Shown here one piece after another: positions 1 through 64,000 of a stretch of 64,000 nt of DNA. How positions within the stretch are numbered: the first letter of the stretch is position 1; the number at the start of each line of letters is the position of its first letter. The notes beneath the pieces were generated by a model. That model was not told where the DNA came from and ran no database searches. It was given only the letters and a program-made list of their open reading frames with translations. This DNA is from an uncultured Candidatus Competibacteraceae bacterium (GTDB taxonomy: Bacteria > Bacteroidota > Bacteroidia > CAIKAF01), in the NCBI GenBank assembly GCA_964624635.1, contig CAZUXM010000001.1, forward strand, positions 25,307-89,306. Reading direction: 5' to 3'. A program made the translations under genes and the position numbers.

Positions 1-1714
1 AATCAACTTCAAATATGTTTTCGGGTCTGAAGAGTACAAAGAATATGTAGGCTCAGATTTTAATGACGTTTTTGGATTCTTTTTAAGTGGTCCTAACCCT
101 TCCGGACCAGCTTATGTTGATAGAAATATTGCCTTGGTTCCGGGAAGTTCTACTCCGGTAGCCATCAACAATGTAAACCATATTACAAATACCGGTTATT
201 ATTTTGATAATGAAAGTCCAAGCCCGGGAGGTACCGTTCAATACGACGGATTTACCCGACCCTTGATTGCTATGGCTGCAGTAATTCCGTGTAGTACGTA
301 TACCATAAAAATTGCCATTGCTGATGTTGGAGACCCCATCTATGATTCGGGAGTATTTTTAGAAGCCCGCAGCTTTTCTTCAAACGGGCAGGATGTAAGC
401 TCAGAAATTGTGGGCTCATTTAATGCTGATACCCTTTACGAAACTTGCGGTGAAGCCGAAGTAACTTTTACTATTACCGGAAATACTTCTCAGCCCAATA
501 CCATTCAATACCAAATTTTAGGAAATGCAACCAATGGAGTAGATTATACTATTTCACCTCCCGGCACCACCGTTAATATTCCTGCAGGACAAAGCACCGG
601 TCAAATTACCATTACACCGATTAACGACGGAAACCCCGAAGGATTAGAATTTATTGTAATAGAATTAATAGATACCTCCGCATGTCCGAATGTACAAATG
701 CCAAGAGATACTATTTATCTTCAAAATGTAAACCCGCTTGTTATTAACGCAAGACCAGATACAGCATTGGTTTGTAATAATGAAGTATTGTATGCTTATG
801 CCAATACATCAGGAGGAGCAGGAAATATTACACTTAGCTGGAGTGATGGATTAGGTGACGGTAATCAAATTCCTTTTATTGCCAGAAATACTGAAACTTA
901 TGTTGTAACAGCTACTGATCAATGCGGGAATACAGTTGTTGACTCATTTACTGTTATCGTTCCAAATATTACACCACTTGTATTAACCTTTACTGAAGAT
1001 ACTGCCATTTGCCCGGGAACCCCGGTTACTTTAAATGCAACTGCTGGGGGTGGCATTGGAGATTTAACGTTAACATGGAGCACAGGAGAAATAAATATTT
1101 ATTCAAAGTTAGTAGCTCCACAACAAACTACTTTTTATAGTGTAATACTAACCGATAGTTGTGGAAATTCATTAACTGATGGTTCTTTAGTAACTGTGCT
1201 TGCTCCTGAAGTTTCTATTAGTTACATGTATAAAGACAACCGTGTGATTCAATTTTTCTCAACATCATCGCCTGATGTAGTTTCTTATTTCTGGGATTTT
1301 GGAGATGGACAAACCTCCACTGATCAAAACCCGGAACATACTTATGCAGATAGCGGATATTACAACGTAATGTTAGTAGTTACCAATCAATTTGGTTGTA
1401 CCGATACTGCTTTTGAAACTGTATATGCATATCCTGATTTCAGATTCTTTATCCCTAATACTTTTACTCCTAACCTGGATGCACTAAATGATATTTTCAC
1501 TGGTGTTGGAATGGGATTCATTAAATATGAAATGATCATATTCGACAGATGGGGAGTTGAAATATTCCATACGGATGACATTAATCGTGGATGGGATGGA
1601 GAAGATAGAAATGGAAGAAGATGTCCTATTGGCGTATATGCTTATCGGGTAGATTTGGAAACTCCGGCTCAACTCAAGTACAGATACATTGGCCATGTTA
1701 ATTTACTCCGATAA
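1..1714 (+). CDS. T9SS type B sorting-domain surface protein, 5' end cut by the window (choice-of-anchor-L-like, Calx-beta-like and PKD-like modules)
   Basis: Frame 2 is open from nt 2 (INFKYVFGSEEYKEYVGSDFNDVFGFFLSG...), so the ORF-track start at 134 is internal. GVDYT...ITPINDG looks Calx-beta-like and WDFGDGQTS..HTY looks PKD-like. The C-terminal FIPNTFTPN...DRWG...GWDG tail is typical of the gliding-motility/T9SS type B CTD. Confidence 0.8.
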   Translation, partial: INFKYVFGSEEYKEYVGSDFNDVFGFFLSGPNPSGPAYVDRNIALVPGSSTPVAINNVNHITNTGYYFDNESPSPGGTVQYDGFTRPLIAMAAVIPCSTYTIKIAIADVGDPIYDSGVFLEARSFSSNGQDVSSEIVGSFNADTLYETCGEAEVTFTITGNTSQPNTIQYQILGNATNGVDYTISPPGTTVNIPAGQSTGQITITPINDGNPEGLEFIVIELIDTSACPNVQMPRDTIYLQNVNPLVINARPDTALVCNNEVLYAYANTSGGAGNITLSWSDGLGDGNQIPFIARNTETYVVTATDQCGNTVVDSFTVIVPNITPLVLTFTEDTAICPGTPVTLNATAGGGIGDLTLTWSTGEINIYSKLVAPQQTTFYSVILTDSCGNSLTDGSLVTVLAPEVSISYMYKDNRVIQFFSTSSPDVVSYFWDFGDGQTSTDQNPEHTYADSGYYNVMLVVTNQFGCTDTAFETVYAYPDFRFFIPNTFTPNLDALNDIFTGVGMGFIKYEMIIFDRWGVEIFHTDDINRGWDGEDRNGRRCPIGVYAYRVDLETPAQLKYRYIGHVNLLR

Positions 1715-1717
1715 AAA

Positions 1718-3907
1718 ATGAAAAAATGGTTAGCTCTGATTCTTCTTGTGTGTTGTGTTACTACAACCAGAGCAACTCATATTATTGGTGGTGAATTATA
1801 CTACGATTGTTTAGGTGCCAATACTTACAGAATTACTTTAAAAGTTTATCGTGATTGTTATTTAGGTCAGGCAGGATATGATAACCCTGCAAATATTACT
1901 GTATGGACAGGTGTAGGCACCTATATGCAGGTAATTGAAGTTCCTTTCCCCGGATCAACCAATGTACCTTTCATTAGTAGCAACCCATGTTTTCAAGCAC
2001 CACCCAACGTATGTGTTGAGCAAGCCATTTATACAACAGTAGTTACTTTACCTGCTTCGCCCAGCGGATATATTTTTGCCTACCAACGTTGTTGCAGAAA
2101 TAATACCATCGTTAACCTGGTAGATCCAGGAAACACAGGAGCTACTTACATTGAACAAGTACCGTCCAATGATTTATGTAACAGCAGTCCAAGATTTAAT
2201 AATTTCCCTCCTATTGCATTATGTATTGGAGAACCTTTATATTTTAATCATTCGGCTACAGACCCTGATGGTGATTCTTTAGTGTATCAACTATGCTCGT
2301 CGTACGATGGCGCTTCAGGAACAGATCCTCAACCCTATATTACAAGTCCTCCTCCATTTTCTCCGATTACTTTTCAAGCACCCTATTCTTCTGCTTATCC
2401 TATTGCCAGTGTACCTCCTGCAAGTATAGATCCCATTACCGGATTATTAACGGTTAATCCAACACAATTAGGTCAGTATGTTGTGGGTGTATGTGTATCA
2501 GAATACAGAAACGGAGTATTAATTGGAACTCATACCCGAGATTTTCAATTTAATGTAACCAACTGTTTAAGTAATGTAGATTCGGAAACCGAATTGCCGG
2601 ATGCATTTGTGAGTGTTGGAGGTGTATATGAAAGTTGTGATGGTCTTACAGTACCTTTTGAAAATAACAGTATTAACGGATCATATTATTATTGGGATTT
2701 TGGTGTTCCTGCAGTTACTTCTGATACATCAGTAGCATTTGAACCTACGTATACATATCCCAATACAGGAACATATACCGTTATGCTGGTAGCCAATCCA
2801 GGATATTTTTGTGCTGATACTGATTATGTAACTATACATATAAGAGCTTTAATGGACGTTGACTTTACATCTCCACCCGGGCAATGTATTGACTTTAATA
2901 GTTATGATTTTGCCGCCAGCGGAATCATTCCGGCAGGTACTACTTTTGATTGGGATTTTGCCCCTAATGGAATTCCTATCAGTTCAACATTACAAAATCC
3001 AACTAATATATTCTTCACTCAACCCGGTATTTATCCTATCGAATTAATTGCTGATTATGATGGATGTTTAGATACCGCCATACATGATATTATTGTATAC
3101 GGACACCCGACGGTAGATATCTCAGTGGATACAACGGGTTGTGTTCCTTACCCTGCACAGTTTACTGCTAACGTAGATACTGCATTTAATGATTTGGTAT
3201 ATCATTGGACGTTTGGTGATGGAGGTACATCAGCAGAAGAAGATCCATTGCACCTATATACTTCTGTAGATACTTTTTCAGTGAGTTTTCAATTGGTATC
3301 ACTCACCGGTTGTATGGATACCATTATCATTAACAGACCTGATTGGGTAATCGTTTATCCAATTCCAAATGCAAATTTTACGGTTGAGCCTATAGAGCAA
3401 TCTATTTTCTTCCCGCATTTTTATATTACCGATTTATCGTCGAATGGAGTGGTTGATTGTTATTATGATTATGACAATGGGGATATATCGGCTGATTGTA
3501 TTGATGGATGGTATACTTATTCGGATACCGGTCATTATAACCTTACCCAATATGTATTTAATATTTACAATTGCCCTGATACGATGGTGGTACCAATTAT
3601 AGTTAAACCTGAGTTTGTATTTAATATACCTAATACATTTACGCCAAACTATGATGGGAAAAACGAGGGATTTAGAGGCAAGGGAATTGGTATTAAAGAA
3701 TACGACTTTAGAATCTATGACCGTTGGGGTCGTACCTTATTTAAAACCAACGATCAGTTGGAAGAATGGAACGGATGTTTAAATAATCAGGGGATTTTAT
3801 TACCTGAAGATATCTATGTTTACTCTGTTGACATCGTAGATGTTTTTGATCAAAAACATCGTTTCCGAGGGAAGGTATTGCTGTTAAGGTCGACATTTTC
3901 GAATTAG
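1718..3907 (+). CDS. T9SS type B sorting-domain protein with PKD-like repeats
   Basis: Signal peptide MKKWLALILLVCCV. Repeated WDFG..(T/S)..P.HTY PKD-like segments. C-terminal NIPNTFTPNYDGKNEGF...DRWG...EWNG tail. Starts 3 nt after the previous paralogous gene. Confidence 0.85.
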   Translation: MKKWLALILLVCCVTTTRATHIIGGELYYDCLGANTYRITLKVYRDCYLGQAGYDNPANITVWTGVGTYMQVIEVPFPGSTNVPFISSNPCFQAPPNVCVEQAIYTTVVTLPASPSGYIFAYQRCCRNNTIVNLVDPGNTGATYIEQVPSNDLCNSSPRFNNFPPIALCIGEPLYFNHSATDPDGDSLVYQLCSSYDGASGTDPQPYITSPPPFSPITFQAPYSSAYPIASVPPASIDPITGLLTVNPTQLGQYVVGVCVSEYRNGVLIGTHTRDFQFNVTNCLSNVDSETELPDAFVSVGGVYESCDGLTVPFENNSINGSYYYWDFGVPAVTSDTSVAFEPTYTYPNTGTYTVMLVANPGYFCADTDYVTIHIRALMDVDFTSPPGQCIDFNSYDFAASGIIPAGTTFDWDFAPNGIPISSTLQNPTNIFFTQPGIYPIELIADYDGCLDTAIHDIIVYGHPTVDISVDTTGCVPYPAQFTANVDTAFNDLVYHWTFGDGGTSAEEDPLHLYTSVDTFSVSFQLVSLTGCMDTIIINRPDWVIVYPIPNANFTVEPIEQSIFFPHFYITDLSSNGVVDCYYDYDNGDISADCIDGWYTYSDTGHYNLTQYVFNIYNCPDTMVVPIIVKPEFVFNIPNTFTPNYDGKNEGFRGKGIGIKEYDFRIYDRWGRTLFKTNDQLEEWNGCLNNQGILLPEDIYVYSVDIVDVFDQKHRFRGKVLLLRSTFSN

Positions 3908-4560
3908 CAACGGGCTACCTGCTCAAACAAATAATATTTTGTGTTGTTTCCACTTGTAATAAATAAGTATGAAACCCTTTTCGAACAAAATTCAGATTGA
4001 AACTCCTCTATACCAATGATACATTTTTTCTTATCTATTGAAAATACAGGAATCCCAATAGTCAGTCTAGGATAAGAATCCGAATTAGTAGTATTCTTAA
4101 TTAAACTAGACCACTTAAATTCATTTGTATATAAAAGTTCTAATTGATCTAAAATAAAATCATTGTCCTGCTGAGTGAAAACTTTCATCTCTTTTGACCT
4201 ATAAGTATTTTCAGAACCAACGGTCACATTCTTTAGCATTGAAGAAGGAGAATATACAGTAAATGTGGGATAAAACAAATCATACACTGTAGCATTTATA
4301 TTGATTAGGTTTTCTTTAGTCAATAATTGATAAATCCTTTCAATATCATTGTGCTCAATTCTAGTTTTATATTTTTTCTCTAAGTTATTGTTTACCCCTT
4401 CCCAAGTTTTTGAAAATCTAGTATCCTTTAGTACTACTTTGTTATTGGGAGTGTCTGAAATTAAAGTACTATCAATATGCTTTTGTTTATTATCATTTCT
4501 ACCAATGCAAGATAAAAGAAACACAGAGGTGGTTATTAATAAAAACAGATTTCTTGCCAT
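3904..4560 (-). CDS. hypothetical lipoprotein
   Basis: 218-aa ORF with lipobox-like N-terminus (LLITTSVFLLSC). I recognise no catalytic motif. Confidence 0.6.
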   Translation of the reverse strand: MARNLFLLITTSVFLLSCIGRNDNKQKHIDSTLISDTPNNKVVLKDTRFSKTWEGVNNNLEKKYKTRIEHNDIERIYQLLTKENLININATVYDLFYPTFTVYSPSSMLKNVTVGSENTYRSKEMKVFTQQDNDFILDQLELLYTNEFKWSSLIKNTTNSDSYPRLTIGIPVFSIDKKKCIIGIEEFQSEFCSKRVSYLFITSGNNTKYYLFEQVARC

Positions 4561-4577
4561 AAATTATTGAAGAAGTC

Positions 4578-6638
4578 CTACCACATAATACACCTTTTAT
4601 CCTCGGGGATAAACATTTTGTTTTTGTCGGTTACATTAAATGCTTTATAAAACTCCGGGAAGTTGGAAAGCACCATAATTACCCTGGCTTTAGGGGGTGA
4701 ATGTGGATCGGTATATAAACGTTGGATCACTTCATCTTTACGATAATGGGTTCTCCAGATCTGTGCAAAGTTGATAAAGAATCGTTGGTCAGCATTGAGT
4801 CCACCAATCATTTCATCTTTTTTATTGGCTGTGGCCTTTTTATAAGCCGTATAAGCAATGATCATTCCTCCAAGGTCAGCAATATTCTCACCAAGGGTTA
4901 ACTCTCCGTTTACGTGGATAGAATCGATGGCAACAAAACCGTTGTATTGCTCCACAAATCTTTTTGAAAGGTTAACGAAGTTTTCACGGTCCTTATCTGT
5001 CCACCAGTTGGTTAAATTACCGTTGGCATCAAACTGGCTTCCCTGGTCATCAAAACCATGGGTAAGTTCATGTCCTATTACCATACCTATACCACCGTAG
5101 TTAACGGCATCATCTGCATTCGCATCAAAGAAAGGAGGTTGTAAAATAGCCGCCGGGAAAACAATTTCATTCAATAACGGATTATAATAAGCATTAATAG
5201 TTTGTGGACCCATGCCCCATTCCGTACGATCAATAGGCTTTCCTAATTTGTTCAGGTTACGTTGAAAATCGAACGAAGTAGCCGCCATAACATTTAAAAC
5301 AAAATGTTGTTTTTTAATTCCTATCCCTTCGTAACTTCTCCATTTATCAGGGTAACCAATTTTTACCATGATTTTTTGCAATTTTTCCTGCGCTTTTTGT
5401 TTGGTAGAATCTCCCATCCAGGTCAATCCTTTAATTCTTTCGCTTAAAGCATTGCGTAAATTCTCTACTAACTCTAATGCTTTTTTCTTTGATTTTTCGT
5501 CAAATGCTACTTTTACATATTCCTGTCCTATTGCATCACGTAATAAATCATCCGATAAATAAGTAATACGTTTCCAGCGAGGTTCTTGTGTTTCTATTCC
5601 ACTGAGTTGTTTCTCGTAAAAGTCAAATGAAGCTTTTTCAAAATCAGCACTTAATTGAGAAGCAAAACTGTTGATTAAATGAAATTTTAAATAATCTTTC
5701 CAATTAGCAATATCTGTTTTCTTTAAAAGTCCGTTCCATGTTTTTAAGTATTCGGGCATACCTACTACTAAACTATCCATAGCAGGAGCACCTAACTCTT
5801 TAAAATAAAGATCCCAGTTAAAATTAGGTGATGCCTTTTTAAGATCAGCCATCCCCATTTTATTGTAAACTGCATATGGGTCACGTTGTTGAACCAATGT
5901 CATATGAGATTTGGCCAACTGCATTTCAATATCAAATACGTTTGATGCTTGTTTAGTAGCTGTTGCATCATCCGATCCGCTTAAAACAAAAATTTGCTTT
6001 ACATAAGCTTTATAGGCCTCTCTATCGGCTTTTGATTTATCATCATTTCTAAAATAATAATCACGGTCAGGCATTCCTAATCCTGATTGATATAAGAACC
6101 CAATATACTGGGTAGTATTTTTAAAATCCTGCTCAACAAAAAATCCAACCGGAGTTACACTTCCTGATTTTGATACTTTTCCATAGTAAGCAGATATCCC
6201 ATCTGTTGAGTTTAACCCGTCAATTTCACTCAATAATCCTTTTAAGGGCTCCAATCCGGCTTTATCAATTCCGGCAGAATCCATTCCGGAGGCATAAAAA
6301 TCACCAATGATTTGTGTATTACTACCTGCTTCAGCATTGGCTTTAGATGCTTTTTCCTGAATATCTTTGAGAATATTACTACTGGTTTCTTGTAAAATAG
6401 AAAACATTCCCCAACCATTTTTTGATGCAGGAATAGGATTTTGTTCTATCCATTTTTTATTTACATGTTCAAAAAAATCGTCTCCCGGAGCAATGGTTGA
6501 ATCCAATAAAGAAACATCAATAGCAGCTGATTTTTTATCCTTGTCATCTTTTGAATTGTTTTTCCCTTTACCACAAGAGGTAATCAATAAGGCTGATGTT
6601 ACAGAAATGGCTACGGAAGCAAGTAATTTAGTTCTCAT
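4578..6638 (-). CDS. M13 family zinc metallopeptidase (PepO/neprilysin-like) lipoprotein
   Basis: HELTHGF (HExxH) zinc motif, downstream GENIADLGG (ExxxD) motif, NAYY motif, lipobox LLITSC. The 686-aa length fits the family. Confidence 0.9.
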   Translation of the reverse strand: MRTKLLASVAISVTSALLITSCGKGKNNSKDDKDKKSAAIDVSLLDSTIAPGDDFFEHVNKKWIEQNPIPASKNGWGMFSILQETSSNILKDIQEKASKANAEAGSNTQIIGDFYASGMDSAGIDKAGLEPLKGLLSEIDGLNSTDGISAYYGKVSKSGSVTPVGFFVEQDFKNTTQYIGFLYQSGLGMPDRDYYFRNDDKSKADREAYKAYVKQIFVLSGSDDATATKQASNVFDIEMQLAKSHMTLVQQRDPYAVYNKMGMADLKKASPNFNWDLYFKELGAPAMDSLVVGMPEYLKTWNGLLKKTDIANWKDYLKFHLINSFASQLSADFEKASFDFYEKQLSGIETQEPRWKRITYLSDDLLRDAIGQEYVKVAFDEKSKKKALELVENLRNALSERIKGLTWMGDSTKQKAQEKLQKIMVKIGYPDKWRSYEGIGIKKQHFVLNVMAATSFDFQRNLNKLGKPIDRTEWGMGPQTINAYYNPLLNEIVFPAAILQPPFFDANADDAVNYGGIGMVIGHELTHGFDDQGSQFDANGNLTNWWTDKDRENFVNLSKRFVEQYNGFVAIDSIHVNGELTLGENIADLGGMIIAYTAYKKATANKKDEMIGGLNADQRFFINFAQIWRTHYRKDEVIQRLYTDPHSPPKARVIMVLSNFPEFYKAFNVTDKNKMFIPEDKRCIMW

Positions 6639-6693
6639 AATAATCTAAGCAAGTAACACAAATATAGAATTCCTGAGATATTGGGGTGAGCTT

Positions 6694-7917
6694 TTAATAA
6701 ATATTGGCAATTTCAAGAGTTTTTAAGTCTTTCCAAAAATCCGGGTATGACTTGGATACCACGTCCGGATTATTGATACTCACTTCAATATCCAGCTGTA
6801 CTATGGCAGCTAATGACATGGCCATTCTATGGTCATGATAAGTATCAAAACTCACTTGTGAAGGTAGTTCACCATAGTTTTTAATCGTAAATGATTGGGG
6901 GGTATATTCCAATTCCACATTGATTTTACCCAATTCGGTAGCTATCGCCTCAATACGGTTTGATTCTTTTTGGGGTAACGTATCTAAACCGGTAAATGAT
7001 ACAATAGTTTTATTAAGAACACAAGCAACAGCTAAGGGGGGGAAAAGATCGGGCTCATTGGTAAGGTCAAATGATACTTGGTTACTTGTTGAATCATTTT
7101 TTGTTATTCTTATCCCTTCGGTAAGGGTTTCGGTAGTAACACCCAGCATAGAAAAATATTCGGCACATTTTTTATCCCCTTGTAAACTATCTAATGAAAT
7201 ATTTTTGATAATAAGGCTGGCTCCTACTTTTGCGCCTGAAATAAATGAATATATCATGGCTGCTGAACTCCAATCACCTTCAACCGTATATTCTTTTGCC
7301 AAATAATTTTGTTCTTCTATACAAATTATATTCTCGTTTCTTACATAAGAAACTCCAAAATATTTCATCAGCTTCAACGTCATTTCAATATACGGTTCCG
7401 AAACAATTTTACCATCTATGGTGAGTTCTAATCCATTTTTTATGTAAGGGGCTATCATTAGAATTGAAGAAATAAATTGGGAACTCTTACTTCCATCAAT
7501 GGTTATTTTTCCTCCTGTTAGTTCAGTACCTGTTATTTGTAGAGGAGGATAATAAGGAACACCGGTATAAGATATTTGAGCTCCTAACTGCATAAGACAT
7601 TCTACCAAATCACTAATAGGTCGTTGGTTTAATCTTATTGAACGACCAATGATCGGTACTCCTGATTGTAATGCAAAAAACCCTGTTAAAAAACGCATAT
7701 TGGTACCTGCAGGACCTACATCAATAATTTCAGAATTAGAATGAATTACCTCTAATAAATTTTTTGTATCGTCGGCTTCTGACAAATGATGAATCTCAAA
7801 ATCTTCTCCCGATAATGCACGAATGATTATAGCTCTGTTGCTTATACTTTTTGAGTAGGGAACCGTGATTGCTCCTTCATAAAAACCTGTATTTTTTTTT
7901 AATGTAACAGATTTCAT
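6694..7917 (-). CDS. aroA: 3-phosphoshikimate 1-carboxyvinyltransferase (EPSP synthase)
   Basis: 407 aa. N-terminal PYSKSISNRA, GTNMRFL and NRIEA...DHRMAMS signatures of EPSP synthases. Overlaps aroB by 4 nt (ATGA). Confidence 0.9.
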   Translation of the reverse strand: MKSVTLKKNTGFYEGAITVPYSKSISNRAIIIRALSGEDFEIHHLSEADDTKNLLEVIHSNSEIIDVGPAGTNMRFLTGFFALQSGVPIIGRSIRLNQRPISDLVECLMQLGAQISYTGVPYYPPLQITGTELTGGKITIDGSKSSQFISSILMIAPYIKNGLELTIDGKIVSEPYIEMTLKLMKYFGVSYVRNENIICIEEQNYLAKEYTVEGDWSSAAMIYSFISGAKVGASLIIKNISLDSLQGDKKCAEYFSMLGVTTETLTEGIRITKNDSTSNQVSFDLTNEPDLFPPLAVACVLNKTIVSFTGLDTLPQKESNRIEAIATELGKINVELEYTPQSFTIKNYGELPSQVSFDTYHDHRMAMSLAAIVQLDIEVSINNPDVVSKSYPDFWKDLKTLEIANIY

Positions 7918-8954
7918 GAATTGATATAAAAATTAAATCCCTTACGAATGATAGGTTCATCAATATATTGATCCCAATTAGCCCCGCCGATTTGAGTAAT
8001 TAAGCTGAAGGATATTTTTTTACCTGTATTTTTTTTATCCTGGTACATATACCCCATATATTCTTCTATTTGAAAACGCTCCAATGGCAATTTTGTATAA
8101 TGTTTCCTTAGATAACTAACCCCTTCGTTCATTTGCTCGATTGAAATAAGGTCTAGTTTATTCGAAATAAACAATTCAATGATGAGACCCGAAACCACGG
8201 CTTCTCCATGGCCTATTGGACTTCCATTGTTTAGAAATGTGGATTCAACGGCATGCCCAATGGTATGTCCTGCATTCAATATTTTTCTGAGGCCTTTTTC
8301 ATAAGGATCTTTTTCAACTACATTTTTTTTAATCGAAACGGATGTTGATATCAATGATGTGATGTTTTTCAATGGATTTTCTTTTATCGATTCCCAATAG
8401 TCAGTATCAGCTATTAAAGCATGTTTTAAAGCTTCAGCGGCACCATTCATTTTTTCATGATGGGGTAAAGTATCCAAAAATTTACTGGAAATAAATACCT
8501 GCTCAGGCCATGAGAAAGTACCAATCATATTTTTATTTCCTAAAAAGTCAACTCCCGTTTTTCCGCCGATAGAAGCATCTAACTGAGCAAGCAATGTAGT
8601 AGGTATAAGTACTGATCTTATTCCTCTTTTATAGATACTGGCCACAAAAGCGCCTATATCACAAATTACACCACCTCCCAATGAAATCAAAATGGATTTT
8701 TTACCTGCCTTCTGTTGTATTAATTGCTGAATTATGTTTTCAACGGTTTCTAAGGTTTTGTATTCTTCACCGGGTTTTACAACAATATACTGCGTATTAT
8801 GATGAAAGATGTTCTGTATAAGAGGTAAACAAAGTCTGTTAGTATTTTCATCCATTAAAACAAATACGGGCTCCTGAGCTGTTTGCTTGGCTATCCACTG
8901 CGCAAAGTGGCTAAAGGTATGATCTAGCTGAATATTGAGTGAAATGGTCGACAT
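7914..8954 (-). CDS. aroB: 3-dehydroquinate synthase
   Basis: GGGVICDIGAFVAS glycine-rich NAD motif, LNAGHTIGHAVE and HGEAV metal-binding histidines. 346 aa. Coupled to aroA. Confidence 0.9.
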   Translation of the reverse strand: MSTISLNIQLDHTFSHFAQWIAKQTAQEPVFVLMDENTNRLCLPLIQNIFHHNTQYIVVKPGEEYKTLETVENIIQQLIQQKAGKKSILISLGGGVICDIGAFVASIYKRGIRSVLIPTTLLAQLDASIGGKTGVDFLGNKNMIGTFSWPEQVFISSKFLDTLPHHEKMNGAAEALKHALIADTDYWESIKENPLKNITSLISTSVSIKKNVVEKDPYEKGLRKILNAGHTIGHAVESTFLNNGSPIGHGEAVVSGLIIELFISNKLDLISIEQMNEGVSYLRKHYTKLPLERFQIEEYMGYMYQDKKNTGKKISFSLITQIGGANWDQYIDEPIIRKGFNFYINS

Positions 8955-9049
8955 ATGCTCTGTAGGTCAATATTAGCAGGGTTTCGTGAATAAACAAAAT
9001 AGTTGAGGTATTGGGGCGTGCTAACGACTCATTATTTGCGTAAGAGTTA

Positions 9050-9057
9050 TACATTTG
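9050..9057 (+). promoter_or_regulatory. Bacteroidota -7 box TACATTTG, 6 nt upstream of the proline dehydrogenase ATG
   Basis: Exact match to TAnnTTTG. Confidence 0.4.
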
Positions 9058-9063
9058 CAGCTC

Positions 9064-10227
9064 ATGTTAAGTTTCGATAATACGGAAGTTGCCTTTGAGA
9101 GTAAATCAAATGCTGAGCTTAAAAGGGCTCATTTTTTATTTAATAGCATTGGTAAAAGATGGTTGGTTAGTTTTGGAAAAAAGTTTACTGGATTTGCGTT
9201 TAGCATAGGATTGCCCATCAAATCAATTATAAAAGCTACCATTTTTAAGCAATTTGTGGGAGGCGAAAACATTGATGATTGCGAAAAAACAATTGACTCA
9301 CTTAACAAGTTTGGAATAGGCACCATACTTGACTATTCTGTTGAAGGTAAAGAAGAGGAATCAAGCTTTGATGCTGCTGAGCAAGAACTGTTAAGGGCCA
9401 TCAAAAAAGCAGGTGAAGATAATAGAGTAGCTTTTTCGGTTTTTAAAGTATCAGGGTTGGGGCGTCATTATATTTTAGATAAAAAAAGTAAAAATGAAGC
9501 CTTTTCCGGAGATGAGAAAGAAGAGTGGGAACGTATTTATAAAAGAGTTTTTACCATATGCGAAGCTTCTTCGAAAATTAAACGACCCATATTTGTAGAT
9601 GCTGAGGAAAGTTGGATACAACCTGCCATTGATGAATTAGCATTAGACATGATGCGAAAATTTAATTCGCAACAATGTATTGTATATAATACAGCTCAGC
9701 TGTATAGACATGATCGATTGGCTTATGTGAAAGAAATTTTTGAACTTTCACAAAAAGAAAATTTCATTTCAGGATTCAAATTAGTTAGAGGTGCTTACAT
9801 GGAAAAAGAGAGAAAAAGGGCCGCTGAAATGAATTACGAAGATCCTATTCAACCTGATAAGGAAGCATCAGACAGAGATTTTGATGCCGCTCTATTGTTT
9901 TGTGTGGAACGCATTGAAAAAATGGCTATTTGCCTTGGAACACATAACGAAAACAGCAGTAAAAAACTGGCTGAAGAAATGCGAAAAAGAAATATAAAAT
10001 CCAATCATTCTCATATATATTTTGCTCAGTTATTAGGAATGAGTGACCATATCAGTTATAATTTATCTAAAGAAGGTTTTAATGTGGCAAAATATGTTCC
10101 TTATGGTCCGGTAAAAGAAGTAGTTCCTTATCTTATCCGAAGGGCTGAAGAAAATACTTCAGTAAAAGGGCAAACGGGAAGAGAGCTATCTCTCATCAAA
10201 AAAGAATTAGCAAGAAGGAAGTTATAG
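9064..10227 (+). CDS. proline dehydrogenase family protein
   Basis: Length and the motifs VDAEESW, QLYRHD, KLVRGAY.EKER, THN and YVPYGP...YL.RRA.EN match stand-alone PutA-type proline dehydrogenases. I prefer the ATG at 9064 to the TTG at 9055, which lies inside the promoter box. Confidence 0.85.
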   Translation: MLSFDNTEVAFESKSNAELKRAHFLFNSIGKRWLVSFGKKFTGFAFSIGLPIKSIIKATIFKQFVGGENIDDCEKTIDSLNKFGIGTILDYSVEGKEEESSFDAAEQELLRAIKKAGEDNRVAFSVFKVSGLGRHYILDKKSKNEAFSGDEKEEWERIYKRVFTICEASSKIKRPIFVDAEESWIQPAIDELALDMMRKFNSQQCIVYNTAQLYRHDRLAYVKEIFELSQKENFISGFKLVRGAYMEKERKRAAEMNYEDPIQPDKEASDRDFDAALLFCVERIEKMAICLGTHNENSSKKLAEEMRKRNIKSNHSHIYFAQLLGMSDHISYNLSKEGFNVAKYVPYGPVKEVVPYLIRRAEENTSVKGQTGRELSLIKKELARRKL

Positions 10228-10228
10228 T

Positions 10229-12406
10229 TTAGTTAAGAATTACTTTCATGTTCTTATTTCTTGACCCATCATTAATAATTAAAATATAGGATCCTCTATC
10301 AAAATCACTCACCCTAATACTAAAGCGGTCAATATTATTAAGCTCAATTGCTCCAGTCATCAATACTCTTCCTCTCATATCAGTGAATATAAAACTATAG
10401 TTATTCAAATTGGTTTGATCTTTAATATCTAACCATAATTCATCTACTGTAGGATTTGGATAAACCATTATATTTTCATCAGGGTGTTCTTCCGTATTAT
10501 CATAACAACCGTTTATTTCGGCCATAGTGGTAGCTGTTGAAATACAACCATTAGGACCTGTTACAGTAACAGAATACGTTCCATTATATATGGTTGGAGC
10601 ATCTACCAAAGTAGGGTTTTGAGAAGAAGAATTAAACCCGTTTGGTCCTGTCCAGCTATAAGTATTCCCTCCTGAAGCAGACAGTAATAAATCATCCATG
10701 GCACAAAGTGGACTGTTACTATTGATGATAACACTTGGTGCTGTATTAACTACCACATGGGTTACTACTGTTGATGAACATCCGGAAGCATTGGTAATGG
10801 TAACTGAATAAGCTCCACCATCACTGGTAGATGCACTTGGAATGATAGGATTTTGATGAGTAGATGTAAACCCTCCAGGGCCTGTCCACAAATGTTGAGC
10901 TAAACTATCGCTTGCAGATAATAGAATCGTGCTTCCTGAACATAATGGAGAATTATTCCATGCAAATGGAAAAGTAGGGATGTTTAATACTTCAACGGTT
11001 GCAGTATCATATAACACTCCACATCCCCATGGATCAATGTAGGTATAGGTTATTTGATGTATTCCAACTCCGGCTTCTAACGGAAAAAAATAATCTCCGC
11101 TAACTCCGGTGCCTGCAAATGTTCCACCGCTAGGATTTGCAAACAGATTTACTGTGTCTTTATTTAAACAATAAAAACTATCCAGGTTAAGAATCTTTGC
11201 TTCTAGTAAAGACAATTCAGCTGATATTATTGAAGTAACTGACGCAAAATAGCAGGTGGTATCTATATATGATCCTGTTCCTCCAAATATTCCGAAGGAA
11301 ACCGTACCATACATACCTCCTACTCCACCTGTATAATCAATATTCCCATTGATAGATGAATAGTTTTTGTAAAAAAACTTGACTCTACCACCACTACCAC
11401 CACCACCACCATCATGAGCTGCAGAATTTCCATCTCCGCCATCTCCACCTTTTACTGATAACAAAGCACCCGCCAATACATTTACATTTTCTCCTAAAAT
11501 AACTATGCTTCCCCCAGATCCACCACCTCCACACCTGCCGGTTAATCCTACACCTTCATTTCCCGACATGTCGATTTCACCACCAATATTTATCCACTCT
11601 GCTGATAGCTTAACAGCTCCGCCTCCATTACCCCCCGGTGCGTTATCCGTTGACCCCCCACTTGAACCTGTAAAAAATGTTTGATCATCTACGTTTCCAT
11701 ACATGGGTCCACCATTTCCGGGCATATCACCTAAATCATATCCACCAGCACCCCCAAATCCACCATATGACCCCCCTCCTGCACCTGATGTGATTGACAT
11801 TCCACCTCCACCCGGACCATTCCCAACATTTACAGTTAATGGTGCTTTATGTCCCATTCCCCTACCTTCAAATTTACCTCGGATAGAAATAGATCTGGCA
11901 TTAATTTCCAGTGGTTGATTTTGTTCTAAAAAAATTACGTCACCTGAATCCAATTGAAACCAATCATAATAAATAGATCCCGATAGAATTGTATCATGAC
12001 CTGACGAGATAAAGGCATTAGGAAATGTTGAATTAAAATCAGACAAAGTAGTGGATGTTGAATCACCATACCACATTAATATTTCTGTTGTACTGGAGCT
12101 ATTTAAAAAGGGAACTTTCACCCAAATTCTGGTTGAGTCAGTATTTAGTCCACTTTCAATCCAATAATCCATAAATATCGAAGGGGTACAAGTGATATTA
12201 GTAAATCTTATATCACCCCCATCAACCCTCATATGACCTTGTGTTATTGGATCAAGCGTATTTACATAAACCAACACCTGAAAGTCTGTTAATACCGAAC
12301 TGCTGTCATTATTAATTTGTACGGATGATTTAAATTGAGGAGCATACGATTGGGAAAATACCCAAACGGGGAAAAAAACAATGGCATGTAAAAAAAGTTT
12401 TTTCAT
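10229..12406 (-). CDS. T9SS type A cargo protein with DUF2341-like N-domain, glycine-rich beta-helix-like core and Ig-like repeats
   Basis: Signal peptide. DGGDIRF...WIES...TRIWVKVP resembles DUF2341. Long GGxGGxG tracts. Two ~80-aa repeats (W.GPNGF.S..QNP). C-terminal VYPNPT...I.V.N Por_Secre_tail-like domain. Confidence 0.8.
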   Translation of the reverse strand: MKKLFLHAIVFFPVWVFSQSYAPQFKSSVQINNDSSSVLTDFQVLVYVNTLDPITQGHMRVDGGDIRFTNITCTPSIFMDYWIESGLNTDSTRIWVKVPFLNSSSTTEILMWYGDSTSTTLSDFNSTFPNAFISSGHDTILSGSIYYDWFQLDSGDVIFLEQNQPLEINARSISIRGKFEGRGMGHKAPLTVNVGNGPGGGGMSITSGAGGGSYGGFGGAGGYDLGDMPGNGGPMYGNVDDQTFFTGSSGGSTDNAPGGNGGGAVKLSAEWINIGGEIDMSGNEGVGLTGRCGGGGSGGSIVILGENVNVLAGALLSVKGGDGGDGNSAAHDGGGGGSGGRVKFFYKNYSSINGNIDYTGGVGGMYGTVSFGIFGGTGSYIDTTCYFASVTSIISAELSLLEAKILNLDSFYCLNKDTVNLFANPSGGTFAGTGVSGDYFFPLEAGVGIHQITYTYIDPWGCGVLYDTATVEVLNIPTFPFAWNNSPLCSGSTILLSASDSLAQHLWTGPGGFTSTHQNPIIPSASTSDGGAYSVTITNASGCSSTVVTHVVVNTAPSVIINSNSPLCAMDDLLLSASGGNTYSWTGPNGFNSSSQNPTLVDAPTIYNGTYSVTVTGPNGCISTATTMAEINGCYDNTEEHPDENIMVYPNPTVDELWLDIKDQTNLNNYSFIFTDMRGRVLMTGAIELNNIDRFSIRVSDFDRGSYILIINDGSRNKNMKVILN

Positions 12407-12440
12407 GACAACGCTTTTGCTGTAGTAAATACACTTCTAA

Positions 12441-12448
12441 CAAATCTA
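12441..12448 (-). promoter_or_regulatory. -7 box TAGATTTG upstream of the glycine-rich T9SS cargo gene
   Basis: Exact TAnnTTTG on the minus strand, ~34 nt upstream of the ATG at 12406. Confidence 0.4.
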
Positions 12449-12822
12449 GAAAATAATACAGGTTTTAATATTAAAAAAACCTTGTTTTTATCTCCGGGCT
12501 AGTGCATATAATTTAGAGGACTCTTACACTAGTTGGGTTGCAACCGAAAAACAAATCTTTTTTTGTCTAACTCCTTATTTAACCTCCATTAAGCCAATAT
12601 AAGAACACAAGTATTTGATTTTTAATAAATTATAATTTTTACATTATATAAAACTTTAATAAGTGCTGATTTTGTTAATATGCATATATATTTATTAAAC
12701 TAAAAATTCACAGGATAATAATAAATAGTTATTATTCAATAATATAAGAATATAAATTATTATATATCTTATTTCAATACTATTAATTTTATCGATGAGG
12801 TTAAATATCCACTAAATCAAGA

Positions 12823-12830
12823 TACTTTTG
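12823..12830 (+). promoter_or_regulatory. -7 box TACTTTTG, 4 nt upstream of the KdsC-like ATG
   Basis: Exact TAnnTTTG. Shares the TTTGCAG context with the 9050 box. Confidence 0.45.
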
Positions 12831-12834
12831 CAGT

Positions 12835-13356
12835 ATGATGGGTTTTGAACATTTACCAAACGAATTATTGCAAAAAATAAGAAGGATAAAACTATTGGTT
12901 ACTGATTGTGATGGAGTTTTAACCGATAATGGGGTTTATTATGGAGAAAACGGCGAGTCTTTTAAAAGATTCTCCATAAGAGATGGGATGGGGGTTGAGA
13001 GACTAAGAGTTCATGCCAATGTTGAAACCTCTATTATGACGGGGGAAAACTCACAATCCGTTAGAAAAAGAGCCGAAAAACTTAAAATAAAATTATTGTA
13101 TCAAGATGTAAAGGATAAAAAGGCAAGATTAGAAGACGTATTATCTGATACCGGCCTTCAAAAAGAAGAGATTGCGTATATTGGAGACGATACTAATGAT
13201 GTGGAGATAATCAAAGAAATAGGATTTTCTGCCACTCCTGCTGACGGAATGATTTTTACAAAAGAAATAGTAGACTATATTTGCAAAGAAAAGGGAGGTT
13301 ATGGAGCTTTTAGAGAAGTAGCCGAACTCATTATATTTGCTAAAAAACATTTGTAA
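12835..13356 (+). CDS. KdsC-family HAD phosphatase (3-deoxy-ulosonate phosphate phosphatase type)
   Basis: LLVTDCDGVLTDNGVYY (DxDGV nucleophile motif) and IGDDTNDVE (motif IV). The 173-aa capless size is typical of KdsC / KDN-9-P phosphatases. Confidence 0.85.
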   Translation: MMGFEHLPNELLQKIRRIKLLVTDCDGVLTDNGVYYGENGESFKRFSIRDGMGVERLRVHANVETSIMTGENSQSVRKRAEKLKIKLLYQDVKDKKARLEDVLSDTGLQKEEIAYIGDDTNDVEIIKEIGFSATPADGMIFTKEIVDYICKEKGGYGAFREVAELIIFAKKHL

Positions 13357-13380
13357 ACAATAGGATTGAATATTTAAGGA

Positions 13381-14265
13381 ATGAGAAGAGTTGATACTAA
13401 AAATGGAAAGAATATTGGAGATGGATTTCCTACGTACATTATTGCAGAAATTGGAATTAATCACAACGGTTCTATTGAAATTGCAAAAAAATTAATTGAT
13501 GCTGCCATCAAGTCGGGCTGTGATGCCGTAAAATTTCAAAAAAGAACTCCGGAAATTTGCGTACCAAGAGACCAATGGGATAAAGAAAGAGAAACTCCTT
13601 GGGGTAAAATGAGCTATATTGACTATAAAAAGAAAATAGAGTTCAGTGAAGATGAATATGGTATCATTGATAAATATTGCAAACAAAAAGGGATTGACTG
13701 GTTTGCTTCCTGTTGGGATGAACCATCAGTAGATTTTATTGAACAATTTGACCCTGTTATTTATAAAATGGCTTCTGCTTCGTTAACCGATTTTCCTCTG
13801 TTAACCAAAGTAAAATCTACAGGGAAGCCCATTATCATTTCTACAGGAATGAGCACAATGGAAGAGATTGATATGGCTATTAAACATGTTGGTTTAGACA
13901 ACCTGCTTATAGCTCATTCCACTTCTGCTTACCCTTGTGTACCTAATGAACTTAACTTACGAATGATTGATACATTACGTAATTTATACCCTAATAATCC
14001 TATTGGGTATTCAGGTCATGAAACCGGATTAGCTACCACTGAAGCTACAGTAGCGCTGGGTTCTAACTTTATTGAACGTCATTTTACCCTTGATAGAGCC
14101 ATGTGGGGAACTGATCATGCCGCCTCTGTTGAACCGGAAGGAATGAGCAGACTGGTTAGAAATATTCGTGATATTGAGATTGCTTTAGGTGACGGGGTTA
14201 AAAAAGTATATGAAAGTGAAAAAGAACCTATCAAACGATTGAGAAGAGTTCATCTCACCAAATAA
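13381..14265 (+). CDS. NeuB-family PEP-condensing synthase (sialic acid/KDN-phosphate synthase-like) lacking the C-terminal SAF domain
   Basis: IIAEIGINHNGS...AVKFQ, ISTGMS, SGHE.G, ERHFTLD and DH.AS motifs of N-acetylneuraminate synthase family TIM barrels. At 294 aa the protein ends before where a SAF/antifreeze-like domain would lie. Confidence 0.85.
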   Translation: MRRVDTKNGKNIGDGFPTYIIAEIGINHNGSIEIAKKLIDAAIKSGCDAVKFQKRTPEICVPRDQWDKERETPWGKMSYIDYKKKIEFSEDEYGIIDKYCKQKGIDWFASCWDEPSVDFIEQFDPVIYKMASASLTDFPLLTKVKSTGKPIIISTGMSTMEEIDMAIKHVGLDNLLIAHSTSAYPCVPNELNLRMIDTLRNLYPNNPIGYSGHETGLATTEATVALGSNFIERHFTLDRAMWGTDHAASVEPEGMSRLVRNIRDIEIALGDGVKKVYESEKEPIKRLRRVHLTK

Positions 14266-15257
14266 TGTTAGAGTCAATCAGTAGTTTTTTTGCATCTATT
14301 AACTGGTCAAATCCGGCTACCATTTCTTTTTTAATCATTTGTGGGGCTGCTTTGTCGTTTGCCTTTATATGGGAAAGAATTTTCCCCTACCAAAAGGGAT
14401 TACCTCTATTCAGAAAAGGCTGGTATCTTGATTTTGTATGGTATACCATTATACAAAGTTTTATTATGGGTACCGTTATTTTTTCTTTTATTATCTATCC
14501 TGCAAGAGAAGCTTTAGGTCTATCAGATGATCAAGGTTTGTTATCACACTGGCCTCTTTGGGCATTGGTATTGTTCTTCTTTGTTACCCATGATTTTTAC
14601 ATTTATTGGTTTCACCGATGGCAACATTACAATCCGTATTTATGGCGAACCCACGAAGCACATCATAGTGTAGAACAAGTAGATTTTGCGGCAGGAAGCA
14701 GATCACATATGGTTGAAATACTCATTAATCAAACCATTGAATTTGCTCCTATTATTTTATTACTCGATGCCAAAACTGCTATCATAGTTCAAAGCATTAA
14801 AGTTACCATTGATGCTGTATATGGACAGTTTATCCATTCTAATGTAAATGCCCGATTAGGATGGTTTGGTTATATATTTAACGGTCCTCGTTTACACCAG
14901 TGGCATCATGGGGATGAATTAGAAGTATACCATGCTAATTTTGCTACTAAACTTTCGTTATGGGATTATTTATTTAAAACTGCTTACAATCCTGATCGTA
15001 AGCCTCGTAAATATGGAGTTTGGTATCGATTCCCTAAAGATTGGTTCACTCAACACATATTTTCCTTTGTACGGTTTAATGTAGGTAAACTTGAAAATTC
15101 AGTTCCTCTTAAATGGTATTTTAATGCTAGAGTAAACGCAATCAAATGTTTTTTTAAGCTATGGAAAATCATATTTAAGAGACGTTTAAATAAAAAACGT
15201 TTAATTGACGGAGAAATATATGCTCCTAAACCAGAATTAGTTGAAATAGATTATTAG
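14265..15257 (+). CDS. fatty acid hydroxylase / sterol desaturase superfamily membrane di-iron oxidase
   Basis: Multiple TM segments plus three histidine boxes (HRWQH, HEAHH, HQWHH). Start overlaps the stop of the NeuB-like gene by 1 nt. Confidence 0.8.
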   Translation: MLESISSFFASINWSNPATISFLIICGAALSFAFIWERIFPYQKGLPLFRKGWYLDFVWYTIIQSFIMGTVIFSFIIYPAREALGLSDDQGLLSHWPLWALVLFFFVTHDFYIYWFHRWQHYNPYLWRTHEAHHSVEQVDFAAGSRSHMVEILINQTIEFAPIILLLDAKTAIIVQSIKVTIDAVYGQFIHSNVNARLGWFGYIFNGPRLHQWHHGDELEVYHANFATKLSLWDYLFKTAYNPDRKPRKYGVWYRFPKDWFTQHIFSFVRFNVGKLENSVPLKWYFNARVNAIKCFFKLWKIIFKRRLNKKRLIDGEIYAPKPELVEIDY

Positions 15258-15629
15258 ATGACTATATCCTTTATTTATCTATTCATAGCGTCTGTTTTAC
15301 AACTGGGTTGGTTGTATAACATGAAAAGATTTAAAAAGGGAATATGGAAACGATTAAAAGCAAAACCATTTCAACTCCTCGATAAAATCAAAATATTATT
15401 ACCAATTATTTTATATCTCGTTTTTGGAATTTCTAATGTAGTATTTCTTACCTGGTCGATGCAAGATATTCCTCCATCCATTGCATATGCAATATGGACA
15501 GGATTAGTGCTGGCTGCTGCTACCGTGATAGATCAGATTCGTTCAAAAAAAAAGCTGCATTATACCAAGATCATTTTTATTATTATCATACTCATCGGTA
15601 TTGTTGGACTTAGATTAAGCACTTCATAA
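15258..15629 (+). CDS. SMR-family small membrane protein (pair member A, TM1 Glu replaced by Gln)
   Basis: 123 aa, 4 predicted TMs, SMR TM3 signature PPSIAYAIWTGL. Begins at the nucleotide after the upstream stop codon. Confidence 0.65.
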   Translation: MTISFIYLFIASVLQLGWLYNMKRFKKGIWKRLKAKPFQLLDKIKILLPIILYLVFGISNVVFLTWSMQDIPPSIAYAIWTGLVLAAATVIDQIRSKKKLHYTKIIFIIIILIGIVGLRLSTS

Positions 15630-15630
15630 T

Positions 15631-16011
15631 ATGCATTGGATATTTTTAATATTAGCAGCTGTATGTGAAATGCTTTGGTTTTATTGCATTGCTTACCTCA
15701 ACAAATACACTTTTAATGAGTTAATAAGTTTGAGTTTCCTTGAAGAACCAAATGGATGGTGGACCGTTGCTTCTATTGCCGGATATGCTATACTTGGAGT
15801 CGCTAATATGGTATTATTTGCCAAAGCCATTCAAAAAATTGTCCCATCTATAGCATTTGCCGTATGGACCGGACTGGCATTGGCAGGAATTACCTTATCT
15901 GACGGGCTGATAAGAAATATTCCGTTCTCGTGGACACAAATTACCAGTATATGTTTGATTATTTTAGGAGTAATTGGACTTAAGTTTCTATCGAAAAAAG
16001 AAGAGGCATAA
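15631..16011 (+). CDS. SMR-family small membrane protein (pair member B, TM1 Glu retained)
   Basis: 126 aa, 4 predicted TMs, signature VPSIAFAVWTGLALAG. Glu13 in TM1 (AAVCEMLW). 1-nt gap from partner A. Confidence 0.7.
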   Translation: MHWIFLILAAVCEMLWFYCIAYLNKYTFNELISLSFLEEPNGWWTVASIAGYAILGVANMVLFAKAIQKIVPSIAFAVWTGLALAGITLSDGLIRNIPFSWTQITSICLIILGVIGLKFLSKKEEA

Positions 16012-16013
16012 AT

Positions 16014-16571
16014 TTATACCGTCATGATTTCTTTTTCTTTTTTGGTAACATGATCATCTACCTTTATTTCAAAATCTTTGGTGAGATTTTGTATTACAGT
16101 TTCAGCATCTTTTGCAAGATCCTCTCCTAATCCGTCTTTCTGCAATTTTTTGATACTTTCATTGGCATTTTTACGAGCATTTCTGATACTTACTTTACAA
16201 TTTTCAGCTTCGTTCTTGGCCAACTTTACCATTTCCTTTCTACGTTCTTCTGTTAATGGTGGAACGTTAATACGAATCACTTCTCCATCGTTTTGTGGAT
16301 TTAATCCCAGGTTACTATTGATAATGGATCTTTCAATATCACCCAATTTATTTTTTTCCCATGGTTGAACAACAATGGTACGTGCATCCGGAGTATTAAT
16401 ATTGGCAATTTGATTAAGAGGGGTCATGGCTCCATAATAGTCAACCATAACGCTATCTAACATTGATGGATTTGCTTTACCGGTTCTAATCTTAACCAAT
16501 TCAACCTCTAAATGGTTAATAGCCTTATCCATCATTTCTTTGGTGCTCTTAATAACTGCTTCTGTACTCAT
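16014..16571 (-). CDS. frr: ribosome recycling factor
   Basis: 185 aa. The sequence (M.KA...L..EL..IRTG.A.P..LD.V.V.YYG..TPL.Q.A......R...V.PW) matches RRF throughout. Confidence 0.95.
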   Translation of the reverse strand: MSTEAVIKSTKEMMDKAINHLEVELVKIRTGKANPSMLDSVMVDYYGAMTPLNQIANINTPDARTIVVQPWEKNKLGDIERSIINSNLGLNPQNDGEVIRINVPPLTEERRKEMVKLAKNEAENCKVSIRNARKNANESIKKLQKDGLGEDLAKDAETVIQNLTKDFEIKVDDHVTKKEKEIMTV

Positions 16572-16591
16572 GATCTTCTACAATTGAACAA

Positions 16592-16599
16592 CAAAAATA
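16592..16599 (-). promoter_or_regulatory. -7 box TATTTTTG upstream of frr
   Basis: Exact TAnnTTTG on the minus strand, 20 nt upstream of the frr ATG. Confidence 0.45.
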
Positions 16600-16654
16600 A
16601 TGAAGTATTTGACTTAGCCCAATCCTCAATATTCATAACTTTACACCAATAATT

Positions 16655-17428
16655 ATGCTTATGAAACCTCAGTTACAGGCTTTTGACAGACTTCTCACCA
16701 TCATGGATGAATTAAGGGAAAAATGTCCCTGGGATAAAAAACAAACCATGGAATCACTTCGATACCTTAGTATTGAAGAACTATACGAATTGTCGGATGC
16801 TATTATAGAAGGTGATGATCAAGAAATAAAAAAAGAATTAGGAGACATTATTTTGCATATAGTTTTCTACGCAAAAATTGCCAGCGAAACCAACAAGTTT
16901 GATATTACGGATGTATTAAATACCATTTGTGATAAATTGGTCGTACGACATCCACATATTTATGGAAACATAGAGGTAAATAACGAAGAAGAGGTAAAAC
17001 GGAATTGGGAGACTATTAAATTAAAAGAAGGGAAAAAATCTGTTTTGGAAGGCGTTCCTAATAGCCTTCCTGCGATGGTAAAGGCTTTTCGTATGCAGGA
17101 AAAGGCAAAAGGTGTGGGCTTTGAATGGAGCAATGCCGAAGATGTTTGGAAAAAAGTACAGGAAGAATTAAATGAGTTTAAAGAAGAGTCAGGCAAACCC
17201 AACAACCACGACAAGCTGGAAAATGAGTTTGGAGATGTACTTTTTTCGATGATTAATTATGCTCGATTTATCGGTATTAATCCCGAAGATGCTCTGGAAA
17301 GGACCAATAAAAAGTTCCTTAAGAGGTTTAAATACATGGAAGACAGGGCCCGTGACAATGGCAAACAATTGCACAATATGAAATTGGAGGAAATGGATAT
17401 TTATTGGGAGGAAGCCAAGAAGCTATGA
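16655..17428 (+). CDS. mazG: nucleoside triphosphate pyrophosphohydrolase MazG
   Basis: Tandem MazG domains. CPWD..QT..SL..Y..EE.YE and EE.GD.L motifs in both halves. 257 aa. Confidence 0.9.
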   Translation: MLMKPQLQAFDRLLTIMDELREKCPWDKKQTMESLRYLSIEELYELSDAIIEGDDQEIKKELGDIILHIVFYAKIASETNKFDITDVLNTICDKLVVRHPHIYGNIEVNNEEEVKRNWETIKLKEGKKSVLEGVPNSLPAMVKAFRMQEKAKGVGFEWSNAEDVWKKVQEELNEFKEESGKPNNHDKLENEFGDVLFSMINYARFIGINPEDALERTNKKFLKRFKYMEDRARDNGKQLHNMKLEEMDIYWEEAKKL

Positions 17429-17513
17429 TTATATAGCTAGAATATTAAAAAAATGGTATATTTATTGTCATTAACAGATAGATATTAATACGATACTGTA
17501 ATTTTACCACCTT

Positions 17514-18128
17514 ATGAAAAGGTCATCTCAAAGAATTTTTTCTGCTATCCTTTTGTTATTTATGGTATTCGTAGGATCTAACCTTCATTCTCAAAGGTTA
17601 GGAAAGTGGGATAAAAGACAATGGAGAAAAAATATCATATGGCTCGAAGGGATGGGGGCTAGTGGTGTAGTAGGAGTTCATTATGAAAGGGTTTTTATGT
17701 TAGGAAGAGCATTTTCATTAAGAGCTGATGTTGGGGTCAGTCCCTTTTATGTATCTGACAGGTTTGAATTATATGCCGGCAAAAGTATGACTGCTATTGT
17801 TGGGGGTGGTTTTTACGCTTTCCCTAACGCATTTAAAATAGGAATAGGCTGTTCAATGTTAAATGATTTTTTCTTTGACCGCATTCCGGAAACCGTTCCC
17901 CCGGCTATCAATGATACTACCCATGGAGGAACTCCTATTGATGCTGTAGGTCCTAAAAATTATAAAGTTCGAATTATGCCTTATTTGGTACTAGAAGGTA
18001 CCATTGCCAACAGAGTAGTTGTAAGAGCCGGATACTCTCCAATTATCGATCCCGATAATGACCTTCAAACAGAAACCTCTTTTATGCATTGGGCTACTAT
18101 TAGTGTAGGTTATAAATTTGGCAAATAG
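17514..18128 (+). CDS. hypothetical secreted protein (possible small beta-barrel), paralogue 1
   Basis: Signal peptide. Shares GV.YER.F, glycine/aromatic-rich strands and a terminal aromatic-containing tail (GYKFGK) with the next gene. Confidence 0.6.
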   Translation: MKRSSQRIFSAILLLFMVFVGSNLHSQRLGKWDKRQWRKNIIWLEGMGASGVVGVHYERVFMLGRAFSLRADVGVSPFYVSDRFELYAGKSMTAIVGGGFYAFPNAFKIGIGCSMLNDFFFDRIPETVPPAINDTTHGGTPIDAVGPKNYKVRIMPYLVLEGTIANRVVVRAGYSPIIDPDNDLQTETSFMHWATISVGYKFGK

Positions 18129-18139
18129 TATTCCCATTA

Positions 18140-18724
18140 ATGCAGTCAAAACTCTTTTTTATCAGCTTTATATTTTTCGTACTTACTCTTACGCTTCATT
18201 CGCAAAATTCAATGCTCGATTCAACCAAACTTGACAAAGTAGGGAATAAAAAAAATGGATTTTTCTTTGAAGCAGCTGGATCAAGTTCACTCGCCGGAGT
18301 ATATTATGAACGATTTATCCCTATAAAAATTAAAGATAAACGTCCCATTCAAATCAGATTTCAGGGGGGATTTAGTCCGTTTACCTTTTTCAGATTCTCA
18401 TTTAGTGATGGAATATCCATCCCTGTTGGTGTTAATTTTATGTTCCTGCCCGGACGATTTAAATTAGGTGCTGGGATGATGTTTTTAAATAGTTTTTATT
18501 TTGCGCCCATTGAAGTGGAAGACCATGGCTTTAGCCCTACCAAAATTACTCAAACACAATATAAATTGTTTTTACAACCACAGGTAATATTTGAATACCA
18601 CATCAGCACTAAGTTTTTAATCAAAGCCACCTTCAATCCCACCTTTATGCCTGAGCCAAATGCCGGCGTGTTACAATATAGATTCATGCCTTGGGGAGGA
18701 TTAAGTGCCGGTTTAAAGTTTTAA
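18140..18724 (+). CDS. hypothetical secreted protein, paralogue 2
   Basis: Signal peptide. Alignable by eye to 17514..18128 (AGVYYERFI vs VGVHYERVF; ends SAGLKF vs VGYKFGK). Confidence 0.6.
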   Translation: MQSKLFFISFIFFVLTLTLHSQNSMLDSTKLDKVGNKKNGFFFEAAGSSSLAGVYYERFIPIKIKDKRPIQIRFQGGFSPFTFFRFSFSDGISIPVGVNFMFLPGRFKLGAGMMFLNSFYFAPIEVEDHGFSPTKITQTQYKLFLQPQVIFEYHISTKFLIKATFNPTFMPEPNAGVLQYRFMPWGGLSAGLKF

Positions 18725-18746
18725 TCCCTGAAATAAAATCTATTTC

Positions 18747-18754
18747 TATTTTTG
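18747..18754 (+). promoter_or_regulatory. -7 box TATTTTTG upstream of the thioredoxin gene
   Basis: Exact TAnnTTTG, 19 nt upstream of the ATG at 18774. Confidence 0.45.
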
Positions 18755-18773
18755 CCACTTAATTTATAAAACA

Positions 18774-19088
18774 ATGGCCGTTATAACCGTCAACGATTCT
18801 TCGTTTCAAAACGAAATAAATTCTCACCAAAATGTAATAGTAAAATACTTTGCTGATTGGTGTGGATCATGTAAACTATTTGCCCCCAAATTTAAACGTT
18901 TATCAAATGATGAACGTTTTACTCATATACACTTTATAGAAGTAAATGCTGAAGAAAGCCCTGAAGCTCGTAAAGCTGCCGGAGTTGACAACCTGCCTTT
19001 TTTTGCTAGTTTCAAAGATGGAATATTAGCTGAAGGTTCAGCAACCAGCAAGGAAGAAGTAGTAGTAGCAATGCTTGAAAAATTATAA
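18774..19088 (+). CDS. thioredoxin family protein with WCGSC active site
   Basis: 104 aa. FADWCGSCK CxxC motif at the usual position of the thioredoxin fold. Confidence 0.85.
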   Translation: MAVITVNDSSFQNEINSHQNVIVKYFADWCGSCKLFAPKFKRLSNDERFTHIHFIEVNAEESPEARKAAGVDNLPFFASFKDGILAEGSATSKEEVVVAMLEKL

Positions 19089-19099
19089 TCATAAGAAGA

Positions 19100-19339
19100 A
19101 TGAAAGTTGCCTCTATAAAACTCCTGATTGATAATTATACAATAGAACAATTACAACAAGCAGAAGAAACACTCTATAACGAAGCACCACTTCCTATAGA
19201 AGTAGAAGGAAAAGATGAAGGTGAAAAACTGACTCATATATTAGCTGCCATCGAAATTTTAAAAGACATGACCAACGGGAATGATTATAAAACAGCGTTA
19301 AGAAATTACTCGTCAAGAGTAAGAAATTCCATTAACTAA
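19100..19339 (+). CDS. small hypothetical protein (79 aa)
   Basis: ORF 11 nt downstream of the thioredoxin gene on the same strand. No recognisable motif. Confidence 0.45.
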   Translation: MKVASIKLLIDNYTIEQLQQAEETLYNEAPLPIEVEGKDEGEKLTHILAAIEILKDMTNGNDYKTALRNYSSRVRNSIN

Positions 19340-20386
19340 TTACTCTTCGCTATTATAATACAACTTATAATAATGCATTTTCTTTTTCTCGTCGTAACCT
19401 CTTTCTAAATTATTCGCATTTCCATGTACATATACATGAAAATTACGATCTAATTTAATTACACTACGGAAAAATTTCTGTGAGTTTTTTTCAACCGCAG
19501 GTTGAGATATCTGGAAACGTTCTAACTGAGGTAAATGTTTTTCCTCATCAAAACTTTCTTTATAGCTTACAAATGCATCCGCCATATCAGGCTCAATGAT
19601 TACTTCTTTAGCAAAGGCTTTAGCATCAAACACGTCAGTATTCATAAAATACTCATTCGATTTTTGTAAAAATGCCAACTGATCTTCTTTGGTAGCTTCA
19701 TTTTCAGGACTCAAATAATCTTTACTGAAACCTTGCATCATTTGCATATACTGGGTAGTCATAAAATACTCTGTATCTACCGGAACTAACCCAAGGAAAT
19801 CTGTTTTCCAATATAAAGCAGCATTAATGTTTGAATTGGAATCAATCATTACTGCTTTGTAACCCTCATTTTGGTATGTATCGTAAATGATACATCCTTT
19901 ATCCAGTTTAAAAAGATTAAGCCCTTGGTCTGTTTTCATTTCAGCTTCATCTGCCTTTCTGCGAATTTTAATGAAAGTATCTTTATGTTCTGACTTAAAA
20001 ATACCAATAGCATTTACCACTTCATCTTCAACAATACAATCACGAATGTAGGTTACAAAAAACTCCCCACCTTTTATTTTTTTATTGGTTCCACATTGGA
20101 ATAAAAATTGAGCCAACTCTTTTGACTTTGCATGAAAATTAGCCGGCTTTTCAAAAATTTCTTTTACGATTTTTGCGGTAGCTCCGTTTTCCGGATCCTG
20201 AAAACAAAAGAAGGCTTCTCCTTTAAAAGAAGAAAACAAATAGGTTTTTAAAGCCTCGTATAATGATTCATCGTTTAACTGAAACTGATTATCCGTAACA
20301 ATTAATTGTTCTCCTGCTGCCTTATTTCCTACAAAGTGAACAGATAATTTTTCTATGCTGGTTTGCTCAAAGCTAATAATACTCAT
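19340..20386 (-). CDS. nucleoid-associated protein, NdpA/YejK-like (tentative)
   Basis: 348 aa. The N-terminal L.VHFVGNKA..E.L pattern and overall size recall the Bacteroidota NdpA-like family. Assignment is from memory of the family only. Confidence 0.55.
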   Translation of the reverse strand: MSIISFEQTSIEKLSVHFVGNKAAGEQLIVTDNQFQLNDESLYEALKTYLFSSFKGEAFFCFQDPENGATAKIVKEIFEKPANFHAKSKELAQFLFQCGTNKKIKGGEFFVTYIRDCIVEDEVVNAIGIFKSEHKDTFIKIRRKADEAEMKTDQGLNLFKLDKGCIIYDTYQNEGYKAVMIDSNSNINAALYWKTDFLGLVPVDTEYFMTTQYMQMMQGFSKDYLSPENEATKEDQLAFLQKSNEYFMNTDVFDAKAFAKEVIIEPDMADAFVSYKESFDEEKHLPQLERFQISQPAVEKNSQKFFRSVIKLDRNFHVYVHGNANNLERGYDEKKKMHYYKLYYNSEE

Positions 20387-20568
20387 AACATCTAAATTTT
20401 TTAGGAAAGCGAAAGTAAATAATTCAAAGCTTCTGAAAGTGCAGTTATAAACAGGAAAATACGAATGTTAATATCTTTAGATTGCTCAATTTTTAAACGA
20501 AACTTCCTCATTTATTGGCACATTTATAAATATTGCTACTTTTAAGCCACCTAGTGAAGAATTTGCCT

Positions 20569-21972
20569 ATGAACAACAGATCCCTGCCTATATTGATTTC
20601 AGTATTTTTCTTTTGGGGATTTGTAGCTGCCAGTAATGATATTTTAATACCTGTTTTTAAAGAAAAGTTGAGTTTAAGTCAGGGACAATCTCAAATGATA
20701 TCCTTTGCCTTTTATGTAGCATATACAGTAGGATCTATTATTTATTATATCATTTCTAAAATTCTTAAGCAGGATATTCTCAATCGTATTGGATACAAAA
20801 ATGGGGTAGCTCTTGGCTTGGTTATTTCAGCATTAGGAACTTTATTGTTTTATCCGGCTGCTGAACAGGCATCATTTACATTGATGATTTCAGGATTATT
20901 TATTGTTGGGTTAGGATTTTCATTGCAACAAACTGCCGCCAACCCATTAGCCATTGTTATGGGTGATCCTAAAAAAGGGTCACAAAGATTAAGTTTGGCA
21001 GGTGGTGTAAACAATATAGGGTCAACCATTGCGCCACACCTGGTAGCTTTTGCCATTTTCGGCAGTTTAGGAGCTCATACTACATTAGAAAGTATTGATG
21101 GGGTGAAAATACCTTATTTGATATTAGGAGCTGCTTTTATAACACTAGCTTTCATTTTTAAGATTTCCAAATTACCCAATAAAATTCCGACAATTAATGA
21201 TGATAATTCGCAAAATGAAACTTCATCAAAAAAATCAGCCTTAGCATATCCTCAACTCATATTAGGGATGATAGCCATCTTTGTATATGTTGGAGTGGAA
21301 GTGGCAACCGCAGGAAATTTAGCTGAGTTCATGCGAATTAATCTTGGTGTAGAAACCCAAAGTGCAGTGCCTTATGTCTCGTTATTCTGGGCAAGTTTAA
21401 TGATTGGAAGATGGACTTCTTCAGCAAGTGTATTTAGTAGCTCAAGCACTGGTAAAAATATTTTAAAAATTCTGCTTCCATATTTAGCATTTGGGTTTTT
21501 CCTATTGGTAAGTTGGATCTTTTCTAACATTAACATTTCGCAATTTGTATTTTACTTCCCAGTAATACTCATTATGATTATTGGTGATTTTTTAAGTAAA
21601 GGAAATCCTGCACGACAGCTTCTATTGTATTCCATTTTAGGAATAACGGCATTAATGATTGGAATCCTAGCCAATGGATGGGTAAGTGTTTATGCGTTTG
21701 TAAGTGTAGGATTATTTTGTAGCACATTATGGCCATGTATATTTACATTGGCTATTAAAGGCCTTGGAAAACACACCAATGAAGGATCTGGATTTTTGAT
21801 TATGATGATTATGGGCGGAGGGTTTATTAGCATTTTACAAGGGTATTTGGCATCAGATTATTTATTAGGCATACAATGGAGTTATATAGTTGGGGTAGCA
21901 TGCTTTATTTATCTGGCATTTTACGCAATAGTAACCAAAGGAATTTTTAAAAAACAGAACATAGAGTTATAG
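20569..21972 (+). CDS. MFS sugar transporter, FucP/GluP (glucose/galactose) type
   Basis: 12-TM protein. FF.WGF.....D.L.P motif at the N-terminus is typical of the FucP/GluP family. I prefer the ATG at 20569 to the upstream TTG. Confidence 0.85.
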   Translation: MNNRSLPILISVFFFWGFVAASNDILIPVFKEKLSLSQGQSQMISFAFYVAYTVGSIIYYIISKILKQDILNRIGYKNGVALGLVISALGTLLFYPAAEQASFTLMISGLFIVGLGFSLQQTAANPLAIVMGDPKKGSQRLSLAGGVNNIGSTIAPHLVAFAIFGSLGAHTTLESIDGVKIPYLILGAAFITLAFIFKISKLPNKIPTINDDNSQNETSSKKSALAYPQLILGMIAIFVYVGVEVATAGNLAEFMRINLGVETQSAVPYVSLFWASLMIGRWTSSASVFSSSSTGKNILKILLPYLAFGFFLLVSWIFSNINISQFVFYFPVILIMIIGDFLSKGNPARQLLLYSILGITALMIGILANGWVSVYAFVSVGLFCSTLWPCIFTLAIKGLGKHTNEGSGFLIMMIMGGGFISILQGYLASDYLLGIQWSYIVGVACFIYLAFYAIVTKGIFKKQNIEL

Positions 21973-21978
21973 AGTAGC

Positions 21979-22890
21979 ATGAAATATTTTGCAGGCATTG
22001 ATATAGGAGGAACCAACACTACTTTAGGCATCATTAATGAAACCGGTAAAGTGATAGAAACCTATCAATTTTCTACCAGGGCGTATGAAAGTCCTGAAAA
22101 ATTTGTTGATGATATCGGGAATAAACTTTTAGAATTAAAACCTACTTATTCGTTAGAAGGAGTAGGTATTGGTGCACCTAACGGAAACTATTATACAGGT
22201 ACCGTTGAATTTGCACCAAATTTACCGTGGAAAGGTAAAATCGCCCTGTCAGTTTTATTTACTCAAAAAACCAATCTTATTTGCAAAGTAACCAATGATG
22301 CCAACGCAGCTGCAGTAGGTGAAATGAAATTCGGTGGGGCTGTAGGAATGAAAAACTTTATCATGGTTACCTTAGGAACCGGTGTAGGTAGCGGTATTGT
22401 AGTTGATGGAAATATTGTATTGGGTCATGATGGTTTTGCCGGTGAGTTAGGGCATATTACCATGCTCCCCGGAGGAAGACAATGTGGTTGTGGCAGAAAA
22501 GGTTGTTTGGAAACTTATTGTTCGGCAGGTGGAATTAAACAAACTTATGAAGAGGTTTCTAAAACCGAATTTCCACATGATAAAAAAATAGATTACCTGG
22601 CTGAATTAGCAGAAAAAGGAGATAAAAATGCTGTAGCAACTTTTGAGATAACCGGACAGATTTTAGGGATGGCGCTTGCCAACACTTCTGCTCTTACTTC
22701 ACCTGAAGCCATATTTTTATTCGGAGGACCTTTACACTGTGGAACTCATTTAACGGATCCGATTAAAAAACATTTTAATGATAATTTATTGGCAATCTTC
22801 GCAGGAAAAATTAAAATTCTAAATTCTCTTTTACCCACCAATCATGCTGCTATTTTAGGAGCCGCTTCATTGGTAAAAGAACCTCATTAG
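21979..22890 (+). CDS. ROK family sugar kinase (glucokinase-like)
   Basis: GIDIGGTN ATP motif, NDANAAAVGE, and zinc motif GH......C.CG..GC.E. Confidence 0.85.
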   Translation: MKYFAGIDIGGTNTTLGIINETGKVIETYQFSTRAYESPEKFVDDIGNKLLELKPTYSLEGVGIGAPNGNYYTGTVEFAPNLPWKGKIALSVLFTQKTNLICKVTNDANAAAVGEMKFGGAVGMKNFIMVTLGTGVGSGIVVDGNIVLGHDGFAGELGHITMLPGGRQCGCGRKGCLETYCSAGGIKQTYEEVSKTEFPHDKKIDYLAELAEKGDKNAVATFEITGQILGMALANTSALTSPEAIFLFGGPLHCGTHLTDPIKKHFNDNLLAIFAGKIKILNSLLPTNHAAILGAASLVKEPH

Positions 22891-23007
22891 GAAAAAATAA
22901 ATCTAAATTTTTTTAGTATCATCATACAGTCAAAGACTCAAGAAAATATTGTAAAATGATATTACGATTATTTCAAGTATATTTACAAGCTCCCTAAATA
23001 AATTCTC

Positions 23008-23991
23008 ATGAGCTCAAGAAGAAGCTTCATTAAAAAAATCGGACTTGGCACTGTTGCTGTTCCACTTGTTGGATGTATTGAAAAAACATCTCCGTTGGTT
23101 TTTGATGGCAACATCAATAAACCTATTATTCTTTCCACTTGGCCTTTTGGTCAAGTAGCTAATCAGGCAGGTTGGGATATTTTATCTAAAGGGGGAACTG
23201 CTCTCGATGCAGTTGAAGCTACTGCAAAATTTGTAGAAGCTGATCTTACTCAAAAATCTGTAGGTTTGGGGGCTCTACCTGATAGAGATGGTTTCGTTAC
23301 ATTGGATGCCTGCATCATGGATGAAAAAGGAAATTGCGGTTCGGTGATGTTTCTTGAAAATATTTTACATCCGGTTTCAGTGGCACGAATGGTAATGGAA
23401 AAAACTCCTCATGTTCAATTAGTAGGTTCCGGTGCACAACAATTTGCTTTCGACAATGGTTTTCCAAAACATCCAGCTCCTACAGAAAGTTCCAAAAAAG
23501 ATTGGGAAAACTGGTTAAAAAGCTCAGGTTATACTCCAAAGTCTGATATCAATAATCATGATACGATTGGTGTAATTGCCTTAGACCAAAATGGAAATGT
23601 GTCAGGGGCATGTACCACTAGTGGGCTGGCATATAAAATGAGAGGTCGCGTAGGTGATTCACCTATCATTGGGGCTGGTTTATTTGTTGATAATGAAATA
23701 GGGGCTGCCACCGCTACGGGTACAGGAGAAGAGGTTATTCGTATTTGTGGTACACACTTAGTAGTTGAACTAATGCGTCAAGGATACTCCCCTGAAAATG
23801 CTTGTAAAGAAGCAGTAGAAAGGATTATTAAACGGAGTCCTAGATATAATAAAGATATGATTGTTGGGTTTATTGCCATCAATAAAAAAGGCGAATACGG
23901 AGCATATGCTACCCGCAAAGGTTTTGAGTACGGAGTATATGATAATAAAGGAACCGTTTTAAAACCTGCATCGTTTATCGAGAAAGAATAA
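23008..23991 (+). CDS. glycosylasparaginase (N4-(beta-N-acetylglucosaminyl)-L-asparaginase), Ntn hydrolase with Tat-type signal
   Basis: SSRRSFIKK twin-arginine motif. HDTIGVIALD autoprocessing site. GRVGDSPIIGAG and GTGEE motifs of the asparaginase 2 family. Confidence 0.85.
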   Translation: MSSRRSFIKKIGLGTVAVPLVGCIEKTSPLVFDGNINKPIILSTWPFGQVANQAGWDILSKGGTALDAVEATAKFVEADLTQKSVGLGALPDRDGFVTLDACIMDEKGNCGSVMFLENILHPVSVARMVMEKTPHVQLVGSGAQQFAFDNGFPKHPAPTESSKKDWENWLKSSGYTPKSDINNHDTIGVIALDQNGNVSGACTTSGLAYKMRGRVGDSPIIGAGLFVDNEIGAATATGTGEEVIRICGTHLVVELMRQGYSPENACKEAVERIIKRSPRYNKDMIVGFIAINKKGEYGAYATRKGFEYGVYDNKGTVLKPASFIEKE

Positions 23992-23997
23992 TAATAT

Positions 23998-24327
23998 ATG
24001 ATTACCTGGCAGGATTTTGAAAAGTTAGACATCCGTATTGGAACCATTATTGACGTAAATGATTTTCCTGAAGCCAGAAATCCTGCATATCAATTAACAA
24101 TTGATTTTGGTGAATTAGGTGTAAAAAAATCTTCTGCGCAGATAACCGCATTATATACAAAAGAAGAACTATTGCATAAACAAATTATGGCAGTGATTAA
24201 TTTTCCACCAAAGCAAATTGGTAAATTCATGAGTGAATGTTTAGTTATGGGAATCTATGGTGATAATCAACAAGTAATTCTACTACATCCTGAAAGAAAA
24301 GTAAAAAATGGAAGTAAAGTGGGGTAA
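23998..24327 (+). CDS. tRNA-binding domain protein (CsaA/YgjH-like)
   Basis: 109 aa. F.K.D.R.G.I..V..FPEARNPAY.L.IDFG matches stand-alone tRNA-binding (EMAP-like OB fold) proteins. Confidence 0.8.
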   Translation: MITWQDFEKLDIRIGTIIDVNDFPEARNPAYQLTIDFGELGVKKSSAQITALYTKEELLHKQIMAVINFPPKQIGKFMSECLVMGIYGDNQQVILLHPERKVKNGSKVG

Positions 24328-24337
24328 ATATAAAAAT

Positions 24338-25732
24338 CTATTTTTTCACCACAACCGCTTCGCCTTCTTTGCCAAAATAACTTATCCAACAAACATTCAA
24401 CCAACTACTCGGATTATCAGTAACTTCATAATACGAAATAGTTTTGGGTACACTTTTTATAGGAATAAACTCAATAGTATCATTGGTAGAATTCATTAAA
24501 GTATATCTGTTTTTCATTTCAAAGTCAAAATTTTTTGCTCTACCTGTAATCAAGTCCATACTGCAATAAAAGCCATTTTTTACAAACAGAAAGCAGCCAA
24601 ATGTTAATACAAATAATAAAACAACTGTTCGCTGCTTAGGAATTTGAATACTGGAAATCCTTTTTCCCCAATGAGAGAACCAAACCGATAAATTGAGAAA
24701 CCAGATAAAAATAAAAAACCAATAGGCTACATTAAGAGTCCTATGTTGTCCTAGTATCCCCGTTGCCCAATAGGCAGGGAATACACAAATAAATATTGTT
24801 AGAGGTAATAATAGAAGTGAAATATACCTGTGTAAATAAAATTTCTTTTGAAACAATGGAACTTTTATAACCAGTTTTCGATGGATAAAAACCCATGCAA
24901 ACGACATGATCCATAATGGTGGAGATAAAACAAACATTACAAAAAACCTGCCTGTTTGTGCCAATGAAAAGCCCAACGAATACCAAAACTGATGGCTCTG
25001 TGAAAACTGATTTTCTCTTACAGCGTTTCCCGGAGCCATTAATACCAAAGATGACCCCAAAATAGTGATCATTACCAGGAGAATGGTATACCTATAATGT
25101 TTAAGCTTAAATATTTGCACGATCATAAAAACCGTCATGTTAAACCCCACCAGTAAAAACATCAATACTTCGTTAAAGCCCATACAAAAGATGAGCACCG
25201 GAGTAAGAATCAATACATGGAGGAGTTTACTTTTAAACACGCATTGATTATGATAAAAACGATACAATAAAGTGATATAATATGTAACAAAAATGCACCC
25301 CAATAAATAGGTTACAGCACCCGTATACCAATACAATCCTTCGGATATGATGGGCATATTGTACATAAATAAAAGCACAAGCAAAATGGAACTCAATTGA
25401 ATTTCTCTTTTTTCAAGCACCTTGTTTAATAAGCTTCGAAGTAAAAAATCTATTGATAACCACATCAGTAATATCAATATCCATGGAATGAATTTGTAGA
25501 GTGTAAATGAATCCCATTTGAGGGGTCCTGATAAAACGAAAAAATTAGAAGTATATCTTCCACTCCAGGTTAAATACTGTTCCAACCAGCCTGAAAACAA
25601 ATCTTGTTTTTGAGAGATGAATCCATATACAAAATCATCTGCATTAGGATTGTTGAAAAAACAAATAAGCAAATAAGGTATCAATGCCAGAGGCAATAAC
25701 AGAATGAATATTTTTTTTAATTGGTTACTCAT
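24338..25732 (-). CDS. polytopic membrane protein, possible GT-C-type glycosyltransferase
   Basis: About 12 hydrophobic segments. Acidic NADDF motif in the first predicted external loop, as in GT-C enzymes. The family name is not recognised with certainty. Confidence 0.7.
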   Translation of the reverse strand: MSNQLKKIFILLLPLALIPYLLICFFNNPNADDFVYGFISQKQDLFSGWLEQYLTWSGRYTSNFFVLSGPLKWDSFTLYKFIPWILILLMWLSIDFLLRSLLNKVLEKREIQLSSILLVLLFMYNMPIISEGLYWYTGAVTYLLGCIFVTYYITLLYRFYHNQCVFKSKLLHVLILTPVLIFCMGFNEVLMFLLVGFNMTVFMIVQIFKLKHYRYTILLVMITILGSSLVLMAPGNAVRENQFSQSHQFWYSLGFSLAQTGRFFVMFVLSPPLWIMSFAWVFIHRKLVIKVPLFQKKFYLHRYISLLLLPLTIFICVFPAYWATGILGQHRTLNVAYWFFIFIWFLNLSVWFSHWGKRISSIQIPKQRTVVLLFVLTFGCFLFVKNGFYCSMDLITGRAKNFDFEMKNRYTLMNSTNDTIEFIPIKSVPKTISYYEVTDNPSSWLNVCWISYFGKEGEAVVVKK

Positions 25733-26958
25733 TCACACAAAAAGTCTTTGTTGTATTTGATTAATTTACTACAGGTTACATCTCTGATAATAATTGAAGC
25801 ATCATACATTAGTTTTACATTAGAAGGATATTTATGAGGTATTCCGTTAACATATTTCCTGTCATCTATATTTTTACTCTCAATAAAATAAGCTTTTGAA
25901 CTAAATTTTCCGTAAACCATTTCAAAGCTGGTTTTTTTGTTGTTCAAATCATTACATGATTCATATCCAAGTCCAAATTTACCATCCCGGGCATAGAACC
26001 CAATTACATATGATTCGTTAGAAATTTTTTCAGGTAAATAATATCCAATAGATGCTCCCCCATTCCATGTGGAAGGATTTCCTATTTTACTGATATGGGC
26101 ATTATGTGCCCAAACAATTATCTTTCTGTTAGTGTATAAAGTGTCAGAAATAAACTGAAGGTTATCTGTCATTATCTTGTCACGGGGATGATAGCTGATA
26201 TAATAGTTGGGGTTTTTAAGGTCATTACTGGAAGACAGTACTTGTAAGTTTGCTTCTATGGCCTTTCTGAATATCGTTTTTTTAATTTTATCAAGAGTTT
26301 GTAAAGCATCTATCTCATTCCATATTTTTTTATATTGTTTTGAAACCTCTATAGCTACAGAATCTAAATATGCCTTTTTAGTATAATCGTTATTCAAATA
26401 AGCTTTACTTTTAATGCTCCAAAAATTATATAACATGACACTATCAAGTTCGGAAAGTTTTTTTGATAATGAATAATTATTTAATACAATATTTATTTGA
26501 TCCGAATTCAAATATAAAGCCCCATAGTTAGGGTCTACTCCTGCTATGTCTATTTGGTTTTGCCTGATATAATCCATCATTTCACAATTCCCTTTTACCC
26601 TCCAAATACCCATTAAACTGTGAACCAGCATTCTCATGCCTGTTAAAGAATCTTTTACTAGATTTGTTAATCCACAGGCTGCTATGCCACTTTCAAAAAC
26701 CACTACATCAAACCCGTGCTTTTGATGTAAATATTTGATCATTCTAAATTTTAGTTGATTAAATTCATTAATCCCATGTTGACTTTCGCCCAAAAAAATA
26801 ATTCTTTTATTTTTAATTAAAGGAGATATAAATTCAAGATCTGTGAAGTCATCAGAGGAAGTGGATAAAATTTCCGAACCGGAAAGAATTTGTTTTTGTG
26901 CAGATATTCTTCCTGATATTAACAAATAAGAAAAGAATATCAATAAAATATATCTCAA
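25729..26958 (-). CDS. erythromycin esterase (Ere/ChaN-like) family protein, secreted
   Basis: Signal peptide. IIFLGESQHG and VWAHNAHI motifs characteristic of the erythromycin esterase fold. Stop overlaps the start of the downstream membrane-protein gene by 4 nt. Confidence 0.65.
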   Translation of the reverse strand: MRYILLIFFSYLLISGRISAQKQILSGSEILSTSSDDFTDLEFISPLIKNKRIIFLGESQHGINEFNQLKFRMIKYLHQKHGFDVVVFESGIAACGLTNLVKDSLTGMRMLVHSLMGIWRVKGNCEMMDYIRQNQIDIAGVDPNYGALYLNSDQINIVLNNYSLSKKLSELDSVMLYNFWSIKSKAYLNNDYTKKAYLDSVAIEVSKQYKKIWNEIDALQTLDKIKKTIFRKAIEANLQVLSSSNDLKNPNYYISYHPRDKIMTDNLQFISDTLYTNRKIIVWAHNAHISKIGNPSTWNGGASIGYYLPEKISNESYVIGFYARDGKFGLGYESCNDLNNKKTSFEMVYGKFSSKAYFIESKNIDDRKYVNGIPHKYPSNVKLMYDASIIIRDVTCSKLIKYNKDFLCE

Positions 26959-27031
26959 AATCCAGAAGTAAACATGACTCTAAATTATAATATTTACTTA
27001 TAATTGAAAGTTTTTAGCAGAACAAATAAAA

Positions 27032-27415
27032 TCAATTGATTTTATTCCCTGTAAATCCAATAGTAGTTCCCGTAGTTACATACTGCCAGGTAAGGATGCC
27101 AAAATCGTTAGTGGTAGATCCCGTAAGTGTACCTATACCATCCACTTTATTTAAGCTATAACCACTCCCTGATTCTTTAAAAGTAATATTGGTTAAAGTT
27201 GTACTTGGTCCACTATTGAGTGAATAGCGTAGCTCTATTAAAGTGTCGCCGGTAGCAACAAGGTAGGTAGTAGCAGGTCCGCTGGTAGCTCCCATGGTGT
27301 AATTACCGTTATAGTTTTTAGAACCTAGTTTACCTCCGGGCGAGGATGGATTGGTATTACAACCTATTAATATCAACCCGGCTAAGATGGTTAGGGAATA
27401 AATGACTTTTTTCAT
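27032..27415 (-). CDS. hypothetical lipoprotein (127 aa)
   Basis: Lipobox LILIGC. Thr/Gly/Ser-rich beta-type sequence. Confidence 0.6.
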   Translation of the reverse strand: MKKVIYSLTILAGLILIGCNTNPSSPGGKLGSKNYNGNYTMGATSGPATTYLVATGDTLIELRYSLNSGPSTTLTNITFKESGSGYSLNKVDGIGTLTGSTTNDFGILTWQYVTTGTTIGFTGNKIN

Positions 27416-27523
27416 ATGAATGAATTATACTATAAAATTATTGTTTAGTTGTTATAAATCATCATACAATTTCTGTAATAACCTTTTTAGTTCATGAATG
27501 AAGATTGAAATCCGTTCAGTCGC

Positions 27524-28228
27524 CTATTCTATGACTTGATATTTGCTCCACTGATGTGGTGTCCCTAAAAGTTCAACCTGCAATTGGTAAAAATAAAAAC
27601 CCATTCCCCGACTGGGAACATTATCATAATATTTACAGATTTTTTTATCCCAGGCTATTGAAATGAAAGTATCCTTAAACTGTTGGTATATAGAGTCTGA
27701 ATAAATGTCTTTATTAAATTCTATTGTATTATAACAACGGATAATCTGGATAAGTTCTGTTTTAGTTAAGTATAATACTTCCGTTTTCATACTTTCAGTA
27801 GCATGTTCAATTTGTCGATCAAAAATATTTCGAGTAATGGTTACTACTGAATCCATATTGGGTTTGGGTAATACATCGTATCTTTTTTTACTATTATAAA
27901 ACCAGGAGTTTGCACTTAATTTATAATCATACATCAGATTCAGATCAATTAAAAAAGAATCGCCATCTAGTAAATAGTACTTATTTATAGTTCCATGCGA
28001 ATTTTCTCTATTGATTAAAATCTCGACTGTATCATTTTTGATGATATAATTTCCTGTAAGTTCAGTGTTTCCATAATGGCCTGATGATGTTCTTTTACAA
28101 GTGCCATCTTTATAGAATTCAAAACTCCACGTTGTTCTAGCCCACTGACCTGAAAAAGTTTTTTCGAATGTTTGAGAAAACAAAGATGTACCAACAAAAA
28201 AAAGTAGAATTAAAACAAATATTTTCAT
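27524..28228 (-). CDS. hypothetical secreted protein (234 aa)
   Basis: Signal peptide MKIFVLILLFFVGTSLFSQ. No known motif. Confidence 0.6.
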   Translation of the reverse strand: MKIFVLILLFFVGTSLFSQTFEKTFSGQWARTTWSFEFYKDGTCKRTSSGHYGNTELTGNYIIKNDTVEILINRENSHGTINKYYLLDGDSFLIDLNLMYDYKLSANSWFYNSKKRYDVLPKPNMDSVVTITRNIFDRQIEHATESMKTEVLYLTKTELIQIIRCYNTIEFNKDIYSDSIYQQFKDTFISIAWDKKICKYYDNVPSRGMGFYFYQLQVELLGTPHQWSKYQVIE

Positions 28229-28230
28229 TT

Positions 28231-29487
28231 TTACGTCTTCTGTTCTTTCTTCTTAGCAGCAGGGAAAAGTACATTGTTTAATATCAAACGATATCCTGCT
28301 GAGTTAGGATGTAAGGAAAGATCAGTAGGCTCGTCTCCTACACGATGTTGGTAATCTTCAGGGTCATGACCACCGTAAAAGGTCCAGAACCCTTTACCAT
28401 AAGTACCATGGATATACCTTACTTCATTCGCCTGTTTATTTTCTCCCATAATCACCACATTACTCTTGATGAGTTTTTTATTGAATGCGGTAGTTTGACC
28501 TAAAAACCCTTTAATCACACTTAAATGATTTTGAGTCAACATGGTGGGTATCTCATCACTTTTAGCGGAGAATTCAAACAAAGTAAAAAAGTCAAACTTC
28601 TGTTGCATCTGTCTACTCGCGGTCATATCAATATTAGAATATTCATATTCTGATGCGTTGACACTGATGATAAAATCTTTGAACGCAAAACAGTTGTTAT
28701 AATTCAATTTACTTTGGGCCTGCGGATCCATGGGATCTCCGTCAAATGGAGTATCACAAATATCAATACCATCAGCAGCTAAAGAAATATCATAACTATC
28801 CGTGGCACTACACATAGCAAATAAATATCCTCCACCTGAAACGTAATCACGTATTTTTTTAGAAACAGCTCGTTTTAATTCAGATACTTTGGCGAATCCT
28901 AATTTTTTCGCCAATATTTCTGATGAACGAACTTGCTCCTGATACCAACTGGCATTTTTATAAGCACTCCAAAACTTTCCATATTGCCCTGTAAAGTCTT
29001 CATGATGTAAGTGCAGCCAATTGTAAGTGGGTAATAAACCACCAATTACTTCTTCATCATACAATGTATCATAAGGAATTTTGGAATAGGTAAGTACCAT
29101 GGTAACGGCATCATCCCAAGGTTGCATTCCCGGAGGAGAGTATACCGCAATCTTAGGGGCTTTCTCCAATTTCATGGGATTCTGATTTACATCCGGATCA
29201 GATAATTGAGTAATTAATGCGGTACTTTGAACATCAGTAATCAAATTATACGAAACATTTCGGGCCAACATGAGGTCTTCATATTCGCTACGATATTTGA
29301 ACATAAATGCTCCGCCTTTAAAATTGAGCATCCAATACATTTCATCATTGGCATTCAAAACTTCATACGCTACCCCATAGGCTCTCAAGTGATCTGTTTG
29401 AGTATCATCCATAGGGATAAAAACATAATTAGCCTGTACTGAACCCAGCGAAAAAACTATCAGAAGTAAGGTAATAATCTTCTTCAT
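28231..29487 (-). CDS. conserved secreted protein of unknown function
   Basis: Signal peptide from the ATG at 29487 (MKKIITLLLIVFSLGSVQA). Lacks the AsnB hallmarks (N-terminal Cys2, SGGxDS). I recall this family being auto-annotated as asparagine synthetase B. Confidence 0.65.
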   Translation of the reverse strand: MKKIITLLLIVFSLGSVQANYVFIPMDDTQTDHLRAYGVAYEVLNANDEMYWMLNFKGGAFMFKYRSEYEDLMLARNVSYNLITDVQSTALITQLSDPDVNQNPMKLEKAPKIAVYSPPGMQPWDDAVTMVLTYSKIPYDTLYDEEVIGGLLPTYNWLHLHHEDFTGQYGKFWSAYKNASWYQEQVRSSEILAKKLGFAKVSELKRAVSKKIRDYVSGGGYLFAMCSATDSYDISLAADGIDICDTPFDGDPMDPQAQSKLNYNNCFAFKDFIISVNASEYEYSNIDMTASRQMQQKFDFFTLFEFSAKSDEIPTMLTQNHLSVIKGFLGQTTAFNKKLIKSNVVIMGENKQANEVRYIHGTYGKGFWTFYGGHDPEDYQHRVGDEPTDLSLHPNSAGYRLILNNVLFPAAKKKEQKT

Positions 29488-29545
29488 ACGTCGAATATAC
29501 AACAAATATAACGGGATTAGCCGGGTTTTGTTTTAAGAAGGTTGC

Positions 29546-31093
29546 CTAGAATGGGACCTCATCATCATCATTCATCTTACTTTGAATGGTAATTGTTTTT
29601 GGAGGTACTACACCTTTATCCATCTCAACACCTACTTCAGGATCTTCAGGAGCTCCATATTTACGTACATAATTAGATACCACCGGTGGCTCATCAAGGT
29701 TATAGAATTTGGTTTGCTCAGCAATGAATCCAAGATTGATATCACGTAAAGCTCCGTGACGATTTTTAGCAATGATTAACTGAGCCATCCCCAGCAATGA
29801 ATTTCCGTCCGAATCCTGTGTGATTTTATAATATTCAGGACGGTATAGGAATGTTACCATATCTGCATCCTGTTCTATAGCACCTGATTCCCGTAGGTGT
29901 GAAAGCAATGGTTTTTTATCTGTACTCTCTTCTACTTTACGACTTAGCTGCGCTAAGGCGATGATGGGTATTTTTAATTCTTTAGAAATAGCTTTTAATG
30001 ATCTGGAAATATTCGAAATCTCTTGTTCACGAATACCTCCTTTGGCTTCGTTATTTCCTTTCATTAATTGTAAATAATCAATCAAAATGAGTCCAATATC
30101 ATTTTGTTGTTTCATACGACGGGCAATTGAACGGAACTCCATAATTGAAAGACCCGGAGTATCGTTAATGAATATTGGGGCATCAGACAATGCCTGAATG
30201 TTATGGTGAAGCTGGTTCCAATCATCTTCATTCAGTTTTCCTTTACGAAGTTTATCAGATTCTAATCCTGTTTCCATGGATATCATCCTGTTCACCAATT
30301 CCACCGCCTCCATCTCTAAGGAGAAAATGGCTACCGGTTTTTTATAATCGATGGCAGCATTACGTGCTAATGCTAAGGCAAAAGCTGTTTTTCCCATACC
30401 GGGACGTGCTGCAACAATTATCAGGTTGGATGGTTGCCAACCTCCTGTTACTTCATCTAATTCATGAAATCCGGAAGGAACTCCAGAATTTTTTTCATCC
30501 CCGTCTTTATTTTCAATCCCTTGAATGGCTTCATGTAACAAGTCACTCATTTTGGTATTGGCTTTATTCAAATTCCCTTGAGAAATATCGAACAAATTTT
30601 GTTCAGCAAAATCAAGCAAGTTAAACACATCGGTACTTTCTTCAAATGCTTTATTAGTTACTTCAGAAGAAAGTCTGATTAATTCACGTTTAATAAACTT
30701 CTCTTGTAATATCCGAACGTGATATTCTATATTGGCAGCTGATCCAACCCTTGATGTAAGTTGTGCTATAAAATACGGCCCCCCAATCAGTTCAAGATCA
30801 CCCAAAGCTTTCAACTGATTCGTAACAGTTAAAATATCGATGGGTTCACCTTTTTTATTCAATTCATAAATTGCATTGTATACCTTTTGATGATTGGGCT
30901 TGTAAAACATTTCAGGTTTTAAAAGATCGTTCACCGCCGTAAATGCATCCTTCTCCAACATCAATGCACCCAAAACAGCCTCCTCCAGGTCAGTAGCCTG
31001 TGGTGGTAATTTACCATAATCAATACCGGTAAGTGGCTGAACCACTTTTTTGGTAGTGATGTTCTTATCTAATATTTGGCGTATATCATCCAT
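29546..31093 (-). CDS. dnaB: replicative DNA helicase
   Basis: Walker A GMGKT (ARPGMGKTAF), SLEM, IDYLQL and RHG motifs. 515 aa. Confidence 0.95.
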   Translation of the reverse strand: MDDIRQILDKNITTKKVVQPLTGIDYGKLPPQATDLEEAVLGALMLEKDAFTAVNDLLKPEMFYKPNHQKVYNAIYELNKKGEPIDILTVTNQLKALGDLELIGGPYFIAQLTSRVGSAANIEYHVRILQEKFIKRELIRLSSEVTNKAFEESTDVFNLLDFAEQNLFDISQGNLNKANTKMSDLLHEAIQGIENKDGDEKNSGVPSGFHELDEVTGGWQPSNLIIVAARPGMGKTAFALALARNAAIDYKKPVAIFSLEMEAVELVNRMISMETGLESDKLRKGKLNEDDWNQLHHNIQALSDAPIFINDTPGLSIMEFRSIARRMKQQNDIGLILIDYLQLMKGNNEAKGGIREQEISNISRSLKAISKELKIPIIALAQLSRKVEESTDKKPLLSHLRESGAIEQDADMVTFLYRPEYYKITQDSDGNSLLGMAQLIIAKNRHGALRDINLGFIAEQTKFYNLDEPPVVSNYVRKYGAPEDPEVGVEMDKGVVPPKTITIQSKMNDDDEVPF

Positions 31094-31103
31094 GTTGGGG
31101 GTG

Positions 31104-31111
31104 CAAATTTA
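31104..31111 (-). promoter_or_regulatory. -7 box TAAATTTG upstream of dnaB
   Basis: Exact TAnnTTTG on the minus strand, 10 nt upstream of the ATG at 31093. Confidence 0.45.
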
Positions 31112-31270
31112 TAGTTGTAATGAGAAAAAAAATTTTAGGTTATTAACGGTATTCACAGGAACTATGTCAACAAATACCTTATAAATCAAAAAAATTAATC
31201 TCAAAAACTATACATAACTAACTATTTATCTGTGTATTACAAACACAAGCTTTAACCTCTGCTACTTTCA

Positions 31271-31294
31271 TGTGAAACGTATTAATGTTTCACA
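31271..31294. promoter_or_regulatory. perfect inverted repeat TGTGAAAC-N8-GTTTCACA in the dnaB / biotin-carrier divergent region
   Basis: Read directly: tgtgaaacgtattaatgtttcaca. The half-site ACGTTTCACA recurs at 37234-37243 (tCGTTTCACA) and 40226-40235. Confidence 0.5.
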
Positions 31295-31388
31295 TTGTGT
31301 TTGCAAATCAGAAAAAGCAGGGGTTTTAATTACATTCCTACTAATAACACTAAATTTACGGCAGAATTATAAGAAAGGCTAGAAATAA

Positions 31389-31895
31389 ATGTATAAGGTA
31401 TCAACAGAAAACGGTGAATATAATATTGGTTTTAATAACCATGATACCAGAAAGCCGTTGATAAACTCCGTTAACTCGGGGTATGAGATAGAGGGTAATT
31501 CTATGGATGGCTTTACTATTACTAAAAATGGTAAAACTTATAAGGCAGACTTGTTAAAAGTTGATTATAAAGAAAAAACGTTTTTAGTTAAAGTTGATGG
31601 TAAAAGGGTCAACGTAAAAGTGCAAGATCGTTTTGACCTGTTATTATCAAAACTTGGGATGAGTGGATTGGGGTCGAAAAAAATCAATCAACTTAAATCA
31701 CCTATGCCGGGTTTGATATTAGATATTTTAGTTACTCCCGGGCAACTCATAAAAGCCGGTGAAACCATTCTTATATTAGAAGCCATGAAAATGGAAAACA
31801 TCATTAAGGCTCCGGCAGATGTTACTGTAAAAAACATAAAGATTACCAAAGGAAAAGCCGTTGAAAAAAATGAGCTACTGGTAGAATTTGAATAA
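31389..31895 (+). CDS. biotin/lipoyl-attachment (biotin carboxyl carrier-like) protein
   Basis: C-terminal SPMPG...LEAMKMEN biotinyl-lysine motif. 168 aa. Confidence 0.8.
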   Translation: MYKVSTENGEYNIGFNNHDTRKPLINSVNSGYEIEGNSMDGFTITKNGKTYKADLLKVDYKEKTFLVKVDGKRVNVKVQDRFDLLLSKLGMSGLGSKKINQLKSPMPGLILDILVTPGQLIKAGETILILEAMKMENIIKAPADVTVKNIKITKGKAVEKNELLVEFE

Positions 31896-31961
31896 TTGTT
31901 AATTGAAAAATTTAGAAAATTCAAAGATTTGGAAAATTAGTTACTGTTATTTCTTTTCTTT

Positions 31962-32009
31962 ATTTTTTAATCTTCTAAATTTTCGTCATTTTTTAATCTT
32001 CTAAATTTT
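31962..32009. repeat. two copies of a 22-nt direct repeat (attttttaatcttctaaatttt), period 26 nt, ending 4 nt before the thioesterase ATG
   Basis: Copies at 31962-31983 and 31988-32009 are identical. Confidence 0.8.
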
Positions 32010-32013
32010 TTTT

Positions 32014-32433
32014 ATGAATCAATCTGTTGAGTTTTACAAACAATATATAGGTCAAAAAATTACCACTGCACCATCAGCCTTCGGAAACTGGCTAGCTGGT
32101 AAAATATTGAAAGTAGAAGAAGATAGTTTGTCTATCGAATTTGAAGTAAGAGACAACATGACCAATCCGGTAAAAATGTTACATGGGGGAATGATAGCTG
32201 CTATGATGGATGAAATTATTGGGATGACCATTTTTGTAAATGGTGAAAAAAACTTTTTCTATAGCATCAATCTCAATGTAGATTTTATCTCTAACGTAAA
32301 TGTTGGAACTAACGTAGTAGTTACTTCAAAGTTAATTAAGAAAAGTTCACGACTCATACAGGCTGAATGTTATATTTACGGACCCGGAGAAAAACTATTG
32401 GCTAAGGGTAGTAGTAATCTTATGTCAGCGTAA
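32014..32433 (+). CDS. PaaI-family hotdog-fold thioesterase
   Basis: 139 aa. N....LHGG..A...D motif (MLHGGMIAAMMDE). Confidence 0.8.
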   Translation: MNQSVEFYKQYIGQKITTAPSAFGNWLAGKILKVEEDSLSIEFEVRDNMTNPVKMLHGGMIAAMMDEIIGMTIFVNGEKNFFYSINLNVDFISNVNVGTNVVVTSKLIKKSSRLIQAECYIYGPGEKLLAKGSSNLMSA

Positions 32434-32459
32434 TTCCGTGAAATCCGTGGGAAGAAAAT

Positions 32460-33266
32460 CTAATCTCCTGCATTCACATACTCAAAGTCACTGCCATTTT
32501 GCCTCCACAGTACAGCTATCACTGTAATATTTGAAATATTCCAAACAGGATTACGATAAATTCCTCTTCTTATTTTGAATGATGTAGAAGAGGTAACCGG
32601 AAGCGTATTAATTTGGTCTCCAATTCCACTAGGACCGGAAGAAGCCCTTAATACATGTTTATGTGAATGTGAACCGGAAGCACCTACCTGAGGAGAAATA
32701 ATATTATTTTCTACAACATATGCTACAGCAAAATAGGAAGAGGGATCTTCCACATAAAACTTTCCATATAAAGTAACAATAATACTGTCTGTCGTGGTTG
32801 AAAAATCTACACTTATTCCTCCATTTGCCGTTTCAGCAGCTTCATTTGAAATTGCATTTAAAATAGCTGACTGAGTTAACAATGCAGATTCTTCTCCTAC
32901 ACCAAAATCCGGAAACCCGGTTACAGAATCTGCAGTAGCTATATCAATAGATGCCGGACTAAATAACGTATCTGTACCATTGGGATGTGCTGTAATAAAA
33001 TATGTGTTCGCAGGGTTGGTAGCCTTTACTTGTTCCAGTAAATTAAGTCCAAAAGTTCCGCATGTATTGTTATCCGAATCGTTAAAATAAAAACAAACTA
33101 CCTTTTTGTTTTGTGAAGGATAAGCACAATTACCGTCACTTTTAGTTGCATTAGGATTGTAATTCGGGGAATTGGGATCCGTACACCCTTCAACTGCCGT
33201 ATCACAACTAAAGTTGATAATTATCAGAAAAATAGCCCCGATTAAAAACAAAACTCGATTTTTCAT
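32460..33266 (-). CDS. lipoprotein, possibly Omp28-related
   Basis: Lipobox INFSC, 268 aa. The Omp28 resemblance is only from size and N-terminal layout. Start overlaps the stop of the upstream flippase-like gene by 1 nt. Confidence 0.55.
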   Translation of the reverse strand: MKNRVLFLIGAIFLIIINFSCDTAVEGCTDPNSPNYNPNATKSDGNCAYPSQNKKVVCFYFNDSDNNTCGTFGLNLLEQVKATNPANTYFITAHPNGTDTLFSPASIDIATADSVTGFPDFGVGEESALLTQSAILNAISNEAAETANGGISVDFSTTTDSIIVTLYGKFYVEDPSSYFAVAYVVENNIISPQVGASGSHSHKHVLRASSGPSGIGDQINTLPVTSSTSFKIRRGIYRNPVWNISNITVIAVLWRQNGSDFEYVNAGD

Positions 33267-34489
33267 TACTTGATAAGTTTTATTTTTTTACTAATTTGAT
33301 CCTGTTCATACAATATAGTAACGAGAAACATAAAAATCCATTGCCCTAAAATGCAACAATAAAGCCCTCCAATTAATCCAAAACTATTGATAAAAAATAT
33401 ACATGACGTAATCATTGCTATAGCCACTCCCCCGGCACACCTCGATAATAATCCGATGTTATTTTTATTATTAAAGTAAATAACCAGTGGAGTATATAAG
33501 GTTGATGGAAACGCAAATAATAATCCGGCTGCTAAAAACGAAGGGGTTACATTCAACATAAAAACATGTATACAAAGCAGGTATGATGCAAATACAGCTG
33601 TTGAATTAACTATCGTACCAATCAATAAAACCCTCATACGAAGAGAATTATCTACTTTGATTTTTGTTCTTTTATCTCTGTTATGGTAATATTTGGTTAT
33701 GAACCCGGGTAAACTAATTACAAAAACCAGGAAATTCATATAGATTTGATATAAAGCTTTATCTGCAGCTTCAAATTTTGTATAAATAAAAAACCTGTCA
33801 ATAGTAAGTATCAAAATCGTTGAGAATGAATAAATGAAAAAATTATAGGTAACTAAATACATTTCAAGATTGATCCTTTCTACCTTTCCTTTAATAAATA
33901 CTTTAAAGTTGAGTATAAGGTGTATTACACTTTTTACTATTTCTGATAGTCCAATAGCAAAAATGAGATAGATGAAGGTCATTTCATCAAGCTTATAAAA
34001 ATAATAAGCTACGCCTACCCCCAATCCGGTAAGATTGGCAACGATTGGTTTCCAGTCGTTTTTTTCATAAACATATAAGGTTTCAAAAGAGTGATTGATA
34101 TATTTCCCTGCAAAGAGAAGCATATATGAAATACAAATAATTGGGTCGTAAGGATAAAATGCTAAAAAAACAAGGAAGATTAATAATAATGGTAATCTCG
34201 AATAAAAACTTTCGACAAACGAATCATATACTTTATTGGGAAATGAGGTAAATCGTTTTTGTAAATATTGGCTAGAGCCCCACGAAAGAATAATTGTAGC
34301 AAGGGAAGCAAAAAACCATACATCAACAGCTTTACCCCAAAGTTCAATATCAACAGTATAAATGGCTAATAGAGGCCATATAGGAGCAAACAAAGGTCCT
34401 GTAAATGTTCGTACCGCCTCAAGAAAAACAGAAACAAACTTCTTTTGCGAATATAAAGACCTGTCCTGAGTAAACTCCATAGTGAACAC
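33266..34489 (-). CDS. polytopic membrane protein, MOP/Wzx-like flippase candidate
   Basis: About 12 TM segments across ~400 aa with a composition typical of oligosaccharide flippases. Start is either GTG 34489 or ATG 34480, 3 nt after the methyltransferase stop. Confidence 0.6.
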   Translation of the reverse strand: MFTMEFTQDRSLYSQKKFVSVFLEAVRTFTGPLFAPIWPLLAIYTVDIELWGKAVDVWFFASLATIILSWGSSQYLQKRFTSFPNKVYDSFVESFYSRLPLLLIFLVFLAFYPYDPIICISYMLLFAGKYINHSFETLYVYEKNDWKPIVANLTGLGVGVAYYFYKLDEMTFIYLIFAIGLSEIVKSVIHLILNFKVFIKGKVERINLEMYLVTYNFFIYSFSTILILTIDRFFIYTKFEAADKALYQIYMNFLVFVISLPGFITKYYHNRDKRTKIKVDNSLRMRVLLIGTIVNSTAVFASYLLCIHVFMLNVTPSFLAAGLLFAFPSTLYTPLVIYFNNKNNIGLLSRCAGGVAIAMITSCIFFINSFGLIGGLYCCILGQWIFMFLVTILYEQDQISKKIKLIK

Positions 34490-34492
34490 AAG

Positions 34493-35170
34493 TTACAAAT
34501 TATCTTCCATACTAAAACACAGAATATGTGATTTTTCAAGCAGGTGACGATAAGTAGCCATCATTTTGGAGGTGAAGAAGTATTTTTGAGCAGTTTTTTT
34601 AATATAATCTATATCACAATCGCTGGAAAGAACCATATAAATGCAACCTTTATCACCTAACCTTGATACACATTGCTTAAAGAACCTGTCAAAATATTCC
34701 AATTCTTTACCTGCATACCATGCATAATCTTCAATACCTGAAGGTTCACCGGGATAAAAGGGCGGATTGTTAAGGATTATATCAAATGATTTTTTTTCAA
34801 CTGATTCAAACAAATCAGATTCAACAGCCGAAAGATGAACGCTATTATTTTTTGCATTCAATAAAGTGGTTGTTATTGCTAATGGATTAATATCACAACA
34901 ATATACCTGTGCCCCTTTTTTCTGAGCATAAATACTTACTGCACCGGATCCACATCCAACTTCCATCAGTTTTACTCCAGTTAGTTCAAGCTTACTTAAA
35001 AAACGGCACATTGACTTGGTACTAAAAAATAATGTTGGATGAAAAACACCCGAAGGAATATCCAGATGCATACCGAATAGCTTTGCTTTTCTTGGTTGCT
35101 GTAAATAATTTTTGGTTACAGGAACCAAAAATTTACTCAGGAGTCTCCTACCTACACTTCTTGTTTTCAT
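34493..35170 (-). CDS. class I SAM-dependent methyltransferase, 'small domain' NPPF type (HemK/RsmC-like)
   Basis: EVGCGSGAVS SAM motif I and ILNNPPFY motif IV. 4-nt overlap (ATGA) with the radical SAM gene. Confidence 0.8.
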   Translation of the reverse strand: MKTRSVGRRLLSKFLVPVTKNYLQQPRKAKLFGMHLDIPSGVFHPTLFFSTKSMCRFLSKLELTGVKLMEVGCGSGAVSIYAQKKGAQVYCCDINPLAITTTLLNAKNNSVHLSAVESDLFESVEKKSFDIILNNPPFYPGEPSGIEDYAWYAGKELEYFDRFFKQCVSRLGDKGCIYMVLSSDCDIDYIKKTAQKYFFTSKMMATYRHLLEKSHILCFSMEDNL

Positions 35171-36678
35171 TCACTATAAAAACCTTCAATTTCCGGTTGA
35201 CGGTATTTCCATATTTTTTGTAACACTTTTATTTCATATGGGGCTGAATAAGCCCCCAATTTATATCTGGCTGATGAAACAAGTTTAATGGTTTGCCTTT
35301 TTAATTTGCTCAGTCTAAGATCTGAAACTGTTGGATAATATCCATTTAAAACAGTTTCAAAGTTTTTGATTTTATCAATCATATATGGTTTTAACCACGG
35401 AGTCATAGGATTTTTTCTTAGATCGAAATTCGCCCATGTATCATTGATCCAATCATCCAGTTTTTCAGGGAACTTAAATCCTGTTGCTTTTACCTGTTCA
35501 TATAATTCTGATCCTTCTACAGGAACCGGACTATATACGTATATAATTATTTCTGCCAGGGGATTAATTGATTTTATCTCTTTTATGAATTGAATGTCTT
35601 CGTTGATTTGATTATTTACCTGTTGTTCGGTACCAACGGGTGTACCTAATACAAACGACATTTCAGGAATAATATCAAACTTGGCCATCCGTTCAGCAAA
35701 TCGTTTTATCTGCTCTCCGCTTTGAGTCCCGCCCTTATCCATCTGTTTTAAAATTTCATCATTACCTGTTTCAGCCCCCAGAAAAATCATTTTACAGCCT
35801 GCATCACGCATTATTTTCAGGCTATCGTCTTTATACTTATCAATGGTATCAATTCGGCCTTCACCCCACCATATCATATCATCATTTTTAATCAAATTCG
35901 AAAATTCCACCGTACGTTTTTCACTTACAAAAAAATTATTGTCATGAAACTCTATAGCATTACCTCCAAATTCGTTTTTGAGAAATAAAATATCAGAATA
36001 AATTTTTTGAGCCGATTTTCCTTTCCAACGTGCATTATATATAGGGACTACTGCACAAAAAGAACAAGTAAACGGGCACCCGAAACTACTATGATAAGCG
36101 ATAGTTTTTGTACCCAGATAAGTTTTACCTAAATAGTTTTTAATTGGGTAAAATTGGTTGAGTTTATGATAAGGGAAAGGGGGTAATTGGTCCTGATCAT
36201 AAATTCCATCCTTTTTAGTAAATACAAGTTCCTCGTTTTTCTTGAAAATAAGGTTGGGAATATCATCTAAATGAGAATCGTTCCATTCAATTTTTTGTAA
36301 CAATGCAGGAAAACAAACATCGCCGGGTCCGTTAATGATATAATCAACATATCCTGAATGAAGAACCGGTTTTGGCTGGTTAGAAGGGAAATAACCACCC
36401 CAAATAATCTTCACACCCGGATAGGTTTCTCTTATTTTTTTTGAAACTGGAATGGCTTGCTTAAGCTGGGGATCAGGCATGGCTGTTATTCCTATACAAA
36501 AAATCTTCTCTCTACTTATCAGATCCATGATTTTAGGTAATGGATCCTTTTCCAAGTTACCATCAACTATCCAATAATCGTATTTACCCTCAATACTGGC
36601 AGCCACCTGTAATACCGAATTAGGGATTCGTGGTTTTGAGTTGGCACTTCTTGGGTTAAATAATATGACTCCTGACAT
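35167..36678 (-). CDS. B12-binding-domain radical SAM enzyme
   Basis: N-terminal Rossmann-like B12-binding region (CIGITAM..., IIWGG). CPFTCSFC CxxxCxxC cluster encoded at 36055-36078. 503 aa. Confidence 0.9.
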   Translation of the reverse strand: MSGVILFNPRSANSKPRIPNSVLQVAASIEGKYDYWIVDGNLEKDPLPKIMDLISREKIFCIGITAMPDPQLKQAIPVSKKIRETYPGVKIIWGGYFPSNQPKPVLHSGYVDYIINGPGDVCFPALLQKIEWNDSHLDDIPNLIFKKNEELVFTKKDGIYDQDQLPPFPYHKLNQFYPIKNYLGKTYLGTKTIAYHSSFGCPFTCSFCAVVPIYNARWKGKSAQKIYSDILFLKNEFGGNAIEFHDNNFFVSEKRTVEFSNLIKNDDMIWWGEGRIDTIDKYKDDSLKIMRDAGCKMIFLGAETGNDEILKQMDKGGTQSGEQIKRFAERMAKFDIIPEMSFVLGTPVGTEQQVNNQINEDIQFIKEIKSINPLAEIIIYVYSPVPVEGSELYEQVKATGFKFPEKLDDWINDTWANFDLRKNPMTPWLKPYMIDKIKNFETVLNGYYPTVSDLRLSKLKRQTIKLVSSARYKLGAYSAPYEIKVLQKIWKYRQPEIEGFYSE

Positions 36679-36728
36679 TGGGTATTGAAGAATGATTATG
36701 CTGCTGATATCAGGTAAATATACAAAGT

Positions 36729-37202
36729 TTATACATCTTTGGTTTGATGAGGCTTCACCGACACCTTTTGTGAATCAGCTTTTTTCCTTTTCACCCCTCT
36801 AAATATTAAAACTACCAGCATAATAAGCGAAAATCCTACCAATAAAATACTTACCAATGGCTTATGATACAGCCACACAAACGAAATACACAACAACGAT
36901 ACAATGCTCCCGGTAAGAATAGCTCCTATATATATTCCGGCTCTTATCTCATTATAGGTAAGGGGTATTTTCATCATGAATAGCTTTGCTGCCGAAAATA
37001 TCCTGTATAAACAAAATACAATAAAAAAAATCGAACCTATACGAACCACCCAGTATAATAGTGGCTGTTCCCAACCATTCATTAATGGTTGATGCGCAAT
37101 TGCCTTGTTCTCGTTATACATCAATAATACGGGTCCCAATGGTAGTAATAATATCCCTGTGATGATTCTTAAAATCTGGTTTTTGGTCCTTCGGCTGAGC
37201 AT
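36729..37202 (-). CDS. small integral membrane protein (157 aa, ~4 TM)
   Basis: Hydrophobic ORF 50 nt upstream of the radical SAM gene on the same strand, with a basic C-terminal tail. Confidence 0.55.
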   Translation of the reverse strand: MLSRRTKNQILRIITGILLLPLGPVLLMYNENKAIAHQPLMNGWEQPLLYWVVRIGSIFFIVFCLYRIFSAAKLFMMKIPLTYNEIRAGIYIGAILTGSIVSLLCISFVWLYHKPLVSILLVGFSLIMLVVLIFRGVKRKKADSQKVSVKPHQTKDV

Positions 37203-37368
37203 ATGGTTGAACTATTACGTAAAGTAAATCTTTTCGTTTCACATTCAAATAAACCTTGCTTTACTTTTTTGTAACACCTGAATCCATTCAGATGAATTGG
37301 CTGGGGTGTTCAACCATTCTATTTAACTTATTTAAATAAAAAAAATGTTACACCGCCACTTGAGTATT

Positions 37369-37383
37369 GATGATATTATCATC
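37369..37383. promoter_or_regulatory. 15-nt perfect palindrome gatgatattatcatc upstream of the 37425 gene
   Basis: Read directly. It lies 8 nt upstream of the candidate -7 box. Confidence 0.35.
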
Positions 37384-37390
37384 ACACAAT

Positions 37391-37398
37391 TATTTTTG
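37391..37398 (+). promoter_or_regulatory. -7 box TATTTTTG upstream of 37425 gene
   Basis: Exact TAnnTTTG, 26 nt upstream of the ATG. Confidence 0.4.
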
Positions 37399-37424
37399 CA
37401 CCAATTAAAAAAACTGCCTGCATC

Positions 37425-37880
37425 ATGCGTATATTATTTACCTTAATCATTAGTATTTTTTGTATTGGCCAAAGTGTGGCAACAGCACAAATGGGTTTAA
37501 ACAGTATTTCGGTTGCTACTACCTTGGAAGGGAATGTGGCCTGGAGTGCTAATTATGACGGACATAACCGAAAAGGATATCTTGACAAACAATCTGTATC
37601 AGAAGGCATTTGCAACAAACCTTTGGAGAAAGATGTTTTAATCCCGGTTCAATCAACCAGCTATTTTCATACTCCTTCGGATGTATTATTTTTTACAGGT
37701 ACAGGGTACGATCATTTTTCAGTTACCATTAAAGATGAATCAGGAAATGTAGTAGCTAATGATCAATATTTTGAAAGTACCTCAATGGATATTTCATTCT
37801 TATCAAGCGGAACTTATACTATTGAAATAGTAGCAGAAAAAACGCAAGAAGTAAAAACAAAAAAGTTTACTAAAGAATAA
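37425..37880 (+). CDS. hypothetical secreted protein (151 aa)
   Basis: Signal peptide MRILFTLIISIFCIGQSVATAQ. The C-terminal part looks like an Ig/T9SS-CTD-like beta sandwich (GTYTIEIV). Confidence 0.55.
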   Translation: MRILFTLIISIFCIGQSVATAQMGLNSISVATTLEGNVAWSANYDGHNRKGYLDKQSVSEGICNKPLEKDVLIPVQSTSYFHTPSDVLFFTGTGYDHFSVTIKDESGNVVANDQYFESTSMDISFLSSGTYTIEIVAEKTQEVKTKKFTKE

Positions 37881-37881
37881 C

Positions 37882-38271
37882 TTACTTTCTTTTTAATCCT
37901 TTAATAAAATTGGCTATCAAATCTGTATTTATTTTATAGTTTCTTTTACTTGCTCCTGCACTTACAATTATTCTATAATAACTAAGAGAGGTATTACTAT
38001 TTAAATCCTTAAATCCTTCCTCCATGCCATAAAACAAGGTTAGTTTATTCGGAGGTAACTTATAAATGGTGAGGGTATCATTTTTAGTAACATGAAACTC
38101 GTAATCTTCACCTGATTTTTTTATTTCGGTAGTATAAAATGTCGTAGGATCTGTCCATGCATCACCATGATGTTCAACACTAACAACTACAGGTTTGCCG
38201 GTAATAATGGCCTCCTGAATAGACGTACATGAAAAAAGGAAAATAAGGAATATGTAAAACCTTTTAATCAC
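37882..38271 (-). CDS. hypothetical lipoprotein (129 aa)
   Basis: Lipobox LFSC. Start overlaps the stop of the protease gene by 1 nt. Confidence 0.55.
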   Translation of the reverse strand: MIKRFYIFLIFLFSCTSIQEAIITGKPVVVSVEHHGDAWTDPTTFYTTEIKKSGEDYEFHVTKNDTLTIYKLPPNKLTLFYGMEEGFKDLNSNTSLSYYRIIVSAGASKRNYKINTDLIANFIKGLKRK

Positions 38272-40115
38272 TATCTCACCTTAATCAACGGAACATATTC
38301 TCGTAAAATAGTTACCTGATCAGATGCTGATTTCCCTTTTAATGAAGTAACCGTAGGATAATCGGGATACTCAGGAAGCAGATACAACAGATTTAAAATG
38401 TAATTGGCTTTTACTGCGAAAGCAACGTTATCGGCATAAAATAACTTTGAGTTAATCACTCCTATTACATTTCCATCATAATCAAAAAGTGGTCCACCAC
38501 TATTACCGGGCTGCACCGGTGCTGATACCTGATATGCTAAAATGTTTCCATCCATCCCTGTACGAGCATTAATACTTCCTTCGGTATATTTTAATTCATT
38601 CCCCAGGGTGCTTAAAGCAAACGGATACCCTAATGCATATACGTTGGTTCCCACATCAACCAATTTTGTTTGGATAGTGTATGGTATAGAACTGAAATTT
38701 TTAAAATCATCATCTTTAATTTTAATCACTGCCAAATCACTTTTTTCGTCTTTTAAAATCACTTCGCATTTATAGGACACTACATCTCCATTTTTAACCA
38801 AATCCACTTCCACTTCATTAGCCCCGTTTACTACATGATGATTGGTAACAATATAACCATCTGTTGAAACCACAAATCCACTTCCGGTACTTTTCCATGC
38901 TTTATTTTTCATGGTTTTAGCATCAATATCAGCCGAAACAAAGGGTGATTCAATATGATGTGTAATGATAAGGTCTTTTACCTTTATGCTTGTGTTTGGA
39001 GCCACTTTATATCCAATAAAGTTACCTGCACCTGCAAATGACGCTGTTTTATATATGGGCGTATACCCTACAAAACATTGTACTGTATCCTTATAACTCA
39101 TTATAAAAAAGTCAAAATATTGTTCTTTCCCAATATTGCCTGTTTTATTGCCATTATAATAGTCATACTCATTGCCCGAAGGATAGGCCGTACCTTTTGA
39201 TAATTCAGTATAGGTACCATTTGAATATTGACCCAACTCATAATTACCTGATTTATCAATAAGAAATGAATGGTAATTTTTATCGTCGCTATAGGCAAAG
39301 ACCATTCCACTTTTAGCAGAATTACCTCCTTTTACAAAAGCAAATTTTGAAGTGATGACCACCATTTTTTTATAATCAAGCGGTTTAAATACTTTTTTTA
39401 AACCTTCTTCTTTCGAGGTAGTGAGTATTAACCCTTGTTCTTTGTACGTGGTTTTTATTTTTTCGTCAATTACCGATTTTGCGATATCTTTCTCATCCGC
39501 ATCTACAATAAAATACCCATAGTCTGAACCGAAAGAGTTAAACAAATCAGCATACTCATCTTTTTTCTTTGGAGGAAAAAAATCATACTTCTCGGTGGCT
39601 CCACATTCTCCAAATTCATCACAGTTATAAGCATCCGGACCTACAATATCACCATTACTGTAATAAGCATACGATTGTAAAAGCCCTGACTCAAACCATG
39701 AAACATATAAACCATGTAATTTTCCTTCTTTGTATGCACTGGTATATGCATGAGATCCGTTTTCGTACCACCCTACTGTAGGTCCGGCTAGAATCCCATT
39801 TGAATAATATGAAGAGGTTTGTTTTTTCGCGTTTTTATAAAACCAGATACATTCTCCTTCATGTTTACTGTTATAACTATCATATTTATCTAAATAGCTA
39901 AATCTACCTTCCCATTGTATCTCCCCTGAAATAAAATAATCACGAACTACACCTACAGGAGTTCCTTTATCATCATAAGTAACCAAACGATAATAAGATG
40001 CAACGGCTGAATCACATTGTTTCCAATCAGCATTAAAAAATTCTTTGGATTGTTTTTGGGCCATGAGAACCGCACTGCAACCAAACATGGCTACTAAAAG
40101 AGTCTTTTTAAGCAT
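38271..40115 (-). CDS. secreted trypsin-like (S1C) serine protease with N-terminal MORN/YwqK-like repeats
   Basis: Signal peptide. Repeats of G....Y.NG type between aa ~60-165. C-terminal catalytic triad contexts TNHHV, DLAVIK and GNSGGPL. Confidence 0.85.
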   Translation of the reverse strand: MLKKTLLVAMFGCSAVLMAQKQSKEFFNADWKQCDSAVASYYRLVTYDDKGTPVGVVRDYFISGEIQWEGRFSYLDKYDSYNSKHEGECIWFYKNAKKQTSSYYSNGILAGPTVGWYENGSHAYTSAYKEGKLHGLYVSWFESGLLQSYAYYSNGDIVGPDAYNCDEFGECGATEKYDFFPPKKKDEYADLFNSFGSDYGYFIVDADEKDIAKSVIDEKIKTTYKEQGLILTTSKEEGLKKVFKPLDYKKMVVITSKFAFVKGGNSAKSGMVFAYSDDKNYHSFLIDKSGNYELGQYSNGTYTELSKGTAYPSGNEYDYYNGNKTGNIGKEQYFDFFIMSYKDTVQCFVGYTPIYKTASFAGAGNFIGYKVAPNTSIKVKDLIITHHIESPFVSADIDAKTMKNKAWKSTGSGFVVSTDGYIVTNHHVVNGANEVEVDLVKNGDVVSYKCEVILKDEKSDLAVIKIKDDDFKNFSSIPYTIQTKLVDVGTNVYALGYPFALSTLGNELKYTEGSINARTGMDGNILAYQVSAPVQPGNSGGPLFDYDGNVIGVINSKLFYADNVAFAVKANYILNLLYLLPEYPDYPTVTSLKGKSASDQVTILREYVPLIKVR

Positions 40116-40199
40116 AGAAATTAAATATGAACAATATTATACAAATAAATTGGATTAAAATAGCAAGAATGCAAGATATATACGAGCATTTTGGTTTTT

Positions 40200-40370
40200 T
40201 TGTTTATCGCAGATTTCGATTTATAACGTTTCACAAGTAGGCCTCAAAGAAAAACACGAGAATCCAATTGGAACATTGATATTGTACAGACGGGTCATGA
40301 CCCGTCTATACTAATTTGCGAATTGAAATTTCTATTCGAAATCGTATTCTGCAATATCTGCGGGAAACAA
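40200..40370. repeat. ~170-bp intergenic element with imperfect terminal inverted repeats and a central GC-rich 20-nt perfect palindrome (MITE-like or structured RNA)
   Basis: Left end ttgtttatcgcagatttcgattt versus the reverse complement of the right end, ttgtttcccgcagat[attgcagaa]tacgattt. Central agacgggtcatgacccgtct at 40288-40307. Confidence 0.5.
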
Positions 40371-40380
40371 AAATAACGAA

Positions 40381-42276
40381 TTAATTAAGGAAATTCCAAC
40401 TCACTCCAAACTGTACACTTCTATCCTGTAATGGATAATGTGGTGTAGTAAAATAAGGCACATCTGGCCAGCGTTGATTTACATTTCGAAGTCTTACAAA
40501 TATTTTTACTGTTTTAATCTTGGCGCTGATATGTAAATCAATAAACGGATAATTGCCTGTAGTGATTTGATTCTGCAAATAAAATAACGAGGTAGTTGGA
40601 TCATATGCATTGGCATTATAAGGGGTATTATAGGTTACATCCACTCCTGCATTGAGTAATAAGGCTTTTTTAAATAAGTTACCCTGAAAATAGATGGCCA
40701 GTCTACCTGCGAAATAAGGAACTCGTATTCTATCAGTGGTAGAGTACTGCCCTATTAATTGCGGTTCAAAAAATATTTTCCATGCCCTAAAACGTTTTCT
40801 AACCTCCAAGGTAAATACGTTAGCTACATCTGTAAACTGAACAGGAGTAATCGAAGTATCAAGATAGGTGTAATTATTTACCAGATATGAGTTAAACAAT
40901 AAATCAAGATTCCATTTTTTTATTTTATAGGATAATGAAATATTGAGCTCTCGTTGTTTATCCAAATCCACATTCCACATTCGATGATTACTATAAAAAT
41001 GTTGATATATCCATGCAGGCTCAAATTGGCGATATTTAGCCATTACCGTAAGTGATTGATCTACTTTAGCCGAGTCTTTTGAATTATAATGGAATTTAAA
41101 TTGTGCCCCGAAATCCCCCAAATTATATCCTGCAAAATAAAAATAACCGGAGGCTTCTAAAGAAATTTGAGGATTAATATCAAATGTAATTCCCCCGAAT
41201 GCATTTAAGTTATGGTAGTTGGAATGTAATGCCGTACTGTCTTTTTCTAACGTATCCCCCTGGTAAACTCCAATAAAATTGTTGAGATCAATAAATTCAT
41301 GTTTTACTCCTACTGTTAACGGACTCTGAGCCCCCATTCTTTTTTTCAAATACAACAACACCTTAAATTCATTCTGTAATTGATGATATTCTAATCCATG
41401 CCGTGTAAAAGTAGAGTCAAAATATACAGGACCATAATAGACAACATTAGGTTGCCCGTCTCTGTATCTATTGGTTCTGTAATCATATTCCAACGTATGC
41501 ATAAACGTAAGCAAGGCAGAAGCTACATGGGTGGTAGTATCAATATTTTTGCGATTAAAAGTATAACCATGCTGAACAAATAGTTTGTGATTAAACCAAC
41601 GTTGTTGAGCACTATCTAAATTAACAAGGTAAAAATTTCTACTGGCAGCAAATGCATCTTCAATAAAAATGGTATCGTTTTGTAAACCTCCATTTTCATT
41701 AATAAATAAATTGTTGTGAATATAAGACCATAATAACTTATATTTCCCATTCATCGTATTATACCTTCCCATAAAACGGAAATGATGACTCGTGGCACGT
41801 TGGTTAGCATAAAATCCCAACGAATTGGTATGATTATATTCAATCCCCAGTTGCAAGTTTTTTAATATGCGCTGGGTATGCATTACTTTTAAATGCTGCT
41901 CGCTACCCATTCCTAAAAAATACGACACATTGGTAACCGGACGTGCTGTTAAATGAAATTTGGTATTCCAACGATCAAACAAATACGGGTCAAAACTATG
42001 GTAGCCGGCATCAAAGCCTGTAGTTTGTATAGGTTTATATAACATAGGTTGTACAGCAGTATATAAATTTCCTAATGTAGGATTAACAGTATAAGCTTGT
42101 ACAGAAGGATCAAAAAAACGGAATTGAGTAATGCCTGTATCTTCGTATTGATAGGTGGTTAAGGCTTTATCGTTAAAATAATGAAGATCGAGATAATATA
42201 CCTTCATTGTATCTCTTAGTATACGCAACGAATCTTTTTTTAGCATTTGCGACCATAACGAGGTACTTGCCAACAC
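40381..42276 (-). CDS. outer-membrane beta-barrel (putative porin) protein
   Basis: 631 aa, alternating aromatic/polar beta-strand pattern ending ...GVSWNFLN. The ORF is open up to 42309 and encodes a signal peptide there (see findings), so the true start may lie upstream of the GTG at 42276. Confidence 0.7.
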   Translation of the reverse strand: MLASTSLWSQMLKKDSLRILRDTMKVYYLDLHYFNDKALTTYQYEDTGITQFRFFDPSVQAYTVNPTLGNLYTAVQPMLYKPIQTTGFDAGYHSFDPYLFDRWNTKFHLTARPVTNVSYFLGMGSEQHLKVMHTQRILKNLQLGIEYNHTNSLGFYANQRATSHHFRFMGRYNTMNGKYKLLWSYIHNNLFINENGGLQNDTIFIEDAFAASRNFYLVNLDSAQQRWFNHKLFVQHGYTFNRKNIDTTTHVASALLTFMHTLEYDYRTNRYRDGQPNVVYYGPVYFDSTFTRHGLEYHQLQNEFKVLLYLKKRMGAQSPLTVGVKHEFIDLNNFIGVYQGDTLEKDSTALHSNYHNLNAFGGITFDINPQISLEASGYFYFAGYNLGDFGAQFKFHYNSKDSAKVDQSLTVMAKYRQFEPAWIYQHFYSNHRMWNVDLDKQRELNISLSYKIKKWNLDLLFNSYLVNNYTYLDTSITPVQFTDVANVFTLEVRKRFRAWKIFFEPQLIGQYSTTDRIRVPYFAGRLAIYFQGNLFKKALLLNAGVDVTYNTPYNANAYDPTTSLFYLQNQITTGNYPFIDLHISAKIKTVKIFVRLRNVNQRWPDVPYFTTPHYPLQDRSVQFGVSWNFLN

Positions 42277-42375
42277 AAAAATCAGGGTATATAAAAACCT
42301 TTTGATGCCTCAATAAATTTCTCAAAAATAACAATACCTATCTACTTTTATTGTGGTTTGAGCCGAACTTAACTG

Positions 42376-42383
42376 TAAATTTG
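42376..42383 (+). promoter_or_regulatory. -7 box TAAATTTG upstream of the YhcH-RdgB fusion gene
   Basis: Exact TAnnTTTG, 22 nt upstream of the ATG at 42406. Confidence 0.45.
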
Positions 42384-42405
42384 CTCCCAATATCAAAAAA
42401 AACAC

Positions 42406-43452
42406 ATGATACTTGACCACTTAAACAATGCATATTTGTATTATGGAATGCATCCATTATTCAAAAAGGCATTTGAATACCTATCCTCAAATGACTTTCA
42501 TACCATCGAAAATGGCACCTATGAAATTGATGGAAAAGACCTGTTAGCCATCGTAAACAGCTATGATACCGAGCCTGCTGAAGTGAGGTTTTGGGAGGGT
42601 CACCGCAAATATATTGATATACAGCTAATCGTTTCAGGAATTGAAAATATGGGATATTCTCCCTTACATGAAGCCCACGTTTTGGAGCCTTATGTAGATG
42701 AAAAAGATTTTACCAAGTTTGATGCTAAGGGAGCACAGGTAACCGTTCCGGCCGATTATTTTACCATTTTTTATCCAACAGATGTTCACATGCCTAACCT
42801 TGTTCATGGTAAAGTATGTAATGTAAAAAAAGTGGTAATGAAGGTAAGACTCCCTGAACCATTGATACAACTTACATTTGCTTCGAACAATGCACATAAA
42901 TTGGAAGAAATTAGAAGGAAATTAGCGGGTAGCCCTATAGGAATATTGAGCCTGAATGAATCAGGTGTAAATCAAGAATTACCTGAAACGGGCGATACTC
43001 TAGAAGCCAATGCGTTTCAAAAAGCCAATACCGTTTACAGTAAATTTGGCTTAAATTGTTTTGCAGATGACACAGGATTAGAGGTGGATGCCCTTAATGG
43101 TGAGCCGGGAGTTTATTCAGCCCGCTATGCTGGTGATAAGGCTAGTTATGAGGAAAATGTATCTAAACTGTTGCAAGCCATGGAAGGAAAAACGGATAGA
43201 TCTGCCCGTTTTCGTACCGTCATTTCGTTGGTTTTAGATGCTACCGAATACCGATTTGAAGGAGTGATAGAAGGATATATCATTGAAAAACCACGTGGTA
43301 ACAAGGGTTTTGGATATGATCCTGTATTTGTTCCGGCAGGTTACGATCAAACTTTTGCCGAAATGGATCCTGATACGAAAAATAAAATCAGCCATAGAGG
43401 GCTGGCCGTTGAAAAATTGGTGAGGTTTTTGAAACAAGATGTATTAAATTAG
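42406..43452 (+). CDS. fusion protein: YhcH/YjgK/YiaL (DUF386) cupin domain + RdgB/HAM1 non-canonical purine NTP pyrophosphatase
   Basis: aa 1-150 match the YhcH family (GH.KY.D.Q...G.E, FYP.D.H.P). aa ~155-348 match RdgB (FASNN.HK..E, ADD.GL.V.AL.G.PG..SAR, RSARF, GFGYDP.F, SHR). There is no stop codon between the two. Confidence 0.85.
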   Translation: MILDHLNNAYLYYGMHPLFKKAFEYLSSNDFHTIENGTYEIDGKDLLAIVNSYDTEPAEVRFWEGHRKYIDIQLIVSGIENMGYSPLHEAHVLEPYVDEKDFTKFDAKGAQVTVPADYFTIFYPTDVHMPNLVHGKVCNVKKVVMKVRLPEPLIQLTFASNNAHKLEEIRRKLAGSPIGILSLNESGVNQELPETGDTLEANAFQKANTVYSKFGLNCFADDTGLEVDALNGEPGVYSARYAGDKASYEENVSKLLQAMEGKTDRSARFRTVISLVLDATEYRFEGVIEGYIIEKPRGNKGFGYDPVFVPAGYDQTFAEMDPDTKNKISHRGLAVEKLVRFLKQDVLN

Positions 43453-43456
43453 TTGA

Positions 43457-43942
43457 ATGAAGAAGATTGTTGTTTTTTTATTGATAGGATTGCCATTATC
43501 ATTAATGGCTCAGAATAAAGACGCCCAGGGATATCACGATCAGTTGATTGAAGAAACTCGTAAAGTAGCCGATGCTTTGAATAAATTCAACACTTCTTTA
43601 GAAACAGATAGTGCTTACTTGATGCATTCAGCTCGGGCTGGTTTAAAAAAACAATTGGACAGTTCTATAGCACGTTTGGTAATTATTGGTGGCTTTAATG
43701 AAGATGATGATTGGTGTTTGGCACTCAATCTTCAATTCAAGTTTTACCGTGAATGTGTAGATAAAGAATACATCAAATTCATTGATTATTCATTGCGATT
43801 ATCTGTATTGAACGAAGATGAAATTGCTGATTTCCGTCGAACCATTGAGAAGCTGAATACCAAAGAAGTAGATTTAGCCGGTATTGAAGACATGGCTTAT
43901 AAAGAGTTTGTAGACAAGTATAAGATTAAGGCGGCGCAGTAG
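43457..43942 (+). CDS. hypothetical secreted protein (161 aa)
   Basis: Signal peptide MKKIVVFLLIGLPLSLMAQ. Helical composition. 4 nt after the upstream stop. Confidence 0.55.
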   Translation: MKKIVVFLLIGLPLSLMAQNKDAQGYHDQLIEETRKVADALNKFNTSLETDSAYLMHSARAGLKKQLDSSIARLVIIGGFNEDDDWCLALNLQFKFYRECVDKEYIKFIDYSLRLSVLNEDEIADFRRTIEKLNTKEVDLAGIEDMAYKEFVDKYKIKAAQ

Positions 43943-43945
43943 AAT

Positions 43946-44959
43946 TTAGGCTTCTTTAGTCGTTTCTTTCAAAAACCAACTGGCGGTTTCTTTTACAGTT
44001 TCTTGTACGGGTTTAAAAGTAAAATTCAATTCCTTTTTTACTTTATCGTTTACATAGTCACACTGTAAAGTAGCATTTCGTAAAGTTTCTTTGGTAATTA
44101 ATGGAGATTTCCCAATGACTTTACTTCTCCACTTTTCAGCAAGCACAACCCAACGAGCAAGACCCAAATTCACTTCATTTTTTGCTTTCGGTCTATCTAT
44201 CGCTTCCGCAATTACATCAAAAACCCAGCGAAAAGGTTTGGTTTCGCTACTGAGAATGTACCTTTCGCCTGTTTTATTTTTTTGCATGAGTTGAATCATA
44301 CAAGTAGCCACATCTTTTACGTCTACCCAACCAGTATATCCATTGGTATAGTACTTCATTCCCTCCTGCACTTTGCTGAACATTTTACCGGTCCCTTCAT
44401 TCCATGGACAATATCCTAAAATAACCGCCGGATTCACAACAATTACATTTAATCCTTCTTCATACCCCCTCCAAACCTCCATTTCACTTTTATACTTACT
44501 CAATCCGTATTTACTGTTTACAGGATCATTTTTCCATATACGGCTTTCATCAATTACTTCTGCCTGCGTAGATCTTCCTAATGCAGCAATACTGCTCACG
44601 AACATAAATTTTTTGATGTTACAATATAAGGCAGCATTTACCAAATTAGCCGTAATGGTCACATTGTTTTTAATCATCCTATCATGATGATTGGGGTCAA
44701 AAGAAACTTCAGAAGCACAATGATAAATTTCTTCGATACCCTCTAAAGCATCTTCAATTTCATAAGAATCAAAAAGGTCTATATTTTTCCATTCAATTTT
44801 TTCGAATTGGGGTAAAACATTTTCCTTTTCAAAAACACGTTTTACGTAATTCAAATCGGAGGTTACTCGTTTGGCTGCAATAATTTTTGCATCCATAGCA
44901 CTTAGTTGCACCAATAAATGTGCTCCTAAAAATCCGCTTCCTCCGGTAACTAAAATCAT
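43946..44959 (-). CDS. NAD-dependent epimerase/dehydratase (extended SDR)
   Basis: ILVTGGSGFLG Rossmann motif and YGLSKYKSE (YxxxK) catalytic motif. 337 aa. Confidence 0.85.
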   Translation of the reverse strand: MILVTGGSGFLGAHLLVQLSAMDAKIIAAKRVTSDLNYVKRVFEKENVLPQFEKIEWKNIDLFDSYEIEDALEGIEEIYHCASEVSFDPNHHDRMIKNNVTITANLVNAALYCNIKKFMFVSSIAALGRSTQAEVIDESRIWKNDPVNSKYGLSKYKSEMEVWRGYEEGLNVIVVNPAVILGYCPWNEGTGKMFSKVQEGMKYYTNGYTGWVDVKDVATCMIQLMQKNKTGERYILSSETKPFRWVFDVIAEAIDRPKAKNEVNLGLARWVVLAEKWRSKVIGKSPLITKETLRNATLQCDYVNDKVKKELNFTFKPVQETVKETASWFLKETTKEA

Positions 44960-45008
44960 AACGTAAATGTAGAAAGATTTTTAATGGAACACGGATAACA
45001 CTGATTAT

Positions 45009-45069
45009 GCAGATAAACACGGGTCGAATTAGCGCAAATCCGCATCATCTGCGTCATCAGCGTTCTATT
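45009..45069. repeat. short GC-enriched intergenic element with gcagat/atctgc inverted repeat and 9-nt periodic tcatctgcg/tcatcagcg units
   Basis: Read directly between the epimerase and tyrS genes. A related 9-nt periodic tccgtgaaa/tccgtggga unit occurs at 32436-32453. Confidence 0.45.
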
Positions 45070-45077
45070 TTTTTATT

Positions 45078-45085
45078 TATTTTTG
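45078..45085 (+). promoter_or_regulatory. -7 box TATTTTTG, 4 nt upstream of the tyrS ATG
   Basis: Exact TAnnTTTG. Confidence 0.45.
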
Positions 45086-45089
45086 TCCT

Positions 45090-46391
45090 ATGGGAAGTCC
45101 AAAATATAACCTGATAGACGAATTAAGATGGCGTGGAATGTTGCAAGACATGATGCCTGGAACCGAAGACCTGCTAAAAAAAGAAGCAGTAAAAGGATAT
45201 GTAGGTTTTGATCCCACGGCTGATTCGTTGGGGGTTGGTAACCTGGTACAGGTAATGACTTTATTGCATTTTCAGCAAGCCGGGCATATTCCTTATGCTT
45301 TGGTGGGGGGTGCTACCGGTATGGTGGGGGATCCTTCGGGAAAATCGCAGGAAAGAAATTTATTGGATGAAGAAGCCCTACGTTATAATCTGGCTTGCCA
45401 GCAAAAACAATTAGAAAAATTTCTTGATTTTAATTGTGGAGAAAATTCAGCAGTCATCGTAAATAACTACGATTGGTTCAAAGATTTTTCATTTTTAGGT
45501 TTTATCCGTGATGTAGGAAAGCATATCACAGTAAACTATATGATGAGTAAAGATTCTGTAAAGAAAAGATTAAGCGGTGATGGAGGAGAAGGGATGTCGT
45601 TTACTGAATTTACCTATCAATTAATTCAAGGTTATGACTTTTATTACCTATGGAAAAATCATGGTATAAAATTACAAATGGGGGGTAGTGATCAATGGGG
45701 AAACATTGTTACAGGAACTGAGCTGATTAGAAGAAAAGATCAGGGAGAAGCATTTGCCTATACTACACCACTCATTAAAAAAGCAGATGGAACCAAATTC
45801 GGAAAAACAGAAAGTGGTAACTTGTGGTTAGATGCTAAACGAACTTCACCATATCAATTTTATCAATTCTGGCTCAATGCTTCGGATGAAGATGTAAAAA
45901 ATTACATTCGTATTTTTACTTTGATGAAAGAAGAAGAAATTCTTTCGTTAGAGCAACAACATTCAGCCGAACCTCATGTTCGTCATTTACAAAAAGCATT
46001 GGCAAAAGATATTACCATTCGAGTACATTCTGAAAAAGATTATACTACTTCATTGGCTGCTTCTGAAATTCTATTTGGGAAAGGAACTACTGAACAATTA
46101 CAACAATTAGATGAAGAGGCCTTATTAGATATTTTTAGCGGAGTGCCACAATTTAATATTTCTAAATCAGCTATCGAATCAGGAACAAATGCAATTGAAT
46201 TGCTAAGTACATTAGCGCCTGTTTTTCCGTCCAAAGGAGAATCTAGAAAAATGTTACAAGCTAATGGAGTAAGCATTAATAAATCTAAGATTAATGATAC
46301 TTATCAAACGTCATCAAATGATTTGTTAAAAGGTAAGTATATACTCGTGCAAAAGGGGAAAAAAGACTATTATTTGTTGATTGCAGAGTAA
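45090..46391 (+). CDS. tyrS: tyrosine--tRNA ligase
   Basis: Class I signatures ([17 protein letters not shown]-like region, KFGKTE KMSKS-like loop). [10 protein letters not shown]-terminal S4-like domain. 433 aa. Confidence 0.95.
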
Positions 46392-46395
46392 GCTG

Positions 46396-47010
46396 CTACA
46401 ACCTGAACATATTTACATTTACATAATTTACCAAAGCAGTGTGTCCCTTTATTTCAAGCTTCGTGTGAATATTTCTTCGATGTGTTTGAATGGTAAATAG
46501 GCTGCAAAACATTTCATCAGCCATTTGTTGATTTGATTTGCCCAACGCAATTTGTTTTAATATCTCCTTTTCTCTATTGGTAAGAAGGTTAAAAGGGTCA
46601 TTAGAAGCATTTACCTCCGGCACAACAATCTTTTTTTGAGAATTACTCAATACATCTTCAATCGTAAATAAAAGTTCCTCTTTACCCAAATTTTTAGGCA
46701 AATAAGCATCAGCCCCAAAGTTTTCCAGTTTTTTTAATAACGCATCATCCGTATACATAGACACCACAATAAATTTGGGAGCCCCTTCTTTATTGTAAAA
46801 GTGTTGTAATACTTCTAATCCATTTTTACCTGGCATGTCAATATCCAGTAATACCAAATCCGGTTTTTTTTGATCAATACATTCAATCACCTCATCTCCA
46901 TTAAACACTTCTGCCAGAATATCAAACCTATCATCCGTTTCCAACAGGTTTTTTAAACTATTGGTAAAGATTTTATGATCATCGGCAATTACAATTTTTA
47001 CTTTTTTCAT
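46396..47010 (-). CDS. LuxR/NarL-family response regulator
   Basis: REC domain (IADDH, LLDIDMPG.NG, phospho-acceptor Asp context) plus C-terminal LT.RE.EIL..IA.G.SN..MA HTH. Confidence 0.9.
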   Translation of the reverse strand: MKKVKIVIADDHKIFTNSLKNLLETDDRFDILAEVFNGDEVIECIDQKKPDLVLLDIDMPGKNGLEVLQHFYNKEGAPKFIVVSMYTDDALLKKLENFGADAYLPKNLGKEELLFTIEDVLSNSQKKIVVPEVNASNDPFNLLTNREKEILKQIALGKSNQQMADEMFCSLFTIQTHRRNIHTKLEIKGHTALVNYVNVNMFRL

Positions 47011-48329
47011 ACAGGTATACTGATCATTACGGTGGTTCCTTTTCCTTGGGCACTGTCAATATTCATTCTGCCATTATATACTTCTACAGTACCTCTGATG
47101 TTGTTTAAACCATGTCCTACTCCTCCCTTATCATTCATTCCACTACCATCATCTTCCACTTGGAGGTGAATATTATTGTCACGATGTAATAACTGAACTA
47201 CAATGCTATTGGCAAATGAGTGTTTTATGCAGTTATTAATTAACTCAAGTGTCATACGATAAATCTGAACGTGCATTTGTTCATTAAACTTTAAATCTGC
47301 CAAACCATAAGTAATCAATTCGATGTTAAGGTATTTTGAATGATTGATAGAATGAATCAAAGAACGTAGTGAAGCTTCAATACCAATTTCACTAATCATA
47401 GTAGGAGTTAAATTCTGTGAGATGAGCCTTAATTCAATACAAGCTTTATCAATCAATTCAAGAGCATCAATCAAAGCTTTGTTTTCATCAAGCTTCGGAT
47501 TATCTACCGTTTGCATTTTAATTTTAGCAGTGGATAACAGTAATCCTAATCCATCATGCAGTTCTCTGGATAATCTTTTTCTTTCTTTTTCTTCCCCTTC
47601 AATCAATGCCTGATTCAATTCTTTTTGTTGTTGTAACAACTCCAATGATTTCTGATGCAACTCACTTTTTAACTGAATATTTTGTTCTTCAATTACATCA
47701 TTGAGCCTATCCATTTCAGTATTTAGTTTTTTTAGTTCCCTCTTTTCGTCCTGAAGCATTTTTTCGTTTTTATCCGCTACTTTTACAAGATACCAGGAAC
47801 ACAATATCACCTCAATTACGGTTACAGCAAACATGATATAATACTTTTGTTTTATCTGAGCTGCACTTATCGAAGTATCCAGAAATAATGAATAATTAGT
47901 AACTTCCAGGGTTATAATACAAGCTAACGACAATGCCAGATAACCAAATAACCTGAGTTTTCTTTGTGGTGGCACCAAAATAAAAGTACCTACCAGCATG
48001 GGGAAATAAAAATATTGAATACCAGAATTAGGTCCGTATATAGAGGCATTTAAAAATATCCAAATGTTGGCGATAAAAGCAAAACCGTCTATGGCAACCA
48101 GCTTAAGTTTAGGAAACTTATTGATATAAAGAAGCACAATAGGTACAAAGGCAATAACAATATGTAAAATAATCACCCATGTTTCGAGTCCCAACAATGT
48201 AATATCTATCACATCTACCACACAAGCTCCCAGCGCAACCATAAAAAACACATTGGAAAGCTTCTGTCTGCGTTGTTGCTCGTAAGACATATCGGGTGTA
48301 ACCCCGCGATTGATAGAGAATAAAGCCAT
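47007..48329 (-). CDS. membrane sensor histidine kinase (HisKA_3 type)
   Basis: About 6 N-terminal TMs and a coiled-coil. RELHDGLG H-box. N, G1 (DDGSG) and G2 (GHGL.N) boxes. 4-nt overlap with the response regulator gene. Confidence 0.85.
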   Translation of the reverse strand: MALFSINRGVTPDMSYEQQRRQKLSNVFFMVALGACVVDVIDITLLGLETWVIILHIVIAFVPIVLLYINKFPKLKLVAIDGFAFIANIWIFLNASIYGPNSGIQYFYFPMLVGTFILVPPQRKLRLFGYLALSLACIITLEVTNYSLFLDTSISAAQIKQKYYIMFAVTVIEVILCSWYLVKVADKNEKMLQDEKRELKKLNTEMDRLNDVIEEQNIQLKSELHQKSLELLQQQKELNQALIEGEEKERKRLSRELHDGLGLLLSTAKIKMQTVDNPKLDENKALIDALELIDKACIELRLISQNLTPTMISEIGIEASLRSLIHSINHSKYLNIELITYGLADLKFNEQMHVQIYRMTLELINNCIKHSFANSIVVQLLHRDNNIHLQVEDDGSGMNDKGGVGHGLNNIRGTVEVYNGRMNIDSAQGKGTTVMISIPV

Positions 48330-48356
48330 TATGCAAATATAACAATCACAGCTGTC

Positions 48357-51300
48357 CTATTGTTTAATAATTCTTTTTGATACAACATTATTACCAAGCA
48401 TCAATTGAACAATATAAATTCCTCGTGCATATGCACTCATATCAATGGAAAATTGTGATGCAGAAATTTGTTTTATAAATACCAAACTTCCACGCATGTC
48501 ATATATCTTTATATTGTCAATTGTTTCACTGGCATTGATATAAACAAAATCTTTTGTTGGATTTGGATATAAATGGAAAGTATTATAAATATCTTCTATG
48601 CCTAAACCAACAATTACTATACATGAAGATGTATCAACACATGAATTTGTTCCTTCAATAATAACTGCATACTCACCGTCAACAATAGGAGTAAATGACT
48701 GACTATTGGCTCCCGAAATATTATTCAAATTAGTACAATCATACCATTGGTAATTGGCTCCTGATAAATTAGCTTGTATTGTAAAGCCTGATAAGTTTGT
48801 TGTTATATCAGGTAAAGTATTAAGAATGATAGAAACAGAATCAATATTTGAACAACCGTTCATATCAGTTCCTGTAACTATATATGTTGATGCTGACATT
48901 GGAATAAAAGAAATACCATCAGTAATACCGCCTGACCATGAATATGATTGTGCACCTGAACCATTTAAAATAATTGATAATCCTTGACAAATGGATGTGT
49001 CTGAAGGTGCAATTACTGATGGCAAACTGTTTACCACCACTTCTACACTATCAATATTCACACAATTGTTGGCATCTATACCATTCACAGTATAATACTG
49101 TGATAAAGTTGGAGTAAAAGGTGTATTGTCCAGCACCAAATCAGACCAAGTATAAGTATCAGCTCCTACGCCTGATAAAGTTACAGAAGACCCTATACAA
49201 ACAGAGGTGTCGTTCCCGGCAAAAACCAATGGCAATGAATGAACTATAACCGTAAATGTATCTGCGTTACTACATCCAAATGCGTTGGCAACTTCAAGTA
49301 TATAATCTGTATCTATCGATGGGTTTACCTCAATTGAATTTAATGTTGAAGCAGTGCTCCATTGATAGCTATTCGCCAAAGACCCTGTTAGAGTTGCTGT
49401 ATCACCATAACATATCTCATCATCTCCGGTAATTTCTGCATTTATATAATGAACAGTTAAATCCATAGAAGATGAAGTATCTACAGAACAACTTTTATAA
49501 ACCAAACATCTGAATTGTGCAGCATTAATTGCAGTATCTGCTACAATTATTAATGTATCATTGGTTACATTATTAAATAAAATACCGTTCGATATGCTAC
49601 TCCATCCTGATCCATCATTCATTTGCCATTGAAAACTTGTTGCACTGGATGCGTTTACATATAAACTTCCAGTATCGGAATAACAAAGTTCTAAATCAGG
49701 ACTTATTGATTCTATAGTGGTTAATCTTAATCTTTGCAGCTCATTATTATACGAAATAGCATAAGATGCCCCTAAATAGAGATAGTCATCTATTACATCT
49801 AAATAATTTGTATAACTACTACCAGCTCCTGAAACTAAGTTATCTACAAGATAGGTATTACAAGAATCGCCTTTGCTTGTCCATAATTCTGTTCCATGAA
49901 TCCCATCATTTGCTTCAAAAAATAAACGCCCATTAATATCTTTAAGTTTATTCGGAAATGATGACATTGTGCCAGTATAAATATCTTTTACTAATGAAAT
50001 TTGTCCATTCTTATATTTATAAAGCTCCTCGCCTACTAAACTATTATTCCCTTTAAAAAAGAGTGTATTACCACTTACTGTAAATAGATATGGGCTCAAC
50101 CCCCCGGTACCAACTGTATAGTCTGCCACCAATTGTGTTCCAATATTAGTACCATCACTTCTCCATAACTCGCTTCCTGTTGTCGGTTCATTTCCAAAAA
50201 AGAAGAGTGTATCATTAAATTCCGTTAAGTAATAAATTCCACTAGCTGCTCCCGGATTTACATCTTTTACTAAAAAAGTTCCTGGATCGGTCCCATCTGA
50301 CCTCCACAGTTCGATACCTTGTGTTCCATTATCAGCTCTGAAATAAAGTATATCATTTGAACTAATTAAGTCAACAGGATTTGATCCATTTGATCCGGAA
50401 TAAATATCTTTTACAAGCATGGTTCCTGCAAGTGCTCCATCTGTTTTCCACAATTCAACTCCGTTGGTTCCATTACTGGCAGTAAAAAATAATATCCCAT
50501 TGTTTACGTAAAAATTATTTATACTTGATCCGGATGCTCCGGGTCTAATATCTGCAACCATTATTGTACCTGCAACAGTACCATCTGTTTTCCATAATTC
50601 TGTTCCATTTACCCCATTGTTGGCTGCAAAATATAATTCGTTGTTATATATTATTTTTTGTTGATCTACCATTGAATGGCCTACACCTGAATAAATATCT
50701 GTTAACATATAGGTTCCAGCAGGTGTACCATCAGTTCTCCACAATTCCATACCAGAGGTAACATTGGTAGCTTCGAAATAAATGATTCCATTTAATTCTG
50801 TTAATGATGGGTTGTTTATACTACTTTGAGTTCCTGGCCAAATGTCTGCTAACATTTCTGTACCGGAATAAGTACCATCAGTCTTCCAAATTTCTCTACC
50901 ATGCACTCCATCCCATGCGATAAACACTATATTTCCATTTAATTCAACTCCTGCGTTTGGATCAGAAGCCCAAGACAATGTTGTATCCACTTCATCCATC
51001 AGGTATGTACCTCCAGTGGTTCCATCGGTTGCCCAAAGTTCTTTATCAACTCCATTATTTGCTGAAAAAAAAGCCTGATTACCCAATACAACAAAATCAT
51101 TTGGATAAGAATCATTGGTTGGATGAATATCATATAAAAGATAAGTACCTGCCGGTGTACCATCACTTCTCCATACTTCGGTTTCGTAGTAGGGAGCTGA
51201 ATTATTTTCCGCTGAAAAAATAACAACTCCATTTACTTCGTAAAAGCTACTATTAAATGATGTTCCATTTGTTCCCAGTGAAATGTCTTTCACTAAAACT

Positions 51301-52379
51301 GTACTGGCTGCCGTTCCATTACTTTTCCACAATTCCATTCCTGTAGCTATTGTATTGGCATTTAAGAACAGACCCAAACTGGTTCCCTTTAACCAGTTAA
51401 TTGAACTATGTGCAGCTCCCGGATTAATATCAACAACCAACGTGGTTCCTAAGGCAGTTCCGTCTGATTTCCACAATTCGTTTCCTGTTCCGGGGGTAGT
51501 TGCTGTAAAAAACAGCGTATCATTGTAGATAGTAAAATAATATGGAAAACTACTGGCAGACCCAGGATTAATATCTACCAACAAATTGGTACCAGCTAAA
51601 GTACCGTCTGACTTCCATAATTCATCGCCTGAAATACCATCATTTGCTAAAAAGTATAATTCATTATGATAAGAAATCAATCCTCGTGGATCAGAACTGC
51701 CTGGACCAGGGACAATATCTCTTACTATATATGTGCCCACTAATGTACCATCTGTTCTCCAAAGCTCATAACCCTGTGCTGATGTTTGGCTCCTAAAATA
51801 TAAAATACCATTATTAATAGTCGGAAAATCAATACTGGTTCCGCATGAGCCGGAACACAAATCCGCCACCATTACAGTCCCTGCTAATGTTCCATCTGAT
51901 TTCCATAATTCCGGACCATCAACTCCATTTGTTGCTCTGAAATAAATTTCATTGTTATATTCTATTAACAAGTCAACAGATGCATGTGCTGTACCAGGAT
52001 TAATATCCATAACCATTACTGTTCCCTCTTCCGTACCATCTGTCTTCCATAATTCTACTCCGTGTTCCGGTGTTTGAGCTCTAAAATAAACTATTCCACC
52101 AGCAACAATAAAATCAAAGGGAGAGGAAGATCCTGAACCGGGAACAATATCTTTTACCAATTTTGTACCTGTTGGAGTTCCATTGCTTTTCCATAACTCA
52201 TATCCGGTATAAGGACTATTGTAATATAAGTAAAACGTGCTGTCATTTACCTTTACTGATTGTCCAGCATCATTAAAATCCATTGGCAATTGGTTAATAT
52301 CTCTTACCAATTCAATTTGTTGGCTAAAACAGTTGATTGATAAGAAAAGAAAAGTGGTGATAGAAGAGAAGTATTTCAT
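48357..52379 (-). CDS. giant ELWxxDGT-repeat T9SS type A cargo protein
   Basis: Signal peptide from the ATG at 52379 (MKYFSSITTFLFLSINCFSQ). About 17 repeats of ~50 aa with the core ELW(K/R)(S/T)DGT..GT..V.DI.PG. Four Ig-like modules. C-terminal LYPNPTKDFVYI... sorting domain. Confidence 0.85.
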   Translation of the reverse strand: MKYFSSITTFLFLSINCFSQQIELVRDINQLPMDFNDAGQSVKVNDSTFYLYYNSPYTGYELWKSNGTPTGTKLVKDIVPGSGSSSPFDFIVAGGIVYFRAQTPEHGVELWKTDGTEEGTVMVMDINPGTAHASVDLLIEYNNEIYFRATNGVDGPELWKSDGTLAGTVMVADLCSGSCGTSIDFPTINNGILYFRSQTSAQGYELWRTDGTLVGTYIVRDIVPGPGSSDPRGLISYHNELYFLANDGISGDELWKSDGTLAGTNLLVDINPGSASSFPYYFTIYNDTLFFTATTPGTGNELWKSDGTALGTTLVVDINPGAAHSSINWLKGTSLGLFLNANTIATGMELWKSNGTAASTVLVKDISLGTNGTSFNSSFYEVNGVVIFSAENNSAPYYETEVWRSDGTPAGTYLLYDIHPTNDSYPNDFVVLGNQAFFSANNGVDKELWATDGTTGGTYLMDEVDTTLSWASDPNAGVELNGNIVFIAWDGVHGREIWKTDGTYSGTEMLADIWPGTQSSINNPSLTELNGIIYFEATNVTSGMELWRTDGTPAGTYMLTDIYSGVGHSMVDQQKIIYNNELYFAANNGVNGTELWKTDGTVAGTIMVADIRPGASGSSINNFYVNNGILFFTASNGTNGVELWKTDGALAGTMLVKDIYSGSNGSNPVDLISSNDILYFRADNGTQGIELWRSDGTDPGTFLVKDVNPGAASGIYYLTEFNDTLFFFGNEPTTGSELWRSDGTNIGTQLVADYTVGTGGLSPYLFTVSGNTLFFKGNNSLVGEELYKYKNGQISLVKDIYTGTMSSFPNKLKDINGRLFFEANDGIHGTELWTSKGDSCNTYLVDNLVSGAGSSYTNYLDVIDDYLYLGASYAISYNNELQRLRLTTIESISPDLELCYSDTGSLYVNASSATSFQWQMNDGSGWSSISNGILFNNVTNDTLIIVADTAINAAQFRCLVYKSCSVDTSSSMDLTVHYINAEITGDDEICYGDTATLTGSLANSYQWSTASTLNSIEVNPSIDTDYILEVANAFGCSNADTFTVIVHSLPLVFAGNDTSVCIGSSVTLSGVGADTYTWSDLVLDNTPFTPTLSQYYTVNGIDANNCVNIDSVEVVVNSLPSVIAPSDTSICQGLSIILNGSGAQSYSWSGGITDGISFIPMSASTYIVTGTDMNGCSNIDSVSIILNTLPDITTNLSGFTIQANLSGANYQWYDCTNLNNISGANSQSFTPIVDGEYAVIIEGTNSCVDTSSCIVIVGLGIEDIYNTFHLYPNPTKDFVYINASETIDNIKIYDMRGSLVFIKQISASQFSIDMSAYARGIYIVQLMLGNNVVSKRIIKQ

Positions 52380-52425
52380 AAGGCTTGTGTTAGCACACAA
52401 AGCTATTGAATTATATAACACTCAA

Positions 52426-52447
52426 AAATACTCACTGGTGAGTATTT
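52426..52447. promoter_or_regulatory. 10-bp-arm inverted repeat aaatactcac-tg-gtgagtattt between the ELW-repeat gene and the 52492 operon
   Basis: Read directly. The related sequence tcaaaaaatactcagtgatgggtatt occurs at 54046-54071, upstream of the next transcription unit. Confidence 0.45.
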
Positions 52448-52491
52448 CAAACCCCCATAGTTTCAGGTTTATTTGTCATCAAACACTTCAC

Positions 52492-52878
52492 ATGAAAAAA
52501 GTATCTAAATTTTTATTGTTTCTGTTTTTATCCATTAGCGTAATCTCTTTCTATGGCTGCGATGAAAATGGTGATACCGACTGCCAACTCTTTGATGATT
52601 GTGATGGTGGCGGAGGCGGTGGTGGTGGTGGAAGCTGCTATGTAGATGTATATTTTGACAATTATGATTTTGAAGATTATACTGTAGAGTCATCCATTTC
52701 TGGTAATGAGTACTACGTACCATCATATGGATCATATGAGATATCTTTATCATCTAATAGCTGTGCTACCTATTATATTTATGATTATTCCAACAGCACT
52801 TATATGGGTTCGGCCTCTGTTTGCCCATGTAGTTATTCAAATGGAACTACCGTTACAGTAACTATCGATTATTTTTAA
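52492..52878 (+). CDS. small lipoprotein with poly-Gly tract (128 aa)
   Basis: MKKVSKFLLFLFLSISVISFYGC lipobox. CDGGGGGGGGGSC tract. The upstream part of the 213-aa ORF overlaps the ELW gene and is rejected. Confidence 0.55.
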   Translation: MKKVSKFLLFLFLSISVISFYGCDENGDTDCQLFDDCDGGGGGGGGGSCYVDVYFDNYDFEDYTVESSISGNEYYVPSYGSYEISLSSNSCATYYIYDYSNSTYMGSASVCPCSYSNGTTVTVTIDYF

Positions 52879-52890
52879 TACCTAAACCTT

Positions 52891-54021
52891 ATGAAAAAAA
52901 TTATTTGTTTGTTACTCGTTGTTCTCAGTGGAATCACAATATCTTTTGCTCAGGATAAAATTGTTAAAGGAAATGGAGAAATCATATCCGGACAAGTATT
53001 GGAGATAAAAACGGAGGTAATTACCTATAAAAAAGCGACCAACTTAACCGGCCCCACTTATGAGATTCTGAAAACAGATGTACATAAAATCATCTTCAAA
53101 AATGGTTCCGAAGAAATTATTACTGCTTTAAGTAAAGAAGGAAAAACAGGAATTGAATTTAAATTTTTAGGTGGTGATACCATACAGATTACCAAAGTAC
53201 CACAAGGGAGTCCTGCTGAAGAAATTGGTATTAAAGAAGGAGATAAAATTATACAAATTGACAATGTAAAAGTGGGCAAATTTTCATCCGAATCAAATGT
53301 GTACAATCTTTTAGACGGACCTCCGGGAACAGTAGTCAGTATTTCATTGATAAGAGGTAAACTAACCTCCCCATTAACTCTACCTGTTGAACGTAGAGTA
53401 AAAAACTGGGATGTACCTAAAAATGATCCTATTGTTGTGTATGAAGATAATAATGACAATAATAATAACGACAACAGTAACAATACACCACCTAACTACG
53501 ACACTAACAATAATAATAACACCACCAGTGATGATGGTAGTACTTATAATTATAATACCAATACTACCAGAAGTAATAATAATACAGATGTAGCCGGTTT
53601 TTATATTTCTATTATGCCGGGTATTGGAGGCGCCAATTTCAGAGAACCTTTCTTAGGAATATTTGAATTTGAAATAGGAGAATGTGTGCCAAGCCTTAAC
53701 ACCACTTTTGCATTGAAAACGGCTGTTTATCATATGCCCGAAGCAGATGATCTACTCATTTCATTAAAATATTCTACTACGGGTTATCTTGGGAAATATA
53801 CCAAACAAGGATTTTTTGTTGGAGGTGATGTAGGTATGGCTTTTTATCCTGCCGGCGATCAACCATTATGGGACTTTGCCGCAACAACAGGATATTCATT
53901 TAGATTTGGAAGAAGTATACGACTAGAAGGTGTAGGCAGTGTAAATTTTATGCCTACACTCACCTTTTCAAATTTTGGAATTGGGGGATTTGTTGGAATC
54001 AGGTTTGGAGGGATATTTTAA
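52891..54021 (+). CDS. PDZ-domain protein with Asn-rich linker and glycine/aromatic-rich C-terminal domain
   Basis: Signal peptide. PDZ motif region (GSPAEEIGIKEGDKIIQIDN). ~50-aa N/T/D low-complexity tract. C-terminus ends FVGIRFGGIF. Confidence 0.7.
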   Translation: MKKIICLLLVVLSGITISFAQDKIVKGNGEIISGQVLEIKTEVITYKKATNLTGPTYEILKTDVHKIIFKNGSEEIITALSKEGKTGIEFKFLGGDTIQITKVPQGSPAEEIGIKEGDKIIQIDNVKVGKFSSESNVYNLLDGPPGTVVSISLIRGKLTSPLTLPVERRVKNWDVPKNDPIVVYEDNNDNNNNDNSNNTPPNYDTNNNNNTTSDDGSTYNYNTNTTRSNNNTDVAGFYISIMPGIGGANFREPFLGIFEFEIGECVPSLNTTFALKTAVYHMPEADDLLISLKYSTTGYLGKYTKQGFFVGGDVGMAFYPAGDQPLWDFAATTGYSFRFGRSIRLEGVGSVNFMPTLTFSNFGIGGFVGIRFGGIF

Positions 54022-54129
54022 GGTGGAAAAACTGAAAGAATGTTTTCAAAAAATACTCAGTGATGGGTATTGTTACGTCAACTCAATATATATTTCTTGT
54101 ACAAAGGAAAATTTATCATCTATAACAAA

Positions 54130-54660
54130 ATGAAATCAACTCTCTTAAAATTAACAATTGTACTTGCAACAATTACGTGTATTCAGGCTCAATCAACAAA
54201 ACCAGGGGTAGCGTCTTCTGCTTTCATTAAGAAATACACAGGATATACAGTGAACTGGTCGTTGAACGCAGAAAACGGCTCAGACCATGGAAGTAATAAT
54301 TACGGTATTACATACATCTGGGAGAACATTTCGAATGATGGCTGCTATTTAACCATAAGCGGTAAAGAAAATAATGAAAAGTATCCGTCGAAATCGATAT
54401 ACAATGTTATTGATTTCCGATTACACTATAAGGATTGGCGATACCGTGTAGTGAACTCTGCATATGGCAGTAAAATATTTTTATATAGAAGACCAAGTAA
54501 CGCTGATGCTAATTATTGGGTAATGCATGATGTAATGATTAGAATTGGTTTAAATGATTCTCAAACATTTATTAAAGACCTTAAAGCGTTAGCCAATGAA
54601 TGTGGTGCTCAATTTTTGGAAACCACTGAAGATATAACAGGAAAGCCTATTACAAAATAA
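54130..54660 (+). CDS. hypothetical secreted protein (176 aa)
   Basis: The signal peptide MKSTLLKLTIVLATITCIQA begins at the internal ATG 54130. Confidence 0.55.
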   Translation: MKSTLLKLTIVLATITCIQAQSTKPGVASSAFIKKYTGYTVNWSLNAENGSDHGSNNYGITYIWENISNDGCYLTISGKENNEKYPSKSIYNVIDFRLHYKDWRYRVVNSAYGSKIFLYRRPSNADANYWVMHDVMIRIGLNDSQTFIKDLKALANECGAQFLETTEDITGKPITK

Positions 54661-54682
54661 CTTTTTATTGAATGTTATATTT

Positions 54683-55177
54683 ATGAAAAAAAAACTGCTC
54701 CTGCCTGTTCTTATTATATGCTATCTTTTCCTTACCGGATGTCCATTAAATTCAGACTATCCATTAAAGCCTCTAAAAGAAGCTATCAAACCCACTAAGT
54801 ATATAGGTACATGGGAGTCTGTATCTTCAAGTTATGAAGGCATAGAAAAGTTTTGGCTATCAAAAGACTCTGAATCAAATAAGATAATCATTGAAATTCT
54901 CACTTCTAATGAAGCATATACTGGGAAGAGAAAATATACCGGCTGGATAGTGACTGTTAAGGATCACGATTTTATCATTATTGAAGTTGATGACGATGGA
55001 AAAAAATCTTACGGCCATATCGGGGTTTACGTAAAAGGTAAAAAAATGTGGCTTCATGACCTCGCCCCTAATGTTGAAAATGACTTTACCAGCAGTGCAG
55101 ACCTCCTTCAGTATGTTACTGATCGTATAACTAATAATGATCTTTTTTACGACTCAAGAGATTTCGAAAAACGATAA
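54683..55177 (+). CDS. hypothetical lipoprotein (164 aa)
   Basis: MKKKLLLPVLIICYLFLTGC lipobox from the ATG at 54683. Confidence 0.55.
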   Translation: MKKKLLLPVLIICYLFLTGCPLNSDYPLKPLKEAIKPTKYIGTWESVSSSYEGIEKFWLSKDSESNKIIIEILTSNEAYTGKRKYTGWIVTVKDHDFIIIEVDDDGKKSYGHIGVYVKGKKMWLHDLAPNVENDFTSSADLLQYVTDRITNNDLFYDSRDFEKR

Positions 55178-55203
55178 TGTAATTGATTAGAAAATTGAAT
55201 ATA

Positions 55204-57924
55204 ATGAAAAGAATACTTTTTGCCCTAATTTCACTCTTACCCCTCATCGCCTTTTCCCAAACAGCCCCACCTATTCAATGGCAAAATACTATTGGAAGCA
55301 ATGGTTATGATGTTATACATGCTGCCCAACAAACATCAGATGGAGGCTACATTATCGCAGGACATTCTACATCCAACTCATCTGCCGACAAAAGTGAAAA
55401 TAATTTAGGGTTTGAAGATTGCTGGATTGTAAAGCTTGATGTTAATGGAAATATTGAATGGGAAAATACAATTGGTGGCAGTGGTGCGGAGTTTGCTATG
55501 GATGTAAAACAAACCTCTGACGGTGGTTACATAATCGGAGCCTATTCAAATTCGAATGCGTCCGCAGATAAATCTGAAAACCAAAAAGGAAGTACCGATT
55601 TCTGGATTATAAAATTAAATTCCACAGGCGCAATTGTTTGGGAAAATACTATTGGTGGAAATAGCAATGACGAATTATGTTCAATTGAAATTACAGATGA
55701 TGGTGGTTACTTAGCTGCGGGCTGGTCACAATCCGGAATTTCAAGTGATAAAACAGAAGCATCAATGGGGGCTTTAGACTATTGGATTGTTAAACTTAAT
55801 AGTACAGGTAGTATCGTTTGGCAGAATACCATTGGTGGTTCAGCTGGCGATCAGTTAAAGTCAATGGCTAAAACTTCAGATGGTGGATTTCTGTTAGGAG
55901 GTCAATCAAATTCAGGGATATCAGGTGACAAAACTGAAGCAAATCTATTTAGCAATGATTTATGGGTAGTGAAAGTTGATGATTTGGGAAATATTGTTTG
56001 GCAAAATACTATTACCAGTGGTGCCGAAGATTATTTTGAAAGCATCCAGGAAACAACTGACGGCGGAGCTATTTTAGGAGCATGGTCCAATTCAAATATA
56101 TCAGGCGATAAATCCGAAAATTCACAAGGAGTATGGGACTATTGGGTATTAAAATTAGACCCCGTTGGTAATATTATATGGCAAAATACAATTGGTGGCA
56201 CACAAGGCGATTATTTGTATGACATCAAACAAACTAGCGATGGGGGATATTTATGTGGTGGATTTTCTGATTCGGGAATAAGTGGTGATAAAACTGATAA
56301 TACAAATGGAGGCTTAGACTATTGGATTGTTAAACTTGATGCATCAGGAAGTATTTTATGGCAAAACTCTCTTGGCGGTTCTAATTTGGAGCTTTTTTAT
56401 GATATAGTGATAACTGATGACAACGGCTATTTGCTTCTAGGAGATTCCCACTCAGGGATTGGGGGTGATAAAACTGAAGGGAATTATGGATTAACCGACT
56501 TTTGGGTGGTAAAAACTGCTCCTGAATGTTTTAATCCTACCATCTCCAACGTAACTGTAAACGATAATGAAGTTTGTATAGGTGACTCCATACAATTAAC
56601 CATTACAGGTGATTTACAAAGCGCCGAATATTGGGCCATTTATTCCGGATCATGTGGTGGAACATTAGTAGATACTACTTCACAAAATTCAATTTGGGTG
56701 CATCCTACAACTAATACTGATTATTTTGTTAGAGGAGAAGGTGGCTGTGTTACTCCCGGAACTTGCTCCTCTGTTTCGGTTACTGTAAATGATTTACCCA
56801 CAGTAAATGCAGGAATAGATTCTACTTTATGTGTTGGGGCTACTTATACTTTGAATGCATCTGGAGCTAACTTATATTCGTGGAATAATGGGGTGGGGGC
56901 CGTTAATCCTGCGGTTGTTTCTCCAACAAGTAATTTACATTATACAGTTACAGGAACTGATGTAAATGGATGTATCAACATCGATTCTGTGTTGGTAAGT
57001 GTAAATAACTTACCAATTGTAAATGCAGGTACAGATACTACCTTATGTATAGCTGCTACCTATACTCTTCATGCATCCGGCGCAAATACTTATTTGTGGA
57101 ATCACGGTATTGGGGCTTTAAATCCTGCGAATGTTTCCCCAACAGATACACTTCAGTATACTGTTATTGGTACAGATATAAATGGTTGTACCAATACTGA
57201 TTCAGTAATAGTTAATGTGAATGTATTACCTAATGTATTTGCAGGTAACGATACGTTAATTTGTAACAATGTAGATATTGTACTTACTGCATCAGGTGCC
57301 AATACTTACGAATGGATTGATGTTGCTATTGGCAATCCTGTGAATACTGATCCTTTGACTACAGATTCTACTTTTATAGTTTTGGGAACTGATTTGAATG
57401 GTTGTTCTAATTCAGATACCATGGAAGTGACCATCTCTGTTGTGCCAACTATTAACTTCACCATTGGACAAGATACTATTTGTACATCACATAGTAGCAT
57501 AAGTCTATCAGCTACTCCTTCAGGCGGAGTATTTACAGGTAACGGTGTAACCGGAAATACTTTTGATCCTGCAACTGCCCCCACCCCCTCCCCAATCATC
57601 ACCCATACTTTTACCCCTGGCCATGGATCTACCGATGATGAGTTTGATGTAATTATGGTGAGTCCTTGTTTAGGTATTGGTGAAAATGAACAGAATAATA
57701 TTTTTCTCTTCCCTAACCCTGCAAGTGATTACTTGAATATTTCTTCTTCAACATCAACGATTACTTCCATTGAAATCGTTGACCTCACAGGAAGAAAAAT
57801 AAAGACGATAAATTTGAATACCAACTCAGGAATGATTGATATTAACGAGTTAACCAACGGAGCTTATTTATTGAATATGATAACTGAAAATGGTACCACT
57901 ACCAAACGATTTATAAAACACTAA
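55204..57924 (+). CDS. T9SS type A cargo protein with ~6 tandem 70-aa repeats and Ig-like modules
   Basis: Signal peptide from the ATG at 55204. Repeats W.NTIGG...D....I.QTSDGGY...G.S.S..SGDK.E...G..DYW.VKLD..G.I.W. Four LP.VNAG.D..LC......L.ASGAN.Y.W modules. C-terminal LFPNPASDYLNI... domain. Confidence 0.8.
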   Translation: MKRILFALISLLPLIAFSQTAPPIQWQNTIGSNGYDVIHAAQQTSDGGYIIAGHSTSNSSADKSENNLGFEDCWIVKLDVNGNIEWENTIGGSGAEFAMDVKQTSDGGYIIGAYSNSNASADKSENQKGSTDFWIIKLNSTGAIVWENTIGGNSNDELCSIEITDDGGYLAAGWSQSGISSDKTEASMGALDYWIVKLNSTGSIVWQNTIGGSAGDQLKSMAKTSDGGFLLGGQSNSGISGDKTEANLFSNDLWVVKVDDLGNIVWQNTITSGAEDYFESIQETTDGGAILGAWSNSNISGDKSENSQGVWDYWVLKLDPVGNIIWQNTIGGTQGDYLYDIKQTSDGGYLCGGFSDSGISGDKTDNTNGGLDYWIVKLDASGSILWQNSLGGSNLELFYDIVITDDNGYLLLGDSHSGIGGDKTEGNYGLTDFWVVKTAPECFNPTISNVTVNDNEVCIGDSIQLTITGDLQSAEYWAIYSGSCGGTLVDTTSQNSIWVHPTTNTDYFVRGEGGCVTPGTCSSVSVTVNDLPTVNAGIDSTLCVGATYTLNASGANLYSWNNGVGAVNPAVVSPTSNLHYTVTGTDVNGCINIDSVLVSVNNLPIVNAGTDTTLCIAATYTLHASGANTYLWNHGIGALNPANVSPTDTLQYTVIGTDINGCTNTDSVIVNVNVLPNVFAGNDTLICNNVDIVLTASGANTYEWIDVAIGNPVNTDPLTTDSTFIVLGTDLNGCSNSDTMEVTISVVPTINFTIGQDTICTSHSSISLSATPSGGVFTGNGVTGNTFDPATAPTPSPIITHTFTPGHGSTDDEFDVIMVSPCLGIGENEQNNIFLFPNPASDYLNISSSTSTITSIEIVDLTGRKIKTINLNTNSGMIDINELTNGAYLLNMITENGTTTKRFIKH

Positions 57925-57947
57925 TTGTAAAACATTTTACTGTTTGC

Positions 57948-57980
57948 AAAGCCTTTCTAATGATGGAAAGGCTTTTTTTT
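57948..57980 (+). terminator. Rho-independent terminator after the 913-aa T9SS cargo gene
   Basis: aaagcctttc / gaaaggcttt 10-bp stem with an 8-nt loop followed by a T8 run, 24 nt after the stop codon. Confidence 0.8.
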
Positions 57981-58124
57981 ACAACCGGGGGAGGGGGTGG
58001 CACACTTTTATAAATGAAATATACCAACACTTGATAAAAAAGGGCAGAGTATAATAAGCCCATTTTTTATTTGGTGTTAGTGGTTGAAGTTTTAACAGGT
58101 ATAGTGAAACACGGGATTAGGTGC

Positions 58125-58152
58125 AAAAAAAAGCCCCACATTTCTGGGGGCT
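58125..58152 (-). terminator. Rho-independent terminator after the PKS gene
   Basis: On the minus strand: agcccc-cagaaatgt-ggggct stem-loop followed by a T8 run, ~25 nt after the PKS stop at 58177. Confidence 0.75.
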
Positions 58153-58176
58153 TTTATTATTTCATCAATGATATGA

Positions 58177-61100
58177 TTATCCTTTTGCATCTGCTAAAAG
58201 AGCATCTAACTCTTCTTCGCTTAATGATTCTAAATCACTTAACATGCCTGATGCAATGGCTTTTTCTAATAATCCATTAGCTAATTGTGAAATGTTAGGT
58301 CCACTTAACAACTCCATTGTACTTACTTCTAATCCGAAGCGTGCCTGGAATGCACGACCTAACTCAACAGCTATTAATGAATCAACTCCAAGGAAATTAA
58401 TACCACGTGATTTATCAATTTTCTCAATAGATAATTTTAATACACGAGCTACTTCCTCAGCAGTGGCATTTTCCATATAACCTAAACGATCTGCTTCAGC
58501 TAATGCTGACAATTCGTTACATAGTTCAGCTAATTTACCACCTTGTCCACCTCCAGCTCCTTTAGCATCAGCTAACGCTTTGAAACGTGAACTTTGTGCA
58601 GATTTAGAATTGATGGCTGACCAACGTGCCCAATCCACATCAAACATACCTACTTGTACAGGCGTATTTTCAATGACAACACCCAAACCTTCTAAGGCTT
58701 CTGCAGTTGTAAATCCGAAGATACCACCACTTTCAAGTATTGCGGTAACATTCGCATCACGGGCAGCTACTCCAACCTCACCAAGTACTCCTAAGTTAAT
58801 AGTAGTTGCTTGTAAACCATTAGCTCTTCTATAACGTGCAAACTGATCTAAGAATGTGTTTGCAGATACGTAATTCGCCTGACCTGCATTACCTATTAAA
58901 GCCGAAATAGACGAGAAGGAAACAAAGAAGTCAAGAGGAATATCTTTGGTGTGTTTATGTACATTTAAAACTCCACCTACTTTTGCATGGTAAGAAGTAA
59001 CAAAACGATCACGATTCATGTCCACTAAGAAGCCATCATCTAACACAACTGCGCCATGAATAATACCTTTTAATGGTGGCATGTCCTTTTTAATTTTTGC
59101 TACCACATCAGCAACTGCTTTATCATTGGTAATATCAATTGGATCAGCATAAACTTTTGTACCGTTTGCTTCCATCAATTTGATAGCATCTTTTGCTTCA
59201 TCTGATTTAGCTCCGCTACGCGATGCCAACACCAATTGTTTTACTCCTTTATCAGATAACCACTGAGCAATTTGTAATCCAAATCCTCCGGTTCCTCCTG
59301 TGATGAAATAAGTAGCATTGGTCTCCAGTTCTTTCTTTTCAGATTTTACAGGAACTTCTACTTCCTGATCCTTAAAGCTGATCACCACTTTACCGATATG
59401 CTTAGATTGCAACATGAAATTAAATGCTTCTGCTGCGTCTTTAGCATCAAACAAATGGGTGTTGACGGCTTTAAATACTCCTTCTTCGTAGAACTTCTCA
59501 ATATCACGGTGAATAGCCTGAACTACTGTTGGGCGTTCCATCATTAATCTATCCACGTCAATACCTAAGAAAGAGATATTGTTGTTGAATTGTTGCATAG
59601 GTAATCCCGTATTTTCAGAAATATCACGTTTACCAATCTCAACAAAACGTCCGTAAGAAGCTAATAATTCAAATGATTGATATAATGCTTCACCTGCAAT
59701 TGCATTGATAACTACATCAACACCGTAACCATTGGTATCTTCTTTAATTTGTTTTACGAAGTCTAATGAACGTGAATCGTAGATATTTTTAATACCTAAG
59801 TTTCTTAAGTATTCACGTTTTTCTTCGCTACCTGCAGTGGTATAAATTTCAGCACCTACATATTGTGCATATTGTATAGCTGCTAAACCTACCCCACCGG
59901 TACCATTATGAATAAGGATTTTTTCACCTTTTTGTAATTGTGCTCTGTTACGTAAACTATACAATACAGTCATATAAGGTACTACCATCAATGCATCTTC
60001 GAAGCTGATGTTTTTTGGCTTACGTAAGTAATAGGTTGGTACGGAAACCACATAAGAACGTAAACAACCTTCAGGTGCAGCTAAAACAATTTCTTCACCT
60101 ACTTTAAAGTCTTTTACATTTGAACCTACACGGGTAATAATACCTGCTGCTTCGTGACCAATATTTCTTTCGTAGTATGAACCTTTGGTTGCTTTTTCAC
60201 TTAACTGACCAATTACTTTTAATCCGTCTTTTAAGTTTAAACAAGCGGCATAGTTACGAATCTCTACTTCATCAGGAGCCAATTCTTTTTTACGTTCAAA
60301 CTCATCGTAGTATAAACTATCCATACGACCAATTTGACCTACTTCTAACGAAACAGGAGTTTCGGTATTTACTTTTTTCTTATCACCTGAATTAGAACCT
60401 AAAGCAACCGCATTTAAACTACGTACATAACGTTTGTTTTTACGAATAGCGATATCTTCTTCCTTGTTACCTGAGATTACTTCTCTTGCTAATAAATCAA
60501 ATTCACCAGCATCTTTATCCTGATATAAATCGATGGTTTTGCAAGTAATATTTGGATTTTCATTACTGATCAAGTGATTTAACCCCCAGAATGCTGAAGT
60601 ATCTAATGATGCTCCTCTATCATAATTGATTACCACCTGTGCACCACAAGTAATTACAATCAAACGAATTTTATCATTCGGACGATTTTTAGCAATGGCT
60701 TTTGCAATGTAAACCACCGGCATCGTTTGATCTATGGCATCGTCAATAGTAATATCAGTACCACGATTTTTATTTTCTATACTCCAGGTATATAAAATGT
60801 GGCTGTATGATTCTGCAGCGAAAAGTTTGTGATAATCTTCTTCGTTTTTAGGATCGATAGAATAAACTCCTTCGTCATTGGTAAATCCATCACCTTTGAT
60901 AACTACAGAGTAGTCTACTCCTTTTTCAATCAATCCCTGAATCAAATCAAGGTTATCATATTCACCAAATACAAGGTATTTTCCCGCAGTATTAGCAGTA
61001 TCAGTTTCTTTAATTAATTCACCTTCGTTCCACTGATATTCATAGAACCAATTGTCCATTTTACCGGCATTGTCACCTTTACTGCTATTGATAGCCTGAC

Positions 61101-64000
61101 AAGTAATTCCTTCTAAAGCAACCAATACTTCTCCGCTTTCATCAAATAGTATTAAATCTCCGGTGATAGAACTGTCTGTTCTCTCGGTAATTTTACAATA
61201 GCTCCAACATTCACTTCCCGGACTTGTATAGAACATTACTTGTTTAATGTTTACAGGAACGAAAGGATTTGGATTGGTAGAACCATCACTTACAATGGCT
61301 ACCATCGATTGGAATCCTGAATCCAATAAAGTTGGATGTAATAAATAATTATCTTCATTACGAATCAAGGCATCATTTCCTTCCAACTTCACCAATACCT
61401 CATTATCTCCTTTATGAATTGATTTTACTCCCTGAAACCAAGGGCCATACATCAATCCACGAGCATCTAATGATTTATAGAATTCAGTAGCATCAGCTTC
61501 GTTGGTACAACGTTTTTTAATGCCTTTAAAATCAATTGTAGGAATGTCTCTTGAAATCGTATCCTTTAACAATCTTCCTGAAGCATGTAATGTCCATGGA
61601 GAATCATCTTCACGGTAACGGCTGTACACCGAATATTTTTTAGAATCAGGATTGTAAGTAGTGTGGAACATTTGAATTCTCTTATGATCCACTACCAATA
61701 CCTGATTGAACTCTAAGTTTTGTAAAGTACAAGCTGAATTACCAAATTCTTTTTCGTGAATGGCTAATCCGGCTTCTACATATGCCGCTCCGGGAACTAC
61801 CACCATACTCTCGATTTGGTGATCCTGCAACCAAGGAAGTAAATATTGATTGATTTCCACTTCCCAAGCAGGATATGGTTGACGGGCATTTTCGTTCATG
61901 AAAATATGACCCGGTACACCATGTTTCTCTTCAACCGAACGATCAGACTCTTGCCAATAATCATCCTTATCCCAGGCATAAGTTGGGATTTTGTTGTATT
62001 TACCACCCTCAGTAAATGGAGTCCAGTTAATATCGAAACCTAACGTATGTAAAGTTCCCAACGAATTCATTAAAGTAATTACCTCAGGGTCTCCACGACG
62101 TAATGACGGAACGATAGATCCTTTTACATCCGCAGCAGTTAAACATTCGTTGATGTTGGTTCGCAATACAGGATGTGGCCCTACTTCTAAAAATACAGTA
62201 TAACCATCATTTACCACTGTTTGTGCAGCTTTTGCAAAACGAACAGGTTGACGAACATTTTGCCACCAGTAATCATTGTTAAATTCAGTCCCGTCCATAA
62301 TGGTTCCGGTAACTGTTGAATACAATGGAGTGGTTGCTTTTTTAGGATTAACAGATGCTAATGATTTTAATAATTCATCTTTTAATGGTTCCATTTGGTA
62401 GCTATGATAAGCTACTTCAACGGTAAGCATTTTGTTGAATATATTTTGTGGCGTTAGAATCGCACTGATTTTATCTAATGCTGAACGTGTTCCGGCAATG
62501 GTAACTCCATTAAATGAGTTAATAGCAGCTACAGAAATCTCATTCTGTAAACCATTCTCATTGATGAGTTTTTCAGCGGCTTCCTCTCCTAATCCGATAG
62601 CTAGCATCGTACCTTGACCAGCAGTAGTTTGCTGGCAACGACTACGATGGTAACTTACCAATACTCCTTCTTTTAAAGTTAAAGCCCCGGAAACATAGGC
62701 CGCAGGAACTTCACCCACTGAGTGACCTACCACTGCTTCAGGACTAATTCCCCAAGCTTTCCATACTTCAGTAAGAGCCGCTTGTATAAAGAAATTACCC
62801 GGCTGTGCAATAGCTGTTTCGTTCATTCTTGATTCAGCCTCGGGCTTCATCAACTCATCTAATAAACTCCAGCCTGCAATCTCTTTAAAATATCCTTCAC
62901 ACTCATCAATTACTTTTTTGAAAATAGGTTCTTTCGAATACATCTCACGACCCATAGCCCACCATTGTGGTCCCATACCTGTAAATACGAAAACTAATTT
63001 TCTATTTTCCTGAATTTGATTTTTGGTAACCGCTGCTAAAACTTCTCCTTTAGCATAAGCTTCTAATTTCTCAATCAATTCTTCTCTGTTAGCAGCCACA
63101 ACAGTCATACGATGTAAGTGGTACGACCTTCTATACGCTAAAGTAAATGCAAAATCCGTAATGGTTACGTCAGCATTATTTTTTAAGAAATCAGCATATT
63201 TTTTACAGATACCTGTAAGTGCTACTTCACTTTTTGCAGAGATGGGGAATAAATATTGCTCTCTGGTATCTTTAACGCCTGCAGTAGAAAATTTAGCTAA
63301 ATAATCTAACGGAGGTTGTTCCATTACCATGTGGCCATTGGTACCACCGTAACCGAACGAATTGATAGATGCCAATAATTTTTCTTCCTTCTTAAAGTCT
63401 TCGAGTTTAAGAGCAACCTTAAGGGTATTATTTTCGAAATCAATTTTCGGATTTGCTTTCTTAAAATGTAAATGCGGTGGAACCTGACGTTTATTCAGAA
63501 TCAAAGATGTTCTGATAATACCGGCAACCCCTGCAGCAGCTTCTAAGTGACCGATGTTCGTTTTTACAGAACCTACGAATACTTTGCTGTTTTTATCATG
63601 AGCTGATTTAAGTACGTTATCTAACGCTGTTAACTCCAATGGGTCACCTACTTTTGTTCCGGTACCGTGAGCTTCAATGTACTTGATATCTTTTACTTCA
63701 ATTCCACAATTAGCATACACCTCGCGGATTAATTCTTCCTGAGCTTCTGGATTAGGAACAGTAATACCATTGGTAGCACCATCTTGATTAGATCCTGTTC
63801 CACGAACTACTGCATAAATGTAGTCTCCATCAGCCATTGCTTTTGACAATGGTTTGAATACAACTACCCCAACTCCTTCTCCACGAACATAACCCCCGGC
63901 ATCTTCATCAAATGCTTTACAACGGGCATGTTTTGAAAGGAATTGTCCTTTGCTCATCGCGATAGGATATTCAGGGCGTAACATTACGTTTACTCCACCT
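58177..64000 (-). CDS. type I polyketide synthase / FAS-like megasynthase, KS(partial)-AT-DH-psiKR-ER-KR-ACP; N-terminus lies beyond the window
   Basis: The reading frame is open to the window edge (..GGVNVMLRPEYPI..). See the domain sub-features. The ORF-track Met at 63984 is internal to the KS domain. Confidence 0.95.
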   Translation of the reverse strand, partial: GGVNVMLRPEYPIAMSKGQFLSKHARCKAFDEDAGGYVRGEGVGVVVFKPLSKAMADGDYIYAVVRGTGSNQDGATNGITVPNPEAQEELIREVYANCGIEVKDIKYIEAHGTGTKVGDPLELTALDNVLKSAHDKNSKVFVGSVKTNIGHLEAAAGVAGIIRTSLILNKRQVPPHLHFKKANPKIDFENNTLKVALKLEDFKKEEKLLASINSFGYGGTNGHMVMEQPPLDYLAKFSTAGVKDTREQYLFPISAKSEVALTGICKKYADFLKNNADVTITDFAFTLAYRRSYHLHRMTVVAANREELIEKLEAYAKGEVLAAVTKNQIQENRKLVFVFTGMGPQWWAMGREMYSKEPIFKKVIDECEGYFKEIAGWSLLDELMKPEAESRMNETAIAQPGNFFIQAALTEVWKAWGISPEAVVGHSVGEVPAAYVSGALTLKEGVLVSYHRSRCQQTTAGQGTMLAIGLGEEAAEKLINENGLQNEISVAAINSFNGVTIAGTRSALDKISAILTPQNIFNKMLTVEVAYHSYQMEPLKDELLKSLASVNPKKATTPLYSTVTGTIMDGTEFNNDYWWQNVRQPVRFAKAAQTVVNDGYTVFLEVGPHPVLRTNINECLTAADVKGSIVPSLRRGDPEVITLMNSLGTLHTLGFDINWTPFTEGGKYNKIPTYAWDKDDYWQESDRSVEEKHGVPGHIFMNENARQPYPAWEVEINQYLLPWLQDHQIESMVVVPGAAYVEAGLAIHEKEFGNSACTLQNLEFNQVLVVDHKRIQMFHTTYNPDSKKYSVYSRYREDDSPWTLHASGRLLKDTISRDIPTIDFKGIKKRCTNEADATEFYKSLDARGLMYGPWFQGVKSIHKGDNEVLVKLEGNDALIRNEDNYLLHPTLLDSGFQSMVAIVSDGSTNPNPFVPVNIKQVMFYTSPGSECWSYCKITERTDSSITGDLILFDESGEVLVALEGITCQAINSSKGDNAGKMDNWFYEYQWNEGELIKETDTANTAGKYLVFGEYDNLDLIQGLIEKGVDYSVVIKGDGFTNDEGVYSIDPKNEEDYHKLFAAESYSHILYTWSIENKNRGTDITIDDAIDQTMPVVYIAKAIAKNRPNDKIRLIVITCGAQVVINYDRGASLDTSAFWGLNHLISNENPNITCKTIDLYQDKDAGEFDLLAREVISGNKEEDIAIRKNKRYVRSLNAVALGSNSGDKKKVNTETPVSLEVGQIGRMDSLYYDEFERKKELAPDEVEIRNYAACLNLKDGLKVIGQLSEKATKGSYYERNIGHEAAGIITRVGSNVKDFKVGEEIVLAAPEGCLRSYVVSVPTYYLRKPKNISFEDALMVVPYMTVLYSLRNRAQLQKGEKILIHNGTGGVGLAAIQYAQYVGAEIYTTAGSEEKREYLRNLGIKNIYDSRSLDFVKQIKEDTNGYGVDVVINAIAGEALYQSFELLASYGRFVEIGKRDISENTGLPMQQFNNNISFLGIDVDRLMMERPTVVQAIHRDIEKFYEEGVFKAVNTHLFDAKDAAEAFNFMLQSKHIGKVVISFKDQEVEVPVKSEKKELETNATYFITGGTGGFGLQIAQWLSDKGVKQLVLASRSGAKSDEAKDAIKLMEANGTKVYADPIDITNDKAVADVVAKIKKDMPPLKGIIHGAVVLDDGFLVDMNRDRFVTSYHAKVGGVLNVHKHTKDIPLDFFVSFSSISALIGNAGQANYVSANTFLDQFARYRRANGLQATTINLGVLGEVGVAARDANVTAILESGGIFGFTTAEALEGLGVVIENTPVQVGMFDVDWARWSAINSKSAQSSRFKALADAKGAGGGQGGKLAELCNELSALAEADRLGYMENATAEEVARVLKLSIEKIDKSRGINFLGVDSLIAVELGRAFQARFGLEVSTMELLSGPNISQLANGLLEKAIASGMLSDLESLSEEELDALLADAKG
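58270..58512 (-). other. PKS acyl carrier protein domain
   Basis: LGVDSLIAVEL phosphopantetheine site (Ser codon 58378-58380). The protein ends ~65 aa later with an acidic tail and no TE/R/C domain. Confidence 0.85.
58765..59319 (-). other. PKS ketoreductase catalytic domain (B-type)
   Basis: YFITGGTGGFGL Rossmann motif, LDD motif (AVVLDDG), and SSISALIGNAGQANYVSAN with the catalytic Tyr. Confidence 0.85.
59374..60372 (-). other. PKS enoylreductase domain (MDR type)
   Basis: ILIHNGTGGVGLAAIQYAQ NADPH motif (59863-59916). GHEAAG near the N-terminus. HIGKVV near the end. Confidence 0.85.
60385..61062 (-). other. PKS structural (pseudo) ketoreductase subdomain
   Basis: ~225-aa spacer between DH and ER containing RLIVITCGAQVV, like the LWLVTRGAQ element of psiKR. 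No SAM-binding GxGxG of a C-methyltransferase is present. Confidence 0.55.
61090..61917 (-). other. PKS dehydratase domain
   Basis: HQIESMVVVPGAAY (HxxxGxxxxP-type, His codon 61819-61821), GLMYGPWFQ and HPTLLDSGFQ motifs. Confidence 0.8.
62035..63003 (-). other. PKS acyltransferase domain
   Basis: FVFTGMGPQW and GHSVGE (Ser codon 62719-62721). Downstream VAYHS at the specificity-motif position. Confidence 0.85.
63319..64000 (-). other. PKS ketosynthase domain, C-terminal two-thirds
   Basis: EAHGTGT and NIGHLEAAAG catalytic histidine motifs, and NSFGYGGTNGH. The active-site Cys region is outside the window. Confidence 0.9.

Follow-up and report, generated by a model that had tools for sequence, protein, structure and literature searches.

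Five adjacent genes in the 64-kb stretch of DNA analysed here (the window), encoding a HAD phosphatase, a NeuB-family synthase, a membrane di-iron hydroxylase and two SMR subunits (Table 1), form what we read from their sequence as a single, translationally coupled operon and a conserved functional module. The explanation that we consider best, although at somewhat less than an even chance, is that a KDN-type route, membrane hydroxylation and a Gdx-like SMR together constitute this module; as to its product, we would guess first at a KDN-type sugar acid that is attached to a cationic membrane amphiphile or processed along with one. As the first-pass annotation had supposed, no characterised system with the same gene combination turned up in the literature, and we found no experiment or published product linking a nonulosonic acid to an FA_hydroxylase or an SMR.

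Table 1. Features of the five-gene block and of the spacer upstream, in window coordinates.
Feature	Position	Strand	Length	Remarks
AT-rich intergenic spacer	12407..12834		428 nt	23% GC; probable promoter region
Bacteroidetes-type -7 box (TAnnTTTG; here TACTTTTG)	12823..12830	+		Regex scan; candidate
HAD phosphatase ORF	12835-13356	+	173 aa	C0-type HAD phosphatase, KdsC/YrbI subfamily; KDN-9-phosphate-phosphatase specificity residues Glu71, Lys82
NeuB-family synthase ORF	13381-14265	+	294 aa	
FA_hydroxylase ORF	14265-15257	+	330 aa	Integral-membrane di-iron hydroxylase/desaturase, FA_hydroxylase family (PF04116)
SMR subunit A ORF	15258-15629	+	123 aa	
SMR subunit B ORF	15631-16011	+	126 aa	

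The coordinates and junctions of the five same-strand genes, as first annotated, were reproduced exactly. In 5' to 3' order the junctions measure 24, -1, 0 and 1 nt, and those after the 24-nt gap read TAATG (a 1-nt overlap), TAG directly followed by ATG (0 nt) and TAA-T-ATG (1 nt). A Pfam profile search, which had been proposed at the same time, returned HAD hydrolase, NeuB, FA_hydroxylase and, twice, Multi_Drug_Res, with no match for SAF, and agrees with the families earlier named for all five products.

The module is syntenic across environmental Bacteroidota, and cultured species such as Hymenobacter arizonensis, Mucilaginibacter dorajii, Arcicella rosea and Taibaiella koreensis carry it. 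Among 84 related loci gathered from the hydroxylase, 75 keep NeuB, hydroxylase and SMR in the same order and on the same strand; the carriers come from at least four orders (Flavobacteriales, Cytophagales, Chitinophagales, Sphingobacteriales and Saprospirales are named) and the flanks are unrelated. Because the order recurs in so many independently fetched loci, the arrangement is far beyond chance. A reciprocal scan from an unrelated gene, c6, recovered hydroxylase and SMR in 21 of 26 long loci. The phosphatase adjoins the other three genes in 59 of the 75 loci and is fused with NeuB as one ORF in about 21 (6 genome and ~15 metagenome loci); it is absent next to the block in eight Hymenobacter loci, and the SMR is absent from a Lewinellaceae locus (L008). 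Hydroxylase and SMR genes are joined at a median of -1 nt, with no more than 10 nt between them in 60 of 77 loci, and the single apparent fusion of these two genes resembles read-through of the spacer. With order, strand and minimal or overlapping junctions kept across taxa, the original description of one tightly coupled unit stands, but its paired SMR is a minority state, most lineages having one SMR gene. Near the block, we found neither export nor polymerase genes for polysaccharides to be conserved across loci. The contig of one relative carries a classical set of NeuB+SAF, CMP-transferase and Wzx 4 kb from the block.

Most lineages carry the block as the 3' portion of a longer, 10-gene operon, whose additional genes encode a KdsB-like CMP-transferase, a sialyltransferase-like GT-B protein (c6), a split ThDP enzyme, a class-III aminotransferase of the omega type and an SDR that resembles sugar-acid 5-dehydrogenases. 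Of 59 genome loci whose upstream sequence is long enough to judge, 51 have this set upstream of the block, as do 22 of 26 long metagenome loci. A single SMR gene accompanies the six added genes in the 51 loci, and the loci that lack those genes carry two. Two motifs of c6, QEG and HP, are invariant and stand ~121 residues apart, and they resemble motifs of bacterial sialyltransferases (D/E-D/E-G and HP; PMC2169525). Within the 64-kb window we found no CMP-transferase, glycosyltransferase or aminotransferase, nor the split ThDP enzyme or the SDR; hence the claim that the operon is without a CMP-activating enzyme or transferase is true of the window but peculiar to its lineage. A known parallel to the longer operon is the Kdo8N pathway of Shewanella, in which the KdnB oxidase and the KdnA aminotransferase aminate Kdo before CMP activation. 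In both, an ulosonic acid would be made, oxidised, transaminated, CMP-activated and transferred, but the enzyme families differ, the 10-gene operon using an SDR and a class-III aminotransferase that are both missing from the window.

The synthase matches PF03102 over the full length of the profile (positions 1-241 of 241; 262.4 bits, cutoff 22.1; E 4.6e-78) and has no Pfam match to a SAF domain, in keeping with its earlier description as a TIM barrel only. It has 40% identity to human NANS (SIAS_HUMAN; 214 bits, the reference sequence being confirmed exact) and 28-33% to NmNeuB, PseI, SpsE and 6ncs (108-140 bits). We predict a NANS-type nonulosonate-9-phosphate synthase, nearer to NANS than to NeuBs that do not use phosphorylated sugars. 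The identity of ~40% extends over the TIM barrel, and both proteins have the KFQK...WGK loop after beta-2 and the IGYSGHETG and W-G-S/T-DH-A/S-AS motifs; the window synthase differs in being without the C-terminal antifreeze-like/SAF domain, and in having Ser at the position of the catalytic Glu134 of NmNeuB, which is Asp in NANS. Since this position is Ser in 92% of the synthase clade, its chemistry or substrate may differ from that of NANS. Assignment to bacterial NeuB (TIGR03569 equivalog) was rejected on score (261.8 bits, below 399.65), on the missing SAF domain, the carrier of Arg314 in NeuB, and on the replacement of Glu134 by Ser. The catalytic residues Glu23, Lys51, Lys129, His213, His234 and Asp245 are invariant, as are the metal and PEP residues and the additional K54, R55, R70, R239, K274 and R288. 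NANS takes ManNAc-6-P and Man-6-P as substrates. Pairing or fusion with a KDN-9-P-type phosphatase, together with the extra invariant Lys and Arg residues, lends indirect support to the prediction that the window synthase likewise would use a sugar-6-phosphate and yield a 9-phosphate. As the window lineage lacks genes for making any special sugar, a common metabolite is the expected substrate.

The phosphatase belongs to the KdsC/YrbI subfamily (TIGR01670; 146.7 bits, above the cutoff of 106.95), and the residues of its HAD catalytic motifs DxD and DD..D (D24, D26, D118, D119 and D122) are invariant. The label 'KdsC-type' is therefore correct for the subfamily but too loose, because the specificity residues match those of the KDN-9-P phosphatase BT1713 (3e81), its best match in the PDB: Glu71 and Lys82, invariant in 62 of 62 orthologues, align with Glu56 and Lys67 of BT1713, which are the positions altered by mutation in 4hgq and 4hgr of the PDB. 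Solved KdsC enzymes have an Arg after the T-G of motif II, and the KdsC equivalog (NF007019) was rejected with 151.1 bits against 208 and with Glu/Lys in place of the Arg/Leu of 1j8d and 3n07. The score against the KDN-9-P phosphatase model NF058599 is 154.4 bits, below the cutoff of 180. BT1714, BT1713 and BT1715 of Bacteroides thetaiotaomicron are KDN-9-P synthase, KDN-9-P phosphatase and CMP-KDN synthetase. The comparison with this KDN pair, first drawn by the first-pass annotation, has held up: both systems belong to the phylum Bacteroidota, both would lead from PEP and a sugar-6-P through a nonulosonic acid 9-P to the free acid, and both specificity residues are present. The two systems differ in the sub-cutoff score of the window phosphatase, in the absence of a CMP-synthetase from the window, and in location, the window genes being locked to a membrane hydroxylase and an SMR, whereas the pair of B. 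thetaiotaomicron is capsule-associated (PMC6200933).

The hydroxylase matches PF04116 with 93.8 bits (cutoff 31; E 1.5e-26). The His boxes previously noted, HRWQH, HEAHH and HQWHH, were found in its translation and are among twelve His residues invariant in its relatives; they conform to the HX3-4H, HX2-3HH and HX2-3HH boxes that define the family in a multi-helix membrane protein, and the AF2 model is a helical membrane bundle (pLDDT 71). To our knowledge, every FA_hydroxylase member characterised so far has a lipid or another hydrophobic compound as its substrate. The sole NCBIfam match of the window protein is a remote one to OlsE of Rhizobium tropici (NF052566), a member of the same di-iron superfamily; the match spans profile positions 90-285 of 293, and at 107.3 bits against an equivalog cutoff of 475 the protein was rejected as OlsE itself. 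We know of no link between OlsE and sugar-acid genes or SMRs. OlsE hydroxylates C4 of the ornithine headgroup in ornithine lipid, that is, the polar head of a cationic or zwitterionic aminolipid (PMC12971839).

Subunits A and B of the SMR match PF00893, the model of the four-helix SMR subunits of ~110 aa, with 40.4 and 33.8 bits respectively (cutoff 23.7; E 4.4e-10 and 4.9e-8). Subunit A has Gln in place of the central Glu, keeps Tyr60 and Trp63, and has strongly basic loops 1 and 3; subunit B keeps the central Glu13 and Trp16 and has Phe at the Tyr-switch position. A heterodimeric SMR is recognised by two neighbouring genes that encode subunits of opposite Lys/Arg bias (PMC9574504). By a crude loop count this bias is -14 for subunit A and +1 for subunit B, and -7 to -9 against 0 to +3 at five related paired loci, from which the two subunits are predicted to form an antiparallel heterodimer. 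In single-copy SMRs E14, W17, N43 and W63 are invariant (69 of 69), with a net charge bias (mean -4.6, again a crude count) that is odd for a dual-topology homodimer.

Gdx/SugE guanidinium exporters are the closest relatives of these SMRs, both by NCBIfam model and by solved structure, the best PDB match of subunit B being Gdx-Clo (6wk5); the central Glu, Trp16/17 and Trp62/63 are kept. Membership of the Gdx (SugE) subtype was nevertheless rejected, for the window subunits score 33.2 and 29.6 bits (30-35 overall) against a cutoff of 126, an invariant Asn stands in place of the Gdx binding-site residue Ser42, the Tyr switch varies (with Phe for Tyr59 in subunit B), loop 1 has an 18-residue insertion, and the window pair is a predicted heterodimer with only one Glu, where Gdx has it in both protomers, subunit A having Gln. 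N43 and the loop-1 insertion give the clade a signature of its own, and its scores fall well short of all curated SMR models. No guanidine riboswitch was found at the locus by Rfam scan at the gathering or a relaxed threshold. An analogy with the lipid-linked sugar flippase ArnE/ArnF, another small SMR pair at the end of a sugar-modification operon with an amine-bearing product, had been suggested; it is weakened, since lipid-flippase SMRs, the most divergent and the sole non-cationic subtype, usually have Asn in place of the central Glu (PMC9574504), which is invariant in the single-copy SMRs and kept in subunit B. No ArnE/F model is among the NCBIfam hits. Gdx-like SMRs with a proton-coupling Glu fit cation/H+ antiport better than flippase activity of the ArnE/F type.

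The route originally put forward, in which a free ulosonic acid is made in two steps by way of a phosphorylated intermediate, agrees with the synthase and phosphatase comparisons. We propose that the synthase would, very probably, condense PEP with a common hexose-6-phosphate, most simply mannose-6-P, to a nonulosonic acid 9-phosphate of the KDN-9-P type, from which the BT1713-like phosphatase would, with similar probability, free the sugar acid. The OlsE-like di-iron hydroxylase might then oxidise an inner-membrane amphiphile, most plausibly in the headgroup region of a cationic or zwitterionic lipid that accepts the sugar acid or is co-processed with it. Finally, transport of a positively charged species through the inner membrane, whether intermediate, product or by-product, would fall to a proton-coupled Gdx-like SMR; in the window lineage this transporter would be the antiparallel heterodimer, which has one central Glu between its two subunits and whose gene is translationally coupled to that of the hydroxylase. 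In most lineages the SDR and class-III aminotransferase of the 10-gene operon would aminate the sugar acid, which would be CMP-activated and transferred by the sialyltransferase-like GT-B enzyme; the window lineage would have a pared-down module, or would carry those genes at another place in its genome. The module probably yields an undescribed envelope glycoconjugate or lipid with KDN or an amino-nonulosonic acid, and a lipid-linked or oxidatively tailored ulosonic acid is possible. Set against the whole of this explanation, every NCBIfam equivalog cutoff was missed. Moreover, with no CMP-transferase, glycosyltransferase or aminotransferase in 64 kb, the explanation offers no account, for the window lineage, of how a free anionic sugar acid would meet a membrane hydroxylase and a cation-type SMR.

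A more specific outcome, which we consider unlikely, is a 'sialolipid' of environmental Bacteroidota, a class of membrane molecule not recognised before, with KDN or an amino-nonulosonic acid on a hydroxylated cationic lipid headgroup, the lipid made or tailored by the OlsE-like hydroxylase and translocated by a new, Glu-keeping SMR subtype. If true, SMRs would gain a fifth functional class, and sialic-acid-type sugars would be linked with aminolipids for the first time.

It is doubtful that the pathway is instead one of soluble metabolites, in which the sugar acid becomes a small cationic metabolite exported by the Gdx-like SMR. The cation would be an amino-ulosonic acid, or an amino-polyol formed by ThDP-dependent 2-keto acid decarboxylation and transamination, and the hydroxylase would tailor an amphipathic intermediate or, like alkylglycerol monooxygenase, hydroxylate a carbon beside a heteroatom and so free the cation. 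The SMR keeps a proton-coupling Glu and Trp residues of Gdx type, all typical of small-cation/H+ antiport, the aminotransferase, SDR and split ThDP enzyme of the extended operon suit such a conversion, and SMR copy number and Glu count shift together with loss of the aminotransferase set; yet the CMP-transferase and the sialyltransferase-like motifs of the GT-B protein point to glycoconjugate formation, the hydrophobic substrates of characterised FA_hydroxylase members speak against it, and no aminotransferase lies near the window block.

An LPS inner-core or lipid A variant, in which the module supplies a Kdo-replacing or Kdo-like acid and the hydroxylase modifies lipid A or core acyl chains, appears quite improbable. 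It would parallel the Kdo pathway stepwise (PEP-aldol synthase, KdsC-family phosphatase, KdsB-like CMP-transferase and GT-B transferase), with SDR and aminotransferase perhaps mimicking KdnB/KdnA, but the phosphatase markers are KDN-9-P-type rather than KdsC-type, the synthase is NANS-like rather than KdsA-like, the known lipid A and Kdo hydroxylases LpxO and KdoO belong to other families, a central-Glu SMR has no role in known LPS assembly, and no LPS genes were found flanking the block in the window. Very unlikely, finally, is a module that supplies KDN or sialic acid in the ordinary way to a capsule, EPS or protein O-glycan, with functionally unrelated neighbours, for example a lipid hydroxylase and a guanidinium/QAC exporter, sharing the transcript by chance: the capsule-associated pair of B. 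thetaiotaomicron (PMC6200933) and the classical set on one relative's contig favour it, but the NeuB-hydroxylase-SMR adjacency recurs in several orders and differing neighbourhoods with overlapping stop and start codons, the c6-centred scan again yields hydroxylase and SMR, the SMR clade has its own signature far under all curated models, and polysaccharide export and polymerase genes are not conserved nearby.

The long AT-rich region earlier noted upstream of the block was recovered as a spacer (Table 1) whose GC content contrasts with 35% for the window, and which separates the block from a divergent T9SS cargo gene on the minus strand. No Rfam family was found in it at the gathering or a relaxed threshold, and matches in a sigma-70 consensus scan were not enriched over shuffles. 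The -7 box TACTTTTG is the sole TAnnTTTG match in the spacer, where ~0.3 would be expected by chance (plus-strand density 0.72/kb); lying 4 nt before the first ATG, it is a candidate promoter of a near-leaderless mRNA.

The five genes of the block, which encode a HAD phosphatase, a NeuB synthase, an FA_hydroxylase (FAH) and two SMR subunits (A and B), are read here as a nonulosonic-acid pathway, and the block is robustly conserved. The first-pass annotation described them as a coupled operon on the forward strand, and the same coordinates, gaps and overlaps were recovered here; all of the families that it proposed, including a NeuB without SAF domain, were matched by Pfam, and the three histidine boxes that it read in the hydroxylase are present in the window protein and invariant among its relatives. 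The junctions are, in order, a 24-nt gap, TAATG (a 1-nt overlap), TAG followed directly by ATG, and TAA-T-ATG. The last SMR gene and frr converge, with only 2 nt separating their stop codons (window 16011-16014), a gap that leaves no space for an intrinsic terminator.

Features of the window and of the loci fetched for comparison (L numbers), with positions in window or locus numbering
Feature	Location	Strand	Remarks
M13 peptidase	window 4578-6638		upstream flank, housekeeping; ~6 kb upstream of block
aroA, aroB, proline dehydrogenase			upstream flank, housekeeping
T9SS cargo protein	window 10229-12406	-	upstream flank, housekeeping; 725 aa; DUF2341, Ig-like CHU_C-associated domain, Por_Secre_tail
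Candidate -7 box	window 12823-12830		TACTTTTG
HAD hydrolase (phosphatase)	window 12835-13356	+	Pfam
NeuB synthase	window 13381-14265	+	Pfam E 4.6e-78, domain complete, SAF absent
FA_hydroxylase	window 14265-15257	+	Pfam E 1.5e-26
SMR subunit A	window 15258-15629	+	Multi_Drug_Res (Pfam)
SMR subunit B	window 15631-16011	+	Multi_Drug_Res (Pfam)
frr, mazG			downstream flank, housekeeping
Tandem ~200-aa proteins	window 17514-18128, 18140-18724	+	signal-peptide-like N-termini
M13 peptidase in relative	L003:1-2103		directly adjoins block
Block in Lewinellaceae	L008:6314-10877		HAD-NeuB-FAH present, SMR genuinely absent
10-gene operon, example	L036:472-9389		self-contained; block is 3' end, one SMR; in most lineages among loci L009-L084 and L085-L164
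c6	Mucilaginibacter example		GT-B-like; weak Epimerase_2, Glyphos_transf and TIGR04396 matches
CTP_transf_3 cytidylyltransferase	Mucilaginibacter example		KdsB-like
ThDP enzyme	Mucilaginibacter example		transketolase-like, split over two genes
Class-III aminotransferase	Mucilaginibacter example		similar to glutamate-semialdehyde aminomutase
SDR	Mucilaginibacter example		resembles sugar-acid dehydrogenases
Fused ORF (Puia)	L061:1565-3238		557 aa; CTP_transf_3 cytidylyltransferase fused to N-terminal transketolase-like subunit
Fused-size ORF (Flectobacillus)	L074:4858-6531		equal size, equivalent position

At 90% identity, the homologues of the hydroxylase fall into over 3,000 clusters, and in three homologue contexts (hydroxylase 64%, 57% and 51% identical) the order HAD-NeuB-FAH-SMR is kept within unrelated neighbourhoods. 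The top-120 homologue lists were filled by in-family sequences, so that the contexts seen are those of the family. A locus scan with the hydroxylase alignment as query and one genome per species returned 80 loci, from Flavobacteriales, Saprospirales/Lewinellaceae, Sphingobacteriales (Mucilaginibacter), Chitinophagales (Taibaiella, Edaphocola, Puia) and Cytophagales (Hymenobacter, Arcicella, Flectobacillus, Spirosoma, Cyclobacteriaceae, Flammeovirgaceae). The possibility, raised in the first-pass annotation, that the genes are not syntenic in related genomes is clearly dismissed by this shared order, since a scripted count places NeuB, FAH and SMR together on a single strand at 75 of 84 loci, distant relatives included; HAD, NeuB, FAH and SMR occur together at 59 of the 84. 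The nine loci without the trio include short contigs, a fusion artefact (L026) and the SMR-less L008. Median junctions are 22 nt (HAD-NeuB), 77 nt (NeuB-FAH) and -1 nt (FAH-SMR), while median identity to the window proteins at distant loci is 69% for NeuB, 60% for HAD, 52% for FAH and 32% for SMR. In gene order and content, the block is a conserved unit.

Three observations concern individual loci. A few MAGs with proteobacterial labels among the 80 loci appear to be mis-binned: L007, L043, L046 and L051, labelled Candidatus Competibacteraceae or Janthinobacterium lividum, carry the block in its Bacteroidota form, most closely related to those of Flavobacteriales or Hymenobacter, and are probably binning contaminants. 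An FAH-SMR fusion was considered as Rosetta-stone evidence and dropped, being a single case (L026) with a 67-aa linker that resembles a translated intergenic spacer; it is probably spacer read-through, and none was found in 26 further loci. At L008, FAH is followed by a CBS-pair protein, with a UbiA-type prenyltransferase-like membrane protein on the opposite strand.

Among the proteins compared, the window synthase is closest to NANS, the human N-acylneuraminate-9-phosphate synthase (40% identity, 214 bits; reference sequence an exact match to NP_061819.2), whereas N. meningitidis NeuB (NmNeuB), PseI, SpsE and the SAF-less 6ncs protein reach 28-33% identity and 108-140 bits. Positions matching NmNeuB Glu25, Lys53, Gln55, Lys129, His215, His236 and Asp247 are all invariant. 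At the position of NmNeuB Glu134, 92% of clade members carry Ser; residue 134 has been placed beside the presumed position of the 6-phosphate, in a study whose phylogeny counts the SAF-less NeuBs as an environmental clade, so far uncharacterised, that has Trp in place of F112 (PMC8208679). The clade also has an invariant signature of its own (KFQKRTP, R70-x-TPWG, W107, W112, ASLTD, SGHET, R239, K274, R288). The phosphatase scores above the KdsC/YrbI subfamily cutoff and below the equivalog cutoffs of both KdsC and KDN-9-P phosphatase. Its best solved relative is BT1713, the KDN-9-P phosphatase of Bacteroides thetaiotaomicron, in which Glu56 and Lys67 (mutated in PDB 4hgq and 4hgr) align with window Glu71 and Lys82; both are invariant in 62/62 orthologues, whereas Arg and Leu occupy these positions in the KdsC structures 1j8d and 3n07. 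These phosphatase markers and the NANS-like synthase lead us to reject a plain Kdo pathway of KdsA/KdsC analogues. HAD and NeuB are, furthermore, fused in one ORF with a linker of ~10 residues at 6 genome loci and ~15 metagenome loci. The genes show an intact synthase of NANS-like type whose partner, separate or fused, is a KDN-9-P-type phosphatase, and these data support a two-step route in which PEP and a hexose-6-P would yield a nonulosonate-9-P and, by dephosphorylation, the free acid. Because the window lineage has no gene for a special sugar, the simplest choice of substrate would be a common metabolite, mannose-6-P for example, from which we infer KDN as the product of this route. In one homologue context (P0047) a classical set of NeuB+SAF, CTP_transf_3 and Wzx-type flippase lies 4 kb upstream of the block, and hence the module and a conventional polysaccharide pathway based on nonulosonic acid can occur side by side.

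By sequence and comparison, the remaining genes specify an intact membrane oxygenase of the di-iron type and a Gdx-like SMR that bears the Glu, and the two are translationally coupled. The hydroxylase has twelve invariant histidines and its AF2 model is a membrane helical bundle (pLDDT 71); its sequence found no relative in the PDB, and a Foldseek search of the PDB with the model returned Scs7p alone, at an uninformative E of 2.4. Among curated NCBIfam models the single match, at 107 bits where the cutoff is 475, is to OlsE, which hydroxylates C4 of the ornithine headgroup in ornithine lipids and is reported to be widespread among Proteobacteria and Bacteroidetes (PMC12971839). For the SMR, Gdx-Clo, a guanidinium exporter, is the closest solved structure, and of the NCBIfam models SugE comes nearest, with a score far under cutoff. 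E14, W17, N43 and W63 (EmrE numbering) are invariant in single-copy SMRs (n=69), which show charge bias; throughout the clade the Tyr-switch position is variable and every member has an insertion of ~18 residues in loop 1. In window subunit A, Gln replaces Glu and loops 1 and 3 are strongly basic; in subunit B the Glu is retained and the charge bias is reversed, which indicates that the two would form an antiparallel heterodimer with one Glu. An analogy with the ArnE/F flippases, drawn in the first-pass annotation, is weakened by the retained Glu, whereas lipid flippases, the only one of four SMR subtypes with non-cationic substrates, usually have Asn at the central position (PMC9574504). By these subtype criteria ArnE/F is not the best fit, and a cationic substrate is more likely.

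In most loci, neighbour clustering revealed six additional same-strand genes directly 5' of the block, present in 51 of 59 genome loci with sufficient upstream sequence. A reciprocal metagenome scan from one of them, c6, found all ten genes together at 22 of the 26 long loci, and no conserved gene further upstream in these c6-centred loci. Invariant QEG and HP elements in c6, 121 residues apart, bear a likeness, suggestive only, to the D/E-D/E-G and HP motifs by which bacterial sialyltransferases, unrelated in other respects, bind CMP-Neu5Ac (PMC2169525). The fused ORF of Puia suggests a possible physical link between CMP activation and the ThDP step. No homologue of the six genes was found by tblastn over the whole 64-kb window. 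The reported lack of a CMP-activating enzyme and transferase is therefore true of the window and untrue of the system, being a feature of the lineage. Loss of the six genes accompanies a change in the SMR: loci with them (51 genome and 21 metagenome loci) carry one SMR gene, and the clade without them (the window, L001-L003 and L005-L007) carries two.

We tentatively favour, with slightly less than even confidence, a composite of four parts; in it, the steps of synthase and phosphatase stand on far firmer ground than those of hydroxylase and SMR. A free KDN-type acid would be made in the cytoplasm; in most lineages it would undergo oxidation and transamination, be activated with CMP and then be transferred by c6; the hydroxylase would have a membrane amphiphile as its substrate, perhaps, by analogy with OlsE, the headgroup of an aminolipid; and the SMR would transport a cationic intermediate, product or by-product. 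That the SMR instead exports the product as a soluble, cationic metabolite seems unlikely to us, and a Kdo-analogue pathway for the LPS core slightly more so. Ordinary KDN supply for a capsule or glycan, with the hydroxylase and SMR as unrelated neighbours, is improbable, being largely excluded by the synteny data. The aminoglycosphingolipid of Chlorobium was considered as an analogue, as speculation and not as evidence.

All families of the block are known already, and the synthase/phosphatase pair has a characterised precedent; a literature search found no description of the obligate coupling of this pair to an FA_hydroxylase and a distinct SMR clade, or of the 10-gene operon. Work on nonulosonic acids has mostly concerned pathogens, in which these sugars serve host mimicry; in the present case, thousands of sequences from free-living Bacteroidota of soil, freshwater and marine habitats tie a NANS-like pathway firmly to a membrane oxygenase and a proton-coupled SMR. 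Identifying the product, possibly one 'unidentified aminolipid/glycolipid' routinely listed in taxon descriptions, would give a function to the 'environmental, SAF-less' NeuB clade and define the substrate of a new SMR clade with its own invariant signature. Since cultured type strains carry the operon, the function of the module is directly testable; Hymenobacter arizonensis, Mucilaginibacter dorajii, Arcicella rosea and Taibaiella koreensis are among the cultured carriers.

The spacer 5' of the block is 428 nt long with 23% GC, against 35% for the window. A riboswitch or leader RNA was rejected here for want of any known RNA family: Rfam at gathering threshold gave no match in the whole window, and in the spacer just one meaningless snoRNA hit (E 0.16). 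Scans for sigma-70 promoters and terminators were indistinguishable from shuffles. The sole Bacteroidetes-type -7 box (TAnnTTTG) of the spacer, of which ~0.3 are expected by chance, lies 4 nt before the HAD ATG, and this candidate would imply a leaderless or near-leaderless transcript.

Elsewhere in the flanks, the M13 peptidase gene recurs near the block in a relative whose hydroxylase is 57% identical (L003), which may be simple lineage synteny. The tandem ~200-aa proteins downstream, with zero matches in a Pfam search, look like paralogues and are possibly small outer-membrane proteins. A Gly-rich stretch of the T9SS cargo gene produces a local GC peak of 0.47-0.48 and strong negative GC skew at ~11250-11999.

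Follow-up and report, generated by a model that had tools for sequence, protein, structure and literature searches.

Several described systems use enzymes of the kinds considered here. In gentamicin and apramycin tailoring (the B12-rSAM C-methyltransferases GenK/GenD1, the rSAM AprD4, and the N-methyltransferases GenN and the apramycin N-methyltransferase), a radical SAM enzyme (rSAM) with a B12-type domain and a small SAM N-methyltransferase act on one sugar. In the HpnI/HpnK/HpnJ hopanoid cyclitol-ether pathway, the substrate of the B12-type rSAM is an aminosugar linked to a lipid. In cystobactamid biosynthesis, the methyltransferase CysF methylates a heteroatom, and the carbon thus added is then methylated iteratively by the cobalamin rSAM CysS (PMC12846815). 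Other members of the class, such as HpnJ, BchE and OxsB, do not methylate (PMC9204698). HemK2/MTQ2/N6AMT1 enzymes are protein glutamine N5-methyltransferases, and WzxE is the lipid III flippase of the Escherichia coli Wzx/Wzy pathway. The locus described here lies in a 64,000-nt stretch of DNA, hereafter the window, and joins an rSAM with a B12-binding domain to a HemK2-like methyltransferase (MT). Judged by sequence comparison, this pair probably decorates a cell-surface sugar chain, since its relatives lie inside, or are fused to, genes of sugar-chain assembly.

The operon under study occupies positions 32460 to 37202, with all genes on the minus strand (Table 1). The five genes of the original prediction were all found as ORFs, and all are also gene calls in an NCBI assembly. 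Reading the sequence directly, we found the rSAM/MT junction to be 'gtgaATGAaaac', with the predicted 4-nt ATGA overlap at 35167-35170, and the flippase/lipoprotein junction to be 'aagTAATGaaa', with the predicted 1-nt overlap at 33266. The MT stop codon TAA is followed by 3 nt and then by the GTG of the flippase gene, as had been proposed. However, 16 of 16 database homologues of the flippase start at an ATG 12 nt past the MT stop, so that the gap may be 12 nt rather than 3; by this comparison the ATG at 34480 is the more likely start. Every close relative has kept the stop/start overlaps that involve the flippase and lipoprotein genes. Between the 157-aa gene and the rSAM gene lie 50 nt of spacer, the length originally given.

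Table 1. Features of the operon, in window coordinates
Feature	Position	Strand	Basis or remark
157-aa four-TM protein	36729..37202	-	ORF; sub-threshold TMEM43 similarity
Candidate Bacteroidota -7 promoter element (GTATATTTAC box)	36714..36723	-	Invariant in relatives
Palindrome ctgatatcag, 10 nt; not a feature	36704..36713	.	77 palindromes of this kind in window; not conserved
B12-binding-domain radical SAM enzyme (rSAM), 503 aa	35167..36678	-	PF02310 and PF04055; CPFTCSFC
HemK2/MTQ2-like small-domain methyltransferase (MT), 225 aa	34493..35170	-	MTS PF05175; NPPF motif
Predicted divergent Wzx-type MOP-superfamily flippase, 407 aa from GTG or 404 aa from ATG	33266..34489	-	AF2 fold
Omp28-family lipoprotein, 268 aa	32460..33266	-	PF11551; start overlaps flippase-gene stop by 1 nt

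The rSAM exhibits the B12-binding domain (43.1 bits, cut-off 32.1; residues 22-126), the radical SAM domain (42.3 bits; residues 198-353) and the CPFTCSFC cluster expected from the original prediction. This CX3CX2C [4Fe-4S] motif is retained as CPF.C.FC in 80/80 orthologues, which exhibit 66-80% identity across 80 genome loci. Cultured carriers include Niastella soli, Niastella populi, Longitalea arenae and Flaviaesturariibacter. With its N-terminal B12-binding domain and radical SAM core, the enzyme is, by predicted domains, of the class B type. No B12-rSAM equivalog of the curated NCBIfam families (among them BchE, HpnJ, PhpK, ApyD, HpnR, BzaD, AprD4 and the MCR Gln C-methyltransferase) reached its trusted cut-off. 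The highest scores were those of BchE (107.4 bits, cut-off 481), HpnJ (104.5, cut-off 577.6) and PhpK (93.9, cut-off 600); the AprD4 model gave 51.5 bits against a cut-off of 500. By this HMM classification the rSAM belongs to no characterised family, in agreement with the original prediction, which matched the operon to no characterised pathway. A literature search found no experiment or paper that deals with the rSAM/MT family. The best solved relative is AprD4, a remote PDB sequence match (E-value = 1.3e-9). AprD4 has a B12-type domain yet is not known to use cobalamin, so that the domain alone is no proof of cobalamin use by the rSAM.

The product of the overlapping gene is, by sequence, a HemK2-like methyltransferase with an NPPF motif. 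The small-domain assignment made originally is borne out by the MTS domain (64.7 bits) and the motif LNNPPFYP; of 53 orthologues, 52 have NPPY or NPPF. With the HemK2/MTQ2 model TIGR00537 the MT reaches 84.3 bits, just under the cut-off of 87, and with NF011529 it reaches 111 bits (cut-off 162). Its best PDB match is N6AMT1/HemK2 (E-value = 6e-14), and GenN and the apramycin N-methyltransferase are also among its PDB matches.

Within the operon, only the rSAM-MT pair is widely conserved. The two genes adjoin in 74 of the 80 related loci, and in 33/53 measured loci the gap does not exceed 11 nt, with the genes often overlapping. They are still together at 36-38% rSAM identity in other lineages (L088, L090), and rSAM::methyltransferase fusions exist (P0144, P0149). 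The synteny comparison thus upholds the predicted coupled operon for the pair but not for the five genes as one conserved unit: only some 10 of the 80 loci have the Wzx-like protein, and the lipoprotein and 157-aa protein are confined to relatives with about 79-80% rSAM identity.

The rSAM and its HemK2-like partner might instead act on a protein or RNA of the core machinery, such as a ribosomal protein or translation factor; the genes for the flippase and lipoprotein would then be linked to them by incidental packing. The closest characterised relatives of the MT are indeed protein glutamine methyltransferases, the rSAM is unusually conserved (median orthologue identity 68.6%, against 36.8% for the MT) and the operon of the window lies among housekeeping genes. 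B12-rSAMs that methylate proteins are also known, for instance the MCR glutamine C-methyltransferase (PMC9401015). However, the rSAM family is patchy, found mainly in Chitinophagales rather than universally, and multiplies into cassettes of two to four paralogues. This reading is very improbable also in view of the rSAM fusions to Bac_transf and GT domains described below, the linkage of a homologous flippase in two different positions, and the overlaps with the flippase and lipoprotein genes retained in all close relatives. Genomic context makes the release-factor GGQ glutamine a less likely substrate of the MT.

The original description of the next protein as Wzx-like and of MOP type gains its support from structure. 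Searches with 16 family members and five remote homologues found no Pfam or NCBIfam match even at E<=10, Polysacc_synt-type HMMs included, and a sequence search found no PDB match. An hhalign comparison with a 4-sequence Wzx profile gave a probability of only 14.8%. A first model, from a shallow alignment (pLDDT 52.8), had no significant structural match. In contrast to these HMM searches, a confident AF2 model (pLDDT 84.0, pTM 0.82) matched MOP superfamily structures throughout the Foldseek top 50. The top five matches are all WzxE (E-values from 4e-5 to 2e-4, TM 0.56-0.65, about 420 aligned columns), the best of them (E-value = 4.1e-5) with TM 0.64 across the full length. In the predicted structure the protein has the MOP fold, two bundles of six TM helices, and the label "Wzx-like" is upheld because the model best matches WzxE. 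The flippase is homologous to a family (c19) found beside the rSAM in other loci (hhalign probability 96.6%). The c19 gene lies directly upstream of the rSAM gene in L016, L023, L033, L036 and L079, and in L048 and L065 it is accompanied by Wzy_C and Wzz. A remote flippase homologue adjoins the pair in seven other loci. In the window, no Wzy, Wzz, glycosyltransferase or initiating transferase gene is adjacent to the flippase gene.

The envelope lipoprotein of the original prediction exhibits similarity to Omp28 (45.7 bits, cut-off 34.9) and a signal peptide ending at Cys21 (MKNRVLFLIGAIFLIIINFSC, lipobox read by eye); its score with NCBIfam NF033782 is 19 bits (cut-off 150). Its gene was found only in four relatives (L001, L002, L003 and L091), where it always overlaps or abuts the flippase gene, and by this distribution is an accessory gene specific to the lineage of the window. 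The 157-aa protein, with 22.8 bits for TMEM43 (threshold 23.3), exhibits 39-46% identity in the same four relatives and is absent elsewhere. Neither protein has a remote homologue in the other loci examined.

A GTATATTTAC box located 35 nt upstream of the rSAM start is identical in the window and these four relatives, among which the flanking spacer sequence is not conserved. The box resembles TAnnTTTG, the -7 consensus of Bacteroidota, and suggests a candidate separate promoter for the rSAM gene. In L001 and L091, hairpin-rich inserts lie between the 157-aa gene and the rSAM gene. Given the conserved box and these inserts, the small membrane protein, contrary to the original prediction, is seemingly not the leader of the operon; its gene is lineage-specific and possibly a separate transcription unit. 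The palindrome ctgatatcag pointed out in this spacer is present, but carries no weight: perfect 10-nt palindromes number 77 in the window (1.2 per kb), and the equivalent spacer of four relatives lacks this one.

The association with sugar-chain assembly appears in other genomes, where the genes are arranged in several different ways. In Chitinophagales loci, genes for GT4, GT2, GT9, Bac_transf, an ABC exporter and a deacetylase flank the cassette on both sides. In L048, L050, L053 and L065, divergently oriented Wzz and Wzy_C genes lie next to it. Sister rSAMs (about 40% identity) are found within a Wzx/Wzy/Wzz/GT4/Bac_transf locus (L082) and beside Bac_transf, GT4 and Wzy_C genes (L083). One protein, P0208, joins a B12-rSAM and a Bac_transf polyprenyl-phosphate sugar transferase (193.6 bits) in a single fusion, and occurs on three contigs inside a heptose-type glycan locus; another, P0187, is an MT::GT1::B12-rSAM fusion inside another glycan locus. 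Glycan genes are present in 48/55 long loci, a raw, uncorrected count that is not independent, because the 80 loci are mostly of one order (Chitinophagales), and glycan genes are common in Bacteroidota. Two loci (L081, L098) were uninformative on context, and the operon in the window has no glycosyltransferase or sugar-nucleotide gene beside it. The original prediction had proposed tailoring and export of a lipid-linked glycan or membrane lipid. The ties of the rSAM clade to glycan assembly genes favour the glycan; this is evidence by association, and some cassettes resemble small-molecule clusters.

As for a membrane lipid, the module would tailor the head group of a lipid or glycolipid (hopanoid-, aminolipid- or moenomycin-like), and transport of that lipid across the inner membrane would fall to the MOP protein. 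Hopanoids and the phosphoglycolipid moenomycin are substrates of known B12-rSAMs (PMC9204698); HpnJ, HpnR and a ladderane-lipid B12-rSAM are among the best family matches of the rSAM and its paralogues; and outer-membrane or membrane proteins recur at cassette ends (Omp28-like in the window, OMP_b-brl_2 (c23) and DUF5777 elsewhere). We nevertheless consider a lipid substrate improbable, as the lipid-family scores are four- to six-fold under the cut-offs, the fusions are to glycan enzymes, and no squalene/hopene cyclase, acyltransferase or other lipid-synthesis gene was found in any locus examined.

Two related cassettes (L096, L097) have no GT within 8 kb and carry NTP_transf_5, an amidohydrolase, a further rSAM and an ABC exporter; they look more like a small-molecule or peptide cluster. 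The pair could then belong to a small-molecule or RiPP-like pathway, combining radical C-methylation with N-methylation as in proteusins, with the MOP protein a MATE-like product exporter and the glycan genes mere neighbours. Such a pathway would suit the multi-rSAM cassettes with rSAM-SPASM (such as the SPASM enzyme c4), amidohydrolase, NTP_transf_5 or Pol-beta nucleotidyltransferase and ABC exporter, the ScmC/HPr-kinase-like neighbour in L083, and the flippase model, which MATE-type exporters match nearly as well as WzxE does (E-value of 8e-4 against 4e-5). Against ApyD and rSAM_ocin_1, both RiPP families, the rSAM also scores 73-88 bits, although this is no better than its scores for BchE, HpnJ or PhpK. 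A precursor peptide gene would not fit into the window operon, whose junctions are -4, +3 or +12, and -1 nt, and no protease, cyclase or leader-recognition gene was found. The five best structural matches of the flippase are WzxE, and the Bac_transf and GT1 fusions and the cassettes set between GTs are hard to accommodate, all of which makes a RiPP-like pathway hardly probable.

The best explanation, to which we give about an even chance, is that the rSAM-MT module tailors a lipid-linked surface glycan, which is then flipped by the Wzx-like protein; glycan tailoring is suggested here by the association with glycan genes. The core is a translationally coupled module of two enzymes, by domain content a class-B-type rSAM and an NPPF amino- or amide-N methyltransferase; in the window lineage it is joined to a predicted, highly divergent Wzx-type flippase of its own and to an outer-membrane lipoprotein of the Omp28 family. 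The target would be a sugar on a polyprenyl-phosphate-linked intermediate, of the LPS/O-antigen or exopolysaccharide type, on the cytoplasmic side of the inner membrane. There the MT would methylate a nitrogen, and the rSAM would carry out a radical C-H functionalisation, most probably a C-methylation; it could extend the methyl group installed by the MT, much as CysS follows on CysF. The modified unit would then be flipped to the periplasmic face by the Wzx-like protein. We infer the substrate, the chemistry, the order of steps, the use of cobalamin and the flipping role, as well as any role of the lipoprotein or the 157-aa protein. A wider proposal, conceivable though doubtful, is that a large unstudied clade of cobalamin-type rSAMs, obligately paired with or fused to an MT, installs C-alkyl or extended N-alkyl groups on polyprenyl-linked surface-glycan sugars, and is served here by a Wzx lineage too divergent for current HMMs. 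If true, this would be radical chemistry new to LPS, EPS or capsule biosynthesis.

Of the known systems, CysF/CysS resembles the window pair by mechanism alone, as a relay from an MT to a B12-rSAM, and offers a rationale for obligate rSAM-MT pairs and fusions; unlike the proposed glycan tailoring, it involves O-methylation on an NRPS-bound aromatic acid. HpnJ provides the second-best NCBIfam match of the rSAM, but far under its cut-off, and no hopanoid genes occur in any locus examined. HemK2/MTQ2/N6AMT1 enzymes are the best family and PDB matches of the MT and share with it a similar size and the MTS fold, with NPPY where the MT has NPPF; the MT differs in falling just below the family cut-off, in being coupled to an rSAM rather than standalone, and in a genomic context that points to glycans rather than translation. 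As modelled, the 404-aa protein matches WzxE along its whole length, and its homologues co-occur with Wzy_C and Wzz, whereas the window flippase, likened by predicted fold, has no Wzx HMM or PDB sequence match and no adjacent Wzy, Wzz or GT gene. The gentamicin and apramycin enzymes belong to actinomycete antibiotic pathways and act on soluble pseudo-oligosaccharides, with neither polyprenyl carrier nor Wzx; the sequence similarity is remote, and the window MT is nearer to HemK2 than to GenN. Even so, they are, by analogy, a precedent for the proposed pair, in that remote relatives of both enzymes (AprD4 for the rSAM; GenN and the apramycin N-methyltransferase for the MT) act on aminosugars.

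Five consecutive minus-strand genes were found in the ORF list exactly at the coordinates of the original prediction (see table), and all five products are called genes on one 160-kb NCBI contig; looking up the exact window proteins gave no gene names. Reading the sequence confirmed the predicted junctions: ATGA is common to the stop of the B12-binding radical SAM (rSAM) gene and the start of the methyltransferase (MT) gene, the lipoprotein gene begins within the stop codon of the membrane-protein gene, with one base in common (TAATG), and a 50-nt spacer separates the 157-aa gene from the rSAM gene. A GTG codon does occur 3 nt past the MT stop, where the flippase-like gene had been proposed to begin, but all database homologues start at an ATG 12 nt downstream of this stop, giving a 404-aa protein. 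The GC content is flat over the region (0.33-0.34), as in the flanks; horizontal transfer was rejected for want of any compositional signal. An Rfam scan of the whole window for cobalamin or other riboswitches found no RNA family. The window neighbours of the operon (DnaB, thioesterase, trypsin-like protease, porin and shikimate-pathway genes) are housekeeping or unrelated. A small secreted protein, divergently transcribed from the 157-aa gene, exhibits a sub-threshold type IX secretion C-terminal sorting domain (24.9 bits; cut-off 27), and its gene is kept beside the cluster in the comparison loci L001, L003 and L091. Elsewhere in the window we noted an unusual pairing of a NeuB-family gene with a fatty-acid-hydroxylase-family gene, and some further features that are listed in the table.

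As predicted, the rSAM exhibits a B12-binding domain (PF02310, 43.1 bits), a radical SAM core (PF04055, 42.3 bits) and the CPFTCSFC motif. Classification by HMM, put forward earlier as a check, reached no curated NCBIfam cut-off, the scores for BchE (107 bits), HpnJ (104) and PhpK (94) standing against cut-offs of 481-600. The closest solved relative is AprD4 (E-value = 1.3e-9), which is not known to methylate. More than 5,600 relatives (E-value<=1e-10) were present among the candidates examined, the clade comes to about 1,000 representatives at E-value<=1e-30, and the family is plentiful in soil and freshwater Bacteroidota; neither curated families and solved structures nor the papers we could search were found to cover it. 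The MT is indeed an MTS small-domain enzyme, with the motif LNNPPFYP. It scores just below the HemK2/MTQ2 cut-off (84.3 bits vs 87), and its top PDB matches are N6AMT1/HemK2 (E-value = 6e-14), the aminoglycoside N-methyltransferases GenN and apramycin N-MT being found lower in the match list. Its NPPF motif suggests that the enzyme methylates an amino or amide nitrogen. With HemK2 at the head of this list, one may suppose that a core protein or RNA is modified and that the neighbouring genes are incidental; weighed against the gene fusions described below, this seems very unlikely.

Scanning a single genome for each species, we obtained 80 loci with an rSAM 66-80% identical to the window protein, mostly from Chitinophagales, plus three MAGs labelled Flavobacteriales (79-80% identity). 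The MT gene lies directly downstream of the rSAM gene in 74 of the 80 loci. Of 53 such junctions measured, 33 have the two genes overlapping or at most 11 nt apart. The cluster cysteines are retained in all rSAMs and the NPP[YF] motif in 52/53 MT orthologues. In the Chitinophagales loci (L004-L080), the median identity to the window proteins is 68.6% for the rSAM vs 36.8% for the MT. The rSAM-MT pair also occurs at 36-38% rSAM identity, on unrelated contigs. In locus L088 the pair overlaps by 4 nt and adjoins a GT1 gene; in L090 it comes after three more B12-rSAM genes. Synteny across relatives holds for this pair, but not for the lipoprotein and 157-aa genes, which are confined to close relatives: no loci other than those of the three closest genomes and of three metagenome contigs have them and the flippase gene, and there the gene order is invariably that of the window. 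The flippase family is homologous to the gene family c19 in a profile comparison (probability 96.6%, E-value = 6.8e-10, 349 columns), and a c19 gene is the immediate upstream neighbour of the rSAM gene in five loci (L016, L023, L033, L036, L079) and is close by in L048 and L065. Judged from this homology and position, the linkage between flippase and pair recurs in a different arrangement.

The membrane protein itself exhibits no Pfam or NCBIfam match, even at E-value<=10, for 16 family members, and no match in a profile search of PDB sequences. By hhalign, single Wzx or Wzy sequences gave less than 1% probability and a 4-sequence Wzx profile just 14.8%, with an alignment colinear across 333 columns. 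The family is tiny (16 full-length sequences with identities of 72% or more); a metagenome scan added three more close loci, and a profile search widened it by just P0290 and P0292, both of them remote. An initial AF2 model, built on the shallow alignment of 16 near-identical sequences (pLDDT 52.8; fold search not significant), was set aside for a second one including these two (pLDDT 84.0, pTM 0.82). The best five Foldseek matches of the second model in the PDB are all E. coli lipid III flippase WzxE (E-value = 4e-5 to 2e-4, TM 0.56-0.65, full length), followed by MATE and MurJ, and the top 50 are all MOP-superfamily transporters. On account of these matches, the modelled protein is a MOP fold nearest to Wzx, missed by sequence methods, and the label "Wzx-like" is borne out despite the lack of a sequence-profile match. 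That a genuine Wzx-fold protein can slip past every sequence profile bears on the annotation of glycan pathways.

The lipoprotein scores above the Pfam Omp28 cut-off (45.7 vs 34.9) and below that of NCBIfam (19 vs 150). Its signal peptide ends in Cys21, and a Cys-rich stretch (CDTAVEGCTDPNSPNYNPNATKSDGNC, residues 21-47) extends past this lipobox cysteine. The 157-aa protein exhibits four hydrophobic helices and a sub-threshold match to TMEM43 only. When every gene cluster from the 80 loci was compared by hhalign, no remote homologue of either protein was detected.

The spacer upstream of the rSAM gene does contain the palindrome ctgatatcag. However, the window contains 77 perfect 10-nt palindromes in all, and conservation of this one is lacking; for these reasons it was rejected as an operator. 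Right beside it, 35 nt upstream of the rSAM start, we identified a box, GTATATTTAC, which is invariant across all five related spacers (the window and four relatives) while the rest of the spacer varies. It resembles the Bacteroidota -7 promoter element, and probably is one. Hairpin-rich inserts, possibly terminators or repeat elements, are present in L001 and L091 between the 157-aa gene and the box; the window has no such insert. The invariant box and these inserts suggest that the rSAM, MT, flippase and lipoprotein genes probably have their own promoter, and the 157-aa gene may not lead the operon as originally predicted. A sigma-70 scan, not informative for Bacteroidota, gave fewer promoter-like sites than shuffles, and the terminator-like matches are within coding sequence.

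Features in the window and in comparison loci
Feature	Location	Strand	Remarks
Lipoprotein gene	32460-33266	-	
Wzx-like membrane protein gene	33266-34489	-	407 aa from GTG
MT gene	34493-35170	-	225 aa
rSAM gene	35167-36678	-	503 aa
Box GTATATTTAC	36714-36723	-	
157-aa membrane protein gene	36729-37202	-	
Small secreted protein gene	37425-37880	+	
NeuB-family (nonulosonic-acid-synthase-like) and fatty-acid-hydroxylase-family genes	13381-15257	+	one base in common
DUF6056 membrane-protein and erythromycin-esterase-family genes	24338-26958	-	4-nt overlap
Neighbouring genes of 234 aa and 424 aa	27524-29505	-	no Pfam family; signal peptide in 424-aa product
Very large ORF	48357-52421	-	1354 aa
Very large ORF	58177-63984	-	1935 aa
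Hairpin-rich insert	L001:1760-1850		
Hairpin-rich insert	L091:3700-3790		
Example Chitinophagales cassette	L015:7001-11000		among L004-L080
P0144, P0149			rSAM fused to methyltransferase
P0208	L094:8001-10178		B12-rSAM + Bac_transf polyprenyl-phosphate sugar transferase, 193.6 bits
P0187	L095:5562-7880		methyltransferase + GT1 + B12-rSAM

In Chitinophagales, the pair heads a cassette with one or two more B12-rSAM paralogues and a class I methyltransferase after each. These cassettes also include an rSAM-SPASM protein, a Pol-beta-type nucleotidyltransferase (NTP_transf_2 below threshold in 21/22 members) and often a protein similar to flavin reductase. To either side of them lie GT4, GT2, GT9, Bac_transf, ABC-exporter, GNAT and polysaccharide-deacetylase genes. 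Other lineages exhibit divergently adjacent Wzz and Wzy_C genes, or a GT87-like gene and c19 ahead of the pair. Sister rSAMs (about 40% identical) lie within a Wzx/Wzy_C/Wzz/GT4/Bac_transf locus in L082, and a sister rSAM in L083 belongs to a multi-rSAM cassette adjoining Bac_transf, GT4 and Wzy_C genes. Two loci, L081 and L098, are uninformative on context, and L096/L097 form a counter-example, with no GT within 8 kb; they hold three B12-rSAMs, methyltransferases, another rSAM, an amidohydrolase, NTP_transf_5 and an ABC exporter. Such loci may suit a RiPP or small-molecule pathway, for which the membrane protein would be a MATE-like exporter; with WzxE ranking ahead of MATE in the fold search, we consider this unlikely. 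Glycan genes are present in 48 of the 55 long loci, a count that is weak alone because the 80 loci cluster phylogenetically and Bacteroidota commonly carry glycan genes. The glycan argument is carried by the varied arrangements and the fusions, not by the raw count.

Domain fusions, looked for among the top 150 representatives, are the most telling evidence for the glycan context of the clade. The P0208 fusion was found on three contigs, and its locus contains GTs, a second B12-rSAM, heptose-type sugar-nucleotide genes and Wzy_C; P0187 comes from another glycan locus. The fusion of rSAM with Bac_transf points, in a concrete way that can be tested, to a polyprenyl-phosphate-linked sugar as the substrate. 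The pair might instead modify a membrane lipid or glycolipid, HpnJ being among the best family matches; set against the Bac_transf and GT1 fusions, this appears improbable.

The best-supported reading, to which we give roughly an even chance, is that the rSAM-MT pair would modify a sugar on a polyprenyl-linked surface-glycan intermediate, the tailored product then being flipped by the divergent Wzx-like protein. If so, B12-type radical SAM enzymes are a recurrent, so far uncharacterised tailoring class for bacterial surface glycans. Several cultured carriers, such as Niastella soli, N. populi, Longitalea arenae and Flaviaesturariibacter, make genetics possible. Taken singly, the class-B-type rSAM, the NPPY methyltransferase, the Wzx and the Omp28-family protein are all of familiar kinds. 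We found nothing in the literature tying B12-type rSAMs to Wzx, O-antigen, undecaprenyl or polysaccharide loci, and the words "polysaccharide" and "glycan" are absent from a review of the enzyme class (PMC9204698). The rSAM may act as a C-methylase, or it may carry out a rearrangement or dehydration of the substrate with no methyl transfer. HpnJ, BchE and OxsB are non-methylating (PMC9204698). A parallel to the repeated pairing of rSAM with MT, and to the fusions, is the relay from CysF to CysS, in which a B12-rSAM extends the methyl put on by an ordinary methyltransferase (PMC12846815).

Follow-up and report, generated by a model that had tools for sequence, protein, structure and literature searches.

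Fungal pathways to sphinganine analogues include that of fumonisin, with the HR-PKS Fum1, the AOS Fum8, and the reductase Fum13, as well as those of sphingofungin and myriocin. Mycocerosic acid synthase (MAS) is off-loaded in trans, with PapA5 performing the transfer. In Pseudomonas fluorescens MYb115, the iterative PKS SgaA, the AOS/serine palmitoyltransferase (SPT) SgaB, and the KDS reductase SgaC produce C24 to C28 sphinganines, and the characterized SgaB is serine specific (Peters et al. 2025, PMC12134224). This SgaAB pair is the closest characterized system to a PKS encoded at one edge of the window (the whole 64,000-nucleotide stretch of DNA analyzed here), the host of which is a Flavobacteriales genome. 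We favor, with somewhat better than even confidence, a model in which this stand-alone PKS makes a saturated chain that a distantly encoded, SPT-like AOS releases as a sphingolipid-type amino lipid.

Translation of the minus strand gives an ORF of 1,940 codons without a stop (positions 58177 to 63999) that ends in LLADAKG before the stop codon and is still open at the window edge, as originally described. The ATG at 63984 is merely the first in-frame start past that edge. Window residues 1 to 1939 align with residues 210 to 2147 of the protein at a related locus, L007 (90% identity), and the missing 5' part, ~209 codons (~630 nt) beyond position 64000, includes the start codon and the KS Cys. 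The predicted 3' terminator was located as a hairpin with a T8 run, and three terminator-like sites are found within 57800 to 58400, compared with 0.3 expected from shuffles. Judged by its sequence, this is a genuine full-length PKS gene, and a chance ORF is excluded. Its GC content (37.7%, versus 35.3% for the window) gives no hint of recent horizontal transfer. The features are as follows, with residue numbers for domains counted in the window translation.

58124 to 58149, minus strand: terminator-like hairpin and T8 run (stem, 58134 to 58149)
58177 to 58179, minus strand: stop codon, from translation
58180 to 63999, minus strand: window part of the PKS coding sequence (residues ~210 to 2149 of a ~2,149-aa protein)
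58180 to 58248, minus strand: acidic C-terminal tail GMLSDLESLSEEELDALLADAKG (net charge, -6), a putative docking helix for a trans-acting AOS
58276 to 58458, minus strand: ACP (residues 1848 to 1908; LGVDSL)
58783 to 59316, minus strand: B-type KR (residues 1562 to 1739; TGGTGGFG, LDD, catalytic Ser and Tyr)
59380 to 60276, minus strand: ER (residues 1242 to 1540; NADPH motif HNGTGGVG)
60514 to 60975, minus strand: structural psiKR (residues 1009 to 1162, Pfam)
61081 to 61875, minus strand: DH (residues 709 to 973; HQIESMVVVP, YGPWF, LDSGFQ)
62035 to 62994, minus strand: AT (residues 336 to 655; ETAIAQP, GHSVGE, the Arg in HRSR, VAYH)
63046 to 63453, minus strand: KS-AT linker (residues 183 to 318; PF16197, PF22621, PF22336)
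63463 to 63999, minus strand: C-terminal part of the KS (Pfam residues 1 to 179), with both catalytic His residues (EAHGTGT, NIGHLEAAAG)

The window PKS is a single-module, fully reducing type I PKS with a MAS-like architecture. Pfam returned the domain order KS-AT-DH-psiKR-ER-KR-ACP on a single polypeptide, the same order that the original prediction had claimed and had proposed to check with domain HMMs. The alignments agree with its description of the enzyme as FAS/MAS-like: the match to MAS (9d2z) runs end to end (residues 202 to 2089 of 2124; E value, 8.5e-237), and that to the Pks2 model covers positions 198 to 2083 of 2086. All of the motifs listed originally were found (EAHGTGT, NIGHLEAAAG, GHSVGE, VAYH, HQIESMVVVPGAAY, LDSGFQ, IHNGTGGVGLAAIQ, ITGGTGGFGL, LDD, and LGVDSL), and the catalytic Tyr of the KR sits in GQANYVSAN. 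The domains look active, as had been proposed, with intact catalytic residues throughout the window part (KS His/His, AT Ser/Arg, DH His/Asp, the ER and KR NADPH motifs, KR Ser/Tyr, and ACP Ser); the KS active-site Cys lies outside the window, but all of the full-length relatives examined, among them L007 with its 90% identity, have it within DTACSS. The LDD motif bears out the B-type assignment of the KR. Pfam detected no TE, R, C, or methyltransferase domain in the window PKS, in keeping with the predicted lack of a release domain in cis; the DH-to-ER spacer of ~270 aa leaves no room for an insert the size of a (pseudo)methyltransferase, and the protein ends 32 residues past the ACP. By analogy with MAS and SgaA, the module is probably used iteratively, because there is no other module in eight related loci.

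The original prediction had left the AT substrate unclear. In an alignment with the methylmalonyl ATs of DEBS, the window AT reads ETAIAQP, GHSVGE, and VAYH, compared with RVDVVQP, GHSQGE, and YASH; all three discriminating motifs differ from those of methylmalonyl ATs, and two of the three fit malonyl ATs. These motifs point to a malonyl-CoA extender, so that a straight chain would be expected. Orthology with MAS was rejected on the basis of the malonyl-type AT motifs and of a Pks2 model score of 1035 against a cutoff of 2400. A role as a subunit of a PUFA-synthase or heterocyst-glycolipid cluster, the finding that the original prediction had named as counting against it, was likewise rejected on domain content and on the context of the relatives: the protein has a single ACP and a DH of the PS-DH type, its PfaA model score is 280 against a cutoff of 1010, and the eight related loci contain no partner PKS genes.

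Those eight loci (L001, L002, L005, L007, L008, L009, L010, and L023; 66 to 90% identity) also bear on the genetic organization. In every one of them the upstream neighbor of the PKS gene, which encodes a CstB-like protein, is divergently oriented and lies ~250 to 280 bp away; the PKS gene is therefore monocistronic there. No PKS-related gene is found within 10 kb in any of the eight, and Pfam searches of the flanks of L001, L005, and L007, together with the called genes of L023, revealed no thioesterase, acyl-AMP ligase, or condensation-type gene within the same distance. The PKS had been read as the last gene of a multigene operon, with release and tailoring genes located upstream, just past position 64000. 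The ORF that is still open at the window edge favors that reading; however, the missing ~209 codons, the divergent neighbor, and the lack of PKS-related genes in the relatives largely refute it, and we regard it as very improbable. The likely partners are instead encoded at a distance of ~570 kb from the PKS gene in a relative with 79% identity (see below). Nor is the view that such enzymes are uncommon in Bacteroidota supported: clustering at 90% identity divides the relatives at 65 to 91% identity into at least 21 groups, and further members occur in Flavobacteriales, Saprospiraceae, and Chitinophagales MAGs.

Four relatives with 48 to 53% identity carry an AOS gene directly downstream of the PKS gene. 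In L018 (53%), the start of the AOS gene overlaps the stop of the PKS gene, and PPTase and SDR genes are nearby; the AOS also overlaps the PKS in L015 (52%). In L013 (49%), the PKS gene is followed by genes for the AOS, an extended-SDR reductase, and a type II TE, and in L011 (48%) by those for the AOS and an SDR. In a crude neighbor-joining tree without support values, these four represent the three lineages nearest the clade of the window PKS, which is itself nested among AOS-linked lineages. In the more distant relatives P0078, P0081, P0102, and P0104, the AOS is fused to the ACP. The loci of the sister clade (L012, L016, and L017) have no adjoining AOS, and tblastn detected no AOS homologue in the window, L001 to L010, or L023, a search that covers 58 kb downstream of the PKS gene in the window and up to 10 kb in the relatives. 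An aminotransferase at the edge of L023 was considered as a candidate and proved to be an ordinary class I aminotransferase. The partners found in relatives (AOS, reductase, type II TE, PPTase, MFS, HAD, MMPL, methyltransferase, and proteins of unknown function) gave nothing relevant when searched against the window with tblastn, the lone match being a generic NAD epimerase (43946 to 44959; 25% identity).

The one genome of the target clade in which both genes were found is represented by a 1.41-Mb contig (present in two assemblies), where a PKS 79% identical to that of the window (P0011) and an AOS (P0153) are encoded ~570 kb apart. P0153 is 63 to 64% identical to PKS-adjacent AOSs and is followed by a reductase that is 60% identical to that of L013. 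Five further PKS/AOS pairs occur on contigs of matching size, and an AOS in another Bacteroidota genome (P0152) is linked to neither a PKS nor a reductase. Overall, sequence comparison makes a trans-acting AOS the most likely release partner of the window PKS, and we infer that the window organism has such an AOS in its own genome.

How the two proteins could recognize each other is suggested by their termini, the motifs of which were read directly from the sequences. The PKS tail, which includes LSEEELDALLA in the window protein, follows the pattern D-x-L-S-E-E-E-L-D-x-L-L, conserved in the target clade and the AOS-linked relatives; it is missing from the fused forms and from relatives without a separate AOS (L014 and L020, in the latter of which the PKS is part of a multimodular assembly line). 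Stand-alone AOSs begin with L-S-x-E-E-K-R-E-L-L-K-K-L-L (EEKRELLKKLL), which is also missing from the fused forms. Mean charges are about -6.6 for the tails and about +2.6 for the AOS N termini. In the structural model of a stand-alone AOS, a helix (residues 3 to 20; pLDDT, ~72) and a disordered linker (residues 21 to 39) precede the AOS fold (mean pLDDT, 88). AlphaFold, given the single sequence of the ACP and tail, models the tail as a helix, but with a pLDDT of 51 this model is too weak for use. The absence of both helices from the fused forms suggests that the acidic PKS tail and the basic AOS N-terminal helix are a docking pair. Literature searches returned nothing on PKS-AOS docking or on PKS-derived sphingolipids in Flavobacteria, and the SgaAB paper and its supplements (PMC12134224) do not mention docking, domain details, or Bacteroidota homologues.

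In the pathway that we propose, the ~2,149-aa PKS would use malonyl-CoA to build a saturated, unbranched, presumably long acyl chain, held on the ACP of the same polypeptide. A separately encoded, PLP-dependent AOS of the SPT type would then remove the chain from the PKS by condensing its thioester with an amino acid, for which serine is the likeliest candidate. The resulting 2-amino-3-keto lipid would be converted to a sphinganine-like long-chain base by the NAD(P)H-dependent reductase encoded beside the AOS. With the PKS gene lying apart from the AOS-reductase pair in the Flavobacteriales clade, recognition would depend upon the acidic PKS helix and the basic AOS helix.

The CstB-like neighbor consists of an MBL domain and two rhodanese domains and aligns over its full length with persulfide dioxygenase-rhodanese proteins of the CstB type (3tp9, 1e-74; 3r2u, 8e-62). 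Of all the neighbors it alone is retained, in at least four distinct contexts, and it is absent at L003 and at all outgroup loci. The PKS-AOS model leaves this protein unexplained.

Two other readings give this neighbor a role. In one, the PKS is a stand-alone FAS-like synthase released by an unlinked thioesterase or acyltransferase, for which the divergently encoded MBL-fold protein is a candidate, and it makes not amino lipids but very-long-chain fatty acids, waxes, or acyl lipids. The lack of an AOS near the PKS in the target clade, the retention of the MBL-rhodanese gene, the weak similarity of its product to glyoxalase II thioesterases and the SolJ MBL hydrolase, and the trans off-loading of MAS itself are all in keeping with this idea. 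However, the end-to-end match is to CstB-type proteins and not to PKS-associated MBL thioesterases, the gene is missing at L003 and the outgroup loci, and the conserved acidic tail common to the AOS-coupled relatives would have no explanation, so we consider this reading unlikely.

The second alternative keeps the PKS-AOS hand-off but has the AOS use cysteate (or alanine or glycine) in place of serine, yielding a capnine/sulfonolipid-type or 1-deoxy base, with the CstB-like protein supplying sulfite for cysteate. Flavobacteriia are known sulfonolipid producers, the CstB-like neighbor is conserved, and the AOS scores below every curated NCBIfam cutoff, including those for SPT and BioF, and matches the structure of a cysteate-C-fatty acyltransferase (28eh, 7e-49). 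Its closest structural match, however, is clearly SPT (Sphingobacterium, 3a2b/8guh; E value, 1e-69), it is ~52% identical to the Pseudomonas AOS of an SgaAB-like cluster, the characterized SgaB is serine specific, and none of the loci showed a cysteate synthase. We thus regard cysteate use as improbable and retain serine in the PKS-AOS model.

A PKS route to bacterial sphingoid bases is already known, and the window PKS would add a member whose product and hand-off we infer. If the model is correct, free-living Bacteroidota also use the non-canonical PKS route to bacterial sphingolipid-type compounds that was reported for Pseudomonas and Burkholderia in 2025, and, as the PKS and AOS genes can lie apart, searches that demand the two side by side miss part of the pathway's occurrence. 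The acidic and basic helices would constitute a simple, testable recognition code between a PKS and its off-loading enzyme, which could aid partner prediction in fragmented metagenomes as well as engineering. For annotation, the lesson is that the lack of a TE does not equate to an incomplete cluster. A bolder and distinctly more doubtful proposal is that environmental Flavobacteriales and wider Bacteroidota, Kentrum, and Thiomargarita-type bacteria obtain the chains of their sphingoid/sulfonolipid-type long-chain bases from an iterative, MAS-like PKS devoted to this purpose rather than from the type II FAS pool; the chain would be handed to a distant AOS via a previously undescribed acidic/basic helix docking pair that kept the coupling after gene separation, and, in the target clade, a CstB-like gene for sulfur oxidation would be linked to the pathway.

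Among known systems, the fungal pathways follow the same logic as the one proposed here: the chain comes from a reducing PKS and is released by an AOS in a decarboxylative condensation with an amino acid, followed by a ketone reductase. They differ in that fungal HR-PKSs have a C-methyltransferase, the clusters are eukaryotic, and the products are toxins. Animal FAS shares the KS-MAT-DH-ER-KR-ACP order, the complete reduction cycle, and the malonyl extender, and the ER-KR region of the window PKS matches pig and human FAS; however, the window PKS has neither a C-terminal thioesterase nor a pseudo-methyltransferase, and its KS-AT half is much nearer to bacterial PKSs. MAS and Pks2 have the same domain order, including a psiKR without a psiME, lack a TE, are off-loaded in trans, and are the best end-to-end structural and sequence templates, although the AT motifs of the window PKS are malonyl type rather than methylmalonyl type. 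FadD-type ligases and PapA-type acyltransferases were found in none of the PKS contexts examined, the putative partner here being an AOS.

Compared with SgaABC, the host phylum differs. The window PKS is 32 to 36% identical to the PKS of a syntenic Pseudomonas plasmid cluster, used as a proxy for PfSgaA itself, and is ~350 aa shorter than this proxy because of its shorter DH-ER spacer (~270 versus ~600 aa). The AOS adjoins the PKS in the SgaAB system, whereas the two are unlinked in the clade of the window PKS, and the reductases of L013 and L021 are extended SDRs (HpnA/3beta-HSD-like) and not classical KDSR-type SDRs. However, the target-clade AOS shares ~52% identity with that of the plasmid cluster, both systems have a single-module, fully reducing PKS without a TE, which the relatives of the window PKS pair with an SPT-like AOS and a reductase, and the predicted outcome of the window pathway, like that of PfSgaA, SgaB, and SgaC, is long-chain sphingoid bases.

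The PKS gene cut by the window edge is genuine and intact. Its minus-strand frame runs from 63999 to 58180, translating to 1,940 codons without a stop; the ATG at 63984 given by the ORF caller is merely the earliest in-frame start inside the edge. Pfam matches and translation of the open frame agree with the domain order of the original prediction, and all of the motifs that it quoted were found. Its claims of a missing release domain and of a terminator after the gene also hold, as Pfam finds no further domain beyond the ACP, just a 32-residue tail, and a hairpin follows. Features of the gene (minus strand; domains by Pfam, in residues of the frame) are as follows:

Residues 1-179, minus strand, KS, C-terminal part
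Residues 183-318, minus strand, KS-AT linker
Residues 336-655, minus strand, AT
Residues 709-973, minus strand, DH
Residues 1009-1162, minus strand, structural pseudo-KR
Residues 1242-1540, minus strand, ER
Residues 1562-1739, minus strand, KR
Residues 1848-1908, minus strand, ACP
58177-58179, minus strand, stop codon (translation)
58124-58149, minus strand, hairpin and T8 run 3' of the gene (sequence scan)

The downstream gene (55183-57924), encoding a T9SS cargo protein, is convergent with the PKS gene and has its own terminator at 57948-57975.

The window PKS covers positions 198 to 2083 of the 2,086 in the mycobacterial Pks2 model and aligns with residues 202 to 2089 of MAS structure 9d2z. 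A genome scan yielded eleven related loci, and the complete gene has 2,148 to 2,151 codons in L007 (90% identity) and L010 (88%). Window residues 1 to 1939 correspond to L007 residues 210 to 2147; about 209 codons lie beyond the edge, including the KS Cys, whose motif is DTACSS in every relative. In eight related loci (L001, L002, L005, L007, L008, L009, L010, and L023), the 5' neighbour is divergent across a gap of ~250 to 280 bp and encodes a ~470-aa protein combining an MBL fold with two rhodanese domains; the 3' neighbours vary. Because of this arrangement, the PKS gene is considered monocistronic in the target clade (the window PKS and relatives of 65 to 91% identity). The frame is still open at the edge, which had been read as the last gene of an operon continuing past the window; given the ~209 missing codons and the divergent neighbour, that reading was not borne out and is very improbable.

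Many homologues of 2,120 to 2,180 amino acids share this domain set. The target clade comprises at least 21 clusters, and members at 41 to 53% identity come from Chitinophagales, “Candidatus Kentrum,” Chloroflexota, Bacillota, Acidobacteriota, and others (names as given by the sources). Among distant members, P0078 and P0081 (both from “Candidatus Uabimicrobium”), P0102, and P0104 carry a C-terminal aminotransferase class I/II domain, that of an alpha-oxoamine synthase (AOS), and P0075 and P0085 carry a thioester-reductase domain. In a neighbour-joining tree of 123 sequences, crude and without support values, the L013 group is sister to the target clade, followed by the L015/L018 pair and next by the L011 group; L014 and L020 stand farther away, in other gene contexts. 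Copies of this Flavobacteriales-type PKS, 66 to 75% identical, in L003, L005, and L009 are filed under “Candidatus Competibacteraceae” (Gammaproteobacteria) MAGs, and these contigs are probably mis-binned or mislabelled; the MBL-rhodanese neighbour is also on the L005 and L009 contigs. Large type IX secretion cargo proteins, with CHU_C or Por_Secre_tail C-terminal domains and PKD and Ig repeats, abound in the window itself (35% GC) and confirm its Bacteroidota origin:

134-3907, cargo protein
10229-12406, cargo protein
48357-52421, cargo protein
55183-57924, cargo protein

The nearest related loci outside the target clade point to a probable release partner, an AOS resembling serine palmitoyltransferase (SPT):

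L018 (53% identity): PKS, AOS with its start overlapping the PKS stop, PPTase; SDR nearby
L015 (52%): PKS, overlapping AOS, methyltransferase, MMPL transporter
L013 (49%): TetR, 461-aa unknown protein, PKS, AOS, extended-SDR reductase, type II thioesterase
L011 (48%, Saprospiraceae): PKS, AOS, 244-aa unknown protein, SDR

An adjacent AOS is absent from L012, L016, and L017, which belong to the L013 group. With the L013 AOS as the query, we found P0153 (63% identity) on the same 1.41-Mb JGI contig, Ga0196970_1000001, as the target-clade PKS P0011, which is 79% identical to the window PKS. The PKS and its divergent MBL-rhodanese gene lie at ~336 to 342 kb and the AOS at ~912 to 914 kb; both proteins also occur in an independent ENA assembly. 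Co-occurrence in the target clade amounts to this one genome. After P0153 comes a 327-aa extended-SDR reductase, which shares 60% identity with its counterpart adjacent to the L013 AOS. Five more PKS/AOS pairs on equal-sized contigs (P0043/P0181, P0047/P0172, P0051/P0235, P0068/P0171, and P0072/P0185) are suggestive only. In this 79% relative (L021, 7400-9280), the unlinked AOS-reductase pair sits directly 3' of genes for biotin carboxyl carrier protein and biotin carboxylase, which supply malonyl-CoA; beyond the pair come an MFS transporter, a HAD hydrolase, and a 742-aa protein without a family match.

The acidic tail of the window PKS, already noted in the original prediction, LSDLESLSEEELDALLADAKG (net charge, -6), is conserved throughout the target clade and recognisable in AOS-linked relatives and Kentrum; it was not found in L014/L020-type relatives or AOS-fused proteins. 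Stand-alone partner AOSs have a conserved N-terminal segment, L-S-x-E-E-K-R-E-L-L-K-K-L-L-K-E-K, also present in the unlinked P0153 and in Kentrum, Thiomargarita, and Shimia homologues; in model alignments it falls outside canonical SPTs (~395 aa), and it is missing from fused forms. AlphaFold models this segment of P0153 (mean pLDDT, 88) as a helix at residues 3 to 20, with a low-confidence linker at 21 to 39 and then the AOS fold, and the low-confidence model of the ACP and tail also ends in a helix. Complementary charged helices that are lost on fusion are a classical docking-domain signature, and we infer that the two form a docking pair, through which the PKS would hand its acyl chain to the separately encoded AOS. 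This trans hand-off is the model toward which we lean for the window PKS. In another set of close AOS homologues (P0190, P0196, P0201, P0210, P0230, P0234, P0239, and P0240), the AOS is joined to the C terminus of an adenylating enzyme and ACP, with no PKS partner. Several are named Planctomycetia, and the whole set is without the basic N-terminal helix. Such a fusion would be another way to feed the same AOS.

The AOS has its nearest match in a Sphingobacterium SPT (E value, 1e-69) but scores under every curated NCBIfam cutoff; its amino-acid substrate is most likely serine. Two alternatives bear on the divergent gene (L007 7673-9097, minus strand), whose product has its best PDB matches in 3tp9 and 3r2u, end to end with CstB-type persulfide dioxygenase-sulfurtransferases. 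In the target clade, this gene alone among the PKS neighbours is retained, over four or more otherwise unlike contexts; it is absent from L003 and all outgroup loci and is expected beside the window PKS just past 64000. The two genes may share merely a regulatory region. The CstB-like protein might act as a hydrolase; off-loading in trans by a route other than an AOS is unlikely. It might instead tie the pathway to sulfur chemistry, e.g., by furnishing sulfite for cysteate, with a sulfonolipid-type base as the product; an AOS hand-off using an amino acid other than serine is more doubtful still.

In the sister clade, genes for TetR and a ~455-aa protein lie directly 5' of the PKS gene:

L012, 7907-9893
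L013, 8047-9980
L016, 5203-7178
L017, 5218-7300
L019, 5974-7913

The ~455-aa protein has no Pfam or NCBIfam match and is 80 to 86% identical among four of the five loci; L016 and L017 carry an IS200-type Y1 transposase insertion that separates the pair from the PKS. Within the window, 13381-15257 (plus strand) holds a NeuB-family gene and, immediately after it, one for a 330-aa member of the fatty-acid-hydroxylase superfamily, which includes sphingolipid C4-hydroxylases; this stretch lies ~43 kb from the PKS.

In an alignment to the DEBS ATs, which are methylmalonyl specific, the window AT reads ETAIAQP for RVDVVQP, GHSVGE for GHSQGE, and VAYH for YASH. We take the first two to be malonyl-type by established AT specificity motifs; VAYH, common to the whole family, retains an aromatic residue at the position of Phe in malonyl ATs. 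The catalytic motifs of all domains are intact and kept across the family, there is no methyltransferase, and the B-type KR (LDD) agrees with an active DH, as proposed. From the AT motifs, with VAYH as a family hallmark, a malonyl extender and a straight, fully saturated chain are predicted. The malonyl hint drawn earlier from GHSVGE stands, joined by ETAIAQP, and the doubt attached to VAYH is not supported. The synthase is probably iterative, and the chain is predicted to be long.

A mycocerosic acid synthase was rejected for the window PKS on its AT. In Pseudomonas fluorescens MYb115, the iterative type I PKS SgaA, the AOS SgaB, which has SPT activity, and the putative KDS reductase SgaC make C24 to C28 sphinganines, and most of the 6,101 adjacent PKS-AOS pairs counted are from Burkholderia (Peters et al. 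2025; PMC12134224). Split loci like that of the window PKS would escape this survey because adjacency was required. As proxies for SgaA, rather than PfSgaA itself, we used L025, a Pseudomonas cluster of matching gene spacing (plasmid NZ_CP016850), and L026 (Caballeronia insecticola p2). Their SgaAB-like pairs sit among capsule-type genes (Wza-like export, ABC transporter, chain-length determinant, LTA-synthase family proteins, LpxC-like deacetylase, GNAT, and phytanoyl-CoA dioxygenase), a hint at a possible role for the sphingoid lipid in anchoring or decorating a surface glycan. Their AOSs are 51 to 52% identical to the target-clade AOS. Their PKSs share only 32 to 36% identity with the window PKS, and the DH-ER spacer in them is ~600 aa, without a Pfam match, compared with only ~270 aa in the window PKS; by this comparison with the proxies, an SgaA orthologue was judged improbable. 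The window PKS appears to be a relative with MAS-like architecture doing the job of SgaA.
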